This document shows positions 1 through 64,000 of a stretch of DNA of 64,000 nucleotides, piece by piece (the first letter of the stretch is position 1; each line of letters begins with the position of its first letter). Source of the DNA: Candidatus Cloacimonadota bacterium (GTDB taxonomy: Bacteria > Cloacimonadota > Cloacimonadia > G963667145). Below the pieces are notes generated by a model, which saw only the letters and a list, made by a program, of their open reading frames with translations, was not told the origin of the DNA and ran no database searches. The stretch spans positions 337,459 through 401,458 of the forward strand of contig OY762943.1 in the NCBI GenBank assembly GCA_963667145.1, written 5' to 3'. A program made the position numbers and the translations under genes.

Positions 1-201
1 TTGCAAAACAGCATTCAAACTATAGGGAAGACCTGACATCTTCTTCGCTTGCTCATATATCTCCAAATATTGACTAAAAAGAGCTTTATTTAACTGCAAA
101 GAGATAGAGTTAGAGACATCAATATCTATGGTGGCAACGAATCGACCACGATTTATACGTGATTTTGCCAATTGAACTAGCTTTGCTTCCAAAGAAGCCA
201 T
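1..201 (-). CDS. partial hypothetical CDS (5' part, continues beyond window start); ATG at 201..199
   Basis: The minus-strand frame opens with ATG at 201-199 and reads MASLEAKLVQLAKSRINRGRF... to the window edge. No recognisable family. Confidence 0.25.
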   Translation of the reverse strand, partial: MASLEAKLVQLAKSRINRGRFVATIDIDVSNSISLQLNKALFSQYLEIYEQAKKMSGLPYSLNAVLQ

Positions 202-589
202 AAATGCTGGCAATTTCACGATAATATCCAAATTGCGTGAATTGACGCTCTTTAGAGAAATAGAACCCCTAATTTCGCCTATTTCGAAGTTCCCTGCTGC
301 AAATCCTGTCATACTTTTCATTAAATCATTCCCTTTGATTAGCAATCATCCTATCTCGCTGGAAGGAAAGAGGATGCTACCCATACTTTCAAGTTTACAT
401 AATGTACATTATCAGAGATTGACTATGTGTTTGCAAACTTTCGCTTAACTTAATTTTGAGATACTCTTGGTCAAGCGTTTTTTGTTTATTACAAAGTTGG
501 GTACTTTTACTACAACTATCCAGTTTATTCAAAATTTTCATTGACACAAAAAACCAAAATTTATTTATTCTGTATAAGTGATTAATTTT

Positions 590-690
590 CAGGGTTAGGT
601 GAAATTCCTTACCGGCGGTAAAGCCCGCGAGCGAAAGCTGATTTGGTGTAATTCCAAAGCCGACAGTAAAGTCTGGATGAAAGAAAATTA
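590..690 (+). promoter_or_regulatory. FMN riboswitch (RFN element) leader of the rib operon
   Basis: Conserved RFN core strings read directly: AGGGTTAGGTGAAATTCCTTACCGGCGGTAAAGCCCGCGAGCG ... CCAAAGCCGACAGTAAAGTCTGGATGAAAGA. It sits immediately upstream of ribD. Confidence 0.85.
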
Positions 691-704
691 GTAAGAATAA
701 TTTT

Positions 705-742
705 AAACTCCCTGTAAATTTATTTGCAGGGAGTTTTTTATT
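705..742 (+). terminator. intrinsic terminator hairpin (riboswitch expression platform)
   Basis: AAACTCCCTG-(loop)-CAGGGAGTTT followed by a TTTTTT tract, 12 nt before the ribD RBS (AGGAAA) and ATG. Confidence 0.7.
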
Positions 743-754
743 TGTAGGAAATTT

Positions 755-1867
755 ATGAACGATATCTTTTACATGAAAAAGGCTTTAGCCTTTGCCAAAA
801 AAGGCAAAGGAAAGGTTGAACCGAACCCCATGGTGGGAGCGATAATCGTTAAAAATGGCGAAATCATTTCCGAGGGTTGGCATCAAAAATACGGTCTTGC
901 TCATGCGGAGGTAAACGCTATAAACAAAGCCTCACAGAATTTGGAAAATTCCACCATGTATGTGAATTTGGAGCCCTGCTCTCACTATGGGAAAACTCCG
1001 CCGTGTGCAGATTTAATCATTCAAAACAAAATAAAAAAAGTTGTAATCGCCATGGTTGACCCAAACGAAAAAGTGAGTGGAAAAGGAATTGCAAAATTAG
1101 AAAATGCTGGAATTGGAGTAGTTTGCGGAGTTTTAGAGAAAGAAGCCAAACAACTAAACGAGGTTTTTATAAAAAACATCACTAAGAATCTGCCCTTTGT
1201 TACACTAAAATCAGCGATGAGTTTGGACGGGAAAATTGCCTGTGAGAATGGAAATTCCCAATGGATTTCTAACGAAAAATCAAGAGCTTATGTTCATAAA
1301 TTAAGAAATGAAAACTCTGCAATAATGGTGGGGATAAATACCGTTCTCAGCGATGACCCAAGCCTTACTTGCCGAATAAAAAACGGCAGAAATCCCATTA
1401 GAGTTGTCGTAGATAGCTTGGGAAAAATTCCCTTGGAAAGCAAAATCGTGAAGACTGCCAACGAAATAAAAACTATTTTGGCATGCTGTGATGGAATTGA
1501 AACGAAAAAAGAAAAAATCTTACAAGAAAATGGCTTGATTATAGTAAAAACTTCCCGAAAAAATGGAAAAGTAGATTTGAAAGTTTTGCTACAAAAATTG
1601 TACGAAATGGGTATTTACAGCATTTTAATGGAAGGTGGAGCGACTTTGAGCCATTCCCTATTAAAAGAAAATCTCATCGACAAATTTTTGTTTTTTGTCT
1701 GTCCGCTAATCATCGGAGGGCAAAACTCCCCCACTCCCATTACAGGTGAAAGTGCTATTGATATTCCCTATGCTTACAAACTTGAGAACCTTTCCTACAA
1801 AAAATTTGCTGACGATTTACTTATTACAGCTTATCCAAAAGGATGCGAAAAATGTTCACCGGAATAG
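755..1867 (+). CDS. ribD: bifunctional diaminohydroxyphosphoribosylaminopyrimidine deaminase / 5-amino-6-(5-phosphoribosylamino)uracil reductase
   Basis: N-terminal CMP/dCMP-type deaminase motif (HAEVNAI, PCxxC) and a C-terminal RibD reductase domain. First gene after the FMN riboswitch. Confidence 0.9.
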   Translation: MNDIFYMKKALAFAKKGKGKVEPNPMVGAIIVKNGEIISEGWHQKYGLAHAEVNAINKASQNLENSTMYVNLEPCSHYGKTPPCADLIIQNKIKKVVIAMVDPNEKVSGKGIAKLENAGIGVVCGVLEKEAKQLNEVFIKNITKNLPFVTLKSAMSLDGKIACENGNSQWISNEKSRAYVHKLRNENSAIMVGINTVLSDDPSLTCRIKNGRNPIRVVVDSLGKIPLESKIVKTANEIKTILACCDGIETKKEKILQENGLIIVKTSRKNGKVDLKVLLQKLYEMGIYSILMEGGATLSHSLLKENLIDKFLFFVCPLIIGGQNSPTPITGESAIDIPYAYKLENLSYKKFADDLLITAYPKGCEKCSPE

Positions 1868-2487
1868 TCGAAGAAATCGGGATTATAAAAAGCCTTTCGT
1901 TAATTTCTAACGAAATTTGTGTCTCTTGCCAAAAAGTTTTGGAAGATATTAAACTTGGCGATAGCATTGCCGTGAACGGAATTTGTCTTAGTGTGAGATA
2001 CTTTGAAAAAAGCTACTTCATAGCTGATGTGATGCCAGAAACTTTCCAAAAGACCAATCTATCAAGCATGAATACAAAAGACAAAGTGAATTTGGAACGA
2101 GCTTTGGGCGTTTCCGACAGATTTAACGGGCACATTGTCAGCGGTCATATCGACGGCACAGGAACTTTGCTTTCCAAAAAAGAGGAAAAGAACGCTGTTT
2201 GGCTAAGCATTAAAGCCGATAAAGAAATTTTGAAATACGTCGTTTTCAAAGGCTCAGTAGCGTTGGACGGAGTGAGCCTGACTATTGCTTATGTTGATGA
2301 TGATATTTTTAAAGTCAGCTTAATTCCGATAACTTACCGAGAAACAATTTTTCAAAATAAAAAAATAAACGATAAAATCAATGTGGAGTGCGATATTTTG
2401 GGGAAATATGTGGAGAAATTGCTCTCCGAAAACAAAAATGCTAACTCCATAAACGAAAGTTTTTTAAACAAAAACGGATTTTTATAG
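1843..2487 (+). CDS. ribE: riboflavin synthase alpha subunit
   Basis: [10 protein letters not shown] start and internally duplicated lumazine-binding halves. Overlaps the ribD end. Confidence 0.9.
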
Positions 2488-2510
2488 AAATCTTTAATGA
2501 GGATAAAATT

Positions 2511-3704
2511 ATGTTGAAATTTAATACGATTGATGAGGCGATAAACGACCTAAAAATCGGCAAAATGATAGTTGTGATTGATGATGAAGACAGAGAAAAC
2601 GAAGGCGATTTAATTGTTTCGGCTGAAAAAATCACTCCTGAGCATATCAATTTTATGGCAAGTTATGCCAAAGGTTTGATTTGTGCTCCTGTTTCCTACA
2701 AAATAGCTTTTAAACTGAATTTGAATCATATGGTAGAGAATAATCAAGATAGTTTTAAAACAGCTTTCACCATTTCTATAGACTATAAAGATTCCACTAC
2801 TGGAATTTCGGCTTTCGAAAGGGCAAAAACTATTCAAATGTTGGCTGACGAAAATGCTCAAGCAAGCGATTTTGTTCGACCCGGGCATATCTTTCCGCTT
2901 ATCGCTAGAAAAGAAGGAGTGCTGAAAAGAGCCGGCCACACCGAAGCTGCCGTTGATTTAATGGAACTTGCTCAGCTCACTCCAGCCGCTGCTATTTGCG
3001 AGGTCATGAAAGATGACGGACATATGGCAAGAACTTTGGAATTGTTGGATTTTGCCCAAAAACACGATTTGAAAATTATTACAATCGCCGATTTGATAAA
3101 ATACCGAATGGAAAGAGAGAATAATATCGTAAAGGAAGCTGAAGCTATTCTACCCACAAAATTCGGTGATTTTAAAATTATCGGTTTTGAAAACAAAGTC
3201 AGCAAAGAGCATCATTTGGCTTTGGTGAAAGGAAATATCGAAAATGATAAAGAAATTTTGGTGCGAGTTCATTCCGAATGCCTGACTGGCGACACTTTCG
3301 CCTCACTAAGATGCGACTGCCAAGATCAACTGCAAACCGCCATGAAGATGATAGACCAAGCAGGAACGGGCGTCGTTTTGTATTTACGCCAAGAAGGACG
3401 AGGCATTGGCATAATTAACAAAATAAAGGCTTACTCGTTGCAAGACAAAGGGATGGACACTGTGGAAGCCAACATCAAGCTCGGCTTTCCAGCAGATTTG
3501 AGAGATTACGGAACAGGTGCACAAATCCTATCCAAATTGGGCTTGAAAAGAATAAAATTGCTTACCAATAATCCCCAAAAAGTTATCGGCTTGAGTGGTT
3601 ATGGAATAGAAATTGTGGAAAGCGTTCCCCTCAAAATTCCTGAAAATCCTCTTAATTCCAAATATTTACAAACCAAAAAAGAAAAAATGGGACATCTTTT
3701 ATAA
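2511..3704 (+). CDS. ribBA: bifunctional 3,4-dihydroxy-2-butanone-4-phosphate synthase / GTP cyclohydrolase II
   Basis: DHBP synthase N-terminal half ([11 protein letters not shown]) and GTP cyclohydrolase II C-terminal half (CxCxxQ zinc motif ...CDCQDQL...). Confidence 0.9.
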
Positions 3705-3716
3705 AAAGGAGAAAAA

Positions 3717-4184
3717 ATGAATAACATCAAAATAAACGAAGGCTTTCTCAATGCGGAAAATTTTACTTTCGCCATTGTTTTGAGCAGATTTAACGAATTT
3801 ATCGGTAACAAACTTCTCGGTGGAGCAATCGACGCACTTGTTCGTCACGAGGCTAAAAAAGAAAATATTCAAGTATTTTGGGTTCCGGGAGCTTACGAAA
3901 TTCCTCTTGTTGCCAAAAAAGCAGCCAGCAAATTTGACGCTGTGATTTGTTTGGGAGCTGTTATTAGGGGAGCAACTCCGCATTTTGATTATGTGTCAGC
4001 CGAAGTGAGCAAAGGCATTGCCAAAGTTTCTTTGGATAGTGAAAAACCGATTATTTTCGGAGTTTTAACTGTCGATAATTTGGAACAAGCAATCGAACGA
4101 GCCGGCACAAAATCTGGGAACAAAGGCTTCGATGCTGCAATTTCCGCTATTGAAATGGTGAATTTGTTGAAAGGGATAGGTTAA
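3717..4184 (+). CDS. ribH: 6,7-dimethyl-8-ribityllumazine synthase
   Basis: 155 aa with a typical RibH sequence ([12 protein letters not shown]..., GAYEIP). Last gene of the rib operon. Confidence 0.9.
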
Positions 4185-5251
4185 TCCACATACACCCACT
4201 GAGCTCTTCTGCCTACTGCACACAAAATCTCATATCCAGAGCCGTTATAAAGATTTGCCACATTCTGTGGATACAGTTTGGGATGTTGCCAACCAAGCAA
4301 AGCGACTTCGTCGCCTACACAAGCATTAACATCGGTAATATCCACAGTTATCATATCCATAGAAACTTTGCCTATTACGGGACATAATTTGCCGTTAATC
4401 AGAGCGTTACCCTTGTTTTTTAGAAGATAATTGTATCCATCGGCATAACCTACTGGTATCACGGCGTAAGCCATATTTGACGTGGCTTTGTATGTTCTAT
4501 TGTAGCCAATTGTCTGACCAATTCCAGCGGTCTTTATCAAGGCAATTCTACTTTTGAAAGACAAAGCAGGAACTAAATCTATCTCATCAAAAAATCCGAT
4601 TTGTCCTCCAAAGCTCATCAATCCAATTCTTACCATATTGGTAACGGAGGACTTAGCGGAAAAAAGACCTCCGCTATTGGCAATGTGAACATATTTTGGC
4701 TTGAAAGATAATTTGGATAAAATATTTTCAAATTCTCTTAGTTGCTGATTTGTGTATTCAAAATCTTCTTCGGAAGCCGCCAAATGCGAATAAATTCCCT
4801 CAACTTCGATATTTGGGAGAGCACAAATCACTTCTAATTCCATCAAACTCCCGTCAAATCCACCTCTCCCCATTCCTGTTTCCAGGTTTATATGCACTTT
4901 CCCAGAAAATTTTTTGGCAAAATCCAAGGTGGAGACCGAAGGAATTAGGTTAAACTTTTTGAGAATTGGTATCTCGAAATCGAAGCAAGGTGACAAAACC
5001 AAAATTGGAACATCTGAAATGCCACTTTTGCGAAGCTCCACACCTTCCCCACAGTTCGCCACTCCAAAAAAAGAAGCTCCAACTTTCAGAGCCTCTTTGG
5101 CAATAGCAACAGAACCGTGCCCATAAGCGTTGGCTTTCACAATCTGCAAAATAGCGGTGCCTTTGGGCAAAAATTTCTTTAGCTTCTCTATATTTTGGCG
5201 ATAATTAGTGAGATTCACCTCTACCCAACTGCGACATTGAGGAATACTCAT
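4181..5251 (-). CDS. alr: alanine racemase
   Basis: PLP-binding motif VKANAYGHG near the N-terminus and a 356-aa fold-type III racemase layout. Convergent 4-nt overlap with ribH. Confidence 0.85.
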
Positions 5252-5273
5252 AATTTAGTCTTTTTTCTCCATC

Positions 5274-6596
5274 TTAAAAATCTCTTGCAGCTATATTAGC
5301 AAGTTCAGATCTTTCCCCTTTCACCAACGTCACATGCCCCACGGCTCTCTCTTCTTTCAATTTTTCCACAGCTACAGACAGTCCATTAGATTCCGAATCA
5401 AGATAAGGCACGTCAATTTGATAGGGGTCTCCCGTGAAAATTATTTTGGTTTTTTCACCAGCTCGAGTAATAATCGTTTTAATCTCATGTGCAGTCAAAT
5501 TTTGAGCTTCATCAACTATCAAGTATTGATTGGTAAGGCTTCGCCCTCTAATGTACGTGAGCGGTTCCAGTTCCAAAAGCCCAAAATCGATATAATCATC
5601 AATTCGCTTCTGCTTCTTGTTGGACTCTTCCGTATCCTCAATGATTTTTTCCATATTGTCATAGATGGGCTGCATCCACGGATTGAATTTGTCCTTTTTT
5701 GAACCGGGTAAAAATCCTATATCTTTTCCCATGGGAAAAATCGGGCGAGAGACAACCATCTTTTTGTACAAGCCTTTTTGCACCACTTGCTCCATACCAG
5801 CTGCCAATGCCAAAAAAGTTTTGCCTGTTCCTGCGGTTCCCAAAAGGGTTACCAACTTTACTTCTGGGTCCAATAGCAAATCCATCGCCAATCTTTGTTC
5901 TGTATTGCGAGGAACTATGCCAAATATAGATTCACTGCCTTTATAGAAATTTAGTGGGTAAAAAAGCTTGCTTTCCGCACTGTATCGAGCCAAAGACTTG
6001 CGACCTTCAGTCCTGAAAATTGCAAATTCGTTGGGCTTCACATCATCTTTTTTGGAAGGTTCAAAATAGTTGTTCTTGCTGTACTCCTTGTGTTTCTGTT
6101 CGCTCAAAGCAATCTCTCTAACACCAGTATAGATTTCGTCAAATTTTACCTGGTCGTTCTTGAAATTTTGAGCCTCCAGTCCCAAAGCATCAGCCTTAAT
6201 GCGGACATTCACATCCTTGGAAACCAAAATAACTCTATTGTTGGGATTTTTTTCTTTAAAATGAAGTGCCGTACAAATAATTAAATTGTCGTTTTTTTGC
6301 TCCAACAATAACTCATTCAGTTTTTGAGAAATCGCACTGGATAGTCCGACAAAGAGCTTTCCACCCGACTTGATAGGAACGCCTTTTCTGAAATCGGAAT
6401 CCGATTTTTCACGAAGCCTATCCATAATTCGCCCGAACTCTCTGGCATTACGACTTTTTTCATCCAAACCGTTTTTAAATTTGTCTATTTCCTCCAAAAC
6501 CGTAATAGGTATGACCACTGTGGAATCTTTAAACGCAAAAATCGAGTTGGGGTTATGAATAATCACGTTGGTATCCAAAACAAAAATCTTTTCCAT
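5274..6596 (-). CDS. PhoH-like ATPase with N-terminal PIN domain (PhoH2/YlaK type)
   Basis: N-terminal PIN-like region (MEKIFVLDTNVIIHNP), Walker A GTAGTGKT and a PhoH C-terminal region. Confidence 0.8.
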   Translation of the reverse strand: MEKIFVLDTNVIIHNPNSIFAFKDSTVVIPITVLEEIDKFKNGLDEKSRNAREFGRIMDRLREKSDSDFRKGVPIKSGGKLFVGLSSAISQKLNELLLEQKNDNLIICTALHFKEKNPNNRVILVSKDVNVRIKADALGLEAQNFKNDQVKFDEIYTGVREIALSEQKHKEYSKNNYFEPSKKDDVKPNEFAIFRTEGRKSLARYSAESKLFYPLNFYKGSESIFGIVPRNTEQRLAMDLLLDPEVKLVTLLGTAGTGKTFLALAAGMEQVVQKGLYKKMVVSRPIFPMGKDIGFLPGSKKDKFNPWMQPIYDNMEKIIEDTEESNKKQKRIDDYIDFGLLELEPLTYIRGRSLTNQYLIVDEAQNLTAHEIKTIITRAGEKTKIIFTGDPYQIDVPYLDSESNGLSVAVEKLKEERAVGHVTLVKGERSELANIAARDF

Positions 6597-6615
6597 TTTT
6601 CCTCCAATTTTTAAA

Positions 6616-9057
6616 TCAGAAATCTAAAAGCTCCTGCTCAAAAGCATCGTCTAAATAAAGAGGGTCTTCTTGAATAAGCGAATCAATCGTATCGATGTCT
6701 TTTTCTCTATAACTCTGCACCAACAAGCTGTCCAGCAAGTTATCCATCAATTCGTCGTCCTGATTTGCTTGTTTGACAATCTCTAATTGTTTTTTATCTT
6801 CAACATATTTTCTGTCTCGAATAATAGCTGCATCATCGTAACTCGGAGCTTTGGGCAATTTGAATTTTTCCAAAACAAAAAAATTAGGATTAAGGCTGTC
6901 AGGATAAACCTTAACAAAACCTTTGTTTTTAGCAGATTCCCAATCGTACGGTTCTCCACCAAAATCGATAATCAGCTTGTTTTTTTCGTTATTCCGATAG
7001 CATGTGGGAGCAAAATTGTATCGATGCGGATAAGATATTGTTGGTTGAGTTCCCTCTATAAAATATTCGAGCATCACGGACTCGCCAGAACTCCGAGGCA
7101 AAAGACCAGTAACTCTGGAAATTTTTTTGGTTACTATTCCTTCTGGCATCTCAAATTCCATTTTTTTGCTGCTAATTTGATTTTTTTCGTTTCGGAATTC
7201 TTTGTTATTCCGCACAGCTTTTATCATGATTTTTGTCCAGATAGGCAAAGCAACATTAGAACCTGCCTGTCCATCACCAATGGTACTAAAATCATCAAAT
7301 CCAACCCAAACTCCAGTTACCAAGCCCTTGTTAAATCCAACAAACCATGCATCCCTAAAATCGCTGCTAGTTCCAGTCTTTCCCCCAGCAGGCCATCTGT
7401 ACCCCATCCACAATGCCCGCACACCTGTCCCCTCTTTTATCACCGATTGCAACATGCTGTTCATCAAAAAAGCTTCCTGTTCGCTCAAAACTTCCGCTTC
7501 TATGGTTTCTTCCTCAAACAAAATTTTTCCCTGCGAATCTTCAATTTTGGTGATAAATATTGGTTCAACTCTCGTTCCCTTATTGGCAAAAGCCGTATAA
7601 GCACTAATAAGTTCATAGGGTTTCAATTCATGAGAACCAAGAGCCACGCTCTGAGAATACGTAAGTCGTCCTGTCAATCCAAACTTTCGCCCCATGTAAA
7701 CAATCTTTCGCGGAGTTATGTCGTAACACATTTTAACTGTGTAAATATTTTTGGACTCCTTCAATGCCTCTCTCATTCGCAAATAACTGTAATTTTTTCT
7801 AGAATAATTCACAGGCTCCCAAAAAACCGTATCGTGCTCCACAAATTCCACGGGTTCATCTTGAATTACGGTTGCAGGCGTATATCCCGCACGCAATGCA
7901 GCCGAATAAACTATCGGCTTAAACGAAGAACCAGGCTGCCGTTTTGCCTGCATAATTCTATTAAATTTGCTGTGAGAAAAATTGCGTCCACCAGTCAGCA
8001 CTCTCACATATCCTGTTCGAGGCTCCATACTCAGTATCCCAACTTGCAAATAATCGGTGTTAAAGTCAGTTGTATCAGTCGGATAATCGCTATACTTCTT
8101 TTCGTATTCGTTCCGATTTTCCACTTTTGCCAACTCAATATTCGCAATCGAATCGGCATAATTTTGCAAATCCAAATCCATCGGAGTGTATATTTTTAAC
8201 CCACTGCCAAAAATTTGGTCAACCGAATAATTTTTCAACAGCTCTCTTTTCACGTAGTCTATATAATAATCTATAGAATTGCTTTTTTTACTATGCGATG
8301 CAAATTGCAACAATCTGTATTTTAATTTTTTATATTCCCTTTCATTGATGACATTTTCGGCAAGCATTCTGCGTAAAACAAGGTTTCGTCTCTCTATCGA
8401 AGCGAAAGGATGTCTGTAAGGAGAATATCCCTCGGGGGCTTTCAAAAGCCCAACCATGAAAGCAGATTCCAGCTTGGTAAGGTTACGAGCAGATTTTTTA
8501 AAATATCTTTGCGAGGCTGCCTCAATGCCAAATTGTCCTGCTCCGAGATATACTTTGTTCAGATAGAATTCCAAAATTTCACTTTTGGAAAAAGCACTTT
8601 CCAACTTCACTGCCAGCATCGCTTCCTTAATTTTTCTACCAAAAGACCTGTCTGATGAAAGAAACATATTTTTGGCTAATTGTTGGGTAATGGTGCTAGT
8701 TCCCGAAATTCTCTGTCGTCCCATCACCCCTAATATCAAAGCTCTAAAAATCCCCAATATATCCACTCCCCAATGGTCGTAAAACTTCTTATCTTCAACG
8801 GCACACAAAATATTAGATATATATTCGGGAATTTCATTGATAGGTAAATATTCTCTGGATTCATACGCAAAAGTATAGACAAGATTTCCGTCCTTATCAT
8901 AAACTTCGGAACCAGTTTTGAAATCAAAAGATTTGATAGCACTCAGGGGAGGTAATTGTGAATTGTAATAAGAAAAAATGCCGACAACAGAGCCAACTCC
9001 CAAAGAAAAAAATCCCAAAACAACAAAAAAATAGTTTCTTAGATATTTTCTTACCAT
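6616..9057 (-). CDS. class A penicillin-binding protein (bifunctional transglycosylase/transpeptidase, PBP1A-like)
   Basis: N-terminal TM segment, GT51 motifs (EDKKFYDHWGVD, QQLAKN), transpeptidase motifs (SSFKP, KTGT) and an acidic C-terminal extension. Confidence 0.85.
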   Translation of the reverse strand: MVRKYLRNYFFVVLGFFSLGVGSVVGIFSYYNSQLPPLSAIKSFDFKTGSEVYDKDGNLVYTFAYESREYLPINEIPEYISNILCAVEDKKFYDHWGVDILGIFRALILGVMGRQRISGTSTITQQLAKNMFLSSDRSFGRKIKEAMLAVKLESAFSKSEILEFYLNKVYLGAGQFGIEAASQRYFKKSARNLTKLESAFMVGLLKAPEGYSPYRHPFASIERRNLVLRRMLAENVINEREYKKLKYRLLQFASHSKKSNSIDYYIDYVKRELLKNYSVDQIFGSGLKIYTPMDLDLQNYADSIANIELAKVENRNEYEKKYSDYPTDTTDFNTDYLQVGILSMEPRTGYVRVLTGGRNFSHSKFNRIMQAKRQPGSSFKPIVYSAALRAGYTPATVIQDEPVEFVEHDTVFWEPVNYSRKNYSYLRMREALKESKNIYTVKMCYDITPRKIVYMGRKFGLTGRLTYSQSVALGSHELKPYELISAYTAFANKGTRVEPIFITKIEDSQGKILFEEETIEAEVLSEQEAFLMNSMLQSVIKEGTGVRALWMGYRWPAGGKTGTSSDFRDAWFVGFNKGLVTGVWVGFDDFSTIGDGQAGSNVALPIWTKIMIKAVRNNKEFRNEKNQISSKKMEFEMPEGIVTKKISRVTGLLPRSSGESVMLEYFIEGTQPTISYPHRYNFAPTCYRNNEKNKLIIDFGGEPYDWESAKNKGFVKVYPDSLNPNFFVLEKFKLPKAPSYDDAAIIRDRKYVEDKKQLEIVKQANQDDELMDNLLDSLLVQSYREKDIDTIDSLIQEDPLYLDDAFEQELLDF

Positions 9058-9554
9058 GCCAACTTCATCTCCAAGTTTTTTTCAACACAAAAGACAACAA
9101 TTCCCACAATGATACCAGAAATGATAGAAGTTAGAGAAAATGGCAAAAATAGATAAAACAAACTTTCGGATAGCATAACGGAAGCTAAATACAATTGCAC
9201 GAGGGAAGAAATGTACGCTCCAACAACGCTGATACCTACAACCCCAAAATTAGCGAAAAAGAATCGCAAACCAATCATAAAAAAGCAAGCTATGATAGTT
9301 CCTGAAAAAGAAAAAATAAATTGAAAAGAAAATAAAGTTCCCACAAGCAAATTTCCGCCTAAAACCTTGCCAACTGCCACGAGAATAGATGAGGAAAATT
9401 TATTTTTGATGATTAGATAAAGTACTGGAATGTTGGCGATTCCCAACCTAAAGAAAGGTAAAGGTTTGGGGATTAGCGATTCAAAGGCAAATCCACATAT
9501 AGCAAACCCGGTCAAGCAAGCCAAAATAGTTAAATCTCTCAGTTTAAAATTCAT
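9051..9554 (-). CDS. small polytopic membrane protein, possibly Gx-transporter family
   Basis: 167 aa, about 5 hydrophobic helices. Overall resemblance to Gx transporter / heptaprenyl-PP synthase component-I-like proteins. Overlaps the PBP1A start by 7 nt. Confidence 0.45.
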   Translation of the reverse strand: MNFKLRDLTILACLTGFAICGFAFESLIPKPLPFFRLGIANIPVLYLIIKNKFSSSILVAVGKVLGGNLLVGTLFSFQFIFSFSGTIIACFFMIGLRFFFANFGVVGISVVGAYISSLVQLYLASVMLSESLFYLFLPFSLTSIISGIIVGIVVFCVEKNLEMKLAW

Positions 9555-9563
9555 CGCATCCGC

Positions 9564-10283
9564 TTAAAGAAATTCGCCCTCGTAAACCTCTTTAACTGGA
9601 GGAAAATATTGCTTAGTATTTTTCATTATCTGCCTAGTTTTCACATAGACTCTTTTTCCTTCGGACATAAAGTAATACTTAATTTTATAGTTAGTCATCT
9701 TCAGTAAAATATCTGTGAAGTAGTTTTCGTTTGAGGCAGTTTCTTTAAATCTTTTATTGTTATAACAAGTTAGCCAAAAAATATGAAACTTTTTTAATTG
9801 TATATATGGTACATCACCAAAGTAATAGGTTTCATAATCTTCATCTTGTGCTATTTTTTGAAAATCTTCCGACTTTAACCATTTATTAGTCCAGCGTTCT
9901 GTTTTAGAATCATAAACAGGACCATAAACTCTGCTACCAACAACAAAATATAGCCAATTCATTGTATATAATGCGTATACACCTTTGGTACGTAATTCGT
10001 GTTTATCAAAAGTAAAAGTTTCGCTTTTGGGAAACTCCATATCATACAATCTTCCAACTTCTTTGTTATCAATCAAATTAAGAGGCTTATTTTTCATCAT
10101 TTTCCCATAAGCTTCTCCATATTTTTTGTCATCACTATCCAAAAAAATGTTAAAAGAATTGTAATCTTCTTTCACGCTCTCTTTAATAGTTTCTTGCTTC
10201 GAATCTTTTTTTGTGGTATTCACGCCAAAACAAAAAGTAAAAGAAAAAATCAAACAAATGAAAATTAAAAATCTAACTAACAT
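9564..10283 (-). CDS. hypothetical secreted protein
   Basis: N-terminal signal-peptide-like hydrophobic segment (MLVRFLIFICLIFSFTFCFG). No recognisable domain. Confidence 0.5.
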   Translation of the reverse strand: MLVRFLIFICLIFSFTFCFGVNTTKKDSKQETIKESVKEDYNSFNIFLDSDDKKYGEAYGKMMKNKPLNLIDNKEVGRLYDMEFPKSETFTFDKHELRTKGVYALYTMNWLYFVVGSRVYGPVYDSKTERWTNKWLKSEDFQKIAQDEDYETYYFGDVPYIQLKKFHIFWLTCYNNKRFKETASNENYFTDILLKMTNYKIKYYFMSEGKRVYVKTRQIMKNTKQYFPPVKEVYEGEFL

Positions 10284-10297
10284 AACTTTCTCCTGTT

Positions 10298-11137
10298 TTA
10301 ATTTAATTGGATATATTTCTGAGCACAGCCTTTGGCCATGTCGCGGATTGACTTGATAAAAGCTGTTCGCTGAGTTACCGAAATGGAACCCCGGGCATCG
10401 AGAAGATTAAACAGATGCGAACATTTCAGCAAACAATCGTATGCTGGATAAACCAAATCGCTCTCCAGCAAAACCAGAACCTGACTTTTATACTCTTCAA
10501 ATTGCTTGAACAAAATGGTAGGTTCGGAATGGTTAAAATTGAAATTTGTAAATTGTGCCTCCCTCTGATAAAATAATTCGCCGTAGGTGGTTTTGTCGTT
10601 CCAAGCAATATTCCGATAGTCGTCAACTTTTTGGATGTACATAGCAATTCTCTCTAAGCCATAAGTCAATTCAACACTAATCGGAGAAAGATTTATTCCT
10701 CCAACTTGCTGGAAATATGTGAATTGTGTTATCTCCATGCCGTCAAGCCAAACTTCCCATCCAAGTCCCCAGGCACCCAAAGTTGGAGATTCCCAATCGT
10801 CCTCGATAAATCGAATATCGTGCTTGGATGTATCAATCCCAATGTGTTGCAAACTCTTGATATACAAGTCCTGAATATCATCGGGAGAAGGTTTGATAAT
10901 AACTTGATACTGATAATAATGTTGCAAGCGATTAGGATTTTCGCCGTAGCGACCATCTTTCGGTCTGCGACACGGCTGAACGTAGGCAACAGAAGTGGGT
11001 TTATCGGACAGAGCACCGAAAAAAGTTGCGGGATGAAAAGTTCCTGCACCAACTTGCTCGTCATAAGGTTGCAAAATATTACATCCGCAATCTGCCCAAA
11101 AATTGTTAAGATTTTTAATCATATCTTGAAAATTCAT
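10298..11137 (-). CDS. glyQ: glycine--tRNA ligase alpha subunit
   Basis: Highly conserved GlyQ sequence ([14 protein letters not shown]..., [10 protein letters not shown]). No glyS adjacent. Confidence 0.9.
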
Positions 11138-11196
11138 AGTTAGTTAACTCTCCCAAAATGCAATAGTTAATTTTAGTCAATTAGCAAAAAAAAATT

Positions 11197-11598
11197 TTAG
11201 TTTGCCTCAACCTGATTTAAAATACCGTTAATAAACTTCCCCGAAGATGTAGAGGAAAAAACTTTGGCAATCTCCAAAGCCTCGTTAATTACAACGGCTC
11301 GCGGTACGTTAGTGTGCAAAATTTCAAAAATTCCAACCCTCAGCAAAGCCTTGTCCACAGGCGAAATCCTAGAAAATTCCCAGTTCTTCGATTTTGTAAT
11401 TATTATTCTATCAATCTGTTCTAAGTTGCCCAAAACTCCAGAAACTAACTCTTTGGCAAATAAATAAATAGAATTATTTGTTGCCAGTTGTTCGTCCTCA
11501 CCTATCTGCTCCAAAGTGTCAAAAACCCTTTGCTCGTCATAATCGTCGCCGTACAATGCCTGCATAGCAATTTCCCGACCCTTTCTTCTTAAACCCAT
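11197..11598 (-). CDS. nusB: transcription antitermination factor NusB
   Basis: 133 aa with N-terminal RKGREIAMQALY, typical of NusB. Confidence 0.85.
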   Translation of the reverse strand: MGLRRKGREIAMQALYGDDYDEQRVFDTLEQIGEDEQLATNNSIYLFAKELVSGVLGNLEQIDRIIITKSKNWEFSRISPVDKALLRVGIFEILHTNVPRAVVINEALEIAKVFSSTSSGKFINGILNQVEAN

Positions 11599-11716
11599 AT
11601 TTCAAAGTTCCTAAAAATATAATTACAAAGCTTTTCTTATTCGAATTAGTTCTGACAAAAGTTTCATCTAAATCCTATTTGACAAGATTTTTTTGTCTTC
11701 TTGTCATATTTTGTAG

Positions 11717-13198
11717 TTAACGGAAAATACTGCCACCGATAAACTCGCGTAAAACTGAAGTTGACGGGATAAAAGTATCGTCAATTTCTTTCACATGTTC
11801 CAATATTGACAGTAACTTACAAGCCTTTTGGTAATTTGCAGAAGATTTTTCGACCTCAAGCAATGGATTAACAGCATGAGGCTTTAGAGCTGCCAGTTCG
11901 TAGGTTAAAGCTGAATTGAAAATGAAATCCGCTTCTTCCTGAAACGGAAAAATATTTTTGTCCTCACCTTCTCTGATGGCTTCCCAACGTCCAAGCGTGT
12001 CTTCGGCAGAATATCCCCGATAGTATTTATCCCTAACTATCCGTCTTAATTGCCTTATTTCTGTGGTGGTTATGCGATTGTGCCTGTCGAGGTTCAGCTG
12101 AAACAGCGGACTGATGTAGATGCTTTTCTTGTGCGAAAATGGGATGGAATAGGTGAGTTCCCTGTTCAGAGCGTGAATGCCCTCGATAATCAAAATGTGT
12201 TTTGAACCGATTTTGATAGTTTGTCCGCTTTTTTCTCTTTCCCCAGATTTGAAATTGTATTTAGGAAGCTCAACCTCATCGCCTTTCAGAATTTTGTTCA
12301 AATCTTTGTTCAGGTAGTGCAAATCTATCGATTCCAAACACTCAAAATCGAATTCACCATTGGGCTTGCGTGGAGTGAGTGTGCGAGGCAAAAAATAGTC
12401 GTCCAAGCTAATTACCACTGGCTTCAATCCAAAAACCGACAAATGCAGTCGCAGTTTGGAAGCGAAAGTCGTTTTTCCTGAAGAGGAAGGACCTGCAATG
12501 AGAATTAACTTCGCCAATTTATCACACTGGATAGCGGAAGCAATCTTGCTGATTTCCTGCTCAACTCGCGTTTCGTCCATCAAAATCTGATTTTTGATAG
12601 AACCATTGTCAACAGCTTGGTTCAGATAAGCCAAGTTGTACATCTTGGTCAAAAGAAGCCATCTCTTGTAGGATTGATGAGAATTAAACAACCGCTTGGA
12701 AATATTGAAGTTAGGATTGAATTCGCCAGATTCCCACGATGCCATTCGCAAAATGAATCCCGGACTATAATCGGAAAGTTTGAACTCACCCACTTTTCCA
12801 GTGCTTTCCAACAGTTCCCCCACGATGTAGTCACAATAGTCTCCACAGCAATAGATACTAATATTTTTAAATTTCAAAAACTCAATATTTTTTAACACAT
12901 CTTTTCTTTCGCTAAAAATCTCTTTTGCTTCTTCTGCGGACACAGTTTTCTTTATAATCGGTAAATCGTTATCGATTATTTCCTGCATTTTCGCCTGAAT
13001 TTCTCCAACCATGCTCCGCGACACGTAATTACGCCTAAAGTCCTCTATATACAAGCCGTCTTTCACGGAATTTTCTACCACCAATCGCCTCTTATTGTTC
13101 GTCAAAGAATAATATGCCATAAACAAAACAAAGCTAAGTGTCTTTTTGTTTAAATCAAACGCCTTTAATTTTTCCATATTACTTCCTCCTTCTTTCAA
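11717..13198 (-). CDS. uridine kinase family protein (PRK/Udk P-loop kinase domain with N-terminal extension)
   Basis: Walker A GPSSSGKTT followed by ISLDDYF, typical of uridine/cytidine kinases, plus an extra N-terminal domain of about 220 aa. The alternative start M8 would remove the overlap with murG. Confidence 0.6.
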   Translation of the reverse strand: MKEGGSNMEKLKAFDLNKKTLSFVLFMAYYSLTNNKRRLVVENSVKDGLYIEDFRRNYVSRSMVGEIQAKMQEIIDNDLPIIKKTVSAEEAKEIFSERKDVLKNIEFLKFKNISIYCCGDYCDYIVGELLESTGKVGEFKLSDYSPGFILRMASWESGEFNPNFNISKRLFNSHQSYKRWLLLTKMYNLAYLNQAVDNGSIKNQILMDETRVEQEISKIASAIQCDKLAKLILIAGPSSSGKTTFASKLRLHLSVFGLKPVVISLDDYFLPRTLTPRKPNGEFDFECLESIDLHYLNKDLNKILKGDEVELPKYNFKSGEREKSGQTIKIGSKHILIIEGIHALNRELTYSIPFSHKKSIYISPLFQLNLDRHNRITTTEIRQLRRIVRDKYYRGYSAEDTLGRWEAIREGEDKNIFPFQEEADFIFNSALTYELAALKPHAVNPLLEVEKSSANYQKACKLLSILEHVKEIDDTFIPSTSVLREFIGGSIFR

Positions 13199-14219
13199 AA
13201 TCTTCGTAGATTTTATCGCAAATTACCTTACCGATGTCGTTTTTGCAACTATTTTTTTCGGCAGAATTTTCATAATTTTCATAATTCCCCAAAATATGCA
13301 AAATTGCTGTTTTTAGGCTATCCTCCGTGCATTCACTCTCTTTCAAAACAATTCCACTTCCATGCTCAGTGTAAGCAAGGGCGTTTTGGTATTGATGATT
13401 GCCTGCGGAAATACCCAAAGGAACCAAAATAGCGGGCAGTCCTCTTGCCTGCAACTCCGCAATAGTCAACGCTCCAGCCCTGCATATAACTAATCCAGCT
13501 CTGTTATAAATTTCAGGCATTTTGCCCGAAAATCCAAAAATATTAACCTTTTTGCTTTTGTGCGAAGCATATTTATCGATGTTCTTCTCCCCAACTTGCC
13601 AATCTATTTCAAGACCTCTTTCTAACAAAAAATCTAATAGCCCTGAGAACTTTTTGTTTAAAAATTCAGAGCCTTGAGAACCCCCAACCAACAATATGTT
13701 TTCCCCTTTGGATACCGATTGACTTTGGATTGGATTGCCCACAAATACGCTTTTGCGGAAATAAACATCAGCTTTTTTGTTTCCCAAGAAAATATTTTCT
13801 GCAACATTCCCTAATTTCCTCGTGACCAATCCTGGATAAGAGTTTTGCTCATGGAAATAGATAAGAATTTTTCTTTGTCTCAACTTGTTATAAACTATTG
13901 CAGCTAAAGCTGGTGGAGCACAAACAAACCCTCCGCTTCCAACAAAAACATCAGGATTGAACTTCAGGAAAAATAGCAAGCATTTAGAAAAACTGGAAAA
14001 CAATTTAATGGGGAAAAAGATATGCTTAAAAGTAAATTTTCTGTACAGTTTTTGTACATTAATGGGGAAAAAAGTGAGCTCGGTAGCTAATCTTTCTTCC
14101 ATTGAATTTGCGTTTCCCACAAAAACAATGTCGTTGCCTTTTTCTCTCAAGGCTTTACCAATCACCAAAGCAGGAATTATATGACCAGCTGTTCCTCCAC
14201 CCGAGATTACAACTTTCAC
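13179..14219 (-). CDS. murG: UDP-N-acetylglucosamine--N-acetylmuramyl-(pentapeptide) pyrophosphoryl-undecaprenol N-acetylglucosamine transferase
   Basis: N-terminal GGGTAGHIIPAL motif and GT28 architecture. Last gene of the dcw cluster here. Confidence 0.9.
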   Translation of the reverse strand: MKVVISGGGTAGHIIPALVIGKALREKGNDIVFVGNANSMEERLATELTFFPINVQKLYRKFTFKHIFFPIKLFSSFSKCLLFFLKFNPDVFVGSGGFVCAPPALAAIVYNKLRQRKILIYFHEQNSYPGLVTRKLGNVAENIFLGNKKADVYFRKSVFVGNPIQSQSVSKGENILLVGGSQGSEFLNKKFSGLLDFLLERGLEIDWQVGEKNIDKYASHKSKKVNIFGFSGKMPEIYNRAGLVICRAGALTIAELQARGLPAILVPLGISAGNHQYQNALAYTEHGSGIVLKESECTEDSLKTAILHILGNYENYENSAEKNSCKNDIGKVICDKIYEDFERRRK

Positions 14220-14223
14220 AAGC

Positions 14224-15327
14224 TCAAATCTCTTTTTTGGTAAGATTAAGAATTATGCCTATCGACAAGGAGTTTACCAACATTGATGTTCCTCCGTAGC
14301 TGATGAAAGGCAGGGTAACTCCCGTTGGCGGAAGCATAGAAATTGTTACACCTATATGCACAATGGCGTTGTAAAAAATATTGTGCACCAAGCCAACTCC
14401 CATAAGCTTTTTGTACAAATTTGTTTCGTCACTCAAAAGTTTCAACGCTCGGAAGTAAATTATGGCGAAACCAATAATGATAATAAATGCTCCAAAAAAG
14501 CCAAATTCCTCAGCAATCACCGAAAAAATGTAGTCCGTGTCTGCCTCGGGAAGATTGGAATCTTTCGCTCTGCCATCACCTCCAAAAAATCCGCCAGAAG
14601 CCAACGCCATTAGGCTTTGCTTGGTTGAATAATCGGCTCCTTCCCGAAGAACAAAAGAAGTGTCCTCACTCATCAGAAGATTGTATTTCTGATAAACTCC
14701 TATCCGTTGTAGCCTGAAGCTCGCTCCAAAACTTATCACAACGACTAACAACACAGCCAAAACAGAAATGAGAATAATCACAACTCGTTTGCTGATTCCC
14801 GCTGCAATTAACATCATGAGGAGAGACAAGCCGAGAATAATCAGAATGCTTAGGTGTCTTCCGGCTAAAATGAGGGAAAATATCACTATAGAGACCAAAA
14901 TGATTTGTTTATAGTTGGCAAAAAAATCTTTTATTCCGCTTACGTTACAATTCTTTTTTTTGTCCAATATATAAGCAAAATACAAAATCAGAACCAATCG
15001 TGCTAACAAACTGGGCTGGAAAGAAATAAAGCCAAAGTGGAAAAGCCTTTTTGCTCCTCTGATTTCCACTCCGAAAAATAACACCAAAATGAGTAAACAC
15101 GAAACGAAAAAAAGCATATAGGGAATCAACTTTTTGATTTTTTCCAAATCCATTTCAAAAGAAATTAAAACAGCTCCAAAAGAAATCAACACCCAAACGA
15201 TTTGCTTGATAAATTTTGCCATTTGCCCGTAGGATGAGATGTTCATCACAAAATACAGCCCTATAAACACAAGAAAAACATAGGCAATTATTATGAATTT
15301 ATCCGCTTTTTTGAAAAAATTAAACAT
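14224..15327 (-). CDS. ftsW: SEDS-family peptidoglycan glycosyltransferase (FtsW)
   Basis: Polytopic membrane protein between murD and murG, with SEDS-family conserved regions (PTGVTLPFISYGGTS). Confidence 0.8.
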   Translation of the reverse strand: MFNFFKKADKFIIIAYVFLVFIGLYFVMNISSYGQMAKFIKQIVWVLISFGAVLISFEMDLEKIKKLIPYMLFFVSCLLILVLFFGVEIRGAKRLFHFGFISFQPSLLARLVLILYFAYILDKKKNCNVSGIKDFFANYKQIILVSIVIFSLILAGRHLSILIILGLSLLMMLIAAGISKRVVIILISVLAVLLVVVISFGASFRLQRIGVYQKYNLLMSEDTSFVLREGADYSTKQSLMALASGGFFGGDGRAKDSNLPEADTDYIFSVIAEEFGFFGAFIIIIGFAIIYFRALKLLSDETNLYKKLMGVGLVHNIFYNAIVHIGVTISMLPPTGVTLPFISYGGTSMLVNSLSIGIILNLTKKEI

Positions 15328-15329
15328 AA

Positions 15330-16610
15330 TTAAATTAATTTTTTTACCAACTCTTTAAATATTTTTCCTCTTTGTTCAAAATTTTTGAACATATCGTAGC
15401 TTGCACAAGCAGGCGACAAAAGGACTACATCTCCGCTTTTTGTTGAACTAATTGCTTCCTTCACACAATCTTCAAATTCCAAGACATACTCGCATTCAAT
15501 TGCATTGCGGAAATTCGAGTACATCACCTTGCCAGTCTGCCCTATTAAATAAACCTTCCTGCATTTTTCTTTCAGCACTGGCAAAAGTCTATTGAAATCT
15601 TCACCTTTGTCCGATCCGCCCAAAATCAAAATGATTTTTTGTTCAAACGCCTGTAATGCACACAAAGTTGAGTCCACAGTTGTAGCTTTGGAATCGTTGA
15701 CAAAAACAACTCCGTCTTTTTCACAAAACCTTTCCAAGCGGTGTTCCAAAGGCAGAAATTTATTTATTCCTTCTTGAATTAAATTATTAGGAACTTTGCC
15801 ATAACAAGCTAAAACAGCGAAAGTTATATTCTTGAGATTGTGATTTCCCAAGAGATTTTTATTGAAATTTCTGAAAATAAATCCATTTACGACAATTTCG
15901 TTCCCATGTAAATAGTCTTCCATCACCAAGCAAGAAGAATCAATTTGATGTTTACTTATTGTACTTGTAAATATAGCTTTATCTCGCTTATTTTGATTAT
16001 TAAAAATGTTATATTTAATTTGGGAGTATTCCTCAAAAGAAGAATAGCGATCGAGGTGGTCAGGAGTGATATTGAGCAAAATTGCTATATCGGCTTTGAA
16101 GGTGTCCAGCAACTCCAACTGAAAACTGGAAAGCTCCAAAACCAAATAATCGAATTGCTCCTTTTGTAAATCGTAGGAAGTTATGGGGAAACCTATATTT
16201 CCTGCCAAGCCTACTTTAACACCTCCAACCTCCAAAATATGCTTAATTAACGAAACGACTGTGCTTTTTCCATTTGTTCCAGTCACAGCAATAATTTTGG
16301 TTTTAGTCGGCTTCAGGAGGTAACCTAACTCAATCTCAGATAATATTTTAACTTTATCCTCACGAGCTTTCTTTAGAATTGGAATATCCAACCTAATGCC
16401 TGGACTAACAACGATAAACTCATTGTCTATAACTTTGTCCGTGTGCCCTTCCAATTCAAACTCGCAATCCAACTTTTGCAACTCACTTAAAGCATTGTCA
16501 TTTCTGTCGGAAACAAACACTTTTGCACCCAATTGCAACAGCCTTTTTGTCGCAGAAAGTCCAGAAATTCCGAGACCTAAAACACAAACTTTTTTATTTG
16601 TAAAATCCAT
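15330..16610 (-). CDS. murD: UDP-N-acetylmuramoylalanine--D-glutamate ligase
   Basis: N-terminal Rossmann motif VLGLGISG, Mur ligase P-loop GTNGKST and dcw-cluster position. Confidence 0.9.
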   Translation of the reverse strand: MDFTNKKVCVLGLGISGLSATKRLLQLGAKVFVSDRNDNALSELQKLDCEFELEGHTDKVIDNEFIVVSPGIRLDIPILKKAREDKVKILSEIELGYLLKPTKTKIIAVTGTNGKSTVVSLIKHILEVGGVKVGLAGNIGFPITSYDLQKEQFDYLVLELSSFQLELLDTFKADIAILLNITPDHLDRYSSFEEYSQIKYNIFNNQNKRDKAIFTSTISKHQIDSSCLVMEDYLHGNEIVVNGFIFRNFNKNLLGNHNLKNITFAVLACYGKVPNNLIQEGINKFLPLEHRLERFCEKDGVVFVNDSKATTVDSTLCALQAFEQKIILILGGSDKGEDFNRLLPVLKEKCRKVYLIGQTGKVMYSNFRNAIECEYVLEFEDCVKEAISSTKSGDVVLLSPACASYDMFKNFEQRGKIFKELVKKLI

Positions 16611-16613
16611 AAT

Positions 16614-17714
16614 TTATCGAAGTTTTATCGTCATCAAAGCCAGTGAAGCAAAAATAGCCGCTACAATCCAAAATCTAATAACAATTTTCCCTTCTGACAA
16701 TCCCTTTCTCTCAAAATGGTGATGCAGAGGAGCACACAAAAAGAGTCGTTTGCCCACTCCATATTTTTTTCGAGTATATTTGAAATATGATGTCTGCAAA
16801 AACGAAGAAAGAGTTTCTGCAACCAACACAAAGGCTGCAATCCCCAGCAACAACTCCTCTCGAATAATGATGGAAATCACAGCTAATAGCCCTCCAAGAC
16901 AGAGTGAGCCTGTGTCTCCCATAAAAATCTGGGCTGGTTTTGCGTTATACCACAAAAATCCCAGAGTAGTGCCGATTATCGCAAAGACAAACACACAAAC
17001 CTCTGAGCTTTCCTGAATAAATTCCAAATGAAAGTGATTACACAAAAGAATATTTCCTTTCATATAAGCCAAAACCCCTATGGGAATAAGGCAGATACAC
17101 ACCAAACCTCCCGCTAAACCATCCAAGCCATCGCTTATGTTTACCGCATTGGATGAACCAACAACTAAAAAAATTAGGAAAGGTACAAAGAAAAAACTCA
17201 GCTCCCAAAAGGTGTTCTTCAAAAAAGGCACAGACACTTTTCCTAAGATAGATAAATCAGGCTGAATGATGTAAAGAAAGCAAAATGTTAATAGAGATAA
17301 AGATATTTGTCCCAGTAACTTATGCTTTGCTACTAATCCATCTCCATAACCTTTTATGTTTTTTAGATAATCGTCTATAAACCCCAATGCTCCCAACCAA
17401 ATAGACACAAAATACAAAATAAGTATGTGCGGAGAGGTCAAGTCATTCCACAATAGCGAAGACAACAAAAGTCCGCAAATTATTATTATACCGCCCATTG
17501 AAGGTGTGCCTTGCTTAATGTTGTGCTGAGGCATGTATGAATTAATGCTTTCAACAACCTTGATTTTTTTTAAATACTTTATAGTCCACGGACCAACCAA
17601 AAATGAAAAAAGAAACGCCGTTACGAAAGCGGCAGCAGAACGAAATGTTACGTATCTAAAAACATTAAGTAAAATGTTATTTTGCCCAACATAAACATAT
17701 AAATAATAAAGCAT
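16614..17714 (-). CDS. mraY: phospho-N-acetylmuramoyl-pentapeptide transferase
   Basis: Polytopic membrane protein with MraY motifs (GTPSMGG, NAxNxxDGLDGLA). Confidence 0.9.
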   Translation of the reverse strand: MLYYLYVYVGQNNILLNVFRYVTFRSAAAFVTAFLFSFLVGPWTIKYLKKIKVVESINSYMPQHNIKQGTPSMGGIIIICGLLLSSLLWNDLTSPHILILYFVSIWLGALGFIDDYLKNIKGYGDGLVAKHKLLGQISLSLLTFCFLYIIQPDLSILGKVSVPFLKNTFWELSFFFVPFLIFLVVGSSNAVNISDGLDGLAGGLVCICLIPIGVLAYMKGNILLCNHFHLEFIQESSEVCVFVFAIIGTTLGFLWYNAKPAQIFMGDTGSLCLGGLLAVISIIIREELLLGIAAFVLVAETLSSFLQTSYFKYTRKKYGVGKRLFLCAPLHHHFERKGLSEGKIVIRFWIVAAIFASLALMTIKLR

Positions 17715-17717
17715 TTA

Positions 17718-20351
17718 CTATCCTTTTAAACTACCCAATATAATCTTCTTTAACTTAGTCAGCCCAACACCATTAGAACCCTTGATGAGAACAACATCTC
17801 CTTGTGAAAACTTAGGCAAATTTTCGCAAAATTTGTCAACATTCTCATAGTAACAAGTCGGATTGTAGTGCTTAGCTAACTTTCCTACGCCAAAAGTCGT
17901 ATAATCGGAGACCAATTTGCCAATTTCCGCATGAAAATCAACTTCCTCGTCCCCCAATTCCAACATATCTCCCAAAATTGCAATATGATTATTATTTTTC
18001 TTGTAATTCTTCCAAAATTTTATCGCTTCTTTCATGGATAGAGGGTTGGCATTATAGCAATCAAAAATATAGTCAACGTCACTTATAGTTTTTATTTCCA
18101 ATCTGTTATCCAGTTCAAGAGAATGGAACAATCCCTCCGAAATAACCGAATTTTCTATTCCTAAAATCATCCCAACTTTTGCTGTAATGGCTGCCGCATT
18201 TGCTCTAAAAATCGGCTGATTTCCCAACTCAAAAACTTGCTTATCCAATTTTATAGAAATATCCTCACCCGATTGGATTGTTTCAAAATCCAAACTATCA
18301 TCAAAAAAATCTTTCGCTATCGTTACTTTTGTTTCGCTATAATCGAACAGTTTTTTCTTCTCCTGATATACACCTTGAATTGTCTTGAAAGTAGCCAAAT
18401 GACAAGCACTTATGTTGGTGATTATTCCTATGTTCGGACGAACAACTGTGGCTAATCTTTCTATCTCTCCAGGATGGTCAGTTCCCATTTCAATTAGCAA
18501 ATAGTTGTGAGAGGGAGTCAGCTCAAAAATCGTTTTGGGAACCCCAATTTGATTATTTTCGTTGGCAAAAGTCTTCAAAACCTTTCCACGTTGACTCAGT
18601 ACATTGCTCAACATTTCTTTGGTTGTTGTTTTACCAACACTTCCTGTGATACCAATTTTCACTGGGTTAAAATGCGACAAATACGCTTTTGCCAAGGTTT
18701 GATAGGCTTCTACAGTGTCTTCAACCATCATCACCCTGTCATCTTGGATTTTGCAATCTTTGTTGACGATGGCACAGCACCCTTCGATTTTCAACACTTG
18801 AGGCACAAATTGATTTGAATCGAAATTTTTGCCTGGCAAAGCTATGAATAAAGAATTAGGCTTTATTTTTCGAGAATCCGTAACTATCCTCTCAAAAACA
18901 AAATCCAAAGGAAAACACTCACCAAAAGACGAATTGAGAACCTTTTCTATCCACATTGGATCAAAAACTTGCTTGAAAGTAGTGTTGAAATCCTCCGATA
19001 AATAATCCAAGTCCGAAAATGGCAAAACCTCAAATCCTCGGTCAAGTTTTGTTTCCGCTCCTCTCCCCAATACTAAGAAGATTTCGTTATCTTTACAGAT
19101 TGATAAACCGTAAGTTATGGCTATTTTGCGTGACCTGATGACAACTATTTTTTCCATTTCATTTTCAGCGACTATTTCGGAAAGAATATCAGCAACATTC
19201 TCACTTCGGGAATTGTCCTCGCATATGATGACTAAATCCGAGTTTTCAACAGCAATCTTGCCCATTTTGCTTCGCTTGTCTCGGTCTCTATCTCCACCAC
19301 AGCCGAACAAAGTAATCACTCTTTTTCTTCCCAAACTTTTTGCGAACTGTAGTACCTTCAGCATAGAATCTGGGCTGTGAGCATAGTCAACCAGCACATT
19401 GCTTCGAACGAGATTGTACCTACCTTCCAAGGGCTTTACTTCGTGCAAAACATCAGTGAAAACTTTGCCCAAGACGACATTCAGCAACGACAAAATAAAA
19501 GCAGAATTGAAAAGATTTATTTCTCCCAATAGTGAAGTAACACACTCTAAATCGTTCAACTGAAATTTTGAACCCTGCAAGCTACTCTCTGTGCATTTAT
19601 AGTAATAATCAGCTTCTTTATCTACGAACGAAATTCTCAAAATTTTGTCCGCATCAAGCAATTTACCGTAGCTATCGTCCCAGTTTATCAGAGCAACACT
19701 CCCACAAGCAATCGCATTGTTGAGAAAATTAAGCTTTGTTTGGGCATAATTCTCAAAAGTTTTGTGGAAATCTAAGTGGTCTTGAGACAGATTTGTGAAA
19801 CAAACAATGTCGAACTTAATTCCCGCAACTCTTTGGAGAGCAATGGCATGTGAAGATACTTCCATCAAAACAAACTCGATGTTTGTCTCCGCCATCTTGG
19901 ATAAAATACGCCTCAATTCTATTATATCGGGAGTAGTTCGTTCATTTGTATATTCTTCTGTTCCAATTAGATATTTGCCAGTTCCTATCACTCCTGCTTT
20001 ATATCCTAACTTAGTTAAAACTCTGTGAGTTAGGAAAGAGCAACTCGATTTCCCGTTTGTCCCAGTTATTCCGATAATTTTCAACTTGTCAGACGGATTA
20101 TTGTAAAACTTATCAGACAAATATGCACAAGCCAATCTGCTGTCTTCACATATAATTACAGAAACTTTTGTCTCTATTTCCTCTTGTGATATTATTAAAG
20201 TTGCACCATTATTGATAGCATCATCAACAAAATTACGTCCATCTTGCGAAAATCCCTTGATGCAGACAAAAATGTAGTTCTTTTTTACCAGTCGCGAATC
20301 GGAAGCAATTCCTGAGTACTTCGAAACATCAACATCTTTTATCGTTTTCAT
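17718..20351 (-). CDS. murE-murF: fused MurE-MurF (UDP-MurNAc-tripeptide synthetase + UDP-MurNAc-pentapeptide synthetase)
   Basis: One 877-aa ORF with two complete Mur-ligase units and two P-loops: GITGTNGKSS (about aa 95, MurE-like) and GITGSVGKTTT (about aa 565, MurF-like). No internal stop or frameshift. Confidence 0.8.
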   Translation of the reverse strand: MKTIKDVDVSKYSGIASDSRLVKKNYIFVCIKGFSQDGRNFVDDAINNGATLIISQEEIETKVSVIICEDSRLACAYLSDKFYNNPSDKLKIIGITGTNGKSSCSFLTHRVLTKLGYKAGVIGTGKYLIGTEEYTNERTTPDIIELRRILSKMAETNIEFVLMEVSSHAIALQRVAGIKFDIVCFTNLSQDHLDFHKTFENYAQTKLNFLNNAIACGSVALINWDDSYGKLLDADKILRISFVDKEADYYYKCTESSLQGSKFQLNDLECVTSLLGEINLFNSAFILSLLNVVLGKVFTDVLHEVKPLEGRYNLVRSNVLVDYAHSPDSMLKVLQFAKSLGRKRVITLFGCGGDRDRDKRSKMGKIAVENSDLVIICEDNSRSENVADILSEIVAENEMEKIVVIRSRKIAITYGLSICKDNEIFLVLGRGAETKLDRGFEVLPFSDLDYLSEDFNTTFKQVFDPMWIEKVLNSSFGECFPLDFVFERIVTDSRKIKPNSLFIALPGKNFDSNQFVPQVLKIEGCCAIVNKDCKIQDDRVMMVEDTVEAYQTLAKAYLSHFNPVKIGITGSVGKTTTKEMLSNVLSQRGKVLKTFANENNQIGVPKTIFELTPSHNYLLIEMGTDHPGEIERLATVVRPNIGIITNISACHLATFKTIQGVYQEKKKLFDYSETKVTIAKDFFDDSLDFETIQSGEDISIKLDKQVFELGNQPIFRANAAAITAKVGMILGIENSVISEGLFHSLELDNRLEIKTISDVDYIFDCYNANPLSMKEAIKFWKNYKKNNNHIAILGDMLELGDEEVDFHAEIGKLVSDYTTFGVGKLAKHYNPTCYYENVDKFCENLPKFSQGDVVLIKGSNGVGLTKLKKIILGSLKG

Positions 20352-22432
20352 TCAGCCCTCAAATCGAAAATAAATCCAAAATCGTCCTGTGCTTTGATAA
20401 CTCCAGAACCTGTAACCTCAATGTTGATGTTTTTCTCTTTCGCCAAACTAAAAGCCTCTCGCATCGTCAATCCCACAAAATCCAACGACTCTTTCGCCTC
20501 TACTTTTTCTTCGCTTCCCATGATTATGGTTATTGGAATTCCTGTGGCGAATTTTAGATGCGGTTTAGGAAACTGATCAATCACAATGGTGTCGTTAGCT
20601 TTCTTTTGCAAAATCTTCCCGAAAATTCCTTTCTCCTTCAAGATGAAGTTGACCTTAGCCTTATTAAGCCCAACAAAGTTCGGCATCTCAATTATTTTTT
20701 CTTTGCCCACAACGTCGATGTCGGGATCAACCATCATTTTGGTCACGATTTGTCGAAAAGTTGGAACAGCGGACTGAGCAGCGTAGCGATATTTTCCCTT
20801 AGCACCTTCATACACGATAAGTATCAAATACTTAGGATTTTCAATAGGGAAAAATCCACAAAACGACGACGAATGCACTAAATCACCTTTCTTGCTTCGT
20901 CCCAACTCCTCAGCAGTTCCAGTCTTCCCCGCGATGTGCATATTTTTGATGTTCGTCTGAACTGCCGTGCCACCTTCCACAACTTTGCTCATCATATCTT
21001 TGATAGTGTTTACATTTTTACTGTTGGAAATTTTCGATAAAATTTTTTTACTTTTGACTATAGATTTTCCGTTGGGCAATTCTATTCTTTTCACAATGTA
21101 CGGTCGAAGAAGGTAGCCTCCATTGGCAATGCTGGCATAAGCACTCGCCAACTGCACTGGAGTGAGGGCAATCTCATGCCCAATAGACAAAGATGTGAGC
21201 GTGTATCCGCTCCACTGAGAAGGGTCACGCAAAATTCCTGGTTCTTCTCCGTACATATCTGTCAAAAGATAAGACCCAAATCCTAAATTTTTCAATCTGT
21301 TATAGAGAGACTCACCACCTATTTTCTCCACAATTTTCATCACGCCCACATTAGACGAATATTGCAAAATTTGTTCCAAATTCAGAGTATCACTTTTTCT
21401 ACTGTTGGATGCGTGGTCTTTGATAGTCCTATCTTCGCCTTTCACCTTGTACGGCGAACAATCTATTTTGGAATCCAAATCGAACAATTCGTTGTCCAAA
21501 GCCAATTGCAAAATAAAAGGTTTAATAGTGGAACCAGGCTCAAACAGATAAGAAATTGAATAATTTCGGAACGGCAAAATTACGTTGCCCTTTTTGTTGT
21601 CGTAGCCACAACTAGCCAAAATCTCTCCAGTATTGGGATTCATCACTATCCCCATAGCAGACTTGGCTTTGTACTTCTTTATTCCGCTTCGCAAAGTGGA
21701 AGTCAATATTTTCTGAATTTCTCCATCAATAGTCAGGACAATATTCGCTCCGTCTTTAGCTTCGTTCTCATAGTTTTCCCTGATGTACGGAGTTCCATTC
21801 ACATAAAATTTCCTCCAACCGTCTTCCCCTTGCAAATTAGTTTCAAAAAACTTTTCCAATCCGCTAAGACCAACTAAATTTTCCCGAATAACTCTGCTAT
21901 CTGTGACTTTTTTGCTAATGCTTTTGGCTTCCCCGATTATCGGTTCTAAGTCCAATTGCGAAAGATAATTACGCTTTGAGCCATTGTAAGAAATTAGTGG
22001 CAATGGCAGGTTAGATTTTTCAAACTCATCTATAATCCGCTTCACATCGGTTGCTGGCACCATATTTTTGATGTAAACCGACTCAAATCCTGAAGACTTA
22101 GTAAGCAGAGGATGAGTTCTCATTTTGAGATTGCTGTCCAAAATACTTGCAACCGAAGAATAAATAGACGACAAACTGTCGCCCGTCTTACGTGAATGAA
22201 TGCTCAAGAGATTTTTGTCTATGTCTATTTGATAAAAATCGTCCGAACTAACCAAAGTGCGTCCAGAACGATCCAAAAAGTCGCCTCGCTTGGCGACCAA
22301 AATTTTTTTATGTGGGATATGTCGAGATCGCCATACCTTTGCCAAATCAAAAGGGTCAAACACCTGTATTATCAGCAGATATACAAGCGTGAATATCAAA
22401 ACTATGAGGTTAGCGACCTTAATGAACTTCAT
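20348..22432 (-). CDS. ftsI: class B penicillin-binding protein / FtsI-type transpeptidase with C-terminal PASTA domains
   Basis: N-terminal TM, dimerisation domain, transpeptidase motifs (STIKP, SSN, KTGT) and two C-terminal PASTA-like repeats (FVGLNKAKV..., FVGLTMREA...). Confidence 0.8.
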   Translation of the reverse strand: MKFIKVANLIVLIFTLVYLLIIQVFDPFDLAKVWRSRHIPHKKILVAKRGDFLDRSGRTLVSSDDFYQIDIDKNLLSIHSRKTGDSLSSIYSSVASILDSNLKMRTHPLLTKSSGFESVYIKNMVPATDVKRIIDEFEKSNLPLPLISYNGSKRNYLSQLDLEPIIGEAKSISKKVTDSRVIRENLVGLSGLEKFFETNLQGEDGWRKFYVNGTPYIRENYENEAKDGANIVLTIDGEIQKILTSTLRSGIKKYKAKSAMGIVMNPNTGEILASCGYDNKKGNVILPFRNYSISYLFEPGSTIKPFILQLALDNELFDLDSKIDCSPYKVKGEDRTIKDHASNSRKSDTLNLEQILQYSSNVGVMKIVEKIGGESLYNRLKNLGFGSYLLTDMYGEEPGILRDPSQWSGYTLTSLSIGHEIALTPVQLASAYASIANGGYLLRPYIVKRIELPNGKSIVKSKKILSKISNSKNVNTIKDMMSKVVEGGTAVQTNIKNMHIAGKTGTAEELGRSKKGDLVHSSSFCGFFPIENPKYLILIVYEGAKGKYRYAAQSAVPTFRQIVTKMMVDPDIDVVGKEKIIEMPNFVGLNKAKVNFILKEKGIFGKILQKKANDTIVIDQFPKPHLKFATGIPITIIMGSEEKVEAKESLDFVGLTMREAFSLAKEKNINIEVTGSGVIKAQDDFGFIFDLRAE

Positions 22433-22734
22433 ATTTTGTCGGTAAATACAAATACCAAATTAACTTCCTCTTTTTCTACTTTTGCATAAAAAATTTCTTT
22501 GGGGGTAATCATGCTCAAGCTTCCGTCAGCCAATATTTTTTCCTTAACTTCTTGTGTCAACTGATTAACCCTGCTTTCAATTGCCTTGTTTTCTGCAATT
22601 AACAGGCTGTTTGAATTTTCCAACATATTAATTTTTTTTGTATTCTCGCGTAAAACTTGCTTGTTTAAACCTCCAACAACCACAAAAAACAGCAACAATA
22701 CTGAAAAAGCGACCATCAATTTTTTCATTTTCAT
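22429..22734 (-). CDS. ftsL: FtsL/DivIC-like cell-division protein
   Basis: 101 aa with one N-terminal TM followed by a coiled-coil. Located between rsmH and ftsI with overlapping start and stop codons. Confidence 0.55.
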   Translation of the reverse strand: MKMKKLMVAFSVLLLFFVVVGGLNKQVLRENTKKINMLENSNSLLIAENKAIESRVNQLTQEVKEKILADGSLSMITPKEIFYAKVEKEEVNLVFVFTDKI

Positions 22735-23627
22735 CTCCTTTCCGCTACTCTTAGTTTAGCGCTTCTGGACCTGTTATTATTTATTATTTCCGCCTCTGAC
22801 GGTATAACCGGTTTTTTCGTTAATATATTCAATTTTGCTTGATGACCACAAACGCACTCAGGCAATCCTGGAGGACAAACGCATCCTTCGGAATACTGCT
22901 TAAATAGATTTTTGACTATTCTGTCCTCTTTGCTGTGATAAGAGATCACCACTAATCTGCCACCCTTATTCAATGCATCGATAGCTTTAGGAAGAACTTC
23001 GGAAATCTGCTCCAGCTCTTTGTTTACATAAATTCTGAAAGCCTGAAACACCCGAGATAAAGACTTTTTATTGTGTTTGCCAATTATTTCTGCCAACTCG
23101 GCTGTAGTCTCCAAAGGTCTTTTGCTAACGATTTGCTCGGCATAATATCCAGCTTTCTTCTCCTCACCAAATTCGTAGATTATTCTTTTCAGATCATCTT
23201 TGCTAAACGTGTTAATTACTTTTTTTGCGTTCAGTTCGGACGAAGTGTCCATTCGCATATCAAGTTGCCCGTCGTTGGTGTAGCTAAAGCCTCTTTCCGA
23301 AGATAGCACTTGCACTGTCGAAACTCCCAAATCTAATAAAATTCCGTCCACTTTGCCAACTTTATGCAACGCCAATTGAGACCTAAACGAAGCAAAATCT
23401 GTTTTAACAAGCGTAAATCTCCCTGCAAATTCGGACAACACGTCTTCACCATAATCTATCGCTCTTTGGTCTCTATCGATGCCATACACATAGCAGTCGG
23501 GATTAGCTTCCAAGATTTTTTTGGTATGTCCAGCTTCGCCCAGTGTAAGGTCAACATATACCCCTTTTGGCTTAATGTTCAAAAATTCAACGCTCTCTTC
23601 CAACAACACGGGTATATGTTTATTCAT
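22731..23627 (-). CDS. rsmH: 16S rRNA (cytosine1402-N4)-methyltransferase
   Basis: MNKHIPVLLEE... with SAM motif DLTLGEAGH, typical of RsmH/MraW. Confidence 0.9.
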   Translation of the reverse strand: MNKHIPVLLEESVEFLNIKPKGVYVDLTLGEAGHTKKILEANPDCYVYGIDRDQRAIDYGEDVLSEFAGRFTLVKTDFASFRSQLALHKVGKVDGILLDLGVSTVQVLSSERGFSYTNDGQLDMRMDTSSELNAKKVINTFSKDDLKRIIYEFGEEKKAGYYAEQIVSKRPLETTAELAEIIGKHNKKSLSRVFQAFRIYVNKELEQISEVLPKAIDALNKGGRLVVISYHSKEDRIVKNLFKQYSEGCVCPPGLPECVCGHQAKLNILTKKPVIPSEAEIINNNRSRSAKLRVAERR

Positions 23628-23629
23628 TG

Positions 23630-24064
23630 TTAACCTCTTAAATCTTTGGGAGTTAAATTTGAAAAGCGTTTGAGACCCTCTTCTATCTTAGTTTTGTGCT
23701 CTTCAGGCGACCAAAGTGAAATGTAGTTACCGTTACCCTTCAAGATAGCTTTATCTTCGATGCCCGCATATTCCAAGAGTTCTTTACAGATTTTAACGCG
23801 ACCAGATGCTTCTATTTTTTGCTCTTTTGCATAGTCCGCCAAATAGTCGATAATCGCGACTTGTTCGTCCGTTCCCTCTTCCATTCTTGCACAATATTCG
23901 TCCCAGTTATCCAATGGATACAAAACGATAGATTTGCCCACACCTACTGTTAAAACCACTCTACCAAAAGATTCAGGAGAAAATTTTTCTTTCATCTGAG
24001 TGGGTATAACAATTCTGTATTGATTTAAGGTTACTTCTGAAACTCCATTAAATCTACCCGACAT
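23630..24064 (-). CDS. mraZ: transcriptional regulator MraZ
   Basis: 144 aa with the duplicated MraZ fold. First gene of the dcw cluster. Confidence 0.85.
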   Translation of the reverse strand: MSGRFNGVSEVTLNQYRIVIPTQMKEKFSPESFGRVVLTVGVGKSIVLYPLDNWDEYCARMEEGTDEQVAIIDYLADYAKEQKIEASGRVKICKELLEYAGIEDKAILKGNGNYISLWSPEEHKTKIEEGLKRFSNLTPKDLRG

Positions 24065-24231
24065 AATTTTCTCCTACAAATGACTTTTTGTGATTTATAC
24101 TGACTTTTCTATAGTTATAGTGATATTTGTCAAATAGTTTTATTTATTTCTTTTGGAAAGGCATAAATAAATTGACAATGAACTGCGAATTTATGAGTAT
24201 TGCAGGTGAATTCTTTCTGTAAGGAGATAAA

Positions 24232-25638
24232 ATGAGTAAAATTTTAATCAAAAATCCACTGATTGTGGTAACGCAAAATCAAAACAGAGACGAGTTGAAG
24301 AATATTTGTATCTTAGTAGAAAATAATATAATTAAGTCTATGGACTACACGCCCAAAGATGGCGATAATTTTGACAAAATAATCGATGCCAAGGGTAAAT
24401 TGGTAATGCCTGGCATGGTGAATTGTCATCATCACCTTTTCCAAACCTTGACACGTAATGTTCCTCGAATGCAAGACAAAGAGCTTTTCCCTTGGCTCAC
24501 CAATCACTACAAAGTGTGGAAAGGGATTGATAACGAATGCGTTTATGTTTCCGCAAAAGTCGGATTATTGGAATTGTTGCTGACTGGCTGCACCACTTCT
24601 TCCGACCACATGTATCTATTCCCCAATGGCACGGACGGGAAACTCATCGACGAAGAGATACGTGCCGCCAGAGAACTGAAAATTCGTTTTCAACCTACAC
24701 GCGGGTCAATGACGCTCTCCAGTAAGGACGGCGGATTGCCTCCTGACAATGTAGTGCAAAGCACCGGCGAAATTTTGCAAGACAGCATCAGGCTTCTTGA
24801 CCTCTACCACGATGCATCCTATGGCTCAATGCTGAGAATTAGTCTCGCTCCGTGTTCGCCGTTTTCAGTTACTGGAGAACAGATGAAAAACGTTGCCGAT
24901 TTTGCCAAAGAGCGAAACCTGATGATTCACACTCACCTCGCGGAAACTAAAGATGAAGAAAACTTCTGTATCGAAAAATTCGGTGCTCGTCCAGCTAAAT
25001 ATTTGGACGATTTGGGATGGATTGCCGAAAATTCTTGGACAGCTCATTCTATCCACCTTAGCGATGAAGAGATTGCCTTGATGGGCGAAAGAAAAATGGG
25101 AATTTCACACTGTCCTTCATCCAATATGCGTCTTGGCTCGGGAATTGCCAAAATCCGTGAAATGTTGGATGCTGGAGTGAGCGTGGGACTTGGCGTGGAT
25201 GGCTCTGCTTCCAACGATTCCTCCAATATGCTGGCGGAAGCACGACTGGCAATGCTGTTGTCACGACTTCGCGAAGATAAAAAGAATTGGCTGTCTGCAC
25301 GCGATGTTCTGTGGATGGCAACCAAAGGCGGAGCTTTAGCCTTGGGACGTGACGATATTGGTAGTTTGGAAGAAGGCAAATGTGCTGACATCGTTATGTA
25401 CGATATGGATAGAATCGCCTATGCAGGCGGAATGAGTGACCCTGTCGCTGCCTTAGTTTTTTGCCAAGACACCAACTCCGTTGACACTTCCATCATAAAC
25501 GGAGAGGTAATTGTTGAGAATGGGAAACACAATTTTGATGTTAAGCAATTGATAAAACGACAAAACGAACTGGCGGAAAAACTTCTTGAAAAAGCTCATA
25601 AAACAACAGGAATAGATTTTACAAAAACAGAAAATTAG
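24232..25638 (+). CDS. amidohydrolase-superfamily nucleobase deaminase (8-oxoguanine-deaminase-like)
   Basis: Metal-binding PGMVNCHHHLFQTLTR motif (HxH...Q) near the N-terminus, later HTHLAE and D..G..SN motifs. Resembles the 8-oxoguanine / isoxanthopterin deaminase subgroup from memory. Confidence 0.7.
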   Translation: MSKILIKNPLIVVTQNQNRDELKNICILVENNIIKSMDYTPKDGDNFDKIIDAKGKLVMPGMVNCHHHLFQTLTRNVPRMQDKELFPWLTNHYKVWKGIDNECVYVSAKVGLLELLLTGCTTSSDHMYLFPNGTDGKLIDEEIRAARELKIRFQPTRGSMTLSSKDGGLPPDNVVQSTGEILQDSIRLLDLYHDASYGSMLRISLAPCSPFSVTGEQMKNVADFAKERNLMIHTHLAETKDEENFCIEKFGARPAKYLDDLGWIAENSWTAHSIHLSDEEIALMGERKMGISHCPSSNMRLGSGIAKIREMLDAGVSVGLGVDGSASNDSSNMLAEARLAMLLSRLREDKKNWLSARDVLWMATKGGALALGRDDIGSLEEGKCADIVMYDMDRIAYAGGMSDPVAALVFCQDTNSVDTSIINGEVIVENGKHNFDVKQLIKRQNELAEKLLEKAHKTTGIDFTKTEN

Positions 25639-25655
25639 CCTAAATTCAACCAATA

Positions 25656-25684
25656 TAAAGGTCACAATTTGTGACCTTTTTGTT
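25656..25684. terminator. bidirectional intrinsic terminator between convergent genes
   Basis: AAAGGTCACAA-T-TTGTGACCTTT hairpin flanked by A-run and T-run. Overlaps the murA stop codon. Confidence 0.6.
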
Positions 25685-26949
25685 TATGAGGTAACTTCTT
25701 GCACAGCTTCTATATCTGCACCCAATTTTCGCAACTTCTCTTCTATTTTTTCGTATCCCCTTCTGATGTGGTAGATACGCATAATTTCCGTGGTGTTTTC
25801 ACTGGCAAGTCCAGCTAACACCAAGGCAGCACTGGCTCGCAAATCTGTTGCCATAACTTTGGCACCGCTATAGCTGTCAACACCTTCCACAATGGCTATA
25901 TTTTTATCAATCTGAATGTCAGCACCCAAGCGACTAAGCTCAGCAACGTGCATAAAGCGATCTGGGAAAACAACATCCTCGATGATGCAACTTCCTTCGG
26001 AAAGTCCCATGTATGCCATAAATTGAGCCTGCAAATCGGTGGGAAATCCTGGGTATTCAGAAGTTATGACTTTCTTCGCTGACAATATTTTTTCAGGCGG
26101 ATAAACAGTGATGCTCCTTTTATCAATTGTGAACTTGCATCCTGTTTCTTCCATTTTTTGTAGAAGAGCTTTTAAATGCTCGGGGACGCAATTTTCCACA
26201 ATGATTTCACTTTTTGTAATAGCTCCAGCCAAAAGAAACGTCCCTGCCTCTATCCTATCAGGAATAACCTCGTAATCACAAGCATGCAAAGAAGAAACGC
26301 CTTGCACTTTCAGTGTTGAACTGCCTACTCCAGAAATATCTGCTCCCATTTTTATCAAGAAATTACACAAGTCTATAATTTCAGGCTCTTTGGCAGCGTT
26401 CTCAATAATCGTCTCACCCTGTGCCAAACAACAAGCCATAAGCATATTGGCAGTAGCACCCACGGAAATTTTTTCAAAATAGAACTGACAACCCATTAGA
26501 TTTTCAACGGAAGCCGAAATATTTCCGTGATTTATCTGAATTTCTGCACCAAGGGCTTCCATAGCTTTCAAATGCAAATCCACAGGTCGAGCACCTATGG
26601 CACAACCACCTGGAAACGAAACAACAGCTTTTCCCATCAAAGCGAGTTGTGGAGCAAGGACGTAGATAGACGCCCTCATCTTGCGAACTATGTCGTACGG
26701 TGCTTCTTGAAAAAAAACATTTTTCGTATCTAACTTCATAGTAGAGCCAACATGCTCTACCTTTACGCCCATAGTTTCCAAAAGATGAGACATAAATTTA
26801 ATGTCCTGAAGCTGAGGAATATTCTCCAAAACGAACTCTCCACGAGCAAGCATAGCCGCTGCCATAATGGGCAAAACCGCATTTTTAGCTCCCCCGATTT
26901 TCACCGAGCCAGAGAGCTTCTTATTTCCTCTAATTACAAATTTTTCCAT
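25684..26949 (-). CDS. murA: UDP-N-acetylglucosamine 1-carboxyvinyltransferase
   Basis: MEKFVIRGNKKLSGSVKIGGAKNA... with the EPSP-synthase-like fold and catalytic Cys region (GGCAIGARPVDLH). Confidence 0.9.
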   Translation of the reverse strand: MEKFVIRGNKKLSGSVKIGGAKNAVLPIMAAAMLARGEFVLENIPQLQDIKFMSHLLETMGVKVEHVGSTMKLDTKNVFFQEAPYDIVRKMRASIYVLAPQLALMGKAVVSFPGGCAIGARPVDLHLKAMEALGAEIQINHGNISASVENLMGCQFYFEKISVGATANMLMACCLAQGETIIENAAKEPEIIDLCNFLIKMGADISGVGSSTLKVQGVSSLHACDYEVIPDRIEAGTFLLAGAITKSEIIVENCVPEHLKALLQKMEETGCKFTIDKRSITVYPPEKILSAKKVITSEYPGFPTDLQAQFMAYMGLSEGSCIIEDVVFPDRFMHVAELSRLGADIQIDKNIAIVEGVDSYSGAKVMATDLRASAALVLAGLASENTTEIMRIYHIRRGYEKIEEKLRKLGADIEAVQEVTS

Positions 26950-27398
26950 TCAAAACCTCTTTGTTTGGCAGCCTCATACAACACTATCGCCACGCTATTG
27001 CTGAGATTGATCGACCTGATATCTGAATGCATAGGAATTGTGATAGTGCTTTCGGAATATTCCTCCAAAATCTCATTCGGCAAACCTCTGCTTTCTGGAC
27101 CAAAAACCAAAAAATCGTTTTCCTTATAATCGATAGAAGAGTAAGCTCTATCTGACTTGGTTGTGGCAAAATAGAAGCGACCATCAGCGTTCAATCTCAA
27201 AAACTCTTCCCAACTATCATAAAGTTGATAATTCAGCTTCTCCCAATAATCAAGCCCAGAACGACGAACACTCTTGTCGTCAATCATAAACCGCATCGGT
27301 CGTATCAGATGCAATTTTGAGCTTGTACCGACACACAGACGACCTATGTTTCCAGTATTCAGAGCAATCTCTGGCTGATATAAAACTATGTTAAACAA
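26934..27398 (-). CDS. trmL: tRNA (cytidine/uridine-2'-O)-methyltransferase, SpoU/TrmL type
   Basis: 154-aa SPOUT protein (IVLYQPEIALNTGNIGRLC). Confidence 0.8.
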   Translation of the reverse strand: MFNIVLYQPEIALNTGNIGRLCVGTSSKLHLIRPMRFMIDDKSVRRSGLDYWEKLNYQLYDSWEEFLRLNADGRFYFATTKSDRAYSSIDYKENDFLVFGPESRGLPNEILEEYSESTITIPMHSDIRSINLSNSVAIVLYEAAKQRGFEWKNL

Positions 27399-28899
27399 CT
27401 TCTATCGCTCCAAATTTACAAACTTTCGCTCTGCACTTTTTGTTTTCAATATGCTCAGTGTACTCATCTCTAAAAAAATCCAAAGTAGATATAACAGTGG
27501 AGGGAGCAATTTGCCCAACGCTACAACGAGACGACTTTTTGATATCCTCAGCAATATTATATATTTTGTCTATATCTTCCATTTTGGCATTTCCAACAAC
27601 TATTCCTTCCAAAATTCCCAGTAGTTTTTGGATGCCAATTCTACACGAAGAACATTTACCACAACTTTCTTTCAGTGCAAACAATAGAGAACGCTTTGCC
27701 ACATCCACCATACAGGCTCTCTCGTCCATCACAACTATGCTACCACAATCCATAATTGTGCTTATTTGGCTGGTAGCCTCATGGTCAATCGGCATATCCA
27801 AATGTTGCTCGGATAGACAACATCCCAAAAGTCCTCCAAGTTGCACAGCTTTAAACGTCCCGTCTTCCTTCATTCCATTACCAATCTCAAAAATTATCTC
27901 TCGAAGCGTTGTGCCAACGGGGACTTCTATTAATCCTGAACGCTTTATTTTTCCTGAAATAGCAAAAACTTTTGTTTTATTTTTTTTGTATTCGTCTGAA
28001 CTATTCAAAATAGTCCAAGGAATTTTAGCGAAAATCTCTGCTGTTCCTATATTGGCAAAATTTTTGACTTTGGGCGTCTCATTTTCCTTCTTGAAAGTAT
28101 CAACAAAAAAAGATTTGTCAGTATCTAAAAACTCGCCAAAACCCTCTTTTATATGCAATTCAAAATCAAACCCACTTCCAAAAATATTGTTGCCTAAATA
28201 ACGCTCATTCTTAAGTTTATCAACAGCGTTTTGCAAAAACTCAATCGCATAAGGAAACTCGGAATTGACATAGATACATCCCTCGGAAACACCGAGAGCA
28301 TGCCCCACAATCATCATCCCCTCAATTATCAGATAAGGATTCCCTTCCAAAAGAGACCTATCGATAAAAGCACTTTGAAACCCTACATCAGCGTTGCAAA
28401 CAATACATTTTTCGTTTTCGAGCAAATTCTCGTTAGTCTCAAACTTTTTAATTCCACTCTTCTGCAAAATCTTTAACACTTCTTTTTGTGAAGATTCTAA
28501 AACTTTTTGCAACGCCCTGAAACCCTCTCGATTCTCATAATCTTCAAAAGATTCAGGGTTAAGATTACCAATATTTTTTAGAGCAATTCTTTTTTGCTTA
28601 GATAAAAAATTAACATGTTGCTCTACCACTCTATGACTAATGACAACGTTGTCGCCCAGCAAATGTTCCTCAAAAATCGTCTCCAAAACATCGGGCGTAA
28701 CTTTTGCATACACAGTCCGTTGATGGTCTTCCCCTTCCACAAAAACCAACGGCTCAAGATGACACATACCGATGCAACCTGTAGTGTCTAACTCCACCAA
28801 GCTCTTCTTTTTCCCCAAAAGCTCGCGAGCCTTATCCAGCACCTTGTCAGCACCAACAGACTTCCCACAAGTCCCCATTCCTATCACCAATCGTTTCAT
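27391..28899 (-). CDS. NuoF/HndC-like iron-sulfur flavoprotein homologue with N-terminal NuoE-like thioredoxin-fold domain (FMN loop divergent)
   Basis: Complex-I 51-kDa-like core (VCNADVGFQSAFIDRSLLEGNPYLIIEGM..., SLBB region) and C-terminal N3 [4Fe-4S] motif ESCGKCSSCRIG...SRCSVGQ. The usual GAGAYICGEE FMN loop is replaced by KEGFGEFLDTDK. Confidence 0.65.
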   Translation of the reverse strand: MKRLVIGMGTCGKSVGADKVLDKARELLGKKKSLVELDTTGCIGMCHLEPLVFVEGEDHQRTVYAKVTPDVLETIFEEHLLGDNVVISHRVVEQHVNFLSKQKRIALKNIGNLNPESFEDYENREGFRALQKVLESSQKEVLKILQKSGIKKFETNENLLENEKCIVCNADVGFQSAFIDRSLLEGNPYLIIEGMMIVGHALGVSEGCIYVNSEFPYAIEFLQNAVDKLKNERYLGNNIFGSGFDFELHIKEGFGEFLDTDKSFFVDTFKKENETPKVKNFANIGTAEIFAKIPWTILNSSDEYKKNKTKVFAISGKIKRSGLIEVPVGTTLREIIFEIGNGMKEDGTFKAVQLGGLLGCCLSEQHLDMPIDHEATSQISTIMDCGSIVVMDERACMVDVAKRSLLFALKESCGKCSSCRIGIQKLLGILEGIVVGNAKMEDIDKIYNIAEDIKKSSRCSVGQIAPSTVISTLDFFRDEYTEHIENKKCRAKVCKFGAIEVV

Positions 28900-28920
28900 T
28901 TATCCCTCAAAGCAACAACT

Positions 28921-30420
28921 CTAATAAGACTTGGCAAAAACGACTCTCATTTTGCTGGATTTGCCACAATAGATACATTTCCCCTCTTCCTCTTGCGATG
29001 AAAATGGGACGCACCTGATAGTAGCTTTCAAATCTTCTTTAATTGCCTTTTCGCACTCAGGACATCCGCACCAATGCGATAAGACAAAGGCTTGCTTGCC
29101 TTTGCTTTTGAAAATATCGTAAAACTTTTCTTTTTCATCAATATTCACAATATTTTCATCAAGAAAAGATTTGGCTTTGCTGTAAATATTTTGATAAATA
29201 TCGTCCAAAGTAGCTACTATCTCGGACACAAAATTATCCCGTGAAATGCTCTCTTTGTCTTTGTGAGGCTTGTCTCTTCTGCCTACGAAGAGCGAATCTT
29301 TCTCCAAATCTCTCATACCAACTTCAACTCTCACTGGGACGCCTTTTTTTATCCAGTCCCAACTTCTGGCGGAAGAAGTCGCCTCGCTATCGTCCAAAAC
29401 TACAACCAAATTTTCTCCATGATACGTAATATTTTCCAACTCGCTCTTCAGATTTTCCAAATAGCTCAGTATTTTTTTTGCATCATCAGGGTTTTTGTAA
29501 ATGGGCAACAAAACTATCTGTGCTGGAGCAACACGCGGTGGCAATATCAACCCATCGTCATCGGAATGTGCCATGATAAGCCCGCCGATAAGCCGAGTGG
29601 AAACTCCCCACGAAGTAGTCCAAGCGTACTCCATTTCGCCTTCTTTATTCTGAAATTTAATCTCGGAGGATTTGGCGAAATTTTGCCCCAAGAAGTGGCT
29701 CGTTCCCGCTTGCAACGCCTTTTTATCTTGCATCATCGCTTCTACGCAGTACGTGTCTACAGCACCCGGGAATTTTTCAGATTCCGTCTTTTTGCCTTTT
29801 AGCACGGGCATCGCCAACAAATCTTTGCAAAAATCGGCGTAAATGTCCAAAATCATCAGTGTCTCATCCACGGCTTCGTCAGCGGTGGAATGAACCGTAT
29901 GTCCCTCTTGCCATAAAAATTCGGCAGTTCGCAAAAACAGCCTCGGTCTCAACTCCCATCTAACAACGTTCGCCCATTGATTGATAAGCAAAGGCAAATC
30001 TTTGTAGGAGTTCACCCATTTGGAAAAAGACTCACCGATTATGGTCTCGGAGGTCGGACGCACAACCAACTCTTGCGTCAGTTTTCCAGCAGGCACCAAG
30101 CCTTCTTGACCTTCTACCTGCTCCAAGCGAGAATGCGTAACCACAGCACATTCTTTGGCAAATCCCTCCACGTGTTCGGCTTCCTTCTCCAAATAGCTTT
30201 TGGGAATAAACAAAGGAAAATACGCATTTTTATGTCCAGTTCTTTTGAACTCCTTGTCCAGAGCCTTGCGAATATTTTCCCAAATGGCATAACCCCAAGG
30301 CTTGATAACCATACATCCCCTAACAGAGCTGCTCTCTGCCATATCAGCAGCCTTTATCACCTCCTGATACCACAGCGGATAATTTTGCTCCCGAGTTGGA
30401 TTTATTGCTGTCTTTGGCAC
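28921..30420 (-). CDS. proS: proline--tRNA ligase (archaeal/eukaryote-like type)
   Basis: N-terminal WYQEVIKAADMAE...VRGCMVIKPWGYAIWE and C-terminal zinc-binding CGCPEC motif, typical of archaeal-type ProRS. Confidence 0.9.
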   Translation of the reverse strand: MPKTAINPTREQNYPLWYQEVIKAADMAESSSVRGCMVIKPWGYAIWENIRKALDKEFKRTGHKNAYFPLFIPKSYLEKEAEHVEGFAKECAVVTHSRLEQVEGQEGLVPAGKLTQELVVRPTSETIIGESFSKWVNSYKDLPLLINQWANVVRWELRPRLFLRTAEFLWQEGHTVHSTADEAVDETLMILDIYADFCKDLLAMPVLKGKKTESEKFPGAVDTYCVEAMMQDKKALQAGTSHFLGQNFAKSSEIKFQNKEGEMEYAWTTSWGVSTRLIGGLIMAHSDDDGLILPPRVAPAQIVLLPIYKNPDDAKKILSYLENLKSELENITYHGENLVVVLDDSEATSSARSWDWIKKGVPVRVEVGMRDLEKDSLFVGRRDKPHKDKESISRDNFVSEIVATLDDIYQNIYSKAKSFLDENIVNIDEKEKFYDIFKSKGKQAFVLSHWCGCPECEKAIKEDLKATIRCVPFSSQEEEGKCIYCGKSSKMRVVFAKSY

Positions 30421-30437
30421 TACATTCTCCTTAAAAT

Positions 30438-31211
30438 TTATCTAATTCTTTTCAAAAATCTTCCGCTCCGAAGACCGTTTTCTCCAGTAGAAAATAAAAT
30501 CATGTACGGTGTCCCGTTTATATCTTCCCTGTCAAGAAATCCCCAAAAGCGACTATCAAAGCTGTTTTGTCGGTTGTCTCCCATTACAAAAAACTTTTCA
30601 TCAGGCACCACAATTGGACCGAAGTTGTCGATTGAACCCATAAAATCATCGCCCCAAAAAATGTCCAGTTGGTCGATTCCCGTGTATCTCGGCAAAATTT
30701 GCGGTAAAATATTGTTTACAAACGGTTCGGAAATCTCTTTTCCATTGATGTAGGTAACTCTGTTCTTTATTTCCAAAGTATCACCTGACATTCCAATTAC
30801 CCGCTTCACCAAATTCGCACGGGCGTAATAACAAATTCTGAAAACCGTTATCTTATTTATCCCAAAGTGAAACCAATCTTTTTTGTCCCAATACAACGGC
30901 GGATAAAGTTTGATGTAATCGTCTCTGGTGTCCTGAAAATTGTTCTGTGCACACGGCAACCCTGGTTCATCGGCTTGTGCAGGATTGCGAAAAGTAACAA
31001 TATCAAATCGCTTTGGCTCATCGAAGTAATATTTCAATTTGTTCGCAATGAGATAGTCGCCAACCAAGAGACTTTTTTCCATAGAGCCAGAGGGAATTTT
31101 GAAGTTCTGAAACGTATAATTTCGGATAATCATAGCGACGACCAAAGCAAACAGAATGGCTTCAACCCACTCTTGTACAAATCCTTTTCTACGTTTTATC
31201 TTTTTTGACAT
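30438..31211 (-). CDS. lepB: signal peptidase I
   Basis: Catalytic Ser (IPSGSME) and Lys boxes plus GDNRQNSFDSRFWG. Confidence 0.85.
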   Translation of the reverse strand: MSKKIKRRKGFVQEWVEAILFALVVAMIIRNYTFQNFKIPSGSMEKSLLVGDYLIANKLKYYFDEPKRFDIVTFRNPAQADEPGLPCAQNNFQDTRDDYIKLYPPLYWDKKDWFHFGINKITVFRICYYARANLVKRVIGMSGDTLEIKNRVTYINGKEISEPFVNNILPQILPRYTGIDQLDIFWGDDFMGSIDNFGPIVVPDEKFFVMGDNRQNSFDSRFWGFLDREDINGTPYMILFSTGENGLRSGRFLKRIR

Positions 31212-31230
31212 TGATACAAATCTTCTCGCA

Positions 31231-32445
31231 TTACAAAGTGATTTTGTCCAAAGATTTCACGCTCGGTGCCACGGCGTTTGGCATCTTCACTATCTCGCGA
31301 ACGGAAGCCAAATCTTTCAGCCCACTTCCCGTGAGAAGCACACAAGCGTTGCTGCCTTCTGGGATGTTGCCCTCTTCGGAATATTTCAACATTCCTGCAA
31401 AAGCACACGCTGCAGCTGGCTCAGAAAAAATTCCTGTATTTTGGCTTAGTGTAACACTCGCTTCCAAAATTTTCTCATCGCTCACGGTAATGCAATCGCT
31501 GTCGTATTCGCTCAAAAATTGCTTCATCATGTAATAGTTGGCAGGAACATCCACAGAAATGGAATCCGCCAAAGTCGTTGCATTGGTGCAAGTAAACTCC
31601 TCAGTTTTGTAGTTATTATGAATATTGGCACTTTTTTCTGATTGCACAACCACAACCTTGGGCATTTTTTCGATAATTCCCACTTTCAGCAAATCCTCAA
31701 ATCCCTTGAAAACTCCACCTGCAATACAACCGTCTCCAGCAGAAACGAAAACCATGTCCACATCTCTGATTTGGTCATAAATTTCAAACGAAACCGTCTT
31801 CTTCCCCTCAACCGTGTGCGGATTGTAAGCAGTGTTGCGATTGTACCAACCGAACTTCTTGCTGGCAGCGATGGACAAAGCGAAAGCGTCGTCGTAAATT
31901 CCGTCAACAGGCACGAGCTTAGCCCCATACATCATCACCTGTGTGAGCTTGGCGATAGGTGCAGCAGCAGGCACCATAATCACGGCTTTCTGCCCCTGAC
32001 TGGCACAAATCCCCGCCAATGAAGAGCCTGCATTTCCCGTGGAAGCAGCAACAATCACATCCTTTCCATTCTCTTTGGCGTAAGCACTAACGACATACGA
32101 CGCCCTGTCCTTGAACGAAAAAGTCGGATTTACACCCTCGTCCTTGATAAACAGATTGAATTTCAGCTTCCCATATTTAGGCAATTTATTGTATTTGTAC
32201 ATCGGCGTCTTGCCCACTCGCAAGTTGGGGAAGCTATCGGAAGACTCAATCGGCAACAAATCAAGAAAATCTTTGTTCTTCAACTTCTCGAAATCTTTGT
32301 CTATCTTGTCATAATTGTAAACAACCTTTAGCACGCCTTTCGTCGGCTGTCCCTCTACATTAGTAGCCTCACAAAGCGGACAAAGATACTCAACTTCGCC
32401 TTTTGAGTACTCCTTTCCGCAGTTGACACACTTCAACTTGAACAT
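31231..32445 (-). CDS. thrC: threonine synthase-like PLP enzyme with N-terminal zinc ribbon
   Basis: N-terminal CxxC...CPLC ribbon and PLP-lysine motif NPTFSFKDRA (fold-type II, threonine-synthase-like). Confidence 0.65.
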   Translation of the reverse strand: MFKLKCVNCGKEYSKGEVEYLCPLCEATNVEGQPTKGVLKVVYNYDKIDKDFEKLKNKDFLDLLPIESSDSFPNLRVGKTPMYKYNKLPKYGKLKFNLFIKDEGVNPTFSFKDRASYVVSAYAKENGKDVIVAASTGNAGSSLAGICASQGQKAVIMVPAAAPIAKLTQVMMYGAKLVPVDGIYDDAFALSIAASKKFGWYNRNTAYNPHTVEGKKTVSFEIYDQIRDVDMVFVSAGDGCIAGGVFKGFEDLLKVGIIEKMPKVVVVQSEKSANIHNNYKTEEFTCTNATTLADSISVDVPANYYMMKQFLSEYDSDCITVSDEKILEASVTLSQNTGIFSEPAAACAFAGMLKYSEEGNIPEGSNACVLLTGSGLKDLASVREIVKMPNAVAPSVKSLDKITL

Positions 32446-32457
32446 AAAAAAAATCTC

Positions 32458-32730
32458 CTATTTGGTTAAAATAGCACTTAAGCCTACAACGTAAGCTATT
32501 GAAAAAAATATATTTAGGTAAAAAGTCACTTCCAACTTCAATTTGTTTTTAATCTTCTTTATTTTAGAAACGTCTTCTTTCGACCACGATTTGCGGTTCT
32601 TATTGATGTAATATAGCACAAAGACAAACAAAACAGAGAGAACGGAAATTTTGATTTTGTCATCCAAAATAGCAAAAACGACAAGTACTCCGATGAGTAA
32701 AACTCCCAATAAAATAAGTTTCTTTTTCAT
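32458..32730 (-). CDS. small hypothetical membrane protein
   Basis: 90 aa with two or three hydrophobic helices. No family recognised. Confidence 0.35.
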   Translation of the reverse strand: MKKKLILLGVLLIGVLVVFAILDDKIKISVLSVLFVFVLYYINKNRKSWSKEDVSKIKKIKNKLKLEVTFYLNIFFSIAYVVGLSAILTK

Positions 32731-32844
32731 ATTTCATCCACCTCTTTCGTAGTAGACTTTTTCCGCCATACAACTTGTCAAATGAAAATGAAAACTATTT
32801 GACAACATTGTTAGTCACAATTCTTTGCACGTAATTTGTGAGGA

Positions 32845-33663
32845 ATGGAAGTGATAAATTTTACCAAAATGGTTGGGCTTGGTAACGATTTCGTTGTCAT
32901 CTCGGATTTGGAAAACAAGATTGCAAATCCCAGCCAATTAGCCAAAAAAATATGCGACCGTCGTTTCGGAATAGGAGGCGACGGACTTATTCTATTACGC
33001 AAAACCGACCAAAACGAACTCAAGATGGACTACCTGAATATCGACGGTTCGTACGCCGCTATGTGTGGCAACGGGCTAAGATGCTTTGGCAAATTCGCCT
33101 ATGACCAAAACTTGGTAACTGGGAACAAGTTTACTGCTCTAACTGACGACGGACGCAAGGAAGTTGAAATCTTTGGCAATAGGAACGAAATCTCCTCTCA
33201 GGTGAAAATAGAAATGGGGACAACCCTATTTAGAGACACCTATTCTCCGTGGGAAAATATTTGGGATTATCCGGTTCTTGATAATGAATTTCGTCTCTAC
33301 CTCGCTCAAGTTGGCGTCCCGCACGGTGTTATCTTTGCTCCAAATGGAGAAAATTTGGTAGAGACTTACGGTAGCACAATCGAAAAACTGAATTTATTCC
33401 CCAAGGGAATCAATGTGAATTTTGTGGAAATTGTGAACGATAAGAACATCAAGGTGTTCACTTGGGAACGCGGTGCTGGGCACACTCTAGCCTGTGGAAC
33501 TGGGTGCTGTGCCAGTGCGTTTGTTGCCAATCAACTCAATCTTGCCGACTCCGAAATGACCGTTCACGCGGAAGGTGGCGACTTGAAAATTTCCATTATT
33601 GACAACGCTATTTCCATGAAAGCCGAAGCAAAAACTGTGGGTACAGGTGTTTTCTATGATTAA
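32845..33663 (+). CDS. dapF: diaminopimelate epimerase
   Basis: GLGNDFVV and the catalytic-Cys region MCGNGLRCF plus a second Cys (ACGTGC). Confidence 0.9.
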   Translation: MEVINFTKMVGLGNDFVVISDLENKIANPSQLAKKICDRRFGIGGDGLILLRKTDQNELKMDYLNIDGSYAAMCGNGLRCFGKFAYDQNLVTGNKFTALTDDGRKEVEIFGNRNEISSQVKIEMGTTLFRDTYSPWENIWDYPVLDNEFRLYLAQVGVPHGVIFAPNGENLVETYGSTIEKLNLFPKGINVNFVEIVNDKNIKVFTWERGAGHTLACGTGCCASAFVANQLNLADSEMTVHAEGGDLKISIIDNAISMKAEAKTVGTGVFYD

Positions 33664-34567
33664 AAAACCTCTCGAAGTCAGCATCGGCATTATCGCCTAT
33701 AACGAAGAAGCAAATATTGAAAATCTCATTTCCGCTTTCCTAAAGCAAGATTTAGATAAGGTAGCAATCAAAGAAATTATCGTTGTTTCTTCTGCGTGCC
33801 ACGACAATACGGACAAAATTGTGGAAAAACTCATCAAGCAATTCCCTATTCTTACTCTCATCAAGCAAAAGGAACGAGAAGGTAAATCTTCCGCAATAAA
33901 CCTCTTTTTGCAAAAAGCCTCTGCCGACAATTGTCTGATTAGCTCCGCAGATGTCATTCCCGAGAATAACGTTGTCGAACAGCTAATCTCCGCATTTGAG
34001 AACGAAAAAATCGGTGCCAGCGGAGGCAGACCTATGCCCGTCAACAGTCGCAAAACTTTGATAGGCTTCTGTGTCCATACCCTGTGGGAGATGCATCATG
34101 AAATGGCTCTTGTCACGCCAAAGTTGGGAGAGATGATAGCTTTCAGACGCATTTTCGATTCCATCCCCACGGAAAGTGCCGTTGACGAAGCGTCCATCGA
34201 ACAAAAAATCAAAGAGAAAAACTTGGATAAAATCTACATCCCAAACGCTGTCATTCACAACAAAGGTCCAGAAAATTTTCACGATTACAAAATCCAACGA
34301 ATCAGAATTGCCATCGGTCACCTTTGGCTCGCTAAATATTGGAAATATCACGTTGCGTCGGGGAATAGCCTGCTTCTTCTCAAACTTTTTCTCAAGCAAT
34401 TGGCTAAGCACCCACTGTCGCTTCATAAGATTTGCTTAACCATATTTTTGGAAATCTATTGCCGACTTATCGCAAAAATCAAATTCACACTTACCAAGCA
34501 AAACCCAACTATTTGGGAAATTGCCAAATCAACAAAAAATCTACAAACAAACTACGAGGATAATTAA
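33647..34567 (+). CDS. family 2 glycosyltransferase
   Basis: GT-A N-terminus (VSIGIIAYNEEANIENLISAFLKQ) and DxD-type region (SSADVIPE). Overlaps dapF by 17 nt. Confidence 0.75.
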   Translation: MFSMIKKPLEVSIGIIAYNEEANIENLISAFLKQDLDKVAIKEIIVVSSACHDNTDKIVEKLIKQFPILTLIKQKEREGKSSAINLFLQKASADNCLISSADVIPENNVVEQLISAFENEKIGASGGRPMPVNSRKTLIGFCVHTLWEMHHEMALVTPKLGEMIAFRRIFDSIPTESAVDEASIEQKIKEKNLDKIYIPNAVIHNKGPENFHDYKIQRIRIAIGHLWLAKYWKYHVASGNSLLLLKLFLKQLAKHPLSLHKICLTIFLEIYCRLIAKIKFTLTKQNPTIWEIAKSTKNLQTNYEDN

Positions 34568-35649
34568 TGTTAATCGTTTTGCTCAAAACTTTTTTTTATA
34601 AGCTACAACGAAAATACGGCTTTCCAAAACTCTTGCCCATAAATTACACCATCAGCCTAAGTTATAAATGCAACTCACGATGCAAAACCTGCGGAATCTA
34701 TTACAAAAAATCTAACGAATTAAGTTTGGACGAGTACAAAAGTTTTTTCAAACAAGTAGGAAAAGCCCCCTATTGGGTAACTTTATCAGGCGGAGAGCCT
34801 TTTTTACGCAAAGAGTTGTTCGAGATAGTCAAAGTAATCTACGATACATCCAAACCCGCAATCATCAACATCCCTACAAACGGGTTGCTTCATGAAAGAA
34901 TTGTAAAACTCACCGAGCAAATCTGTCAATATTGCAAGAAATCTCAAATCAACATAAATTTGTCGATAGACGACATCGGCAAGCACGACGACTTCATCAG
35001 AGGCGTGGACGGTGCTTACGAAAAGGCTTTGCTGACTTTCCAAGGGCTAAAAAAGATTAAAAGCAACTGCAAAAATTTAAATGTGGGAATTCACACGGTT
35101 ATTTCCGTGTTCAATTCGCAAGATTTTGCCTATATCAGCCAAACTCTGATGGATATGAAGCCAGACGCATATCTGACAGAAATTGCCGAGAACAGAGTTG
35201 AGTTGGACACGCTAACCAGCCAAATCTCTCCTGCTCCATGGAACTATGCATCGGCTGTAGATTTGCTCATTCACAAAATCAAAACCGACACTTATCACGG
35301 ATTTAACAAAATCACCCAAAGTTTCAGACTCCTCTACTACGAAATGGTGAAAAAAATATTGTCCGACGAGAAAAAGGTGTACGATTGCTATGCTGGTGTA
35401 GCCTCCATGCAACTGGCTCCCAACGGCGATGTTTGGTTTTGCTGTATGAAAGCTCAAAACATCGGCAACGTGACCAAAGAAAAATTTTCGGACATTTGGT
35501 TTTCGAAAGAAGCTGCCAAAGTCAGAAAAGAGATTAAAGATAGCGAATGCTTTTGCCCATTGGCAAACGTGGCCTACACTAACATGCTGATGAACCATAA
35601 GTTACTAATTAGAATATTTTTAAACCTTTTGAAATCAAAAATAAATTAA
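34567..35649 (+). CDS. radical SAM protein with C-terminal SPASM/twitch-like Cys cluster
   Basis: CNSRCKTC (CxxxCxxC) and GGEPFL, with C-terminal cysteines (CYAGV...FCC...C.C). Its start overlaps the GT2 stop. Confidence 0.75.
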   Translation: MLIVLLKTFFYKLQRKYGFPKLLPINYTISLSYKCNSRCKTCGIYYKKSNELSLDEYKSFFKQVGKAPYWVTLSGGEPFLRKELFEIVKVIYDTSKPAIINIPTNGLLHERIVKLTEQICQYCKKSQININLSIDDIGKHDDFIRGVDGAYEKALLTFQGLKKIKSNCKNLNVGIHTVISVFNSQDFAYISQTLMDMKPDAYLTEIAENRVELDTLTSQISPAPWNYASAVDLLIHKIKTDTYHGFNKITQSFRLLYYEMVKKILSDEKKVYDCYAGVASMQLAPNGDVWFCCMKAQNIGNVTKEKFSDIWFSKEAAKVRKEIKDSECFCPLANVAYTNMLMNHKLLIRIFLNLLKSKIN

Positions 35650-37860
35650 ATGAAATATATTGAAATTACACCCGAAAATTTTTGGGAATATCTAGAAAAA
35701 CTGTCGGTAAAATTAGATTTAGATTTAATAAAAAAAGCTATAGATTTCGGCACAAAAGCTCACGAAGGTCAAAAGAGAAGCTCGGGCGAGGAGTACATCA
35801 TTCATCCCCTGAACACAGCCTACGTCCTTGCTGAACTCAATATGGACACCTCTGTGATTATCGCCGGCATCTTGCACGACGTCATCGAAGACACCAAATA
35901 CGATTTTGCGGACATAAAAGATATTTTCGGAGAAAGAGTTGCTACTTTGGTGGAAGGGGTTACCAAAATTTCCGATCTCCACTTCAAAGATTTTTCTCAG
36001 ATGGAAAAGCAAGCGGAAAACTTCCGTAAGTTACTGATTTCCATCACAAAAGACATCAGAGTTATTTTGATAAAATTAGCCGATCGTCTGCACAATATTC
36101 GCACCATCAAATATTTGCCCGAAGCCAAACAGAAAAAAATAGCTCGCTCTACCCTATCCATCTACGCTCCTTTGGCAAATAGATTTGGCTTGTCCTCCAT
36201 AAAAAACGAATTGGAAGACCGTTGCCTAAAGATTTTGCATCCCAAAGCCTACAAAAGAATCGCAAACTTGGTGCAACTGAAAAAAGAGCAAAGAGACAAA
36301 TTTTTGAACGACGTCGTTTGCACCCAAATAAAAGACCAATTGACCAAATACAAAATAGAAGCTAAGGTGCTTGCTCGGAGCAAACATTTTTACAGCATTT
36401 TTCGGAAACACAACGTCAGAGGTGTTCCCTACGAAGAAATTTTGGATTTGAATGCGATAAGAATTTTGGTGAATAGTTACGAAGATTGCTACTACGCTTT
36501 CGGTGCTTTGCATGCGGTTTACAAGCCTCTTAACAAAGTCAAAGACTATATTGCAAATCCCAAGCCGAATGGTTATCAGTCGTTACACACTGTGGTGATT
36601 GGTCCTCAAAATAAAAAATTGGAAGTCCAAATCCGCACTCACAAAATGGACAAATATGCAGAGGAAGGCGTTGCAGCCCACTGGCGATATAAGGAAACTA
36701 CCGATTATTCCAGCAAGAACTTGGGAAAAGTGGCTTCTCACGGCGTTAAGCAAGACTTCGAGTCACAACTGGGATTCGTCCGAGACTTTTTGATGAACAA
36801 TGTCGAGTTGGAAAGCGAAGATTTTTTGGACAATCTGCAAATGGATTTGTATCCAGAGATCATCATCGTGATGACTCCGCAAGGGGATTTAATCGAGCTT
36901 CCGCAAGGCTCATCAATCTTGGATTTCGCCTTTTCCATTCACTCTCAAGTCGGCTCGTGCTGTGTCAGTGGAAAAATCAACGGCGTCATCAAGCCACTGA
37001 AAACAAAATTGGAAACTGGCGACAAAATTGAGGTGGAAACATCTAACAAAATCAACATAAGCGAGAACTGGTTGAAGTTTGTTAAATCGTCCAAGGCTCG
37101 CTCCAAAATTCGCTCCTACCTGAAGAAAAGACGCTTGGAAGACGCTATTGAGCTCGGAAAAGAGATTTTCACCAAAAAAGCTCGTAAATACCATTTGAAA
37201 TTTAACACAGAGCAAGAGATTGTCGATTTAGCTAAAAAATTCCACATCTCCAATGCTCAAGATTTTTACGCCAGCTTGGGGCAAGGAAACATCATCTTCC
37301 CCCAAATCATCGAGAAATTGACCACTGATAATCCCGAGCAAACCAAAAAGATAGTAGATAAGAAAAAAGAAGTCAAAGTGGAATCCGTGAGTGGTGTGAT
37401 GGTGGACGGACAAAAAAACTTGATGATAAAATACGCTGGATGCTGTTCGCCTGTGCCAGATGAAGAGATTATCGGCTTTGTTACCAAAGGCAGAGGGATT
37501 ATCATCCATCGCAAAGATTGTAAAGAACCAAATTTTCTCTTGATGCAAGAGAAGTCACCCGAAAGATTTATCTCTGTGGAATGGGATTACTCTGGAGGAC
37601 AAAAGAACAAAAAAGGGCAAAAAAGTCGCCTGAAAATAATTTGTAAGAATAAAAATAATATTTTAATCGACATCCTTTCCGTTATGGCTAAATTTGATTT
37701 AATCGTGGAGAAAACCAGTAGCAAACTGAGGAAAGACCATGACTTGGAAATTTCTCTATTCGTCTCCAGTGATGCACCTCAAGCTCTGAATAACGCTACT
37801 CACGAATTGGAAAAAATGGGTGCGATAAGGCATATTGAAAAGCGAATCAAAAGATTCTAA
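35650..37860 (+). CDS. relA: bifunctional (p)ppGpp synthetase/hydrolase
   Basis: HD hydrolase domain (HPLNTAYVLAE..., GILHDVIEDT), synthetase domain, then TGS and ACT domains. 736 aa. Confidence 0.9.
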   Translation: MKYIEITPENFWEYLEKLSVKLDLDLIKKAIDFGTKAHEGQKRSSGEEYIIHPLNTAYVLAELNMDTSVIIAGILHDVIEDTKYDFADIKDIFGERVATLVEGVTKISDLHFKDFSQMEKQAENFRKLLISITKDIRVILIKLADRLHNIRTIKYLPEAKQKKIARSTLSIYAPLANRFGLSSIKNELEDRCLKILHPKAYKRIANLVQLKKEQRDKFLNDVVCTQIKDQLTKYKIEAKVLARSKHFYSIFRKHNVRGVPYEEILDLNAIRILVNSYEDCYYAFGALHAVYKPLNKVKDYIANPKPNGYQSLHTVVIGPQNKKLEVQIRTHKMDKYAEEGVAAHWRYKETTDYSSKNLGKVASHGVKQDFESQLGFVRDFLMNNVELESEDFLDNLQMDLYPEIIIVMTPQGDLIELPQGSSILDFAFSIHSQVGSCCVSGKINGVIKPLKTKLETGDKIEVETSNKINISENWLKFVKSSKARSKIRSYLKKRRLEDAIELGKEIFTKKARKYHLKFNTEQEIVDLAKKFHISNAQDFYASLGQGNIIFPQIIEKLTTDNPEQTKKIVDKKKEVKVESVSGVMVDGQKNLMIKYAGCCSPVPDEEIIGFVTKGRGIIIHRKDCKEPNFLLMQEKSPERFISVEWDYSGGQKNKKGQKSRLKIICKNKNNILIDILSVMAKFDLIVEKTSSKLRKDHDLEISLFVSSDAPQALNNATHELEKMGAIRHIEKRIKRF

Positions 37861-37881
37861 AAATATAGGAAACTTTAAGCT

Positions 37882-38505
37882 ATGGAAAACAAAAAAACTA
37901 ACAAAAAAAAGCTGATTAAAAAAATTGTGGCTGGCATTCTTGTGATAGGAATTGTCATCGTCCTCTTCTTTTTGGGATTATTCACAACGAATATAGTTAT
38001 GAAATTGGTGGTTGACCACGGAAAAGAGGTCAGAGTTCCCCAACTAATTGGTCTCACCTATTCGCGAGCCACGGACATCTGCAAAGACAACAAACTCTAT
38101 ATACAAGACGTACGACGAGAATACAGTAGCACTTATCCAGATGGATATATCATCGAACAAAACCCGAAAGACAGTTCATTGGTGAAAAGATTCCGCACGA
38201 TTGATGTTGTTATCAGCAAAGGAGCCAAGCTCATCAAAGTGCCACTGCTTGTGGGTACAGATTTGGAGTTAGTAAAAGAACAGCTGAATACACTGGGGCT
38301 AAAAGTAGGCAAAATCTCCAAATATTACAATCAAGAAATCGATAAAGACATCGTTATTTCCTCCGTGCCAGCAGCTGGCGGGGATGTGGAAATTGGTGGG
38401 ACGATAGATTTGGACGTCAGCTTGGGAAGTATGCGTAGCAATAACTCTGGCTCTTCTTCCGCTCCCAGCGAAGACAAAATCGACTATGAAGACCTCTTCG
38501 AATAA
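37882..38505 (+). CDS. membrane-anchored PASTA-domain protein (two PASTA repeats, no kinase or PBP domain)
   Basis: N-terminal TM, then two repeats of about 65 aa (VPQLIGLTYSRA..., VPLLVGTDLELV...) matching the PASTA pattern. Confidence 0.7.
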   Translation: MENKKTNKKKLIKKIVAGILVIGIVIVLFFLGLFTTNIVMKLVVDHGKEVRVPQLIGLTYSRATDICKDNKLYIQDVRREYSSTYPDGYIIEQNPKDSSLVKRFRTIDVVISKGAKLIKVPLLVGTDLELVKEQLNTLGLKVGKISKYYNQEIDKDIVISSVPAAGGDVEIGGTIDLDVSLGSMRSNNSGSSSAPSEDKIDYEDLFE

Positions 38506-39571
38506 TCTCGGGAGAGTCTATCGTCTTCAAACCGAATTATCTGAAAATGAAGTTGCTTTAGTCAGCAATAGAGCCAATCTGCTCTATTTGGACTTTCCCG
38601 AAGCAGACTTTTTGCTCGTCTCCAAATCTGATGCCGTTTATTTTGTCACTCCCAAGACACGCTTGGAAGAAATTTGGACAGGGAAAACAACCACAACCTA
38701 CGAAAACGGCAAAGCAAAAGTCAGCAAGAATATCCTCAACACACTGAAAAAGCTAAGCATAAAAAATCTCTACACAGATTTCGATAGTTCCTTTCAATCT
38801 CCTAAAGTTGAACATCTTGTCCAAACAAAAAGCCTTTTACAACAAGAATTGCCAAAAGCAAATATCCGCAACTTAGCACAAAAATTGGCACCATTGCGAA
38901 TGGTTAAAAAGCGTTCCGAACTGGAGAACATAACAACAGCGAACATCTATACCAAAGAAGCTCTTGAACATTTGAAAAGAATGCTGAAGCCGAACGTTAG
39001 CGAGTTGGACTTGAAAAGCGAATTTGATTATTTCCTTTCCCAAAAAGGCGTTTCCGAGCTTGCTTTTCCGTCCATAATTGCTTGTGATGAAAGCTCTTGC
39101 GTGCTACACAAAGAAAACTATACTGGCACACTCCGTAACAGCGTCCTCTTTGATGTGGGAGCAAAATACAACAACTATTGTGCGGACGTTTCTCGAACCT
39201 TTTTTCTCAAACCAACAAAGCTCCAAGAAGAAGCCTTGAGTTTGGTGATGAAAGCTCAAAAAGAGGTCATCAAAAGCATAAAGTCGGGAACAACTCTAAA
39301 AGAGCTGAACGAAGTCTGCAAAGAAACACTTTTTGAGGGTCTGACTAAGCTAAATATCATCTCCAAAAAGGAGCAACTAACCGACTACTATATGCACGGA
39401 GTTTCTCATCATTTGGGATTGGAGGCTCATGACTACAGTCTCCCAGAGTTGCCACTTGAAGAAAATATGGTCATTACCGTCGAACCAGGACTCTACTTTT
39501 GGAATAAAAAATTTGGCATTAGAATAGAAGACGATGTGATTGTAAGAAACGATGGTTGCCAGCTAATTTGA
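38486..39571 (+). CDS. M24 family Xaa-Pro aminopeptidase
   Basis: Pita-bread metal ligands (D..D...HGVSHHLGLE..H...E...E). 361 aa. Confidence 0.8.
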   Translation: MKTSSNNLGRVYRLQTELSENEVALVSNRANLLYLDFPEADFLLVSKSDAVYFVTPKTRLEEIWTGKTTTTYENGKAKVSKNILNTLKKLSIKNLYTDFDSSFQSPKVEHLVQTKSLLQQELPKANIRNLAQKLAPLRMVKKRSELENITTANIYTKEALEHLKRMLKPNVSELDLKSEFDYFLSQKGVSELAFPSIIACDESSCVLHKENYTGTLRNSVLFDVGAKYNNYCADVSRTFFLKPTKLQEEALSLVMKAQKEVIKSIKSGTTLKELNEVCKETLFEGLTKLNIISKKEQLTDYYMHGVSHHLGLEAHDYSLPELPLEENMVITVEPGLYFWNKKFGIRIEDDVIVRNDGCQLI

Positions 39572-42500
39572 TTCGTCTATAAGTGTCACAATCTCCACCA
39601 TTTTTGCCAAATCTTGCTTGTCCCCTATGATGACTTTTAGTTGGAAATTTTGAGATAAATCGAACTCTACCTGATATTTACTGCTCATCAAATCTCGTAG
39701 TTTAGACTGCTCAGGAACTACAGCAAAAGTCAGCAAAAACCTTTTTTTGGCGTACTCAATCTTTTTAATACCAACCTTTTTCGCCAAAACACTGACAGTG
39801 TAATAAGCAATTGTTGACAGAGCATTGATGCCAATCGCACCGAACCTGTCTTCCAATTCCAAAACCAAATTGTCAAAATCCGCCTTGGAGGTGAAATTGA
39901 GCATCCGAGAGTAAATCTCCAGTCGCAACTCAGCGTCCGAAATATAATCGGCTGGGATATAAAATTCGCCCTCTAAATTGACATCAATCTTTTTCACCCT
40001 GAAATGCTCTTTCTCACCCATGTTGATGATGGCATCGTGGAGCAAATTGTTATAATAATTAAAGCCAATCTGTGCTATATTTCCAGATTGCCCCGTGCCG
40101 ACCATAGAGCCAACTCCCCGTATTTGCATATCCAACATAGCAACCTTGTAGCCGTTGCTTCCTTGCTCGGACAAAGACTGCAACCGCTTGTACTGATGCA
40201 AATCTGAATGCTTGGGCAACAGATAATAACAATAAGCTCGCTGAGTACTCCTGCCCACTCGACCACGGAGCTGATACAAACTGGACAAACCGAACAAATC
40301 CGCCCGATTGACAATCATCGTGTTGGCATTGGCAATATCAATTCCATTCTCAATAATGCTAGTACACACCAAAACAGAAAATTTATTGTGATAAAAATCG
40401 AGGATAATCTCTTCCAATTCCGTCTCTTTCATCTGTCCGTGAGCGATTTTCATACTGACATTCGGCAACAATTTTTGTAGCTTCTCCAACTCCTCTCCAA
40501 TGCTCTCAACCCTATTGTGAACAAAAAAGATCTGACCACCGCGATTCACCTCTTTTTGAATAACGTGCTTCAACAAATTTTTCTGATAATAACTGACAAC
40601 CGTCTTCACAGGCAATCTGTACTTTGGACCTGAGAGAATCAAACTGATGTCTTTCACTCCACTCAGAGCCATATTCAGAGTACGCGGGATGGGGGTTGCC
40701 GACATGTAGAGAGTGTCGATGTTGCTTTTCAATTTCCGCAATTTCTCTTTCGCTCGCACCCCAAATCTGTGTTCTTCGTCTATTACCAGCAAACCCAGCC
40801 GAGCAAAATCTATATCGGACGACAAAAGCCTGTGTGTCCCTATCACAATATCAACTGTGCCTTCCGCCAATTCCGCAACTGTTCTCTTCTGCTCGCTCTT
40901 TTTCACAAATCTGCTCAGCATCTTTATCCTCACGGGATACATAGCGAGTCTCTGCGAAAACACAGTGAACAATTGCTCACACAGCAAAGTAGTTGGCGAT
41001 AAAACCGCAACCTGATATGATGATGAAACCGCCTTGAAAGCCGCTCTAACGGCGACCTCAGTCTTGCCATAGCCCACATCTCCGCACAAAAGTCGTTCCA
41101 TCGGTTTCTCCGATTCCATATCCTCTTTTATCTGAGAAATCGCCTCAAACTGATCTCTGGTGGGCTCATATAAAAATTCGTTCTCCATACTCTCTTGCAA
41201 TTCGTTATCAGGCAAAAAGGATATACCTTTTTCTTGGGAACGCTTGGCATAGAAATCGACCAAATCTTTCGCAACAACTTTAATCTGCTCTTTGACTTTG
41301 CGTTTGGTATTCTGCCACCGCTTAGAGCCAATTTTATCCTGCTTGACCTCAATGCCCTCGGCTGCCACAAACTTCGACACCTTATCCAACGAATATGAGG
41401 GCAAATAAATGGCATCTCCACCCTGATAATACAGCACCAAGCACTCAATCGTTTTCCCATCAACCACATTGGTCTGCAAGCCTCCGTAAATGCCGATTCC
41501 ATAATCGGAATGAACCAAATATTCGCCCTGTTGCAAAGTCTCGGCTTTCTTGATTGTGGGATTGCCCTTGAAAGAGTTTTGCTTGGAAATGTAGCGATTG
41601 AAAATTTGATGGTCGGTAAAAACCGAAAGCTTTACATCGTCCAAGATAAAACCAGTTGAAAACACACCCAAATCGTAAGAAATCTCATAATCGTCTTTCA
41701 AGATTTTCTTGATTCGCTTGATTTGAGCCTTGTTATCCGCCTGCAAAACAATGGAATTACCAGCATCAAAGAACTTTTTTATTTCAACCTGCAAAAGCTC
41801 CATATTCCCCTGAAAATTCATCCCAACTTGCATATCAGACGGCAAAAATTCTTTCTCGGAATCGTAGATATTGCTAAAAGTATAAACCGATTTCAAAATG
41901 GTATTCAGTTTTCTTTCTTTGATGAAAATATCTTGTGAAGCAACCAAAGGTCTATCCACCTCATGCATTGCCACATCAGCCTCTTCTGCCAATTCGCCTT
42001 GAGCAGACAGCAAATTCAAATCGTCCAAAAAAACCAATACATTTCGCTTTTCCACCATAGCTTCAACGGGGAAAATCTCCGCCAAATCGTTTTCAATTCC
42101 CTGATAATAGCCAAACTCTTTTACTTTCTCGCCTATTTTCTCACTCTTGGGAGTTGCCTCAAATAGAGTAAATTCACGGGCAGGCAAAATTTTTATCTGT
42201 TTGAGTTCTGCGGTGGTTAACTGTGTTTGCAAGTCGAAATAACGAATTTTGGAGATGGTGTCGTATTCGTATTCTATTCGCACACCCAGCTGCTCACCGG
42301 GAATACAAATGTCAAAAATTTCACCACGAATTGCAAATTCACCGCCATCATACACCTGATAACTCTTGCCATATCCCAAGCCAATCAATTTCTCGCTCAG
42401 AGCTTCCTGTGAAATCTCCTCACCCACTTTTGCACAAAGAGAAGATAATTTTTGCTTCTTGGGCAAATTGCGTAAAGCGGAAGAAGGCGAAAGACAATAA

Positions 42501-42877
42501 ACACCAGATTTATTAGAATAAAAGCGGTCTAAAACCACTATCCTCTGCTCCAACACACCCAAAGAAGACGATCTACCTTCGTATGGCAGAAAATCAAAAT
42601 CTGGCAAAAACTGAGCAAAATTGTTTTGAATGAGATTAATATCGGAAACAATCTCCTGAATTTTGGGAATATTTGAACTGACAAAAAGAATTTTTTTCTT
42701 TTTAGTCACACTCAAAAAATACAGCCTCAGAGCTATATCCAACGCACAGTTTGTCCCGAAAATTGTTCTCTCGGGCAACAACAAAAACTCTTTTATCAGA
42801 GACGATTGGGCAATTTTACTAAGAATTGTTTTCATAATTTTCTCTTTACACAAACTATGAAAAATCCCTGATGTCAA
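39563..42877 (-). CDS. mfd: transcription-repair coupling factor
   Basis: 1104 aa with UvrB-like N-terminus, CarD/TRCF domain, DEAD/DEAH helicase motifs (GDVGYGKTEVA, DEEH) and a C-terminal TRCF domain. Confidence 0.9.
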   Translation of the reverse strand: MTSGIFHSLCKEKIMKTILSKIAQSSLIKEFLLLPERTIFGTNCALDIALRLYFLSVTKKKKILFVSSNIPKIQEIVSDINLIQNNFAQFLPDFDFLPYEGRSSSLGVLEQRIVVLDRFYSNKSGVYCLSPSSALRNLPKKQKLSSLCAKVGEEISQEALSEKLIGLGYGKSYQVYDGGEFAIRGEIFDICIPGEQLGVRIEYEYDTISKIRYFDLQTQLTTAELKQIKILPAREFTLFEATPKSEKIGEKVKEFGYYQGIENDLAEIFPVEAMVEKRNVLVFLDDLNLLSAQGELAEEADVAMHEVDRPLVASQDIFIKERKLNTILKSVYTFSNIYDSEKEFLPSDMQVGMNFQGNMELLQVEIKKFFDAGNSIVLQADNKAQIKRIKKILKDDYEISYDLGVFSTGFILDDVKLSVFTDHQIFNRYISKQNSFKGNPTIKKAETLQQGEYLVHSDYGIGIYGGLQTNVVDGKTIECLVLYYQGGDAIYLPSYSLDKVSKFVAAEGIEVKQDKIGSKRWQNTKRKVKEQIKVVAKDLVDFYAKRSQEKGISFLPDNELQESMENEFLYEPTRDQFEAISQIKEDMESEKPMERLLCGDVGYGKTEVAVRAAFKAVSSSYQVAVLSPTTLLCEQLFTVFSQRLAMYPVRIKMLSRFVKKSEQKRTVAELAEGTVDIVIGTHRLLSSDIDFARLGLLVIDEEHRFGVRAKEKLRKLKSNIDTLYMSATPIPRTLNMALSGVKDISLILSGPKYRLPVKTVVSYYQKNLLKHVIQKEVNRGGQIFFVHNRVESIGEELEKLQKLLPNVSMKIAHGQMKETELEEIILDFYHNKFSVLVCTSIIENGIDIANANTMIVNRADLFGLSSLYQLRGRVGRSTQRAYCYYLLPKHSDLHQYKRLQSLSEQGSNGYKVAMLDMQIRGVGSMVGTGQSGNIAQIGFNYYNNLLHDAIINMGEKEHFRVKKIDVNLEGEFYIPADYISDAELRLEIYSRMLNFTSKADFDNLVLELEDRFGAIGINALSTIAYYTVSVLAKKVGIKKIEYAKKRFLLTFAVVPEQSKLRDLMSSKYQVEFDLSQNFQLKVIIGDKQDLAKMVEIVTLIDESN

Positions 42878-42893
42878 TAAATTTTAAGGAATT

Positions 42894-43757
42894 ATGCGAA
42901 AAACAATTATATTTTTATTTTTATGTTTTTGGGAAAATTGGGCTTTCCCCTCTGCCTTTGATTATCTTGAGGAAATCACTGAATTCGGTCCTCGTGTACC
43001 AAACTCTTATGCCAGCGAACAAACTCGACAATACATAATCGAAAAGTTGAGTCCCTTGCCAAATATCGAAATCAGGATAGACACCTTTTTCACTTTTTTG
43101 AGAGGCAAAGCTCAAATCGGAATAAATATCATCGCAAGGTCAAATCCAGAAATTGAAGACAGAATGTTACTCTGCACGCATTACGACACTAGATTTTCTG
43201 CTGACGACGATGCCGAAACAGCTCACTTGCCTGTCCCTGGAGCAAACGATGGAGCCAGTGGCGTTGCCGCTTTGCTCACTATCGCCGAAGGAAACGCCAA
43301 CTATCACACCAAGCTCGGTTTGGACTTCGCCTTTTTCGATTTGGAAGACCAAGGAGAAGACGGTTCGTCCGAATATTGGGCTTTGGGTGCTAAAAATTTT
43401 TGCAACAAAATATCGCCAACTACCTATAAATTGGTCATCTTACTGGATATGATTGCGGGCAAAAATCAAGAATTTCCTCAAGAAAATTTCACCAAATCTT
43501 CTTTCCCAGAACTGAACAACGCCTTTTGGGAAATGGGGAAACTGAGCAGAAAAAAAGGCTCGTGGATATACGATGACCATATGCCTTTCGTTGCGATGGG
43601 AGTCCCGACAATCGCCGTGATAGGCTGGCCGTATCCGCAACATCACACCATCTATGACACCCCAAAATATTGCCGACCAAACACCCTGAACAAAATAATC
43701 AACACAACGTACAGATTTTTGAGATACTACAGCGAAAATCAGTACAAACTCAAATAA
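42894..43757 (+). CDS. M28 family zinc peptidase (glutaminyl-cyclase-like)
   Basis: Signal peptide plus M28 metal-ligand regions (HYDT..., NDGASGVAALL, FFDLEDQGEDGS). Confidence 0.65.
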   Translation: MRKTIIFLFLCFWENWAFPSAFDYLEEITEFGPRVPNSYASEQTRQYIIEKLSPLPNIEIRIDTFFTFLRGKAQIGINIIARSNPEIEDRMLLCTHYDTRFSADDDAETAHLPVPGANDGASGVAALLTIAEGNANYHTKLGLDFAFFDLEDQGEDGSSEYWALGAKNFCNKISPTTYKLVILLDMIAGKNQEFPQENFTKSSFPELNNAFWEMGKLSRKKGSWIYDDHMPFVAMGVPTIAVIGWPYPQHHTIYDTPKYCRPNTLNKIINTTYRFLRYYSENQYKLK

Positions 43758-45601
43758 ATTTCTTCTTTCTCTTCCAAACTTTTTTCAAATTTCTCGAAAA
43801 TCTGCTTCTGCTTCTCAATCTTGCTGTGAATCTCTTCCAATAAATCTTTATTCTGATAAATTTTTTTATCAGAAAGCAAAGCATAATTGATTTCGAGTTC
43901 ATCTTTGACTTCAGCCAACTTATTTTCAATCTCAACTATTTCTTGCTCCATCGCTTTCAATTTATGTGGATTCGTTCGCTGACTTTTCGGCTTTTCTACC
44001 TCTTTTTTCGCTTTCTTCCGCTTCTCATAGCTAAATTTTTCATAATCACAATCCAAGCTCTCTTTGATGCCATTTTCGGAGAAAATCCAAAACTTGGTTG
44101 CTAATTTTTCCACAAAGTATTTGTCATGACAAACAAAAAGTAAACTGCCTTTGTACACAGCCAAAGCGTTCTCCAGAGCCAAAATCATCTTCAAGTCCAA
44201 ATGATTGGTAGGCTCGTCCAAAACAAGGAAGTTGGGATTTTGCAAAATCAATCTGGCAAGATGTAGTCGTGATTTCTCTCCTCCACTCAAGGTAGAAATC
44301 TTGCGTTCAACATCGTCGCCCGTGAACTCATAAGCCGCCAAATATGACAAAGGTTTGCCAATCGGCTCGCCCGACATCAATTCCCAAATGCTCTGCAAAA
44401 CTGTTTGTCCCGAGGGAAAATTATAATTATTTTGCTCAAAATACCCGATTTTTAAATTGCTTCCGTGTTTCACTTCTCCAGACAAAGCGGACAATTTCCC
44501 GCAAACAGTGGACAAAAAAGTCGATTTTCCACATCCATTTTTCCCAATTAAAGCAACTCTATCTCCGCAAGAAAGCAACAGATTGATGTCGCTAATAACA
44601 ACTTTATCCCCATAACCGACGGACAAGTTGCGACACTCGATAACTTTTTCGCCAGTCCGCATAGTGTCCTTAAACAAAAGACTGAAATCTCTTTCGTCTT
44701 GTGGCTTTTCCAGAATCTCCATCTTATTCAGAGCCTTTAATCGGGAAGCCGCTTGCTTGGTCTTTTGTCCCGCCATATTGCGAGCAATGAAGTCTTTAGT
44801 TTTAGCTATATCTTTCTGCTGGAGAGTGTACTGTTTCTTTTGCTGACGGCACAACACGGCAAACTCTTCCTGAAAATGATTGAAATTCCCATTATAAATC
44901 CGCAATCTCTGCTGATGTAGATGAAAAAGTTTCGTGGTAACTTTGTCCAAAAAGCTTCTGTTGTGGGAAATCACCAAATAAGGCTTTTTTAGGTTGATTA
45001 AATATTTTTCCAGCCACGAAATCATCACAAAGTCAAGATGGTTGGTGGGTTCATCTAATAGGAGCATATCGAAATCGGACAAAAGAACTTTAGCCAATTG
45101 CAAACGTGCGAGTTGACCACCGCTCAAGCTACCCAGAGGCAAATCCCAACTGTCTTCATCAAAATTCAAGTGAACGAGGACAGATTTGATTTTGGAATCT
45201 AAAGTAAATCCACCCAACTCCTCGAATTTGTCTTGCAAATCAGCCAATTGATGAATATCTTCATAACTCTTTTCCACAGTCATTTTCTGCGTAAGATGAT
45301 GAATTTCCCGCTCCAAATCGTGCAGCTCTTTGCCAACTCCAGCTACAAAATCCCAAACAGAAATATCGTAACTACCCAAAAAATGTTGTTCCAGAAAAGC
45401 GATTTTCAGATTGGACTTTTTGCTGACTTTCCCTTTCAGCAGAGTTTTGCCATCCAAAAGAGCAGAAAAAAAAGAAGATTTGCCACAACCATTGTCGCCG
45501 ATTACGCCGATTTTATCGGCATCCTGTATCATAAACGACGCATCGGTCAAAAGCTCTTTATCGGAATAGCCAACACATAAATTGCTGGCAGATAAAATCA
45601 T
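43739..45601 (-). CDS. ABC-F family ATPase (tandem ABC domains, C-terminal coiled-coil)
   Basis: Two Walker A motifs (GDNGCGKSS, GKNGCGKST) and two LSGG signatures. The start is taken as M110 of the listed ORF (MILSASNLCVGY...) at 45601..45599, which forms an ATGA overlap with the upstream ricT stop. Confidence 0.8.
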   Translation of the reverse strand: MILSASNLCVGYSDKELLTDASFMIQDADKIGVIGDNGCGKSSFFSALLDGKTLLKGKVSKKSNLKIAFLEQHFLGSYDISVWDFVAGVGKELHDLEREIHHLTQKMTVEKSYEDIHQLADLQDKFEELGGFTLDSKIKSVLVHLNFDEDSWDLPLGSLSGGQLARLQLAKVLLSDFDMLLLDEPTNHLDFVMISWLEKYLINLKKPYLVISHNRSFLDKVTTKLFHLHQQRLRIYNGNFNHFQEEFAVLCRQQKKQYTLQQKDIAKTKDFIARNMAGQKTKQAASRLKALNKMEILEKPQDERDFSLLFKDTMRTGEKVIECRNLSVGYGDKVVISDINLLLSCGDRVALIGKNGCGKSTFLSTVCGKLSALSGEVKHGSNLKIGYFEQNNYNFPSGQTVLQSIWELMSGEPIGKPLSYLAAYEFTGDDVERKISTLSGGEKSRLHLARLILQNPNFLVLDEPTNHLDLKMILALENALAVYKGSLLFVCHDKYFVEKLATKFWIFSENGIKESLDCDYEKFSYEKRKKAKKEVEKPKSQRTNPHKLKAMEQEIVEIENKLAEVKDELEINYALLSDKKIYQNKDLLEEIHSKIEKQKQIFEKFEKSLEEKEEIYLSLY

Positions 45602-46389
45602 TCCTCTATTTTTCCCACAATATTTTTGACAGTCTCCAAAGGCAATTCCAAAGGCTCTTGACCATCTTTTACACCTATCAGATGCACCTTTTCCTTGGAA
45701 ATATCGTTGAAGGTAATAAAATAGTTTTCGCCCTTGTATCTGACTTTGGAGCCAATTTTCGGATACGACTGATAAATATCTTTTTCGTAATCCAAACAGC
45801 ACAAAAGACGTCCGCAAGGACCAGAAATTTGAGATAAATTCCCAGAGAGATTTTGTTGCTTCACCATTTTCACGGAAATTGGTTGAAATTTTTGCAGATG
45901 CCCATGGCAACAATAAGATCTGCCACACGAGCCAATTCCGCCCATATTTTTCGTCCTATCTCGCGAAGATATTTGGATAAACTCGATTCGCTTACCAAAA
46001 ATCGTAGCCAACTCCTTGGCAAATTCCCTGAAATCGACCCTTCCGTCCGAAGTGAACAAAAACAGCATCTTCTTGCCATCGAACTGCTGAACTCCGTAAA
46101 ATAGGTTCATCTCGATAGAATGATGAGTTATTGTCTTGTTGTATATCTCTTCGGCTTTTTTCTCCTCGTCCTTGAGAGCGTGCAACTTCGCCAAATCTTT
46201 TTCATCAGCAACCCGCAAAATCTTTTTGTACTCTTCTTCCACCGAAAATTCTTCGCCCACAGAAACCACTGTTGCAATGTCGTAGCCATATTCCAAATTG
46301 ACAATGACCCGTTGCAGAGGCGAAATAGCAAACTCTGGTGAATGATAAAACTGTTGCCGACCTGTTCTAAATGTTATTTTAACAGCCAT
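45598..46389 (-). CDS. ricT: PSP1 C-terminal domain protein (RicT/YaaT-like)
   Basis: 263 aa with a conserved PSP1-type core and clustered cysteines (SCGRSYCCHGH..CGRLLCC), as in Bacillus YaaT/RicT. Confidence 0.6.
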   Translation of the reverse strand: MAVKITFRTGRQQFYHSPEFAISPLQRVIVNLEYGYDIATVVSVGEEFSVEEEYKKILRVADEKDLAKLHALKDEEKKAEEIYNKTITHHSIEMNLFYGVQQFDGKKMLFLFTSDGRVDFREFAKELATIFGKRIEFIQISSRDRTKNMGGIGSCGRSYCCHGHLQKFQPISVKMVKQQNLSGNLSQISGPCGRLLCCLDYEKDIYQSYPKIGSKVRYKGENYFITFNDISKEKVHLIGVKDGQEPLELPLETVKNIVGKIEE

Positions 46390-47566
46390 AAAATTTTAAC
46401 TCTTTCTTATAAATTTTTTCTAATCTTTTCTTTTCCAAAGAAGCAATTTTTTCGCCTCTTCTCCCTTTTACAATCTTCAGGGTCTCCAAAAATTTCTCAA
46501 ACTCGTATAGAGAAACGCTGTCAGCAGTGCCAAATCTGAAGTTGCCTATTTTACCCTGAATTAGTTCCGTGCCAAATATACAACACGCTGTGCCAATATA
46601 AGCCCCAGTGTTTATCATAGACCCTATACCCAACTTGGTGTAATCTCCGACTACGCAACCCAAAAACTGCCTTTCGGTGTTGATTTTCTCTTCGCCATAA
46701 GAATACGATTTAACTTGAGAATAGTTGTTTTTCAGGTCGGAGCATGTCGTTCCAGCACCCAAATTTACCCAAGAACCAATGTAACTCTCTCCGATAAAGC
46801 CATAATGTTGCTTATTAGAAAAATCGTCAATGATTGCTCCGTCAACCTCGCCACCGATTTTGCAATAGTTGCCGATAGTTGCTCCGTTCTTCAAGTGAGC
46901 AAACGGATTTATCACAGAATTTTCGCCAATATAACACGGCCCCTGCACCACAGCTTGACTACCAATTTTAGCACCATCATCGATGATAATCGCTCCATTA
47001 CGAGCATCTATCACAGCTCCAGGGTCTATCTCCACATCTTTCCCCAGCCATACGCTGTACGGATTGAGCATCGTTACAAAATGACCTGGGATACTGAAGC
47101 TATCTGCACCATCGAAAAATAGCTTGAAATCGTCGTTAATCTGCTGTCCATTGTCAGCTACCAAATCCCACCAATGCTCACATAGAGCGTCCTCACAATA
47201 TTCAACATTGCTACATTTTTCAAGATTTTTGTAAGTGAATTTGCTCGAAACTTTAGTCTTAATAGCAACAATTCTTTCTTTCTGCTTTTCCAATAAAAGG
47301 CAATCAACTTTCAAATCTTTAATTTTCACAACCAAATCAGAATTTAATTTAACACTGGAATTTACCAACAAATATTCCCCAGCCAATAATTCCAAGTCGT
47401 TTAAATTTTGGGTATTTTCAAACTCCGCAAACTCTTCAAAATATTTGCATATTCTTTGACCCTGCGTGAAGCAACCTCGTCGCAAAGAAGAAACACTTCG
47501 CGAAGAACTAAATGGTGCAAGGTATCGATTGTCTGAATCGTCAAAAATAACAAGTTTAAGATTCAT
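46379..47566 (-). CDS. left-handed beta-helix (hexapeptide-repeat) protein, putative GlmU-like sugar nucleotidyltransferase family
   Basis: C-terminal [LIV]-G-x-x-x-x hexapeptide repeats (IGSQAVVQGPCYIGENSVINPFAHLKNGATIGNYCKIG...) and a degenerate NTP-transferase-like N-terminus. Confidence 0.55.
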   Translation of the reverse strand: MNLKLVIFDDSDNRYLAPFSSSRSVSSLRRGCFTQGQRICKYFEEFAEFENTQNLNDLELLAGEYLLVNSSVKLNSDLVVKIKDLKVDCLLLEKQKERIVAIKTKVSSKFTYKNLEKCSNVEYCEDALCEHWWDLVADNGQQINDDFKLFFDGADSFSIPGHFVTMLNPYSVWLGKDVEIDPGAVIDARNGAIIIDDGAKIGSQAVVQGPCYIGENSVINPFAHLKNGATIGNYCKIGGEVDGAIIDDFSNKQHYGFIGESYIGSWVNLGAGTTCSDLKNNYSQVKSYSYGEEKINTERQFLGCVVGDYTKLGIGSMINTGAYIGTACCIFGTELIQGKIGNFRFGTADSVSLYEFEKFLETLKIVKGRRGEKIASLEKKRLEKIYKKELKFYGC

Positions 47567-47843
47567 AAATCAAAACTTTTTTGTTCCTCTTTCGCCAAGC
47601 CTCGTGCAATTGCAAAATTTCCATCTGAAACAAAGTTTTTTTGTCCTCATCCCGAAAAGTGAGAATGTCCATCCAGTGCATCCGATTGTCTTTCCCCTTG
47701 AAAGATTTTTGAGGAAATTCCACCTGCAAACGACCGTCCTTCCGCAAGATAGAAACCTCGTTTATATACACACCTTCGCATATCTCGATGATGGCACGCG
47801 AGTCCACCACACCTTTGGAGACATCTTTAAAAATTACTTTCAT
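47556..47843 (-). CDS. spoVG: SpoVG family protein
   Basis: Core about 95 aa from M16 of the listed ORF (MKVIFKDVSKGVV...) matches SpoVG. Choosing this start gives an ATGA overlap with the nif3 stop. Confidence 0.6.
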   Translation of the reverse strand: MKVIFKDVSKGVVDSRAIIEICEGVYINEVSILRKDGRLQVEFPQKSFKGKDNRMHWMDILTFRDEDKKTLFQMEILQLHEAWRKRNKKVLIYES

Positions 47844-48574
47844 ATTACCTCTAATCGCTGTATTTTGTGTCTTTTCGGCACAAAACACTCAATGTTCATT
47901 TTATTTAATTGCGTTTGCAAAATCTCAATAGCAACACTCTCACTCCAATAGTGACCAACATCCAAAATGGAAACCTTGCTGTCTATGATTTGATGATATT
48001 TAAAATCCGCAGAAACCAGAATATCAGCTTTGTTCTCCAAGAGAGGCAACAAATGGCTACCGTTACCGCCACACACAGCAACTGTTCGCACCTTTTCCCG
48101 CAACGAATAAAGTTCCACGAATGGAGCTTGCAATCTCTTTTTCACAAATTCTGCAAAGTCAACAGTTGCCATCTCGGAAATTTCCCCCATTAACCCAAAC
48201 TCTTCTGTCTGGCTAATGTGGCTCAAGTTCGTAAGTTTCAACGCTTTTGCCAATCTGTAATTTACTCCCTCTTCGGCTATATCCAGATTTGTGTGAGCAC
48301 AAATTACATTGATTTTGTTCTCGATAATTCGCAAGTAGAGTTCGTTGCAAATAAATTTCAAGGGAGAAATAAATAGTGGATGATGAGAAACTATCAGCTC
48401 CGCTCCGAATTCAAGAGCCAACTCAACCGCCGACTCGTCTATGTCCAAACAAACCACAGCCTTGGAAATATTTCTATCGGTGCGTCCCACCAAAAGACCC
48501 ACATTGTCCCAGTCGGACGCCGATTCCCACGGAGCAAATTTATCCAAATTCGTCAAAATTTCGTTGATTTTCAT
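47840..48574 (-). CDS. Nif3-like dinuclear metal centre protein (YqfO/GTP cyclohydrolase 1 type 2 family)
   Basis: N-terminal W(E/D)NVGLLVG motif and His/Glu metal ligands. 244 aa. Confidence 0.8.
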   Translation of the reverse strand: MKINEILTNLDKFAPWESASDWDNVGLLVGRTDRNISKAVVCLDIDESAVELALEFGAELIVSHHPLFISPLKFICNELYLRIIENKINVICAHTNLDIAEEGVNYRLAKALKLTNLSHISQTEEFGLMGEISEMATVDFAEFVKKRLQAPFVELYSLREKVRTVAVCGGNGSHLLPLLENKADILVSADFKYHQIIDSKVSILDVGHYWSESVAIEILQTQLNKMNIECFVPKRHKIQRLEVI

Positions 48575-48740
48575 ACGCTCACAAAGAAATGAATAACGCT
48601 GTTATTAGTCAATAAATTATCCGTGGTAAATTTATTTGGAATTTGTCTTTATGATGGCTTTTTGAATTCACTCAATCATTATTCAACTATATTTTCGCTA
48701 GCGTAAAACAATTGATAGTTCCCTATCCCAACCAATTATA

Positions 48741-48900
48741 GATTCCCGCGTTTCAAGCACAATAGTACTAAGCAACAGATTAACGTTGTGCTTGATAGAC
48801 TGCGGGAATGAGGGTGCTTTGGACTTCCTGCTCTCATACTCACGCAAGTGGGTGTCCATCTTCTTGCTTCTCTATTCCTCATGCTTGCGAAAACGGTTAT
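48741..48900. repeat. repeat module A1/B1: nested palindrome (TCCCGCG...CGCGGGAATGAGG) followed by a B unit of about 80 nt
   Basis: GATTCCCGCG-(inner IR CAAGCACAA..TTGTGCTTG)-TGCGGGAATGAGG, then GTGCTTTGGACTTCCTGCTCTCATACTCACGCAAGTGGGTGTCCATCT. Copies A2/B2, A3/B3 and A4 occur elsewhere in the flanks. Confidence 0.7.
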
Positions 48901-48911
48901 CCATTTTTGAT

Positions 48912-49215
48912 GTTCATTTTTTTGCCGGAAAAAAACGAACCAAAAAACCTCCTTTTGTCATAAAATCGCTAAAACAGGGTCGTGAGATGCAGTGGTGCTG
49001 ACTCTGAGTAGAGACACCTCCGAGTAAACGACTATCCTCTGCTTCTCATAAATCACTTTTGCAATTCTCTAATGATGCTATGTTGTTAGCTAAATTATGC
49101 CAAAAGTCAAGCCCAGCTCAACCCAAAGAGTGCTTCACTCGGGGTGGGGTGGCTACAAATCCTTCAAGTCGAGCCTCGTGAAAATAGAAAACGACTGAAG
49201 TTAATTATTGTGCGA
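48912..49215. repeat. repeat module X1+Y1 (about 300 nt), direct repeat of 54494..54965
   Basis: TCATTTTTTTGCCGGAAAAAAACGAACCAAAAAACCTCCTTTTGTCATAAAATCGCTAAAACAG...GTGCTTCACTCGGGGTGGGGTGGC|TACAAATCC...GAAAATAGAAAACGACTGAAGT is shared with the right flank, identity about 75-95% per segment. Confidence 0.75.
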
Positions 49216-49326
49216 TACCTGTCGTCTCTTGCAGAATTTCTAATCTGACTTCACAGGTTGAGCTTACAATAATGCGAAGGAGTTGAATATTTTAGAGGTG
49301 AGACTTTGGATTTTGAATTTACCTTT

Positions 49327-49361
49327 GGTTCTTTCGCTTTGGTCACACAAAGGGAAAGAAC
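49327..49361. repeat. conserved hairpin module Z1 (GGTTCTTTCGCTTTG-GTCACAC-AAAGGGAAAGAAC)
   Basis: Imperfect stem of about 13 bp. An identical copy lies at 54650..54684, with the same 5' context GAATTTACCTTT. Confidence 0.7.
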
Positions 49362-49368
49362 ATAAAAT

Positions 49369-49500
49369 GGATTCCCGTTTTCACGGGAATGAGGGAAAAA
49401 AGCGAAAATGAGGATGATTGGGCTTCCTGCCCTCATACTCACGTAAGTGGGTATCTATCTCCCTGTTTCTCTACGCCTCATACTCACTGTCTATCAAGCA
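49369..49500. repeat. repeat module A2/B2
   Basis: GGATTCCCGTTTTCACGGGAATGAGG followed by GGCTTCCTGCCCTCATACTCACGTAAGTGGGTATCTATCTCC, about 80% identical to B1. Confidence 0.7.
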
Positions 49501-49777
49501 CAACTCTTTAACTTCTCCATCTTGCTTTTGTGCTTGGGGTGGATAAACTCTGAACACCAAAGAGGAGCAGTCTTAAATATCCATCTATGAAATGCAAAGC
49601 CAACTTATTGCAATAGCTAAACTTGAAGAGTACACGGGAGCATGCTGTACTTGATTCTCTGCTGGCGACTCGCAACGACTGCTACTATGTGGGCAGAGCG
49701 GTTTTTTCTTTCCCTCCTCTTTCTTTTTGAGCGGTCAAAAAGTAAAGAGGAGACTCTCTGTAAGAGAACATCCCAGC

Positions 49778-49870
49778 CACTGCCCTTGCTGGATTCCCGC
49801 GTCCGCGGGAATGAGGAGGGAAGGAGCGGGAATGGGGCGTGCTTTGGGGCTTCCTGCCCTCTTACCTCAT
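49778..49870. repeat. repeat module A3/B3 (GC-rich)
   Basis: GGATTCCCGCGTCCGCGGGAATGAGG, a second partial GAGCGGGAATGGGG, then GTGCTTTGGGGCTTCCTGCCCTC. Followed at 49880..49930 by an imperfect long palindrome CTGCGGAG..GTGTCC/GGACAC..CTCCGCAG. Confidence 0.65.
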
Positions 49871-49947
49871 GCCTGCGGAGGCGGTGTCCAGTTGGGTGAC
49901 AGATGGGGACACTCCGCAGCTCCTCACTCTCGTGCAGGCGACTGCAC

Positions 49948-49980
49948 AAAAAAATGGCACACCTTCAATAAAAGTGTGCC
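49948..49980 (-). terminator. intrinsic terminator of the lectin/LRR gene
   Basis: Minus-strand reading: GGCACAC-TTTTATTGAA-GGTGTGCC followed by ATTTTTTT, about 25 nt after the stop codon. Confidence 0.7.
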
Positions 49981-50002
49981 TTAAAAACAAGTATTATATA
50001 AT

Positions 50003-53000
50003 TTAATTAGTATTATAAATTCTACAACTTGGAAAAATTGCTTTAATACGAGCAACTTCTTCTGAGCTTATTTGATTATTATAACAATATAACCAAGTCA
50101 AATTAGTACATTTTTCTAATCCTACTAAGCTGGTGAGTTTATTATAAGAACAAGATAAAGTATTCAAATTAGTACATTTTTCTAATCCTACTAAGCTGGT
50201 GAGTTGATTATTATAACAATATAAAGTATTCAAATTAGTACATTTTTCTAATCCTACTAAGCTGGTGAGTTGATTATTATAACAATATAAAGTATTCAAA
50301 TTAGTACAATTTTCTAATCCTGTTAGGCTGGTAAGTTGATTAGCATTACAATCTAACACCCTTAATTTAGTACAATTCTCTAATTTTTCTAAACTTGTAA
50401 GCCGGTTATCTGAGCACTGTAAAAAATCTAGTATAGTACAATTATCTAATCCTTTTAAATTTGTAAGCTGGTTAGAATAACAATATAAGAAGCGCAAAAA
50501 CGTACAATTTTCTATTCCTTCTAAACTCGTTATTTGGTTGTCATGGCATTTTAAAAACCGCAAATTAGTACAATTTTCTAATCCTGTTAGGCTGGTGAGT
50601 TGATTCCTATAACACTCTAACTTATTCAAATTAGTACAATTTTCTAAAGCTGTTAGGTTGGTGAGTTGATTACCATCACAATATAAACTATACAAATTAG
50701 TACAATTTTCTAATTCTGTTAGGCTAGTGAGTTGATTACTATAACAAGCTAAATAAGTCAAATTAGTACAATTTTCTAATCCTGTTAGGATAGTGAGTTG
50801 ATTATGAGAACAATCTAACTCAGACAATTTAGTACAATTTTCTATCCCTGTTAGGCTAGTGAGTTGATTATTATGACACCATAAAGTAGTCAAATTTGTT
50901 AAATTTTCTATCCCTGATAGACTGGTGAGTTGATTATTATTACCACAATGTAAATAAGTCAAATTTGTTAAATTTTCTATCCCTGATAGGCTGGTGAGTT
51001 GATTATTATGACACCATAAAGTAGTCAAATTTGTTAAATTTTCTAATCCTACTAAGCTGGTGAGTTTATTATTATAGCACCATATAGAAGTCAAATTTGT
51101 TAAATGTTTAAGTCCAGAAAGATTGCTTAAACTAAAGTCACCTAAAGAAATCTCTTTTCTATTGAAAATTTCTTTTATTTTTTCATCACTTGGCTTGTTA
51201 GTATTTTTTGACAACCATAATACTTTATATTTAAAAGCTCTTTTCCATTGGTCTTCCAAGCTATCCCACCAATTACTTCTTCTTTGCACACCTAAGTCTC
51301 CATCCACCAAATGCCACTCTGCTCCGTGAAAGTTAGTATTGGTATCGATATCTTTTTCACTATTCCACTCACAAATAAAAGGTAGTTTTCCATTTCCACC
51401 GTCGTTCCAAGTGCCATCAGAATAGAAAAAGGCATAATCTTCGTCTCCACCATAGTTATTTGGTTCGCCCTTGCTCCAGTTGGCATAGTAGCGGTCTTCT
51501 CCGCTTGCCCATTTCCAAGTACCTTCTGTCTCAGTATCACTGGCTCCCATCCAGCATAGAGGACTGCCATTAGGAACTAAGACATCTTTATAAATAGTAT
51601 TTTGTTCTTCTTGAGAGCTTACGCTTACCAAATATCCACCAATTTTTTCGCAATAGGCTTTAGCTTCTTCCCAAGTCATTTCTGTTGAAAAATATTTATA
51701 AATATGTTTTGTTGGCTCTTTTATATCATCTTTACTATTCCATTCGCAAATAAAGGGCAATATTCCCATGCCTCCGTCATTCCAAGAACCGTTGGAATAT
51801 AATAACATAAAGTTTTCGCCATCGCCACTATTGTTTGGCTCACCAAAATTCCAATTACTATACTTCCATTTCTCTCCACTTACCCATTGCCAATCATCTT
51901 CTTTTTTGTAGTCGTTTGCTCCACCCCAACATTCAGGGCTACCATTGGAAACCATTACATTTTGATAGATATATTCTTGTTCCACCTGAGAAGTTATACT
52001 TGCCAAATATCCGCCTCTGCTTTCGCAATAGCTTTTGGCAGCTGCCCATGTCATCGGCTCTGAGATATATTTATACACATGCCCTTCAGGATTAAGCTTT
52101 ACCTCTGCCTGACTATTCCACTCACAGATAAAAGGCAAATTCTTTTCGGCTACATCATTCCAAGAACCATCGGGATAAAAAGATACATAGTTTTCAATTC
52201 CTGCACTATTACTCGGCTCACCCCTGCTCCAATTGCTGTAATAGCAATCTTCTCCACTTGTCCATTTCCAATTGTTTTCTTTCTCTTCGTCAGATGCTCC
52301 AAGCCAGCACTCTGGAGTACCGTTAGGAATAAGGTAGTTATTATAGATTTTATATTGCTCTTCACTGCTATTTACACTTACCAAATATCCGCCTATTCTT
52401 TCGCAATAAGCCTTAGCTTCAGCCCAAGTCATTTTTTCTGAAATATATTTGTAAACATGGTCAGTGTATTCTTTAATATCATCTTTACTATTCCATTCAC
52501 AAACGAAAGGTAAAAGCCCATAAGCTCCGTCGCTCCAAGTATTGCCCGAGTTAAAAAACATAAAATCTTGATTATTGCTATTGTCAGGCTCACCTTTCAT
52601 CCATTTTTCATATTCCCATTTTTCTCCGCTTACCCATTGCCAATGATTTTCATTTTTGTAATCACTTGCTCCGCCCCAACACAGAGGAGATCCATTGGGA
52701 ACTAAATAATTTTCAAAGATATATTCTTGTTCTATTTGAGTAGTTACACTAACCAAATATCCGCCTCTGCTTTCGCAATAAGTTTTGGCGGCTGCCCAAG
52801 TCATGGCTTTCGGGATATATTCATATACATGTCCGGTTGGATTGAGAATGTCTTCTTTACTATTCCACTCACAAATAAATGGCAGTCTTCCCTTGCCTCC
52901 GTCGTTCCAAGAACCGTCAGAATAGAAAAAAGCATAATCTTCGTCTCCGCCATAGTTATTAGGTTCGTTTTTGCTCCAATTGGAGTAGTAAAAACCTTCG

Positions 53001-54109
53001 CCGTTTGCCCATTTCCAATCTCCTTCCTTTTCTCCGTCACTTGCACCCATCCAGCAATTTGGATTGCCATTAGGTGCTAAAACATTGGTATAGACAAGAT
53101 TTTGTTCTTCTTGAGAAGTCACACTTACCAAATATCCACCTACGCTTTCACAATAGGCTTTAGCTTCTTCCCAAGTCATTTTTGTTGGAATATATTTGTA
53201 AATATGCTCTGTTGCTTCTTTAATATCTGCTTCTTTGTTCCACTCGCAAACAAATGGCAAAAGTCCATATCCTCCATCGCTCCAAGTATTGCCCGAGTTA
53301 AAAAACATAAAATCTTGACCACCGCTATTATCAGGTTCACCCGGATACCACTTAGTATAATCCCACTTTTCTCCACTTACCCATTCCCATTTGTCTTCTT
53401 TTTTGTAGTCGCTTGCTCCACCCCAACTTAGAGGGGTGCCGTTGGGAGCCAAATAATTGTGATATATATATTCTTGCTCTGTTTGAGAAGTCACACAAGC
53501 CAAATATCCGCCCATTCTTTCGCAATATGTTTTGGCGGCTGCCCAAGTCATGGCTTTGGAAATATATTTATAAACATGTTTTGCAGATTCTTTTATGTCA
53601 GCTTCGCTATTCCATTCGCATATAAAGTAAAACCTTCCCGCATTGCCATCGCCATCAAACCATTTGCCATTGGGAAGTGTAGCCAAATGGTCTTCATCGC
53701 CTGTACCTCCGCCATTGTTAGGTTCACCATCTGCCCAGTTAGTATAAGAGTCCAACTTTGTTCCATCTAACCATTCCCAAATAGCATCATTGTTGGTGTT
53801 AATTCCACCTATCCAACATGCAGGGCTACCACCTGGAACAATTACACTGTCATAAATATAATTTTGTTCTTCTTGGGAGTTTATACAAGCTAAATATCCA
53901 CCCATGCTTTCACAATAAGCTTTAGCTTCCTCCCATGATAGTGGCAGTTTTACCAGCTTATATACATGGGGATTCTGTGCAGTGGTTGATAATTGTACAT
54001 CATTCGATGTAGCGTCAGGTTTTGCGTGTTCTGTGGTTGGCAATGAGCAGGCATAGAAAATAATTACTGCAACTAACACGACTAATACGTTGAATAACTG
54101 TTTTTTCAT
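50003..54109 (-). CDS. giant secreted/lipoprotein-like protein with 7 tandem C-type lectin (CTLD/CRD) domains and about 19 C-terminal leucine-rich repeats
   Basis: Signal peptide MKKQLFNVLVVLVAVIIFYAC. Seven repeats of about 125 aa with the canonical CTLD pattern W.EAK.YCE..GGYL....S..EQ.YI...CW.G..D......W.W..GE...Y.NW..GEP(N/D/S)N......F......WND.....LPFICEW. Then 22-aa LRRs (NQLTSLxGLENCTNLxxLxCxx). SD AAGGAGG lies 8 nt upstream of the ATG. Confidence 0.85.
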   Translation of the reverse strand: MKKQLFNVLVVLVAVIIFYACSLPTTEHAKPDATSNDVQLSTTAQNPHVYKLVKLPLSWEEAKAYCESMGGYLACINSQEEQNYIYDSVIVPGGSPACWIGGINTNNDAIWEWLDGTKLDSYTNWADGEPNNGGGTGDEDHLATLPNGKWFDGDGNAGRFYFICEWNSEADIKESAKHVYKYISKAMTWAAAKTYCERMGGYLACVTSQTEQEYIYHNYLAPNGTPLSWGGASDYKKEDKWEWVSGEKWDYTKWYPGEPDNSGGQDFMFFNSGNTWSDGGYGLLPFVCEWNKEADIKEATEHIYKYIPTKMTWEEAKAYCESVGGYLVSVTSQEEQNLVYTNVLAPNGNPNCWMGASDGEKEGDWKWANGEGFYYSNWSKNEPNNYGGDEDYAFFYSDGSWNDGGKGRLPFICEWNSKEDILNPTGHVYEYIPKAMTWAAAKTYCESRGGYLVSVTTQIEQEYIFENYLVPNGSPLCWGGASDYKNENHWQWVSGEKWEYEKWMKGEPDNSNNQDFMFFNSGNTWSDGAYGLLPFVCEWNSKDDIKEYTDHVYKYISEKMTWAEAKAYCERIGGYLVSVNSSEEQYKIYNNYLIPNGTPECWLGASDEEKENNWKWTSGEDCYYSNWSRGEPSNSAGIENYVSFYPDGSWNDVAEKNLPFICEWNSQAEVKLNPEGHVYKYISEPMTWAAAKSYCESRGGYLASITSQVEQEYIYQNVMVSNGSPECWGGANDYKKEDDWQWVSGEKWKYSNWNFGEPNNSGDGENFMLLYSNGSWNDGGMGILPFICEWNSKDDIKEPTKHIYKYFSTEMTWEEAKAYCEKIGGYLVSVSSQEEQNTIYKDVLVPNGSPLCWMGASDTETEGTWKWASGEDRYYANWSKGEPNNYGGDEDYAFFYSDGTWNDGGNGKLPFICEWNSEKDIDTNTNFHGAEWHLVDGDLGVQRRSNWWDSLEDQWKRAFKYKVLWLSKNTNKPSDEKIKEIFNRKEISLGDFSLSNLSGLKHLTNLTSIWCYNNKLTSLVGLENLTNLTTLWCHNNQLTSLSGIENLTNLTYLHCGNNNQLTSLSGIENLTNLTTLWCHNNQLTSLTGIENCTKLSELDCSHNQLTILTGLENCTNLTYLACYSNQLTSLTELENCTNLYSLYCDGNQLTNLTALENCTNLNKLECYRNQLTSLTGLENCTNLRFLKCHDNQITSLEGIENCTFLRFLYCYSNQLTNLKGLDNCTILDFLQCSDNRLTSLEKLENCTKLRVLDCNANQLTSLTGLENCTNLNTLYCYNNQLTSLVGLEKCTNLNTLYCYNNQLTSLVGLEKCTNLNTLSCSYNKLTSLVGLEKCTNLTWLYCYNNQISSEEVARIKAIFPSCRIYNTN
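50130..50393. repeat. near-identical 66-bp tandem repeats inside the LRR-coding region
   Basis: Units start at 50130, 50196, 50262 and 50328 (CTGGTGAGTTGATTATTATAACAATATAAAGTATTCAAATTAGTACATTTTTCTAATCCTACTAAG), with 0-4 mismatches between neighbours. Further, more diverged copies run to about 51100. Confidence 0.85.
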
Positions 54110-54224
54110 TTATTCTTCCTCCTTGTTTTTAATTTCTAAACACAAAAAAAAGACCGCCCAACCGCATTGAACTGTCTCTCAAACTACATAAATTTTGTTG
54201 ACCTGTTAAACCACAGGCATCTTT

Positions 54225-54260
54225 GACTGACTGACTGACTGACTGACTGACTGACTGACT
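54225..54260. repeat. (GACT)9 tetranucleotide microsatellite in the lectin gene upstream region
   Basis: Nine perfect GACT units (AGTC on the coding strand), 116-151 nt upstream of the start codon at 54109. TTGACA-like hexamers lie just distal to it on the coding strand. Confidence 0.95.
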
Positions 54261-54413
54261 ATTCTATTCATTTTCATAAGCCTTAAGAATATGAAGTCAA
54301 ACAGATGTCAAATACTTTTTATGCTTCTAAGCACAATGCCGTCTCTCTATATTCTCATCCTCGCGAAAGCGGGGAACCATTCTCCTTTTCGTGCTATCCT
54401 TACTAAACCAACT

Positions 54414-54440
54414 GGATGCCCGTTTACACGGGCATGAGGA
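54414..54440. repeat. repeat module A4 (GGATGCCCGTTTACACGGGCATGAGG)
   Basis: Same palindrome-plus-ATGAGG architecture as A1-A3, with compensatory changes in the stem (TCCCG/CGGGA becomes GCCCG/CGGGC). Confidence 0.65.
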
Positions 54441-54493
54441 TTAGAAAAACAGGAAGCACAAGCACTCCTCATTCTCGCGGAAGCAGGGATTTA

Positions 54494-54590
54494 CAAGCCC
54501 AAAAAGTGCTTCGCTTGGGGTGGCTACAAATCCATCAAGTTGAGCCTCGTAAAAATAGAAAACGACTGAAGTCAATTGTTGTGCGTCTGA
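54494..54590. repeat. repeat modules X'(3' end of X)+Y2
   Basis: CAAGCCCAAAAAGTGCTTCGCTTGGGGTGGC|TACAAATCCATCAAGTTGAGCCTCGTAAAAATAGAAAACGACTGAAGTCAATTGTTGTGCG matches 49110..49215. Confidence 0.75.
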
Positions 54591-54633
54591 CCACTAAAAT
54601 AAAGCTAATCTTTGAGACTATATTTTAGTGGTC
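54589..54633. repeat. perfect 13-bp inverted repeat hairpin
   Basis: GACCACTAAAATA-(19-nt loop)-TATTTTAGTGGTC. No adjacent U-tract on either strand. Confidence 0.8.
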
Positions 54634-54649
54634 AGATGAATTTACCTTT

Positions 54650-54684
54650 GGTTCTTTCGCTTTGGTCACACAAAGGGAAAGAAC
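54650..54684. repeat. hairpin module Z2 (identical to Z1)
   Basis: GGTTCTTTCGCTTTGGTCACACAAAGGGAAAGAAC, identical to 49327..49361. Confidence 0.75.
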
Positions 54685-54722
54685 ATAAAAGTGAATTACC
54701 TCTTTTGTGAGAAGGAGTTTAT

Positions 54723-54965
54723 GCTCATTTTTTTGCCGGGAAAAAACGAACCAAAAAACCTCCTTTTGTCATAAAATCGCTAAAACAGTGACGTGAGATG
54801 AAATAATGCTAACCATGAATAGAAACATCTCCGAGTAAATGACTATCACCTGCTTCCCACAATCCACTTTTACACTTTCTCAATTATGCCACTGCCGTTT
54901 TACTAAATTATGACAAAAGTCATGCCCAACCTTCCCAAAGTGTGCTTCGCTTAGGGTAGGGTGGC
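54723..54965. repeat. repeat module X2 (full-length copy of X1)
   Basis: TCATTTTTTTGCCGGGAAAAAACGAACCAAAAAACCTCCTTTTGTCATAAAATCGCTAAAACAG...AAAGTGTGCTTCGCTTAGGGTAGGGTGGC. Aligns end-to-end with 48912..49153. The first 70 nt are about 97% identical and the rest about 70%. Confidence 0.75.
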
Positions 54966-55175
54966 ATTCTTCCGACACAACAAAAGCATAAACATAAACC
55001 AATCTCCCAAAGACATGTAAAATCAGAAATAACAAATTATAAAGATAGTCGTACATCGGAAACGACCCACACTTACTTCTCACAGGTTTCGCGAAGCTGT
55101 TTATGCTATTTGTGGCGAAGAAAACCTTTCTCTTGGTTACTTCTATTTCGGTTACGAAAGAGAAGTGACACCTAA

Positions 55176-56348
55176 TCACATCAAATAAACTCTCTGCACC
55201 GAACCAATAGCCAATTTATCCTCATCTATTCTTATCTCCACCAAACCTTCAATTTCATTCAACGACAACAGATGACCAGAATTAACAAAATTACAGACCT
55301 CAACTTTTCCGTTAATTATTCTAACAGGTCTGTACTCTTGCCTGTCCAAGTCTTTCGTACGCACAAACTCCTTCCCCATGGGCAAATTCAAGACTGAAGG
55401 ATTCGAGGGCAAACCAAGAAGTCGTTTAATCAATTGGGAGACAAACAGATGAAAAACCACAAAACTGGAAACCTGATTGCCAGGCAAAGCAAAATAAGGT
55501 TTCCCACAGACTTCAGAAAAAAAAGTGGGTTTCCCCGGCTTAAACTTCATCTTTTGGAAAATGAATTTTGCCCCCAATTCCTGCAAAGCTCTGGGGATAT
55601 AATCGAAATCGCCCATGGAAGCACCACCCGAAGAAAGCACCAAATCACATTCGGAAACCGCTTGTTTGATGGCGTCGACAGTTGCAGGCAAATCATCACT
55701 AACCAACCTATATTCCACAGGAATAGCACCCAATTCTCGCACCTGAGCCGCCAACATCGGACTGTTGCTGTCAAATTTTTTGCCAATTGCCAAATCACCG
55801 AAATCTTCCACCAACTCATCACCAGTCACCAAAATCCCAACTCTTGGCTTCTTATAAACCTTTATCTCCCTCTTGCCCACAGAAGCCAAAATCCCGATAG
55901 TCTGAGAAGCAACTTTCTGACCAGCATGCAAAATTCTCTCGCCCTTGCTGACGTATTCGCCTTGATAGCAAATGTTGTTCCCCACAGCACCAGTGATTTT
56001 CAGCCGATTGCTTTCCACTTCAGCATCTTCCACAGGCACCACCATATCGAACTCTTTGGGAACTACCGCTCCAGTCATTATCTTGATGCATTCACCTTCG
56101 GAATACTTTCGTCCTAAGTCCTCTCCTGCTTTTTGCACAGCCACCACCTCAGGCAAAACATCACTGCTTCTGTAAGCGTAGCCATCTTTCAAAGCCTTGT
56201 CATAAGCAGGCTGATCGAACGGCGATGTTACATCTTCAGCCAAAGTTCTACCCAAACCCTCAGCCAGTGGAACAATCTCATGCGACAACGACGATAATTC
56301 GTACTCATCTATCAACTTGAAAGCCAAATCAGGTTCAATAAACTTCAT
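55176..56348 (-). CDS. moeA: molybdopterin molybdotransferase
   Basis: MoeA/gephyrin-E architecture, with the GGASMGDFDY and PGKP regions. Confidence 0.85.
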   Translation of the reverse strand: MKFIEPDLAFKLIDEYELSSLSHEIVPLAEGLGRTLAEDVTSPFDQPAYDKALKDGYAYRSSDVLPEVVAVQKAGEDLGRKYSEGECIKIMTGAVVPKEFDMVVPVEDAEVESNRLKITGAVGNNICYQGEYVSKGERILHAGQKVASQTIGILASVGKREIKVYKKPRVGILVTGDELVEDFGDLAIGKKFDSNSPMLAAQVRELGAIPVEYRLVSDDLPATVDAIKQAVSECDLVLSSGGASMGDFDYIPRALQELGAKFIFQKMKFKPGKPTFFSEVCGKPYFALPGNQVSSFVVFHLFVSQLIKRLLGLPSNPSVLNLPMGKEFVRTKDLDRQEYRPVRIINGKVEVCNFVNSGHLLSLNEIEGLVEIRIDEDKLAIGSVQRVYLM

Positions 56349-56458
56349 AAAATAAACTCCTTAACCTCAAAATTTTCAAAATATTAAGTCAATCTCAACT
56401 CTCATCAGCAAGATGCCAAGAAGAAAATTAATCTTTAAAAAAAATTGACAAGGGGACG

Positions 56459-56866
56459 ATGTTTTTTTACGAAAATGTCGAGTGTATTATGAATTTTGAA
56501 AACGAATTGGAAATAAAATTATTTTTATTAGATAACGAAGGCAAACGTTTTATGGGCATCGGCATCGTGTGGTTGCTACGAGCTGTAATCGAACACAAAT
56601 CTCTGAAACAAGCCGCCGAAAGCATGAATCTGTCCTATTCTAAAGCCAACAAAATGGTGCGTCGCGTGGAATCTGTCACGGGAAAAAAACTGCTTTTCGC
56701 CAGCAAAGGCGGTATAGAACGTGGAGGCAGTACGCTCACTCCGTTTGCCTTGAAATACATCAAAACCTACGAAAAGATGAGCAAATCTATAAAAGAAAAT
56801 TCCCAAAAATATCTTCAAGAATTTCAAAACGAAATGAGAAAATATAGCAACAAAATCTGTAAATAG
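56459..56866 (+). CDS. ModE N-terminal-domain-like winged-helix regulator (no TOBE domains)
   Basis: SLKQAAESMNLSYSKANKMVRRVESVTGKKLLFASKGGIERGGSTLT aligns with the ModE/LysR-type HTH region (GIS...A..........G..L..R..GG..GGG..LT). Divergent from moeA. The true start may be M11 (MNFENE..., 56489). Confidence 0.55.
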   Translation: MFFYENVECIMNFENELEIKLFLLDNEGKRFMGIGIVWLLRAVIEHKSLKQAAESMNLSYSKANKMVRRVESVTGKKLLFASKGGIERGGSTLTPFALKYIKTYEKMSKSIKENSQKYLQEFQNEMRKYSNKICK

Positions 56867-56875
56867 AAGTTACTT

Positions 56876-58123
56876 CTAAGTTGCCTTGAGACTTTTCCCT
56901 ATCTCTTTCAACGCCTTGATTCTGTCCAACACAGGCGGATGAGAATAGCTGATGAAAACCCTCAGTGGAGATGGCGTCAAGTTGCTCAAATTACTCGATG
57001 ATAAAACCTTTAGAGCAGAAATCAAACTTTCTCCACCGTCAGTCGTCTTAGCACTAAATTCGTCCGCTTCATATTCGTGTTTGCGAGAAAAATGAGCCGA
57101 AAAAACATCAATAATCGTGGACACTGGAGTAAAAATAAGGCTGAACAAAATCATCCCAATGTAAGTGCTATTCGCATTCACTCCGAAGTCAGCATAAAGA
57201 TTGGCGTTATTCACAAAAAATGAGAACAAAAACAGCATGAAGCCTGTAGTCAAAAAGCCTGTGATAAGCCCTTTCTTCACATGCCCTTTCACACAATGTC
57301 CAACCTCGTGAGCCAACACAGCCACTATCTCAGGAGTTTTCATTTTTTCTATCAGCGTGTCGTATAGGGCTATTCTCTTCGTCTTCCCAAATCCCGTGAA
57401 AAAGGCGTTCGCTTTAGTAGAACGCTTCGATCCATCAATGGAGAACAAGCCCGAAATTTTGAACTTTTGCTTTTGCATATAGTCGGAAATCGCCTCTTTC
57501 AGTTCTCCATCTGCCAAAGGAACAAATTTGTTGAACAGAGGCAAAATCACCACTGGAGCAACGAAACTCAAAAATAGCCCCAAAACTATTATCGCAATCC
57601 AAGTGTAAATCCATGCCATATTGCCAAACACATTGAAAATATAAACAATTAGCGAAAAAATAAAACAGACCAAAATCAAAGAAATAGCCACTCCTTTAAT
57701 CTTGTCCAAAACAAAAGTCCCAGCAGAAGTTTTGTTGAAACCGAATTTGGCTTCCAAAACAAACGTGAAGTAAATGTCGAAAGGCAGACTGAAAATGCTC
57801 AAAATAACAATCACAATCCCAATAAACACAGAACCTGAGGCAACACTGCCAAATCCAACACTTTTGACAAAATTGTCCAAATGAGAAAAACCATCAAGAG
57901 AGAGAAAACCCAAATAAAAAAGCAAAGTTATACTGCTTTTACAAATTCCGAACCTGGTTTGAGACTTGGTATATTGCTGACTTTTAGTATATTTTTGCTC
58001 ATCAAATACATCGGAAAACTCCTCAGGCATCGGCTTATCAAGGCACTTCAGAGTGGAAATATCGCAAATTAAATCCAAGAGGAAATCTGCAATCAGGAGA
58101 ATTATAACTAAGCTAAAATACAT
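56876..58123 (-). CDS. M48 family zinc metalloprotease (Ste24/HtpX-like), membrane-embedded
   Basis: Multiple TM helices. HExxH motif within VLAHEVGHCVKGH and a downstream Glu ligand region (EYEADEFS). Confidence 0.75.
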   Translation of the reverse strand: MYFSLVIILLIADFLLDLICDISTLKCLDKPMPEEFSDVFDEQKYTKSQQYTKSQTRFGICKSSITLLFYLGFLSLDGFSHLDNFVKSVGFGSVASGSVFIGIVIVILSIFSLPFDIYFTFVLEAKFGFNKTSAGTFVLDKIKGVAISLILVCFIFSLIVYIFNVFGNMAWIYTWIAIIVLGLFLSFVAPVVILPLFNKFVPLADGELKEAISDYMQKQKFKISGLFSIDGSKRSTKANAFFTGFGKTKRIALYDTLIEKMKTPEIVAVLAHEVGHCVKGHVKKGLITGFLTTGFMLFLFSFFVNNANLYADFGVNANSTYIGMILFSLIFTPVSTIIDVFSAHFSRKHEYEADEFSAKTTDGGESLISALKVLSSSNLSNLTPSPLRVFISYSHPPVLDRIKALKEIGKSLKAT

Positions 58124-58124
58124 C

Positions 58125-59540
58125 TCAATTCTTCAACATCTTTGCGAGTAAACTGTTAGCAATTTTGGGATTTACCTGCCCCTTGGAAACTTTCATCAAC
58201 TGACCAACAAAGAACCCAAACAACTTGTCTTTGCCCGAACGATATTGCTGCAATTGCTCAGGATTAGAAGCAAATATTTGCTCTATCATCCGGCTAATAG
58301 CTTTCTCATCAGAAATCTGCACAAGCCCCAACTCGCGAACAATCTTCTTAGGAGAACGAGGATTTTCCGTGAGTTCGCCAAAAACTTCTTTCGCCATCTT
58401 GGAGCTAAGCTCATCAGAAGCAACCAAATCTGCCAACTCCCCCATCATCTCAGCTGTAACCAAACAATCTTGAATTTCGAGTTCCTCTTTATTCAGAAAA
58501 GCTAAAAGCTCAGCTTGTATCAAATTGGAAACCGTCTTTGCGTCCCCACTCAAACAAGCCTTTTCGTAATAAGTAGCGATATGCTCCGTCTCCGTGAGAA
58601 CAACGGCATCCTGCATGGTGATGCTGTATTGCTCCACGAACCTTTTCCGCTTGGCATCTGGCAACTCAACCAACTGCTTTTTCAAACTTTCAATGTGTTC
58701 ATCAGGAATAGAAATCAGCGGAATATCAGGCTCGTTGAAATAGCGATAATCACTACTGCCTTCCTTAATTCGCATAATCGACAAATTCATCGTTGCTGGA
58801 TTTAAGGTCTTGGTCGCTTGCAAAATTCTTTCGCCATTTTTGAGAGCTTCTTTTTGAATTTCAGTTTCAATTTCTATAGCTTTTTGCACATTTTTAAAAG
58901 AATTCAAATTCTTGATTTCCACTTTTGTTCCGAGCTCATCCGTGTCGCTGATAGAGATGTTTACATCGCACCTGAGGGAACCTTGAGCCATATTTCCGTC
59001 GGAAATCCCCAAATAGATGAGTATCTGCTTCAATTTGTGCAAATATTCGTAAGCCTCCTCACCCGAATGCATATCAGGCTTGGAAACTATCTCCAAAAGC
59101 GGAACGCCAGCTCTATTGTAGTCCAAATAACTGCGACCAGACGGCACATAAGACGAATCGTGCATACTTTTTGCAGTATCTTCCTCCATATGAATCCGCT
59201 CAATTCCTATCTTTCTTCCGCTATCCAAAGCCAAAAAACCTTCCGAACAAATCGGCTTGTTACTCTGACTGATTTGATAGCCTTTAGCCAAATCTGGATA
59301 AAAATAGTTTTTTCTGGCAAATTGCACTTTGTTATCAATCTTGCAACCGAGACTAAGCCCGAGAACAATCGCATTGTCTATCAACTTTTTGTTCACTTTG
59401 GGCAAGGCACCTGGCATTCCCAAGCAAACTTGGCAAGCGTTTGAATTTGGCTCACGTCCGAACTCCGTGGAACATCCACAAAAAGCCTTGCTCTTAGTCA
59501 ATAGCTGAGTATGAACCTCCAAGCCTACTGTAACCGTCAC
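58125..59540 (-). CDS. gatB: Asp-tRNA(Asn)/Glu-tRNA(Gln) amidotransferase subunit B
   Basis: MTVTVGLEVHTQL...AFCGCS...NSNACQVCLGMPGALP N-terminus and a C-terminal GatB/YqeY domain. Confidence 0.9.
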   Translation of the reverse strand: MTVTVGLEVHTQLLTKSKAFCGCSTEFGREPNSNACQVCLGMPGALPKVNKKLIDNAIVLGLSLGCKIDNKVQFARKNYFYPDLAKGYQISQSNKPICSEGFLALDSGRKIGIERIHMEEDTAKSMHDSSYVPSGRSYLDYNRAGVPLLEIVSKPDMHSGEEAYEYLHKLKQILIYLGISDGNMAQGSLRCDVNISISDTDELGTKVEIKNLNSFKNVQKAIEIETEIQKEALKNGERILQATKTLNPATMNLSIMRIKEGSSDYRYFNEPDIPLISIPDEHIESLKKQLVELPDAKRKRFVEQYSITMQDAVVLTETEHIATYYEKACLSGDAKTVSNLIQAELLAFLNKEELEIQDCLVTAEMMGELADLVASDELSSKMAKEVFGELTENPRSPKKIVRELGLVQISDEKAISRMIEQIFASNPEQLQQYRSGKDKLFGFFVGQLMKVSKGQVNPKIANSLLAKMLKN

Positions 59541-59562
59541 AGCTCACACCTTGTGCAAACCA

Positions 59563-61035
59563 TCAAAAATACCACTTAACTCCCCCGTAAAATTGCTCGC
59601 CTTTATTCGGATATCCTGAATACTTATTTATCTTACTATCCAGTAAATTAACAAATTTTAAGTTGAAACTAAGCTGCGCGGAGTATTTCCAAACCTGCTC
59701 AAAATTCAGCTTCAATTTATCGTCAATTCCCTCTCCCTTTTCGTTCTTGATAAAATGGTCAATCTCAAAAACAAGAGTAGAAACGAATTTCTCAAACTGC
59801 GTATGCGATACGGAAACCTTAGCAATTCCACCCGCTTCATATGGAATGTAGTCTTTGCTTCTATTCACAACAATTGCTCTGTTATAAGACGCTGATAAAT
59901 CAAAAGTTCTGTACTTATATTCAGAAGTAACACCAGAGTTATTAAGCAAAAAGTCTCCATCCTTGGCGATATAATCTTTGTCGGATTTACCCTGATTATA
60001 ATAAATGTGGTTCATTTTGTAGCTAAGATTGCTGTACGCCACCAAATATCTTTTGTAACCCAATTTCAAGTTGAAATCAAGGGGCGTGAGTTCCTGTTGC
60101 ACCTCAAAATCGGCATTTTGTGCGTAGTTATCAGCAAGCAAATCGTAATAGGTCAGCTTGGAAACACTCGGATTGTTCTCCAGAGAAAAATAAATCTTCC
60201 CAGGCAAAAAGTACAAAGCGGAAAAAACAACAGACGGCATAAAATCGTCATCAGACAGCCCCATCCACAAATCTATGTTGTAAAATCCCCATTTGTTAAA
60301 CTCTTTTCTGGCATCGAGTTCCGCATTAAACTTTTGATTGAAATAGAAAAAATCCGCATCAATAGCAACATCGCGATAAGTTCCCTTGGGATTTACGCTG
60401 AAATTCACATAATCCTTGGTCAACGACTTGCCATAATAGTCCTGATTTATGTTCTCCGTGATAAAAGAAAAGCCAACACTCTGCAAAATGCTATCGGAGA
60501 CAGACAAATTGAAACAAATCTCACCCTTGGAAACATCTGTGGCAAGAGAATCTGCCTTAGCATCCAACCTGTCAAATCGGAAATTCAACTTCGATTTATC
60601 CAAATACGGAGTCCACAAAAAAGATTGCCCGAAGCTATACCAGTCTTCATCATGCAAGTAGTTTTTAGATTCAAACTCAAAATTTAAAATTTTCTTCACA
60701 GGGTGATGATAGACGCCTTTCAAATTCAGACGATGTCCGTAACCAAGCCACAAATCCAAAAATCCTTGCTTGGCAATAGCAGAAGCGTTATCAATCTCGG
60801 GGAAAAGCTCAAGATTTTGGAGTTCGGCATCGAAATCCACATCTCCTTCAATCTGCCACTGTTCGGACAAATCGTCATCAAAACGGAATTCGTCCTTTTG
60901 TTGTAGCTTGTCTTTTCCTTCAATAGTAACTGAGGGTAAATCCAAATTATCGGAATCTACCCCCAAAAGTAAACACGGAAAAATCAAAATTGCTATAAAA
61001 AATATTTTGATTTTGTTCAATTTAACATCCGCCAA
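59563..61035 (-). CDS. hypothetical outer-membrane protein (putative beta-barrel)
   Basis: Signal peptide, alternating amphipathic beta-strand-like segments and a C-terminal ...GGVKWYF ending in Phe, typical of a BAM-substrate signature. Confidence 0.45.
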   Translation of the reverse strand: MADVKLNKIKIFFIAILIFPCLLLGVDSDNLDLPSVTIEGKDKLQQKDEFRFDDDLSEQWQIEGDVDFDAELQNLELFPEIDNASAIAKQGFLDLWLGYGHRLNLKGVYHHPVKKILNFEFESKNYLHDEDWYSFGQSFLWTPYLDKSKLNFRFDRLDAKADSLATDVSKGEICFNLSVSDSILQSVGFSFITENINQDYYGKSLTKDYVNFSVNPKGTYRDVAIDADFFYFNQKFNAELDARKEFNKWGFYNIDLWMGLSDDDFMPSVVFSALYFLPGKIYFSLENNPSVSKLTYYDLLADNYAQNADFEVQQELTPLDFNLKLGYKRYLVAYSNLSYKMNHIYYNQGKSDKDYIAKDGDFLLNNSGVTSEYKYRTFDLSASYNRAIVVNRSKDYIPYEAGGIAKVSVSHTQFEKFVSTLVFEIDHFIKNEKGEGIDDKLKLNFEQVWKYSAQLSFNLKFVNLLDSKINKYSGYPNKGEQFYGGVKWYF

Positions 61036-61037
61036 AA

Positions 61038-61970
61038 TTATTTTTTTTTCTTCCTCAAATAGCCTTCAACCAAAATTGGGCTGGCAACAAAAATGGAAGA
61101 ATAGGTACCAATAATCACACCGATTAAGATAGCAAACGAGAAATCATGAATAACAGTACCACCGAACAAATACAACGACAAAACCACCAAAAAGGTTGTA
61201 AGTGAAGTTATCACGGTGCGACTCAAAGTCTCGTTAATACTATGATTTACAACATCTGGAAAGAGCATTCTGGGATTTTTTACCTTGTCCTCTCTGATGC
61301 GAGCAAACACCACAATAGTGTCGTTGAGAGAGTAACCGACCAACATAAGCAAAGCAGCCACTATCTCCAAACTAAATTCCAAATTCAAAAAGGAAAAAAC
61401 TCCAATAGTGATGAAAACATCGTGAGCCAACGCAACAACGGCAGCTGCTCCGTAGGTGAATTTTTTGAATCTCCACCAAATATAAAGGATTATCCCTATC
61501 AAAGCATAAAAAATAGCTTTGAGAGCTTTGCCTTTGAGCTCATCGCCTATCTGAGGACCAACTGTCTCGGAACTTCTAACCAAATCTTCGCTTTTGGAAT
61601 ATTCTGGCAGTTTCTCTTTCAGGATAGCCACAATCTCGCTTTCGATTTCAGCTGCTACTTCGCCCTCGGGAATTTGCACAGACAACAAAAATATGTTTTT
61701 ATCTTTTTGCATAGCAAGTTGTTGCAAACGGGCATTTTCGTATTTGCTCTCAGAAAAAGCGTTTCTAACCTCTTTAAGAGTCAAGGAATTACCATCGCCA
61801 GAACTAAGATTGAGTTCCATAGCCACTCCACCAGTAAAGTCTATTCCATAGCTGGGGCCACCCTTGACAAACAGAGAAACAACACTGGCAATTATCAACA
61901 AAGCAGACAATACGAACATTATCTTTCTCTTGCCTACAAAATCTATTTTGGAATTTTTAAATAATCTCAT
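61038..61970 (-). CDS. secF: protein translocase subunit SecF
   Basis: 310 aa with six TM helices and SecF conserved regions (GIDFTGG). Immediately follows secD. Confidence 0.9.
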   Translation of the reverse strand: MRLFKNSKIDFVGKRKIMFVLSALLIIASVVSLFVKGGPSYGIDFTGGVAMELNLSSGDGNSLTLKEVRNAFSESKYENARLQQLAMQKDKNIFLLSVQIPEGEVAAEIESEIVAILKEKLPEYSKSEDLVRSSETVGPQIGDELKGKALKAIFYALIGIILYIWWRFKKFTYGAAAVVALAHDVFITIGVFSFLNLEFSLEIVAALLMLVGYSLNDTIVVFARIREDKVKNPRMLFPDVVNHSINETLSRTVITSLTTFLVVLSLYLFGGTVIHDFSFAILIGVIIGTYSSIFVASPILVEGYLRKKKK

Positions 61971-61981
61971 AATCTACACCC

Positions 61982-63601
61982 TTAAATACTTAGCTTCTTC
62001 AGAGTTCTATTCTGAATAAATTTTTCGAAGAACAGCTTAACCAAAATCAACGTGGAAAAAAGCGAACCAACAATTCCGATGGACAATGTAACTGCAAACC
62101 CTCTGATAGGACCACTTCCGAATTTATACAAAACAGCCGCTGTGATAAGCGTGGTGATATTTGCATCCATGATAATCCAAAACGCCTTTTGAAATCCTGC
62201 GGAGATAGAAGCGGAAACACTGCGTTCCAAATCCAATTCCTCTCTAATCCTCTCAAAAATCAACACACAGCCATCCACAGCCATACCGATGGTAAGCACA
62301 ATACCTGCAATTCCTGGCATGGTAAGCGTAGCAGAGAACATAGTCAAAGCAGCCAAAATAAACAAAATGTTGGCAACAACTGCAACTATAGACAAAATAC
62401 CTGACAACTTGTAGTAGAAAACCATAAATATAAGAATAACTGCCAATCCCAAAAGACCTGCAAGCAAACCAGCTTTGATGCTGTCAGCACCCAAAGTAGG
62501 TCCAACAGAGCGACGCTCCAAAATGGTAACGGGAGCAGGCAAATTACCAGCACGCAACACAATCACCAAGTTTTGCACCTCTTCCATACTCATATTTCCA
62601 GTTATACTGGCTTTGCCATCCACAATTCGCGAGTTGATGGTCGGAGCCATATACACAACACCGTCCAACACTATCGCAAGTCTCTTGTGCAAATTATCCG
62701 CTGTTATGTTGGCGAATTTCTTTGCACCCTCGGAATCGAACTCCAACGAAACATAAGGAGAATTTGTTTGAATGCCACCTACATCTTGCCCAACTCTAAC
62801 GTCGGCAGATTCCAAATATTTTCCTGATAGTTGAACCTTCTTTTGCAAGAAGAACAGCGGTGTATAGATAGCAATTTCGTTTTCGTCATATTGGGTTTTG
62901 CCCAAATTGAAACTGTATTCTTGTGGCAAAAGTGCCTTAATTTTCTTATCAGCCAAAAGTTTTTTGAACAAATCCAAATTTTCTTGCAGAATGACAAGAC
63001 TGCCGTTTCCGTTATAATTAACCAAAGAGGTAAACAGTTTGGAATATTTATCTTTCTTCTCTTCGGACTTTTCTTTTTCATCGTCCAAAACAGAAGCGGA
63101 AACGTCTTCCTCTTCTTTAACCAATTTCTCGGTTAAATATTGAAATTTCTTATTATTCTTTTGCAAATAAGCGTCAATCTTATCGACAACCTTAGACAAA
63201 TCTTCGGTTTCACCCAATATTTGAAACTCCAAAAGTGCCGTTTTCCCAATGAGTTTTTCCGCTCTTTTGAAATCTTTGACACCCGGCAAACTCACAGCAA
63301 TGCGATTGTCTCCAACTCTCTGAATAGACGGCTCAGTAACGCCAAATTCGTCCACACGATTGCGAATAATCTCCAAAGATGTCTCTACAACGCGATTTTT
63401 TTGCTCTTTGGTAAGGTTCAGATTTTTATCATCAACCCCCAAAACAATTCTCATACCACCCTGCAAATCCAATCCAAGATTGAGTTTTTTGGAAGTAAAT
63501 CCACTTCCAGAAGTAGCGGGGAAAATCAATGGCAACAAATAGTACACGATTGCCAAAACAACCAAGGCTACTACAGTAAATCTAAATTTACCCTTTTTCA
63601 T
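61982..63601 (-). CDS. secD: protein translocase subunit SecD
   Basis: 539 aa with N-terminal TM, large periplasmic domain and a C-terminal 5-TM bundle (LGLDLQGG motif). Confidence 0.9.
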   Translation of the reverse strand: MKKGKFRFTVVALVVLAIVYYLLPLIFPATSGSGFTSKKLNLGLDLQGGMRIVLGVDDKNLNLTKEQKNRVVETSLEIIRNRVDEFGVTEPSIQRVGDNRIAVSLPGVKDFKRAEKLIGKTALLEFQILGETEDLSKVVDKIDAYLQKNNKKFQYLTEKLVKEEEDVSASVLDDEKEKSEEKKDKYSKLFTSLVNYNGNGSLVILQENLDLFKKLLADKKIKALLPQEYSFNLGKTQYDENEIAIYTPLFFLQKKVQLSGKYLESADVRVGQDVGGIQTNSPYVSLEFDSEGAKKFANITADNLHKRLAIVLDGVVYMAPTINSRIVDGKASITGNMSMEEVQNLVIVLRAGNLPAPVTILERRSVGPTLGADSIKAGLLAGLLGLAVILIFMVFYYKLSGILSIVAVVANILFILAALTMFSATLTMPGIAGIVLTIGMAVDGCVLIFERIREELDLERSVSASISAGFQKAFWIIMDANITTLITAAVLYKFGSGPIRGFAVTLSIGIVGSLFSTLILVKLFFEKFIQNRTLKKLSI

Positions 63602-63628
63602 TAAATGTTCTCCTTATAAAAAGAATGC

Positions 63629-64000
63629 TTACTTAAGCTTCCGTTCCAATTCGTTGATTTTTTTTGAAATTCTATTCACTTTAAATTCAATGGCATTTAA
63701 AATCCAGAACTGGAAATGACCGACTTTGCTCTGCAAATGCATCATCCAAATCAACTTGATAGAAACCAAAAACAGACCAATTTCAACTGTTAGAACGCTA
63801 GACCAATTTTCAAAATAAAACATGTTTCTATATAAATCCACCAAAAAAAGAACCAAGACTAAAGAAACAAATACAACAGTAATAATTTTGGAAAAATTGC
63901 CACCTCTTCCACCGATCTGACCTAAGATGTTCCGTAATTTCTCTTTTTCGTTTTTATATGAAGCAAGCTCGTCTAATAATTGTTCGAACTCCTGCTTGGA
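63629..64000 (-). CDS. partial hypothetical membrane/coiled-coil protein (N-terminus beyond window end)
   Basis: The minus-strand frame is open from the window edge to the stop at 63629 (...GGRGGNFSKIITVVFVSLVLVLFLVDLY...ELERKLK). Not YajC-like. Confidence 0.3.
   Translation of the reverse strand, partial: SKQEFEQLLDELASYKNEKEKLRNILGQIGGRGGNFSKIITVVFVSLVLVLFLVDLYRNMFYFENWSSVLTVEIGLFLVSIKLIWMMHLQSKVGHFQFWILNAIEFKVNRISKKINELERKLK

Follow-up and report, generated by a model that had tools for sequence, protein, structure and literature searches.

The Neisseria Transformation Sequence (NTS) and the Ssn-related motifs (SRM) are the targets of the GIY-YIG single-strand nuclease SsnA, a system described only in 2025 (PMC11893778, Nat Commun 2025). 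NTS are defined by the sequence CGTCATTCCCGCGMAVGCGGGAATCYRG with at most one mismatch, SRM are searched for with the pattern HGTCWYN(0-2)YYVSBRHN(0-5)WNVSBRGN(0-2)RNCYNB, and mutagenesis indicated that the three bases upstream of the palindrome weigh most for cleavage. The unit–ssn–unit arrangement was likened to an insertion sequence (PMC11893778). Neisserial intergenic mosaic elements (NIMEs) consist of dRS3 inverted repeats flanking RS repeat modules. They are associated with variable surface-protein genes and were said in 2007 to be absent outside Neisseria (PMC1797815).

The window analyzed here is a 64-kb stretch (64,000 nucleotides) of a Cloacimonadota chromosome of 1,539,614 bp. An inserted island without assigned strand (48634..55175), consisting of a hairpin-repeat array and a lectin gene, is bordered by the promoter of nif3 and the stop codon of moeA. 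This island is probably an accessory surface-lectin gene set in a NIME-like array of NTS-like hairpins, a reading held with moderate confidence. The locus shows the Neisseria-style picture in full, in a distant, uncultured lineage.

The genes on either side of the island encode NIF3 and MoeA (Pfam). Homology to the closest relative, the sister chromosome L122, ends at positions 48633 and 55176. As nif3 and moeA are direct neighbors in the chromosomes of three relatives within the Cloacimonadota (L122, L124, and L125, with moeA-nif3 spacings of 129, 62, and 70 nt and MoeA identities of 80, 61, and 61%, respectively), the segment 48634-55175 is an insertion relative to the sister genomes, in agreement with the original prediction of an insertion-like island. 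The flanks of the lectin gene (48575-50002 and 54110-55175) are the two largest intergenic gaps of the window, with 1428 and 1066 nt for a median of 4 nt. They had been described as devoid of credible ORFs, and no flank ORF matched a Pfam family. Flank ORFs were discarded as genes, several of them merely translating hairpin units (e.g., LDSRVRGNEE). The reported lack of a recombinase within the island was borne out by a Pfam scan of its ORFs. Over the whole window, the best 25 of 78 matched Pfam families are all housekeeping, so that a nuclease may still be encoded outside the island, and neither tRNA nor tmRNA was found in the 64 kb. The GC elevation attributed to both flanks stood only in part: the units (about 51%) and positions 49600-49999 (51.5%) are richer in GC, but the flanks as wholes (43.3% on the left and 39.2% on the right) are near the average of the window (39.2%). 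The AT-rich lectin gene (36% GC) is the main source of the contrast, and the GC argument is weak.

The array comprises at least 12 hairpin units (U1 to U12), instead of the four "A/B elements" first counted; the latter are short conserved linkers joining the slots described below. Nine units are significant with a covariance model, two have long loops (U1 and U6), and one is decayed (U12). No significant unit was detected with the model in the remaining 57 kb of the window, nor in 63 kb of syntenic core DNA of sister genomes. The basic unit of about 28 nt consists of CTCAT, a G+C-rich stem of 6–8 bp, a GNAA-like loop, and ATCCA. In the unit alignment A2, the CTCAT head never varies and the ATCCA tail hardly does. 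The pattern of a palindrome plus ATGAGG, noticed previously, has five matches for a chance expectation of 0.09.

The 20-nt dRS3 palindrome (ATTCCC-N8-GGGAAT) is found exactly at 49371-49390 and 49793-49812, with 0.18 occurrence expected. The former belongs to U4 (49366..49396, minus strand; 47.1 bits with the covariance model, 0 mismatches, fold z = -3.5) and the latter to U7 (CCTCATTCCCGCGGACGCGGGAATCCAG; 49788..49818, minus strand; 42.1 bits). The remaining units bear variant stems (GCCCG, ACTCAC, CCTCGC). Units of a second type (CTCATACTCAC...GTGGGTATC) recall NTSvar; U2 (CTCAT-ACTCAC-GCAA-GTGGGT; 48830..48860, plus strand; 35.3 bits, E = 7e-8), similar to NTSvar, folds as a hairpin. U9 (CTCAT-CCTCGC-GAAA-GCGGGG; 54351..54381, plus strand; 40.1 bits) is a variant also present in the sister genomes L014, L033, and L041, and U10 (54411..54441, minus strand; 41.5 bits, fold z = -6.4) is a GCCCG/CGGGC variant. 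U3 (48875..48905, plus strand; 31.1 bits, E = 1e-6), which is partly decayed, was left out of the building of the model.

The units share with NTS and SRM the hairpin core TCATTCCCGCG...CGCGGGAATCC and an oriented, non-palindromic head and tail, but the head is CTCAT instead of GTCAT, and the published NTS and SRM patterns miss every unit. The best unit with regard to the NTS consensus, U7 (49789-49816, minus strand), has two mismatches, a C in place of G2 and a change at a single position of the loop, and no other unit is within three mismatches. The published SRM pattern has no match in the window, the units failing because their head is CTC and not GTC. When position 2 of the pattern was freed, three units matched, together with a likely chance match at 12726-12758. 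The published pattern thus misses a common CTCAT-headed variant. Given the importance of the three upstream bases, a Neisseria-type SsnA might not cut the units of the island. The repeats, initially called undocumented, are of a type described in Neisseria: the palindromic unit is a dRS3/NTS hairpin variant, and the arrays resemble NIMEs (PMC11893778, PMC1797815).

Selection on the hairpin structure, which co-varying stem positions had hinted at, was upheld on 22 units. In this set, 96% of the cells are paired, with changes on both sides in 4/8 pairs; none of 500 shuffles reached the observed score, and slid controls gave 24–48%. Together with the folds and the CTCAT/ATCCA flanks, the covariation shows the units to be inverted repeats of the 20–50 nt class that form hairpins with an oriented flank, as SRM do. 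Both the sequence identity of the units and the structural constraint on them are therefore established. Wobble pairs favor the CTCAT strand (12 T·G vs 1 G·T), with 169 paired cells out of 176 vs 159. This bias is an indirect hint that a cognate Ssn would cut one strand only, as single-stranded DNA. The strand asymmetry of the wobble pairs owes largely to one inherited variant (CCTCGC/GCGGGG).

Short G+C-rich palindromes that alternate in orientation and form intergenic mosaics are also typical of the REP/BIME elements of Proteobacteria, which are likewise recognized as single-strand hairpins and go with REP-associated tyrosine (Y1) transposases (RAYT). The parallel with REP/BIME was drawn in the Ssn paper itself (PMC11893778). 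The units could accordingly be read as REP-type sequences in a BIME-like arrangement, spread by a RAYT and acting mainly as RNA-level stabilizers or terminators, and a simple terminator scan picks up two of them. REP elements have a GT[AG]G head. The sequence of the units belongs to another family, fitting dRS3/NTS and not GT[AG]G-headed REPs; in other phyla, this very variant of the unit borders ssn genes, so that the associated enzyme there is a GIY-YIG nuclease; and no island ORF has a Pfam match, nor was a RAYT seen among them. The REP reading is thus decidedly unlikely.

The orientation of the units alternates along the array, which therefore reads as five successive "forward unit – cargo – reverse unit" slots. 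Three of the five carry a non-coding cassette with a conserved hairpin, termed Z. One carries the lectin gene, with U8 (49863..49893, plus strand; 26.6 bits, E = 3e-5), which is decayed, as forward end and U10 as reverse end.

The cassettes measure about 260–520 nt. In c1 (48875..49396, minus strand), the minus-strand order is forward U4, Z, spacer, Y, x', X body, and reverse U3. This cassette aligns with the sister cassette family (alignment A4), and BLAST of 49157-49357 matched L033, L014, L065, and L041. In c2 (49429..49818, minus strand), the order on the same strand is forward U7, a small hairpin, a Z-like hairpin (49714-49752), diverged cargo, and the reverse units U6 (49474-49545, long-loop) and U5 (49429-49459; 39 bits). 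It is defined by alignment A5, BLAST of 49702-49846 (matches in L041 and L014), and a hairpin z of -5.5. In c3 (54465..54717, minus strand), the order on the minus strand is the decayed forward unit U12 (54691-54717), Z (54637-54690), a hairpin (54586-54636; fold z = -8.7 for 54584-54638, with an 82% copy in L127), Y (54516-54585), x' (54498-54521), and the reverse unit U11 (54465-54495; 33 bits), as seen in alignments A1 and A4. A truncated and decayed cassette, c0 (48634..48815, plus strand), was deduced by reading against the sister cassette tail (...cccaaccaatt + unit). It ends in the long-loop reverse unit U1 (48744-48815), in which a hairpin is nested within an NTS-like stem (fold z = -4.2; weak model match at 48774-48815). 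The row of c0 is unclear in the MAFFT alignment A5.

The direct repeats X, Y, and Z previously noticed on both sides of the lectin gene were all recovered. Module X, an x' hairpin tail with a body of about 220 nt, is found within c1 (48907..49153, plus strand) and alone beside c3 (54718..54965, plus strand), with 82% identity over 250 nt. The left copy of Y (49145..49214, plus strand) is 93% identical to that of c3. The left copy of the Z hairpin (49314..49367, plus strand; fold z = -6.1) is identical to the right one over 54/54 nt. The comparison of the flanks also confirmed that the module order is shuffled between them. X, Y, and Z are however not independent modules: the alignments show that all three belong to a single family of cassettes with inverted units as borders, the X body being an insertion relative to the sister cassettes and c3 (A4).

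X, Y, and Z have no copy elsewhere in the 64-kb window, where the modules are confined to the two flanks. A simple local duplication at the insertion of the lectin gene, with no wider family, would account for this confinement and for direct repeats on both sides of the gene. This reading is contradicted by matches of the unit in many phyla and by cassette copies in sister genomes, with units and cassettes at other loci in at least four of them; the divergence of the copies is moreover uneven (82%, 93%, and 100%) and the order of the modules permuted. It was rejected as extremely improbable.

The conserved hairpins (Z, 54584-54638, and x') show compensatory changes, and the homologues of Z in the sister cassettes keep the hairpin in this manner. 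These features, the complete identity of Z and of the first 50 nt or so of X between copies, the strand-specific wobble pairs, and hexamers resembling promoter elements on the minus strand of X would be consistent with control of the lectin gene by RNA from the X-Y-Z cassettes, either as a family of structured small RNAs or as cis-regulatory elements. However, the only Rfam match at the gathering threshold, to an FMN riboswitch, lies far from the locus, and matches at the E-value threshold were at chance level. For sites resembling promoters or terminators, no enrichment over shuffled sequences was observed (17 vs 19.4 and 6 vs 4.7, respectively), the cassette copies of sister genomes adjoin unrelated genes, and single-stranded DNA explains the constraint on the hairpins equally well. 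A regulatory RNA is therefore considered quite improbable.

A cassette of about 320 nt, homologous to those of the window, occurs at six or more places in one sister genome (OY781061.1), in copies 75–94% alike, and further copies are found in two others. The X core and the Z pattern had no match in JGI metagenome contigs, where the lineage is not represented, and the Z pattern had none in viral contigs. A second variable site was found downstream of clpB, where these cassettes or units again enclose accessory genes, which differ between L033, L126, and L127. The accessory content at this site includes GmrSD, a transposase-bearing segment, and a 280-aa ORF. In L127, arms of 94 nt, 88% complementary and each containing a unit, frame a segment with an rve transposase gene. 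The existence of the cassette family and its dispersal are thus established. Should this be confirmed genome-wide, the arrays would be markers of accessory-gene hot spots in the genomes concerned. The arrays of sister genomes also adjoin housekeeping genes (H+-PPase, PanE, EamA), so that the link between arrays and surface proteins is not exclusive.

As in NIMEs, palindromes of the 20-nt class, with G+C peaks, are separated by families of repeat modules, the 12 alternating units enclosing cargo common to the flanks and to sister genomes. Also as in NIMEs, the arrays enclose genes that are variable or accessory, some of them for surface proteins, and lie beside genes that vary between related genomes: the lectin gene is absent from the sisters, the clpB site differs, and array content differs at syntenic sites. 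The modules are however longer than those of NIMEs (up to about 460 nt) and have conserved hairpins of their own, the strict alternation of orientation creates cassette-like slots, and the phylum is another one.

Cassettes with inverted ends, no coding capacity, and multiple dispersed copies correspond to the description of MITEs. As in bacterial MITEs such as Correia elements, the dispersed copies are a few hundred nt long. The ends are however complete hairpins instead of plain terminal inverted repeats, and no partner transposase was identified. According to this view, the cassettes would be MITE-like non-autonomous elements that piled up in a permissive intergenic site, with NTS-like ends as transposition signals; the lectin gene would have arrived separately, and no host function would be involved. 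The inverted terminal units with their non-coding cargo, the dispersed copies, the complementary arms around the transposase segment of L127, and termini identical to those of the unit–ssn–unit arrangement of other phyla, itself likened to an insertion sequence (PMC11893778), point in this direction. Nevertheless, neither a target-site duplication nor an empty counterpart to a filled site was seen for the cassettes, no autonomous partner was found, and the regular alternation, the conserved linkers, and the enclosure of accessory genes by repeats at each of two independent sites are more suggestive of organization at the level of the array. The MITE-like view, which overlaps with the NIME-like reading and does not exclude it, is possible but rather doubtful.

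The kinship with the Ssn system was further examined by scanning a genome collection. The pattern GGATKCCCG-N6-CGGGMATGAGG is present at no fewer than 119 loci in many phyla, including in Neisseria and Legionella, for about four expected by chance. At four of these loci, a GIY-YIG gene resembling ssn (cd10448) is enclosed by a forward and a reverse unit. Units with a CTCAT head are found on both sides of the ssn-like gene in L063, upstream in L114, and further downstream in L120; a different palindrome stands on both sides in L118. The ssn consensus used as query was validated by these four matches only (L063, L114, L118, and L120). Searches of the window, the cassettes, and about 180 kb of DNA from the clade revealed neither an ssn gene nor a remnant of one; a decayed ssn was sought in X-Y-Z and in the sister cassettes, and nothing exceeded 7 bits for a positive control at 165 bits. 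As no ssn was detected in the DNA examined, any role of Ssn is inferred. The locus also differs from the known NTS/SRM systems in its host, a member of the Cloacimonadota with a chromosome of about 1.5 Mb, and in that the units bound a conserved cassette.

Within the NIME-like reading, the CTCAT strand of the units may function as a hairpin of single-stranded DNA. A GIY-YIG single-strand nuclease of the Ssn type, or some other enzyme specific for hairpins, with its gene elsewhere in the genome, would recognize these hairpins and would spread and maintain the repeats. The arrays could then serve as recombination substrates where accessory genes are gained, exchanged, or lost, and the direct repeats c1 and c3 around the lectin gene would permit its deletion. 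A non-coding cassette that shares its ends with the ssn gene unit bears on the mobility of these elements. A bolder view, to which we give limited credence, is twofold: the NTS-like hairpin cassettes of this reduced-genome Cloacimonadota lineage would form a general gene-capture platform, with accessory genes (the lectin gene here, others at the clpB site) exchanged in its slots, and the non-coding cassette would descend, as a MITE-like form, from a mobile element of the unit–ssn–unit kind. If true, this would be the first evidence that Ssn/SRM is or was a family of transposable elements acting via single-stranded hairpins, and that it organizes accessory-gene hot spots well outside Neisseria.

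The lectin gene (50003..54109, minus strand) encodes an accessory surface protein with a signal/lipobox-like N-terminus, seven C-type lectin domains, and a leucine-rich repeat (LRR) region (Pfam Lectin_C, 3e-97; LRR_4, 2e-65). Having units on both sides, it reproduces the "NTS-gene-NTS" layout of surface-protein genes. One paralogue is present on the same chromosome, and no orthologue was found in the sister genomes examined. An intrinsic terminator of the lectin gene (49956..49980, minus strand) consists of an 11-bp stem followed by a T run. A perfect tetranucleotide repeat, (TGAC)9.2, without assigned strand (54224..54260; 100% matches and a score of 74 with Tandem Repeats Finder), is located 115–151 nt upstream of the start codon and is possibly a phase-variation repeat.

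The window is gene-dense core genome with a median intergenic gap of 4 nt, and the 25 Pfam families listed from a whole-window scan are all housekeeping (cell-wall synthesis, riboflavin synthesis, translation, protein export). An FMN riboswitch (121.8 bits) at 581–692, upstream of the riboflavin genes, is ordinary. The two biggest intergenic gaps are those on either side of the lectin gene (50003–54109, minus strand), which encodes 1368 residues with seven C-type lectin domains and an LRR region. They consist of 1428 nt of non-coding DNA towards nif3 (47840–48574, minus strand) and 1066 nt towards moeA (55176–56348, minus strand). The original prediction, that these flanks are GC-elevated, ORF-free and built from shared modules within an insertion-like island, was largely correct as an observation and correct in its interpretation as an island. 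The sharing of modules is real: the two copies of X are 82% identical over 250 nt, those of Y 93%, and those of Z identical over 54 nt. The palindrome followed by ATGAGG matches five times, against 0.09 expected; neither this pattern nor X, Y or Z has a copy in the rest of the window. The raised GC content is weak, with 43.3% in the left flank and 39.2% in the right, for 39.2% in the window, and is confined to the palindromic units (about 51%) and to 49600–49999 (51.5%).

The closest MoeA homologues are encoded by complete chromosomes of about 1.55–1.59 Mb from Candidatus Cloacimonadota. In three sister chromosomes, with MoeA identities of 80, 61 and 61%, moeA lies next to nif3, at distances of 129, 62 and 70 nt, and the genes neighbouring the pair are the same. 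On the nif3 side, homology with the closest sister stops at 48633, a short way upstream of the promoter region; on the moeA side, it stops at the stop codon of that gene, at 55176. No orthologue of the lectin gene was found in the sister genomes. This comparison of chromosomes bears out the proposed island, the array and the lectin gene together being an insertion. Separately, Logan contigs L001, L002, L123 and L129, short-read assemblies of a single study (SRR34447523, SRR34447542, SRR34447527 and SRR34447544), carry DNA 100% identical to window 42017–47855 and to a sister genome. Those samples therefore contain the organism together with its relatives and would be suitable for population analysis.

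The inserted array contains twelve palindromic hairpin units (U1–U12), the orientation of which alternates along the plus strand. It starts with the non-coding cassette c0, ending with the reverse unit U1. After a linker come the forward units U2 and U3, modules X-Y-Z and the reverse unit U4; after a second linker, the forward units U5 and U6, a 285-nt cargo with a Z-like hairpin, and the reverse unit U7. A third linker leads to the forward unit U8, a terminator, the lectin gene, (TGAC)9, U9 and the reverse unit U10, and a fourth to the forward unit U11, x'-Y-hairpin-Z and the decayed reverse unit U12. The second copy of X follows, then moeA. The repeated A/B elements noticed earlier are the junctions of this arrangement: reverse unit, linker, forward unit.

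The sister chromosome OY781061.1 carries a cassette of about 320 nt, made of a forward unit, a small hairpin, the Z hairpin, a cargo and a reverse unit, in at least six places across four loci, with copies 75–94% alike. The cassettes c1, c2, c3 and a truncated c0 of the window are read as homologous to it from alignments A4 and A5, which support c1 and c3 best, c2 in its outer parts, and c0 poorly. The cargo is therefore no collection of free modules; the X body adds about 220 nt to c1 as an extra module and is repeated once beside c3. The Z hairpin, with its conserved C/C mismatch, is kept among copies by compensatory substitutions. The units bound a dispersed cassette family, and this conserved cassette is a noteworthy feature of the array. 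A simple local duplication as the source of the repeats is contradicted by the dispersed copies. That the cassettes are a family of sRNAs is improbable, and neither Rfam nor the promoter and terminator scans lend this reading positive support. The start of both X copies is 100% identical (48925–48960 and 54736–54771, minus strand) and contains AAAGGAGG, followed by a nine-codon, TTG-started ORF (MVRFFPAKK). A T/C difference between the copies is synonymous and leaves this ORF intact in both; the ORF is probably due to chance, and its Shine-Dalgarno spacing is short.

Read on the strand starting with CTCAT, a unit consists of CCTCAT, a stem of 6–8 bp, a GNAA-like loop, the second stem arm and ATCCA. 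U7 (CCTCATTCCCGCGGACGCGGGAATCCAG) has two mismatches to the 28-nt Neisseria Transformation Sequence (NTS; CGTCATTCCCGCGMAVGCGGGAATCYRG). Two units match exactly the older dRS3 definition, ATTCCC-N8-GGGAAT, and a second stem type among the units, CTCATACTCAC..GTGGGTATC, resembles the published NTSvar. The small GIY-YIG nuclease SsnA cleaves the hairpins of NTS and of the wider group of Ssn-related motifs (SRM) in single-stranded DNA, and only on one of the strands. The ssn gene itself typically has such hairpins at its sides; in Neisseria they cluster round surface and virulence genes, and transforming DNA is integrated less when it contains them (PMC11893778). None of the units satisfies the NTS definition of at most one mismatch (PMC11893778), and the SRM search pattern found none of them because their position 2 is C instead of G; with this position freed, three units pass. 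The difference falls within the three bases upstream of the palindrome, GTC in NTS/SRM and CTC here, which mutagenesis showed to be the most important for cleavage (PMC11893778). The CTCAT head is a noteworthy feature, and units bearing it are missed by the published pattern.

Constraint on the hairpin was evaluated with an alignment of 22 units from the window and the sister genomes. Stem cells are paired in 96% of cases and four of the eight pairs have changed on both sides, a covariation reached by none of 500 shuffles; pairing falls to 24–48% when partner columns are slid. The stem covariation noticed earlier is thereby upheld, and the units are constrained as hairpins. On the CTCAT strand, nearly all wobble pairs are T·G (12 versus 1), and 169 of 176 cells are paired, versus 159 of 176 on the complement. 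This bias fits a single-stranded hairpin on one strand, modestly so because a single inherited stem variant accounts for most of the wobbles. With a covariance model made from the aligned units, nine significant units were found in the window, all inside the island; one of them, U3, had played no part in making the model. Outside the island, the window scored at best 11.5 bits, and 63 kb of syntenic core DNA taken from sister genomes contained no unit.

The pattern GGATKCCCG-N6-CGGGMATGAGG, scanned over one genome per species, was found at at least 119 loci, versus about four chance matches calculated for a collection of that size. The matches listed include Neisseria, Legionella, Dehalococcoidia, Planctomycetota, Actinomycetota and two Cloacimonadota chromosomes, among many phyla. 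At four of these loci, a forward and a reverse unit enclose a GIY-YIG gene of ssn type. Units with the CTCAT head stand on both sides of the gene in L063, upstream in L114 and further downstream in L120; in L118 a different palindrome lies on either side. The ssn query was a consensus sequence, validated only by the hits at these four loci. Neither the window nor about 180 kb of clade DNA showed an ssn gene, and no cassette holds a recognisable ssn remnant. The elements had been called undocumented, which was mistaken: by sequence they are of a documented kind, the dRS3/NTS family, recurring across phyla and in places beside ssn-type genes.

Other accessory genes are framed by arrays of this kind as well. 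The gene content downstream of clpB differs among the sister genomes, and hairpin cassettes or units border each content: a 280-aa ORF between two cassettes (L033, 1809–4017), a GmrSD-type restriction gene beside cassette cargo (L126, 10542–13483), or an rve transposase gene with ORFs of 777 and 67 aa (L127, 10539–16089). The last segment is framed by 94-nt arms, 88% complementary, each containing a unit. This region is a variable hot spot in the clade, and it is noteworthy that there are two sites where arrays frame accessory genes. In sister genomes, arrays likewise adjoin ordinary genes (H+-PPase, PanE, EamA) and a giant surface protein. A second hairpin unit in these arrays, CGTTCCCAAGCTCCAGCTTGGGAATGC (L014, 2520–2549 and 2629–2658; L041, 5964–5998; L115, 693–724), is 100% identical over 30–32 nt between genomes with MoeA only about 60–80% identical, and is absent from the window. 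It resembles a motif that occurs in spurious ORFs of many phyla.

The locus is a NIME-like array of NTS-like hairpins in Cloacimonadota. The units may act as hairpins in single-stranded DNA that an Ssn-type nuclease, encoded elsewhere, would recognise, and the arrays would be recombination substrates where accessory genes are gained or exchanged. Such a role was proposed for the NIMEs, the mosaic arrays of Neisseria (PMC1797815), and shown in part for NTS/SsnA (PMC11893778). A purely selfish, MITE-like family is unlikely, although it overlaps with this main reading and these data do not separate the two. REP/RAYT elements are less likely because both the sequence family of the units and the enzyme that accompanies them in other phyla suggest Ssn.

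One paralogue of the lectin, P0122 (1114 aa), is encoded outside the window on the same 1,539,614-bp chromosome. The first 31 residues of the two proteins, a signal and lipobox-like N-terminus, differ at one position, and the lectin half is 75% identical; P0122 ends with an FGE-sulfatase-type domain where the window lectin has LRRs. A perfect (TGAC)9.2 repeat (54224–54260) precedes the lectin start codon by 115–151 nt, and there is an A8/T8 run at about 54143–54150. Their position near the promoter of a surface protein suggests phase variation, in which slippage would switch the gene on and off. The DNA encoding the LRR region (50072–51097) is a 66-nt unit repeated 15.5 times in tandem, with copies 78% alike; it is very AT-rich (25–30% GC) and could vary in copy number.

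What the first reader, a model, noticed from the sequence alone, without database searches (positions are those of the whole stretch)
50003..54109. Giant bacterial surface protein made of seven animal-type C-type lectin CRDs fused to about 19 cysteine-containing LRRs
Each of the seven repeats, about 125 aa long, carries the full metazoan Ca-dependent CRD signature. That includes the WIGL-like CW.G, the sugar-selectivity tripeptide in the GEPxN position, the WND/WSD motif and the terminal ...FICEW with conserved cysteines. The selectivity tripeptide varies between repeats: EPN (mannose/GlcNAc-type in animals) in four, EPD in two and EPS in one. This suggests a multivalent lectin whose repeats have diversified in specificity. 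The C-terminal part is a long solenoid of 22-aa LRRs (LTSLxGLENCTNLxxLxCxxNQ) of a type seen in bacterial adhesins. A signal peptide with Cys21 suggests a lipoprotein or otherwise surface-anchored protein. Everything else in the window is housekeeping. This gene sits in an insertion-like island with its own terminator, a GC-elevated repeat frame and an SSR phase-variation switch. I cannot tell from sequence alone whether it is a horizontally acquired eukaryote-like lectin or a convergent, repeat-amplified bacterial CTLD.
Basis: partly seen in the sequence, partly recalled or inferred. Interest (0 to 1): 0.8.

Follow-up and report, generated by a model that had tools for sequence, protein, structure and literature searches.

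The report
Bacterial seven-lectin, LRR surface lipoprotein
An uncultured small-genome bacterium carries a strain-specific, probably switchable gene for a large surface lipoprotein made of seven sugar-binding C-type lectin domains and 17 leucine-rich repeats; the lectin domains belong to a widespread but unstudied bacterial branch of the family and were not recently taken from animals.

Summary
ORF 50003-54109 (-) encodes 1368 aa: a lipoprotein-type signal peptide (Cys21), seven Pfam Lectin_C domains (E 3e-97), a short cap, and 16-17 internalin-like 22-residue LRRs (not 19). The CRD3 model (pLDDT 91) superposes on solved sugar-binding CRDs at TM 0.80-0.86.

Corrections:
- The canonical inner disulfide is absent.
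- Only CRDs 3, 6 and 7 keep all five Ca/sugar-site residues.
- CRD1 has WFD.
- The gene is GC-poor, not GC-elevated.

Origin: the CRDs are closest to a paralogue in the same genome (up to 94%), then to bacterial CRDs (at most 54%), then to animal CRDs (at most 41%). They share bacterial hallmarks, namely no inner disulfide and a CEW terminus. This argues for in-lineage amplification and module shuffling, not recent transfer from animals.

Context: the moeA-nif3 gap is 62-70 bp in two relatives. It holds unrelated lipoprotein genes in two others, one of them a near-conspecific. That strain shares the leader, with (GTCA)13 against (GTCA)9 here.

Best reading: a multivalent, probably phase-variable glycan-binding adhesin in a variable surface-lipoprotein locus. 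It is a new variant of known kinds. Binding and switching are untested.

The parts
50003..54109 (-). Whole gene: 1368-aa lipoprotein-like multi-CRD/LRR protein (= database protein P0001)
   Evidence: ORF list. Pfam Lectin_C x7 plus LRR_4. A 100% match to P0001, which sits on a 1,539,614-bp contig.
54047..54109 (-). Signal peptide MKKQLFNVLVVLVAVIIFYA|C with Cys21, a lipobox-like site
   Evidence: The sequence itself. The first 31 aa are identical in paralogue P0002. The cargo proteins at the same site in L009 and L010, and P0285 in L014, have similar ...AC|S or ...GC| sites. No SignalP or LipoP tool was available.
51365..53971 (-). Seven tandem C-type lectin CRDs (aa 47-915). Units: 53612-53971, 53240-53611, 52865-53239, 52493-52864, 52118-52492, 51740-52117, 51365-51739
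   Evidence: Pairwise identity is 41-77% at the amino-acid level and 64-80% at the nucleotide level. Two types alternate: CRD2 resembles CRD4 (75%) and CRD3 resembles CRD7 (77%). The AF2 model of CRD3 has pLDDT 91.2. Foldseek gives TM 0.80-0.86 to solved CRDs.
51131..51364 (-). Linker and LRR N-cap (aa 916-993), with the motif RRSNWWDSLEDQWKRAF
   Evidence: Model confidence is low in single-sequence mode.
50003..51130 (-). 16-17 LRRs of 22 residues (aa 994-1346), a C-terminal cap helix and the stop codon
   Evidence: Repeat layout. TRF finds 15.5 copies of a 66-nt unit at 50072-51097. The model shows a strand every 22 residues with pLDDT 85-95. The best PDB matches are InlA and Leptospira LIC11098. 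The last four units are 88-94% identical at the nucleotide level.
49956..49980 (-). Intrinsic terminator of the gene
   Evidence: An 11-bp stem (5 GC pairs), a 3-nt loop and ATTTTTTTGT.
54113..54483 (-). Conserved leader/promoter region, with RBS AAGGAGG 8 nt before the ATG
   Evidence: It is 78-97% identical to L009 9859-10221, which there precedes an unrelated 290-aa lipoprotein gene.
54224..54260 (-). (GTCA)9 tetranucleotide SSR, 115-151 nt upstream of the start codon
   Evidence: TRF gives 9.2 copies at 100% match. L009 has 13 units at the same place. It is the only such SSR in the window.
54498..54965 (.). Upstream copy of a ~470-bp direct repeat (segments B then A) inside a window-specific ~690-bp insertion next to moeA
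   Evidence: blastn: 54718-54965 matches 48907-49153 at 82% over 250 bp. 54498-54700 matches 49122-49376 at 70% over 260 bp. Both pairs are on the same strand. The repeat is absent from L009-L013.
48785..49950 (.). Downstream non-coding block of degenerate ~420-600-bp repeat units, including the A-B copy at 48907-49376. It carries palindromes of the form TTCCCGnnnnCGGGAATGAG and has 45.5% GC
   Evidence: No Pfam hit for the ORFs inside it. No Rfam hit.
55176..56348 (-). moeA, the conserved left border of the variable gap
   Evidence: Pfam MoeA_N and MoCF_biosynth. 96.7% nt identity to L009.
47840..48574 (-). nif3-family gene, the conserved right border of the variable gap
   Evidence: Pfam DUF34_NIF3. 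93.5% nt identity to L009. The 62 bp next to it (48575-48636) are 95% identical to L009.

Best explanation
The gene encodes a surface-exposed, lipid-anchored adhesin of an uncultured bacterium with a 1.54-Mb genome. An N-terminal lipoprotein signal, cleaved before Cys21, would tether the protein. Seven tandem CRDs form a multivalent glycan-binding stalk.

The CRDs belong to a bacterial branch of the canonical Ca-dependent C-type lectin family that has lost the inner disulfide. CRDs 3, 6 and 7 keep all five Ca-site-2 ligands (E-P-N, E, W-N-D), and the HMM alignment places these motifs in the same columns as in metazoan CRDs. They are therefore predicted to bind sugars of the mannose/GlcNAc/fucose/glucose type in a Ca-dependent way. 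CRD5 (EPS) and CRD1 (WFD) have a modified site. CRDs 2 and 4 (EPD, Q, WSD) have a re-modelled site of unknown or lost specificity. A C-terminal solenoid of 17 internalin-like LRRs provides a second, protein-binding surface.

The array arose inside the lineage by duplication of a two-CRD unit and by module shuffling:
- a paralogue has the same signal peptide and six CRDs on an FGE-sulfatase-type C-terminus;
- a relative has two CRDs on the same kind of C-terminus;
- another relative has the LRR module alone at this very locus.

The gene sits in a hypervariable surface-lipoprotein site between moeA and nif3. It lies behind a conserved leader that contains a (GTCA)n tract of strain-variable length, so expression is probably phase-variable and the cargo is exchanged between strains by recombination.

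Shown: the architecture, family membership, fold, residue pattern, nearest relatives, synteny, SSR polymorphism and terminator. Inferred: lipidation, surface exposure, Ca/sugar binding and its specificity, ON/OFF switching, and the recombination mechanism.
For: - Pfam Lectin_C x7 and LRR_4.
- Single-CRD PDB sequence hits to CL-P1, aggrecan, SP-D and DC-SIGN at E 1e-13 to 1e-16.
- CRD3 model with pLDDT 91.2, TM 0.80-0.86 and rmsd 1.2-2.1 A to solved CRDs that have bound sugars.
- Motif table and column statistics.
- Nearest-neighbour analysis.
- Exhaustive search of 1.84 billion representatives. In it, the 28 proteins with the best per-domain score have few or no Cys at the C2 position (27 have none, one has it in 1 of 4 CRDs).
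- Paralogue and relative architectures.
- LRR model and its matches.
- LRR-cap homology to the cargo of L010 at the same locus.
- Synteny: the gap is 6601 bp here, 5409 bp with unrelated lipoproteins in L009 (flanks 93.5-97.3% nt identical), 3175 bp in L010, and 70 and 62 bp in L012 and L013.
- Shared leader with 9 against 13 GTCA units.
- Terminator.
- Atypical codon usage: GC3 of 0.29 against 0.418 +/- 0.044.
Against: - There is no experimental binding or expression data of any kind.
- Loss of the inner disulfide, which braces the long loop region that forms the Ca/sugar site in animal CRDs, could mean altered or no Ca-dependent binding.
- Four of the seven CRDs deviate at one or more ligand positions.
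- The lipobox (F-Y-A-C) is not the textbook L-[AS]-[GA]-C, and no predictor could be run.
- No sigma-70-type promoter was found near the SSR, so its position relative to the promoter is unknown.
- Two alleles show length polymorphism, not switching.
- The leader RNA folds no better than shuffled sequence (z = -0.10).
- The habitat and any host of the organism could not be established.
Confidence: 0.6

Rival explanations
1. It is a recently acquired animal lectin, a 'eukaryote-like protein' copied from a host mannose-receptor-type gene and used for molecular mimicry.
For: Whole-protein searches rank sea-urchin, chiton and vertebrate 'macrophage mannose receptor 1-like' proteins high. The solved structures closest by sequence are DEC-205, PLA2R and Endo180. 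Codon usage is atypical for the genome.
Against: The high ranks come from summing many weak domain hits. Per domain, animal CRDs reach at most 41% identity and 81 bits, against 50-54% identity and 173 bits for bacterial CRDs. The CRDs lack the inner disulfide that 64% of the metazoan CRDs in the sample have, and they end in CEW, which none of the 122 metazoan CRDs do. There is no FNII, ricin or TM module. The partner domains (LRR_4, FGE-sulfatase) and the lipoprotein leader are bacterial. A relative with only 60% GatB identity already has the same type of CRD lipoprotein.
Confidence: 0.04
2. The CRDs are structural or protein-binding CTLDs that no longer bind sugar. The protein would be an LRR adhesin or spacer whose lectin-like repeats serve only as a stalk or as a variable antigenic surface.
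For: The inner disulfide is lost in all seven CRDs. Ligand positions are altered in CRDs 1, 2, 4 and 5. Many CTLDs in animals and in bacteria (intimin, DGR variable proteins) do not bind sugar (own knowledge; PMC6328139 for the DGR CLec fold).
Against: E-P-N, E and W-N-D are kept intact in CRDs 3, 6 and 7, in the same alignment columns as the Ca/sugar-site residues of metazoan CRDs. Across 255 bacterial CRDs these positions are as well or better conserved than in the animal sample: P 93%, W 91%, D 88%, N 60-65%. This argues for selection on the Ca/sugar site.
Confidence: 0.17
3. It is a freely secreted or polysaccharide-targeting module like a CBM, used for nutrient capture or for attachment to plant, fungal or microbial glycans rather than to a host.
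For: In other bacteria the same CRD type is fused to dockerins, peptidases, lipases, ricin-type lectins and Big_2 domains (Pfam columns). This is the pattern expected of a general carbohydrate-binding module. The best LRR matches in genomes come from rumen and gut MAGs.
Against: This protein has no catalytic or dockerin domain. It has a lipoprotein-type leader and sits in a locus whose alternative cargos are all lipoproteins. This rival differs from the best explanation only in the target of binding, which cannot be decided here.
Confidence: 0.2
4. The SSR and flanking repeats are incidental and the gene is constitutively expressed or silent. The locus is merely a deletion-prone intergenic region.
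For: Only two alleles of the tract are known. No promoter was identified. No integrase, transposase or tRNA lies in or beside the gap.
Against: The tract is a perfect 9-unit repeat, the only one in 64 kb. It is retained, with a different length, in a leader that is otherwise 78-97% conserved in front of a different gene. Three of five genomes carry different lipoprotein cargo at the same site.
Confidence: 0.25

Closest known systems
Canonical animal Ca-dependent C-type lectin CRDs (collectins MBP/SP-D/CL-11, DC-SIGN, MGL, CEL-I; Pfam PF00059)
   Same: Same Pfam family. Same fold, at TM 0.80-0.86 and rmsd 1.2-2 A. The outer C1-C4 cysteine pair and the W-x-G motif are present. CRDs 3, 6 and 7 have the E-P-N, E and W-N-D Ca-site-2 ligands in the same alignment columns as metazoan CRDs. 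From memory, the EPN-to-WND spacing is the same as in human MBL.
   Different: No inner C2-C3 disulfide, with Y, F or H in place of Cys. An extra Cys precedes the W-x-G motif. The C-terminus is CEW. The setting is a bacterial lipoprotein. Binding is untested.
Mannose receptor family (MRC1, PLA2R, DEC-205, Endo180): 8-10 tandem CTLDs
   Same: A tandem array of many CTLDs in one chain. These are the best whole-chain PDB sequence hits, at E 1e-43 to 1e-44.
   Different: No ricin-type or FNII domains, no TM or cytoplasmic tail. Per-domain identity is only about 25-41%. The array evolved independently by in-lineage duplication.
Uncharacterised bacterial Lectin_C proteins in gut, rumen and other metagenomes (for example P0285, P0335, P0259, the Synergistaceae and Clostridia proteins P0022, P0043, P0061 and P0076)
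   Same: The same CRD subtype: no C2 Cys, a CEW end, EPN or QPD plus WND. Some also combine Lectin_C with LRR_4 (P0032, P0049, P0053, P0067, P0076, P0110).
   Different: Most have 1-4 CRDs attached to enzymes, dockerins or InlB B-repeats. None in the lists has 7 CRDs plus 17 LRRs behind a lipoprotein leader. Identity is at most 54%.
Listeria internalins and Leptospira LRR proteins
   Same: 22-residue LRR units. The best structural matches are InlA, InlF and LIC11098. NCBIfam internalin models hit the LRR part.
   Different: Scores are far below the family cut-offs, at 149.8 against 1600 bits for InlA. There is no internalin cap/IR domain, no LPXTG anchor and no GW anchor. Two Cys per repeat in 12 repeats is unusual.
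Phase-variable contingency loci with tetranucleotide or promoter-proximal SSRs (H. influenzae mod AGTC repeats, N. meningitidis nadA TAAA tract, M. gallisepticum vlhA GAA tract; own knowledge) and Mycoplasma variable surface lipoprotein families
   Same: A perfect tetranucleotide tract lies upstream of a surface-protein gene and differs in length between strains. Families of lipoproteins share a leader and signal peptide but have different mature parts.
   Different: The tract lies 115-151 nt upstream of the start codon, not in the main ORF. Its relation to the promoter is unknown, and no ON/OFF data exist.
Bacterial CTLD-fold proteins of other kinds: intimin/invasin C-terminal domain, and DGR variable proteins with an FGE-sulfatase-type CLec fold (PMC6328139, PMC4159848)
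   Same: A distantly related fold. The paralogue P0002 and the relative P0285 end in an FGE-sulfatase domain.
   Different: The seven repeats here are true PF00059 domains with the long loop region. Intimin_C scores only 17.5 bits against a cut-off of 27. No template-like copy of any part of the gene exists in the window.

Membership tests
C-type lectin domain, Pfam Lectin_C (PF00059) | Profile HMM score above the curated gathering threshold | tested here: met
   320.9 bits against a cut-off of 22.6, in 7 separate stretches.
C-type lectin domain, Pfam Lectin_C (PF00059) | CTLD double-loop fold (two helices, two sheets, long loop region) | tested here: met
   AF2 model of CRD3 with pLDDT 91.2. 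Foldseek TM 0.80-0.86 and rmsd 1.2-2.1 A to aggrecan, MGL, CEL-I, SRCL, SP-D, CL-11 and Endo180 CRDs.
C-type lectin domain, Pfam Lectin_C (PF00059) | Outer disulfide C1 (helix 1) to C4 (last strand) | tested here: met
   Both cysteines are present in all 7 CRDs (YCE... and F[IV]CEW). Formation of the bond itself is not testable.
C-type lectin domain, Pfam Lectin_C (PF00059) | Inner disulfide C2-C3 bracing the long loop region | tested here: not met
   The C2 column holds F, Y or H in all 7 CRDs, and no Cys follows the WND motif. The same holds for 93% of 255 bacterial CRDs, whereas Cys occupies this column in 64% of metazoan CRDs.
Ca-dependent carbohydrate-recognition domain (functional CRD) | Five Ca-site-2 ligands: E and N of EPN (or Q and D of QPD), a downstream E, and N and D of WND | tested here: inconclusive
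   All five are present in CRDs 3, 6 and 7. CRD5 has EPS, CRD1 has WFD, and CRDs 2 and 4 have EPD, Q and WSD. The side-chain geometry of the model could not be measured with the tools available.
Ca-dependent carbohydrate-recognition domain (functional CRD) | Ca-dependent, EDTA-sensitive sugar binding | not testable with these tools
   Needs expressed protein and a glycan array or ITC.
Mannose receptor family (animal multi-CTLD receptors) | N-terminal ricin-type domain, FNII domain, 8-10 CTLDs, TM helix and cytoplasmic tail | tested here: not met
   Pfam finds only Lectin_C and LRR families. The protein ends in an LRR cap.
Internalins (Listeria class 1) | NCBIfam internalin model above cut-off; N-cap, 22-residue LRRs, IR domain, and an LPXTG or GW anchor | tested here: not met
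   The best hit is internalin_A at 149.8 bits against a cut-off of 1600. Only the 22-residue LRR region matches. There is no LPXTG at the C-terminus.
Leucine-rich repeat solenoid (bacterial 22-residue type) | Tandem LxxLxLxxN-type units forming a curved solenoid with one strand per unit | tested here: met
   16 units by sequence. 17 strands at 22-residue spacing, with pLDDT 85-95. LRR_4 at 215.7 bits.
Bacterial lipoprotein | Signal peptide ending in a lipobox with an invariant Cys | tested here: inconclusive
   MKK, a 15-residue hydrophobic core, then F-Y-A-C21. Similar ...A-C or ...G-C sites occur in the cargo proteins of L009 and L010 at the same locus and in P0285 of L014. No LipoP or SignalP tool was available, and positions -3 and -2 are atypical.
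Phase-variable (contingency) locus | A simple sequence repeat in or upstream of the gene | tested here: met
   (GTCA)9 at 54224-54260, 115 nt upstream of the ATG, 100% perfect.
Phase-variable (contingency) locus | Repeat number varies between or within strains | tested here: met
   9 units here against 13 units in L009, within an otherwise conserved leader. Only two alleles were seen.
Phase-variable (contingency) locus | Repeat number changes expression (ON/OFF or graded) | not testable with these tools
   Needs reporter fusions or transcript and protein data.
Genomic island / integration hotspot | Presence or absence polymorphism between conserved flanking genes | tested here: met
   The moeA-nif3 gap is 6601 bp (window), 5409 bp (L009), 3175 bp (L010), 70 bp (L012) and 62 bp (L013).
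Genomic island / integration hotspot | Mobility genes (integrase or transposase) or a tRNA target | tested here: not met
   No tRNA in the window. The ORFs in the flanks have no Pfam hit. Only ~470-bp direct repeats bracket the leader and gene.
DGR-diversified CLec-fold variable protein | A template repeat nearly identical to a variable region, with a reverse transcriptase nearby | tested here: not met
   No part of the gene has a second copy elsewhere in the 64-kb window. The window genes that were sampled are housekeeping.

The most novel reading that the evidence does not exclude
The moeA-nif3 site may be an expression site for surface-lipoprotein cassettes in a deep-branching, small-genome bacterial lineage. 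In this reading, a conserved promoter/leader with a (GTCA)n switch stays in place. Unrelated lipoprotein genes are swapped in behind it by recombination at the start codon and at flanking repeats. Here the cargo is a seven-CRD, Ca-dependent lectin from a bacterial, disulfide-poor branch of the C-type lectin family that has never been studied biochemically.

If true, this would combine cassette-type antigenic variation, SSR phase variation, and a functional bacterial counterpart of animal multi-CRD receptors used to bind host or microbial glycans.
Probability: 0.2. Interest if true: 0.7.

Novelty: new variant of a known kind. Interest (0 to 1): 0.5.

Why it matters
C-type lectin CRDs are textbook animal innate-immunity modules. 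In the searches made here, no paper in the held library describes canonical bacterial PF00059 arrays.

The data show three things. A large bacterial branch of the family exists: it supplies the best per-domain matches among more than 34,000 clusters of 50%-identity representatives that match one CRD at E<=0.001, a total that includes the animal CRDs. That branch keeps the Ca/sugar-site residues while dispensing with the inner disulfide. And in one lineage it has been amplified into a seven-domain, probably switchable surface protein.

This provides compact, cysteine-poor CRDs for testing how much of the C-type mechanism depends on the disulfide. It provides candidate new glycan-binding reagents. 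It is also an example of a strain-variable adhesin locus in an uncultured lineage known only from closed metagenome genomes.

It does not change any established concept, and every functional statement is still a prediction.

Tried and rejected
1. Exact look-up of the protein and its paralogue in the contig index found nothing. The paralogue's locus and the rest of the source genome could therefore not be read.
2. The scan of GTDB species genomes returned only LRR matches in rumen and gut MAGs, not the source genome. GatB places it in a deep lineage whose best named relatives, Ignavibacteriota and Desulfobacterota, are only about 50% identical.
3. The word-indexed homologue search with a single CRD gave only 11 short, unnamed hits. 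The exhaustive search replaced it.
4. Recent HGT from animals was rejected on per-domain identity and on bacterial-specific features.
5. The FGE-sulfatase-type or intimin-type CLec fold was rejected for the seven repeats. The paralogue's C-terminus does carry an FGE-sulfatase domain.
6. A DGR target was rejected for this window, because no template-like copy exists.
7. An ncRNA or riboswitch in the repeat-rich flanks was rejected. Rfam in E-value mode gave only a chance miRNA hit at E 0.12, and the leader fold has z = -0.10.
8. A leader peptide or attenuator was considered. A short ORF does start at a conserved ATG 18 nt before the SSR and reads through it (23 codons here, 43 in L009). No supporting structure or conservation of the peptide was found, so it is noted but not claimed.
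9. The sigma-70 promoter scan found nothing convincing upstream of the gene.
10. The leader-plus-SSR pattern is absent from JGI metagenome contigs.
11. A pseudogene was rejected: the ORF is an intact 4.1 kb with a strong RBS and a terminator.

Full report
**1. What is there**

The window holds one uninterrupted ORF at 50003..54109 on the minus strand, 1368 aa. It has a strong ribosome-binding site, AAGGAGG, 8 nt before the ATG. An intrinsic terminator lies 23 bp after the stop codon: an 11-bp stem plus a T-run at 49980-49956.

Pfam assigns seven separate Lectin_C (PF00059) stretches, 320.9 bits in total and E 3.4e-97. It also assigns eleven LRR_4 stretches. NCBIfam gives only sub-threshold internalin matches over the LRR part, for example 149.8 bits against a cut-off of 1600 for InlA.

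The exact protein is already in the public protein collection. It is unnamed there (P0001) and sits on a contig of 1,539,614 bp.

**2. Anatomy**

*Signal peptide.* Residues 1-21 are MKKQLFNVLVVLVAVIIFYAC. This is a signal peptide ending in a lipobox-like A-C.

*CRDs.* Seven CRDs follow at 47-166, 167-290, 291-415, 416-539, 540-664, 665-790 and 791-915.
- They are 41-77% identical in protein and 64-80% in DNA.
- Two types alternate: CRD2 resembles CRD4 (75%) and CRD3 resembles CRD7 (77%). This points to duplication of a two-CRD unit.

*Motifs.*
- The WND position reads WND in CRDs 3, 5, 6 and 7, WSD in CRDs 2 and 4, and WFD in CRD 1.
- The acidic residue between these motifs is E in CRDs 1, 3, 5, 6 and 7 and Q in CRDs 2 and 4.
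- Only CRDs 3, 6 and 7 therefore have the complete set of five Ca-site-2 ligands.
- From memory, the run EPNNYGGDEDYAFFYSDGSWNDGGK in CRD3 lines up without gaps against [25 protein letters not shown] of human mannose-binding lectin. This is a lead, not a test. The tool-based equivalents are the HMM column statistics and the pairwise alignments.

*Cysteines.*
- Each CRD has the outer pair C1/C4 and one extra Cys before the W-x-G motif (Ser in CRD2).
- The canonical inner pair C2-C3 is missing. In alignments to DEC-205 and PLA2R, the C2 cysteine falls at or beside Y in 'EDYAFF' (within one column), and the C3 cysteine, seen in the DEC-205 alignment, falls on a Gly in the G-G-K stretch after WND.

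*Cap and LRRs.*
- After a ~78-residue cap (916-993) come sixteen 22-residue LRRs by sequence, at 994-1346. Four have one Cys and twelve have two.
- The single-sequence AF2 model shows seventeen strands at 22-residue spacing, with pLDDT 85-95 in the repeats, then a C-terminal cap helix.
- The best structural matches are InlA, InlF and Leptospira LIC11098.
- The last four LRR units are 88-94% identical in DNA, so they are recent.

**3. Fold**

An AF2 model of CRD3 was built on a 29-row alignment of the seven repeats and bacterial relatives. It has mean pLDDT 91.2. It superposes on solved sugar-binding CRDs at TM 0.80-0.86 and rmsd 1.2-2.1 A. These include aggrecan, MGL with GalNAc, CEL-I, SRCL, SP-D with mannose, CL-11 with fucose, and Endo180 CRD2. 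The repeats are therefore true long-loop CTLDs. They are not the compact intimin type or the FGE-sulfatase type.

**4. Origin**

Whole-protein searches place animal 'macrophage mannose receptor-like' proteins high. That is an effect of summing many weak domain hits.

I extracted 407 CRDs from the 120 best hits and aligned them to a profile of the seven repeats. Each repeat is closest to CRDs of a paralogue in the same genome (P0002, up to 94%). Next come bacterial and metagenomic CRDs (at most 50%), then animal CRDs (at most 41%).

Two features separate the groups:

| Feature | Bacterial CRDs (n=255) | Metazoan CRDs (n=122) |
|---|---|---|
| Cys at the C2 column | 7% | 64% |
| C-terminal E / W after C4 (CEW) | 69% / 52% | 22% / 0% |

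This protein follows the bacterial pattern on both counts.

An exhaustive HMMER search of 1.84 billion representatives with CRD7 found 34,312 clusters at E<=0.001. When the 139 best proteins are re-scored per domain, the 28 with the highest per-domain scores have few or no Cys at the C2 position: 27 have none, and one has it in 1 of 4 CRDs. Proteins rich in C2 Cys reach at most 81 bits, against 173 bits for the best bacterial one. In the bacterial set the Ca/sugar-site residues are well conserved: P 93%, W 91%, D 88%, N 60-65%.

I conclude that the CRDs belong to a large bacterial branch of PF00059. The array was built inside the lineage. A recent transfer from an animal is very unlikely.

The gene's codon usage is nevertheless atypical for the genome:
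- GC3 is 0.29 against 0.418 +/- 0.044.
- RSCU correlation is 0.52 against a mean of 0.76.

This fits acquisition from another AT-richer bacterium, repeat-driven composition, or both.

**5. Module shuffling**

- Paralogue P0002 (1114 aa) has the identical first 31 residues and six CRDs, but ends in an FGE-sulfatase domain instead of LRRs.
- The closest protein outside the genome, P0285, shares 54% identity with CRD7. It is a lipoprotein with two CRDs plus an FGE-sulfatase domain, and its N-terminus reads ...LILAC|STLPT. It sits on a contig whose GatB is 60% identical to the window's, so it comes from a more distant member of the same lineage.
- The LRR module with its WWDxL...W cap occurs without CRDs in a 673-aa lipoprotein of relative L010, at the same chromosomal site.

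**6. The locus**

GatB lies 4 kb away and was used to fetch relatives. The source belongs to a deep, unnamed lineage. The best named GatB relatives are only about 50% identical. Several closed genomes of about 1.55 Mb belong to it.

The state of the moeA-nif3 gap in each genome:

| Genome | GatB identity to window | Gap (bp) | Contents |
|---|---|---|---|
| Window | - | 6601 | Lectin gene with leader and repeat blocks |
| L009 | 98% (flanking genes 93.5-97.3% nt) | 5409 | Five ORFs; four begin with a lipoprotein signal, three with the identical MKKLSLIMLSLAMLFVLAC|SDSSPTGNT |
| L010 | 79% | 3175 | Two lipoproteins |
| L012 | 78% | 70 | Empty |
| L013 | 76% | 62 | Empty |

The 370 bp upstream of the lectin ATG (54113-54483) are 78-97% identical to the region upstream of the first L009 cargo gene. 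Homology stops at the start codon. On the other side, homology resumes in the 62 bp before nif3. The same leader therefore drives unrelated lipoprotein genes in two near-conspecific strains.

The leader plus lectin gene is bracketed by a ~470-bp direct repeat. 54498-54965 matches 48907-49376 at 70-82%, with the two halves in permuted order. The repeat lies inside blocks of degenerate repeats and palindromes of the form TTCCCGnnnnCGGGAATGAG. Within the window these occur only here. They have no Pfam or Rfam match. No integrase, transposase or tRNA is present.

**7. The SSR**

(GTCA)9, written (TGAC)9.2 on the plus strand at 54224-54260, is perfect. It is the only tetranucleotide tract in the window. 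It lies 115-151 nt upstream of the ATG.

L009 has 13 units at the same position, two of them GTCG. This is direct evidence of length polymorphism.

Whether the tract lies in the promoter or in the 5'-UTR is unknown. No sigma-70-like promoter was found. The leader RNA folds no better than shuffled sequence. A short ORF starts at a conserved ATG 18 nt before the tract and reads through it, but nothing else supports a role for it.

**8. Interpretation**

The most likely reading is a lipid-anchored, multivalent glycan-binding adhesin that also carries an LRR protein-binding arm. It would be expressed from a phase-variable leader in a site where surface-lipoprotein cargo is exchanged between strains.

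The predicted ligands of CRDs 3, 6 and 7 are sugars with equatorial 3- and 4-OH groups (Man, GlcNAc, Fuc, Glc). This is an inference from the EPN rule in animal CRDs. The other CRDs have modified sites.

The binding target cannot be decided. It could be host mucus or epithelium, other microbes, or dietary glycans. The habitat is also unknown. The best LRR matches in genomes are from rumen and gut MAGs, and many related CRD proteins carry dockerins, which hints at a gut-type community.

**9. Novelty**

- Database annotation already shows Lectin_C in many bacterial proteins, and combinations with LRR_4 exist.
- Six literature searches found no study of canonical bacterial PF00059 arrays.
- The DGR literature concerns a different CLec sub-fold (PMC6328139, PMC4159848).
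- I rate this a new variant of known kinds, of moderate interest. It is a solid, well-delimited candidate for a first biochemical look at disulfide-poor bacterial C-type CRDs and at a cassette-like, SSR-controlled lipoprotein locus. All functional statements remain predictions.

Noticed in passing
window 581-692 (+): An FMN riboswitch (121.8 bits, E 6e-28) lies directly upstream of a ribD / ribBA riboflavin operon at 755-3704.
   Followed up: partly
window 17718-20351 (-): A single 877-aa ORF fuses MurE (aa 8-453) and MurF (aa 491-868) within the dcw cluster, next to MurD, FtsW and a PBP2/FtsI-like gene.
   Followed up: no
window 56349-56875; L010 12635-15478; L012 and L013 equivalents: Relatives L010, L012 and L013 carry a three-gene ABC transporter between the M48 protease gene and a small HTH_1 regulator gene next to moeA. 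Its parts are ABC_tran, BPD_transp_1 and SBP_bac_11, so it is probably modCBA. The window and L009 have lost the transporter and keep only the 135-aa regulator (56459-56866 +).
   Followed up: partly
window 54207-54275 (-); L009 about 10041-10172: A short ORF begins at a conserved ATG(AAA)ATG 18 nt before the (GTCA)n tract and reads through it: MKMNRIVSQSVSQSVSQSKMPVV*, 23 codons here. With 13 units in L009 the frame shifts and the ORF runs to 43 codons. An AGG-containing, SD-like motif lies 9 nt before the second ATG in both strains.
   Followed up: partly
P0002 (same genome, outside the window): The paralogue has the identical first 31 aa and six CRDs, but a C-terminal FGE-sulfatase domain. 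This is the CLec sub-fold typical of DGR variable proteins. Whether a DGR diversifies it could not be checked, because its locus is not retrievable.
   Followed up: partly
L014 (ena:ERZ21862665:ctg6572l) 6457-20035: In this more distant relative (GatB 60% identical) several housekeeping genes are called in pieces. PriA is in three ORFs, an ArsB/CitMHS transporter is in two, an MFS gene is truncated, and GatB lacks its first ~50 residues. This reflects either genome decay or assembly frameshifts. The contig also carries fliG, so the lineage may be flagellated.
   Followed up: no
window 48785-49950 and 54375-54965; L009 9941: A family of short palindromes, TTCC(C/T)CGnnnnCG(G/A)G(G/A)A(A/T)GAG, sits inside ~420-600-bp degenerate repeat units. 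In this window they are found only around the lectin gene. One copy lies in the L009 leader and none in L010, L012 or L013. Their nature is unknown: REP-like, MITE remnant or recombination site.
   Followed up: partly
L009 11525-15133: Three tandem paralogous lipoprotein genes (402, 400 and 390 aa) share an identical 28-residue N-terminus (MKKLSLIMLSLAMLFVLACSDSSPTGNT) but have diverged mature parts. They have no Pfam match. They look like a variable surface-lipoprotein family.
   Followed up: partly
window 50072-50400 (LRR units at aa 1259-1346): The last four LRR units are 88-94% identical at the DNA level, and two are identical in protein. This suggests recent expansion and possible variation in repeat number by recombination.
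   Followed up: no

Follow-up and report, generated by a model that had tools for sequence, protein, structure and literature searches.

How a perfect run of nine tetranucleotide units might act on the large surface-protein gene behind it is the question raised by this locus of a Candidatus Cloacimonadota bacterium, which we analysed within a stretch of 64 kb (below, the window). To our knowledge, nearly all documented cases of simple-repeat phase variation come from animal pathogens and commensals that are in culture. The present candidate belongs to a lineage that has not been cultured and has a genome of ~1.5 Mb, and it precedes a gene for a protein composed of animal-like C-type lectin and leucine-rich repeat modules. 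Our preferred reading, to which we assign a probability of about one half, is that the tract is a slippage-prone repeat within a short leader ORF, placed between a promoter and an intrinsic-terminator-like hairpin, and acts as an attenuation switch of the type described for the pil1 pilus locus of Streptococcus gallolyticus (Danne et al., 2014; PMC3894217).

The tract and the gene behind it are located as follows:

54225-54260, minus strand: repeat tract, (AGTC)9 on the coding strand, detected by Tandem Repeats Finder and by regular expressions; its homologue in the strain L155 (10058-10109) has 13 units.
54118-54124, minus strand: strong ribosome-binding site (RBS) AAGGAGG, which precedes the ATG of the lectin gene by 8 nt.
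50003-54109, minus strand: lectin cargo gene, encoding a 1368-aa lipoprotein with a signal peptide and Pfam domains.

On the plus strand the tract reads TTT(GACT)9ATTC, without degenerate units at either end, and Tandem Repeats Finder reports it at 54224-54260 with period 4, 9.2 copies and 100% matches, in agreement with the perfect nine-unit repeat of the original prediction. That prediction had also called the tract improbable by chance, and the expectation for a (GACT)9-like tract is indeed about 2e-14 by an order-0 estimate. In a census of perfect repeats with units of 1-6 nt, conducted by regular expressions over the whole 64-kb window, tetranucleotide tracts other than (GACT)9 never exceed 3 units, the longest homopolymers measure 9 nt, and the longest dinucleotide tract has 5 units. 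The census thus bears out the view of the tract as the only long simple sequence repeat in the window, to which we add a minisatellite (66 bp, 15.5 copies) inside the lectin gene. The same holds for related loci that together exceed 60 kb (L001 and L155-L158), where tetranucleotide tracts of at least 4 units are absent except for the homologous tract in L155. (GACT)9 is therefore the kind of long, pure, short-unit tract, far beyond background, that distinguishes contingency loci. A sequencing artefact as the source of the tract was dismissed on the grounds of the unique sequence around it and its recurrence at another length in an independent assembly.

The gene downstream proved to be the large surface lectin that had been anticipated. 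Its 1368-aa ORF has a sole start codon at 54109 (minus strand) with an in-frame TAA directly upstream, and the predicted distance of 116-151 nt between the tract and the ATG stands. The protein has a signal peptide of the lipoprotein type that ends in FYAC (…IIFYAC), and Pfam assigns to it 7 C-type lectin domains together with ~16 leucine-rich repeats, each of 22 aa. Lipoproteins with lectin and leucine-rich repeat domains belong to a gene class commonly under phase variation; by gene content, the tract precedes a surface or host-interaction gene as contingency tracts do, and it presumably controls this gene. Besides the protein itself and one paralog, the best matches are lectin-domain proteins with at most 40% identity, including animal mannose receptors. 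The paralog (P0002, 1114 aa) is encoded outside the window on the same contig of 1,539,614 bp; its first 31 residues, comprising the signal peptide, are identical to those of the lectin protein, the identity over the first 675 residues is 76%, and lectin domains are followed by a C-terminal FGE-sulfatase-type domain. P0002 may have its own copy of the switch module described below. The minisatellite (50072-51097) is in-frame and encodes the 22-aa leucine-rich repeats. Its last three copies (…LVGLEKCTNLNTLYCYNNQLTS) are nearly identical, which suggests that units were gained recently and that the lectin protein can also vary in length by a second route, in-frame.

The lectin gene is part of a variable region:

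48637-55173, no strand: variable island from the moeA stop to the nif3 promoter, absent in L001 and with other cargo in L155.

In the nearest genome of the species collection, a Candidatus Cloacimonadota chromosome (L001) with a MoeA protein of 80% identity, moeA is directly followed by nif3, and the region 48637-55173 is therefore an inserted, variable island. The spacer between moeA and nif3 measures ~70 nt in L001 (about 11174-11240), 6.5 kb in the window and 5.3 kb in L155 (9855-15199), and homology breaks off precisely at the moeA stop on one side and shortly before the nif3 -35 element on the other. On this three-genome comparison, the moeA-nif3 spacer is a strain-variable, recombination hot spot.

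The island is rich in repeats of other kinds. The lectin gene lies between mosaic direct repeats in permuted order (48907-49376 and 54498-54965), namely the pairs 48907-49078/54718-54889 (83%), 49145-49214/54516-54585 (93%) and 49314-49367/54637-54690, the latter being a 54-nt block of 100% identity with its own hairpin inside. Further copies of these flanking repeats are absent from the rest of the window, and a scan of viral contigs with the 34-nt core of the 54-nt repeat returned zero matches. In the window, but not in L155, about 690 bp of repeat material (54484-55173) is interposed between moeA and the switch module. Hairpin elements resembling REPs, of the form CCTCATTCCCGCG....CGGGAATCC, are observed at 48740-48813, 49370-49394, 49790-49875 and 54356-54490; they cluster in the island flanks only (8 matches vs 1.8 expected, 7 of the 8 in the island), some of them lie within a repeated unit of ~80 nt, and a part is kept in L155 upstream of the -35 block.

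The strain L155, a contig of ENA assembly ERZ21831251, was found as the second member of the MoeA protein cluster, with 96% identity. The identity of its flanks with the window is 97.4% over 8.8 kb (2 gap bases) and 95.5% over 4.65 kb (no gaps); judged by these flanks, L155 is a sister strain of the window genome. Cluster look-ups with seven flanking proteins likewise returned just two strains of the species in the collection. The moeA-nif3 cargo of L155 is an operon of four paralogous lipoprotein genes (290, 402, 400, and 390 aa); these proteins have no Pfam match, and a profile search of the collection returned just those four. The 380 nt after moeA in L155 are homologous to 54483-54100 of the window, with 75-78% identity by blastn and 84% of aligned columns. 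Within this region, the pieces AAAAAGTATTTGACATCTGT and TATGAAAATGAATAGAATAGTC are identical, a 38-nt leader block differs by 4 transitions, the piece GTTGGGCkGTCTTTTTT has one G/T difference, and the cargo start ATGAAAAAAC is identical again, while the segments of ~21 nt between the conserved blocks retain ~50% identity (our own count from the alignment). The homology decays just past the U-run of the hairpin described below, and the RBS regions differ. The L155 tract reads AGTC AGTC GGTC AGTC GGTC (AGTC)8, so that the 13 units of L155 and the 9 units of the window are separated by an exact gap of 16 nt between perfectly conserved flanks. Because this exact gap lies within conserved blocks ahead of different cargo, the tract is, on the evidence of the alignment, a retained and length-polymorphic part of a conserved regulatory module common to unrelated lipoprotein cargo. 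Variation in unit number between strains at a homologous locus, another characteristic of contingency loci, is represented here by two strains. The module is 78% identical as compared with 95-97% for the flanks, and it would be either fast-evolving or exchanged together with the cargo; the difference of four units is no rate and could have accumulated slowly.

A neutral microsatellite, produced by slippage in the non-coding DNA of a fast-evolving island and devoid of regulatory effect, would also yield such a difference: two alleles are known, that of L155 has two point interruptions as decaying microsatellites have, and the island is a recombination hot spot with abundant repeats. We consider this explanation quite improbable, since it leaves a tract that is the sole tetranucleotide tract above three units in the window and is matched by none in the related loci, that is perfectly pure in the window allele, and that has kept its position while the 21-nt segments beside the conserved blocks fell to about half identity.

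The putative promoter elements of the module, together with the nif3 promoter used for comparison, are:

54301-54320, minus strand: -35-like block AAAAAGTATTTGACATCTGT with TTGACA (54311-54306), 100% conserved in L155.
54295-54300, minus strand: second hexamer TTGACT, not conserved; L155 has TCAGCA there.
54284-54291, minus strand: candidate -10/-7-type box TATTCTTA (TATTTCTG in L155), proposed by analogy.
54257-54278, minus strand: block TATGAAAATGAATAGAATAGTC, adjoining the tract on its 5' side and fully conserved in L155, with both in-frame ATGs of the leader ORF and a TAGAAT hexamer.
48575-48640 in the window, 15200-15261 in L155, about 11240-11302 in L001: nif3 promoter, conserved in the three genomes.

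A scan for the sigma-70 consensus found no pair reaching the threshold on the coding strand of the window, and none spanning or following the tract; the single pair found in L155 is on the opposite strand upstream of the tract. Since the consensus scan gave no coding-strand pair, we used anchors from the organism itself. The FMN riboswitch (581-692) has an upstream promoter of the form TTGACA-N-TTATTCTG, and its aptamer begins 8-9 nt after the box. The nif3 promoter is organized as TTGACT-N20-TTTCTTTG-N7-ATG and has no Shine-Dalgarno sequence in its conserved promoter-ATG region, which implies a putatively leaderless or near-leaderless nif3 mRNA. The module has the same geometry as these two promoters, TTGACA-N14-TATTCTTA (TATTTCTG in L155)-N6-ATG, with the box 14 nt past TTGACA and 6 nt ahead of the first ATG of the leader ORF. 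By this analogy, transcription of the module would start at 54277 or no more than a few nt away, and the tract would occupy about +18 to +53 of the leader, downstream of the transcription start. Were TAGAAT (54266-54261) the real -10 element, the leader ATGs would stay untranscribed.

Several observations concern the wider use of these elements. The string tatTTGACA is found again at other intergenic, gene-proximal sites of the window, and several window promoters combine TTGACA/T with a T-rich box that ends in TTG 14-22 nt downstream and resembles the -7 element of Bacteroidota. The nif3 start TATGAAAATCAA is similar to the leader-ORF start TATGAAAATGAA. The module and nif3 promoters have TATGAAAAT.AA in common and a similar geometry; their alignment is weak, so a duplicate origin carries no verdict. 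On the plus strand (54223-54265), the tract begins with TTGACT and ends in TATTCT, so that on the strand opposite to the module each unit presents a cTGACT hexamer at a distance of 15 or 19 nt from a hexamer of -10 type; it is conceivable that the opposite strand of the tract holds a promoter convergent with that of the module. A 48-aa ORF (54291-54437, plus strand) follows these promoter-like elements.

Repeat-length switches that act on promoter spacing are exemplified by hifA/hifB (TA)n, porA, and nadA (TAAA)n. The original prediction had placed TTGACA and TTGACT just distal to the tract and supposed that unit number alters promoter or 5'-UTR spacing. Both hexamers are present (54311-54306 and 54300-54295), TTGACT without conservation in L155, and the tract does lie in the promoter-to-start interval, between the conserved TTGACA and the RBS of the lipoprotein gene. 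An effect of unit number on the spacing of -35 and -10 elements, or on that of an upstream site and a core promoter, could invoke these distal hexamers and, in our own reading, a weak TTAACA-N17-TAGTTT pair proximal to the tract. We nevertheless find it very unlikely: a tract of 36 nt is too long for a spacer of 16-18 nt, the candidate downstream -35 element is not conserved in L155, and a downstream promoter would start transcription at the foot of the terminator-like hairpin. With the transcription start proposed above, the position of the tract at about +18 to +53 would exclude a promoter-spacer role. The supposed change of promoter geometry was accordingly abandoned, as was a switch of the hifA/B or porA type, the tract being downstream of every candidate -35/-10 pair and no sigma-70-type promoter spanning it. 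The idea of a slipped-strand phase switch thus gains the 9 vs 13 units, as slippage yields, and loses its promoter-spacing mechanism. What remains is that the tract, a mutable element, lies in the interval from the promoter to the start codon of a gene for a surface protein, with promoter spacing not the likely mechanism.

Downstream of the proposed transcription start, the tract falls within a small ORF:

54206-54277, minus strand: small upstream ORF of 23 aa (MKMNRIVSQSVSQSVSQSKMPVV) with the whole repeat inside; stop TAA at 54208-54206.
10041-10172 in L155: counterpart of 43 aa in another frame than that of the window, with its stop in the hairpin loop.

The leader ORF has a second in-frame ATG two codons past the first one; an AAGG motif (GAGG in L155) precedes ATG1 by 3 nt and ATG2 by 9 nt, and the tract begins 17 nt after ATG1. 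The repeat is wholly inside an ATG-started ORF in both strains, and the block with the ATGs is 100% conserved. A repeat enclosed in a short ORF just downstream of the (putative) promoter and start is what defines the first part of a pil1-type switch. The stop codon of the predicted leader peptide depends on the number of units. With 9 units, as in the window (also 6 and 12), the stop is TAA 54208-54206, 25 nt before the hairpin; with 10 (also 7 and 13), it is TAA 54131-54129, past the hairpin and U-run and 5 nt before the RBS; with 8 (also 11), it is TAG 54186-54184, 3 nt before the hairpin. In L155, the 13-unit frame stops at TAG 10170-10172 inside the hairpin loop, and in the remaining two frames translation would end 5 and 3 codons past the tract. 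As in pil1-type switches, the leader stop thus shifts with the frame, from a site well ahead of the hairpin to one inside it or past it; by a rough estimate of ours, which is not a tool result, the 44 nt preceding the hairpin would have at least one open and at least one closed frame by chance about two times in three. The leader peptide has no recognisable conservation past its first 7 residues, and the substitutions between the window and L155 in the long frame (1 synonymous, 4 non-synonymous, plus a stop) are not coding-like.

Between the leader ORF and the RBS of the lectin gene, two further elements are distinguished:

54166-54203, minus strand: 38-nt leader block GGTCAACAAAATTTATGTAGTTTGAGAGACAGTTCAAT, with the 4 transitions relative to L155; it overlaps the 5' arm of the hairpin.
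54144-54180, minus strand: terminator-like hairpin (54180-54148) with U8 (54151-54144), which ends 19 nt before the RBS.

The hairpin has a folding energy of -12.4 kcal/mol (z -2.2) on the sense strand vs just -2.9 on the opposite strand, where it is weak because of its G-U pairs. L155 retains it (-10.5 kcal/mol, z -2.1), with one G-U pair replaced by A-U and the internal mismatch moved by one pair. We ranked hairpins by folding the sequence upstream of every run of at least 6 T in the window; the module hairpin takes the 4th place among the intergenic hairpin-plus-T-run features, after the terminator of the FMN riboswitch, that at the 3' end of the lectin gene, and a hairpin at 11261. A simple consensus terminator scan flagged the module hairpin in neither strain. 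A conserved, strand-specific stem-loop of terminator type is thus found between the leader ORF and the RBS of the structural gene, again as in pil1. The distance from the U-run to the RBS is ~20 nt in both strains, which leaves no room for a separate promoter of the cargo.

The hairpin at 11261 belongs to a region of separate interest. The intergenic region 11138-11716 (580 nt) has two TTGAC hexamers (11522 and 11180) and, on the minus strand at about 11261-11300, a hairpin with T6 (-12.4 kcal/mol) situated 124 nt upstream of the next gene; the region may represent a further leader attenuator, or else a transcription unit of small size.

Folded in its entirety, the leader is no more stable than shuffled sequences (z = 0.19). 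It contains no segment complementary to the repeat, which is unpaired in both the minimum-energy and the centroid fold, and a 5'-UTR repeat hairpin of the hmw type, the target of RNase III, was rejected on these grounds. An Rfam search of the leader found no family at the gathering threshold, nor at E<1 except for obvious chance matches. These results bear on two other explanations. The transcribed repeat could act as a rheostat in an untranslated 5'-UTR, its length tuning the level, stability or processing of the mRNA with no leader peptide involved. Its location downstream of the conserved -35 element and 116-151 nt before the ATG resembles that of the uspA2 tract, 132 bp upstream of its ORF (PMC7302503), and the hmw repeat is likewise transcribed in the 5'-UTR (PMC12721329); the strains also differ in unit number, as a rheostat would allow. 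The folds speak against a repeat structure like the long hmw hairpin, and the conserved ATG block and terminator-like hairpin would be left unexplained, so that we hold this mechanism to be doubtful. The second explanation, that the unit is a stand-alone small gene for a 23-43 aa peptide or a small RNA upstream of the island, with repeat changes acting on this product alone and the lectin gene reached by incidental read-through, fits the promoter-like and terminator-like ends of the unit and the loss of strain homology just after the U-run, where the RBS regions diverge. It appears unlikely in view of the lipoprotein gene that begins 35-40 nt after the U-run in both strains with no promoter space of its own, the early end of peptide conservation, and the lack of a known RNA family in the Rfam search.

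The attenuation switch that we prefer would operate as follows. Transcription would begin at or beside the ATG of the leader ORF, and a gain or loss of one 4-nt unit would shift the leader frame and so move the stop codon. Where translation stops well upstream of the hairpin (9 units, 25 nt), the hairpin would form and most transcripts would end before the lectin gene, giving a LOW state. With a stop in, past, or directly against the hairpin, the translating ribosome would block hairpin formation and transcription would reach the lectin gene, giving a HIGH state; in the window leader, this is predicted for 10, 7 and 13 units (TAA 54131-54129) and for 8 and 11 units (TAG 54186-54184). Accordingly arranged, the 9-unit allele of the window would be LOW and the 13-unit allele of L155, with its stop in the loop, HIGH, and cells of one population would be expected to switch between such states. 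The case for attenuation is made by a conjunction of features, namely the promoter geometry, the conserved ATGs, the location of the tract in the ORF, the conserved strand-specific hairpin, and the lack of a cargo promoter, and further by the retention of all module parts ahead of different cargo. The model is weakened by the small number of alleles (two), the module identity of ~78%, the non-coding-like substitutions, the weak G-U-rich hairpin, and scans that left promoter and terminator unflagged.

Searches beyond the two strains, among them exact-sequence look-ups of the lectin, MoeA and P0002 proteins, gave no further copy of the module. In more distant relatives (MoeA 80%, 61-64%, and 51%; L001 and L156-L158), the moeA-nif3 locus has neither the module nor any simple sequence repeat, and a metagenome scan with the junction AATAGAAT(AGTC)4 returned zero matches. 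The generic (AGTC)6 query retrieved at least 120 metagenome contigs (L035-L154), mostly of low coding density; from this density and the contig names, most contigs with (AGTC)>=6 appear eukaryote-like. None of the (AGTC)6 contigs is related to the island by blastn or tblastn. In a few prokaryote-like contigs, the tract precedes an ORF start by 26-190 nt, as in L109, where the ORF is an RNase E/G gene, and in L082, whose tract has 24 AGTC units; the genes adjoining these tracts show no common pattern. One relative (L156, ENA ERZ25074352 ctg21734) is a perfect fold-back in which the order moeA-nif3-… recurs in inverted orientation on the two arms, most likely a chimera of long-read assembly and not biology.

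Taken further, the promoter, the repeat-bearing leader ORF and the terminator might constitute a portable expression site at the moeA-nif3 hot spot, in which surface-lipoprotein cargo is swapped behind a stochastic switch; we put this forward tentatively, as a possibility less probable than its converse. If true, it would combine on/off phase variation with cassette replacement (a lectin/leucine-rich repeat giant vs four orphan lipoproteins), the leader ORF may be read from a leaderless mRNA, and the module would be the first attenuation-type phase switch outside Streptococcus. In the literature searched, no paper names both Cloacimonadota and phase variation, and leader-peptide/terminator phase switches turned up for S. 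gallolyticus pili only; a second, independent instance would make this design a general one and not a streptococcal curiosity. It would also flag the lineage as being under fluctuating, possibly host-imposed, surface selection. The segment 54144-54320 is the target for amplicon sequencing and reporters.

Compared with the known systems, the tract is probably an on/off switch thrown by mutation, of a kind that is rare but has been described before. Haemophilus influenzae has AGTC tracts with the identical repeat unit (in mod and in a glycosyltransferase gene of R2846), which yield a hydrophilic peptide when translated (PMC2651432); those tracts are in the 5' end of the regulated gene and work as frameshift switches, whereas the tract described here is in a separate upstream ORF. 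The (AGAT)n tract of Moraxella catarrhalis uspA2, whose unit number differs among strains and changes the mRNA level (PMC7302503), is similar as a tetranucleotide tract ~130 bp upstream of a surface-protein ORF; its effect is graded and not frame-dependent, and the same paper describes no leader ORF or terminator. The (ATCTTTC)n repeats of H. influenzae hmw1A/hmw2A, two paralogous loci with a shared regulatory region, precede large adhesin genes and form a long hairpin with a G-rich arm that is cleaved by RNase III (PMC12721329). Our tract shares with them its place in the (putatively) transcribed 5'-UTR of a large surface-protein gene; in contrast, no long repeat hairpin is predicted in the window leader.

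The closest counterpart is pil1, in which a leader-peptide ORF with 22 GCAGA repeats is followed by a stem-loop terminator upstream of pilA. A short peptide that stops 39 bp before the hairpin is associated with low expression, and with one repeat gained or lost the stop comes to lie inside the hairpin or beyond it, so that the ribosome prevents termination and expression is high, as was demonstrated experimentally; the repeat number varies between strains, and the pil3 pilus is likewise controlled by leader-peptide attenuation (PMC3894217). The two loci have the same order of elements, from the promoter through the short ORF with the whole repeat and the stem-loop terminator to the RBS of the surface-protein gene. 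In both, the unit length is indivisible by 3, the stop of the short frame precedes the hairpin by some tens of nt (39 bp in pil1 and 25 nt here), the stops of other frames are inside the hairpin or beyond it, and the unit number varies from strain to strain. They differ in that a pentanucleotide (GCAGA x 22) is replaced by a tetranucleotide (AGTC x 9 or 13), a Gram-positive pathogen by an uncultured Cloacimonadota bacterium, and a hairpin of -18.7 kcal/mol by weaker ones (-12.4 and -10.5 kcal/mol) rich in G-U pairs; in addition, the leader ORF of the present locus may be leaderless, and one module stands ahead of different cargo in two strains. Thus, four of the five defining features of the pil1 switch can be read from the DNA of this locus when the variation in repeat number between strains is counted, the fifth being the dependence of expression on translation of the leader and on the terminator. 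What this locus would add to the known design is a tetranucleotide unit in a pil1-type architecture and a single module fronting different lipoprotein cargo in two strains.
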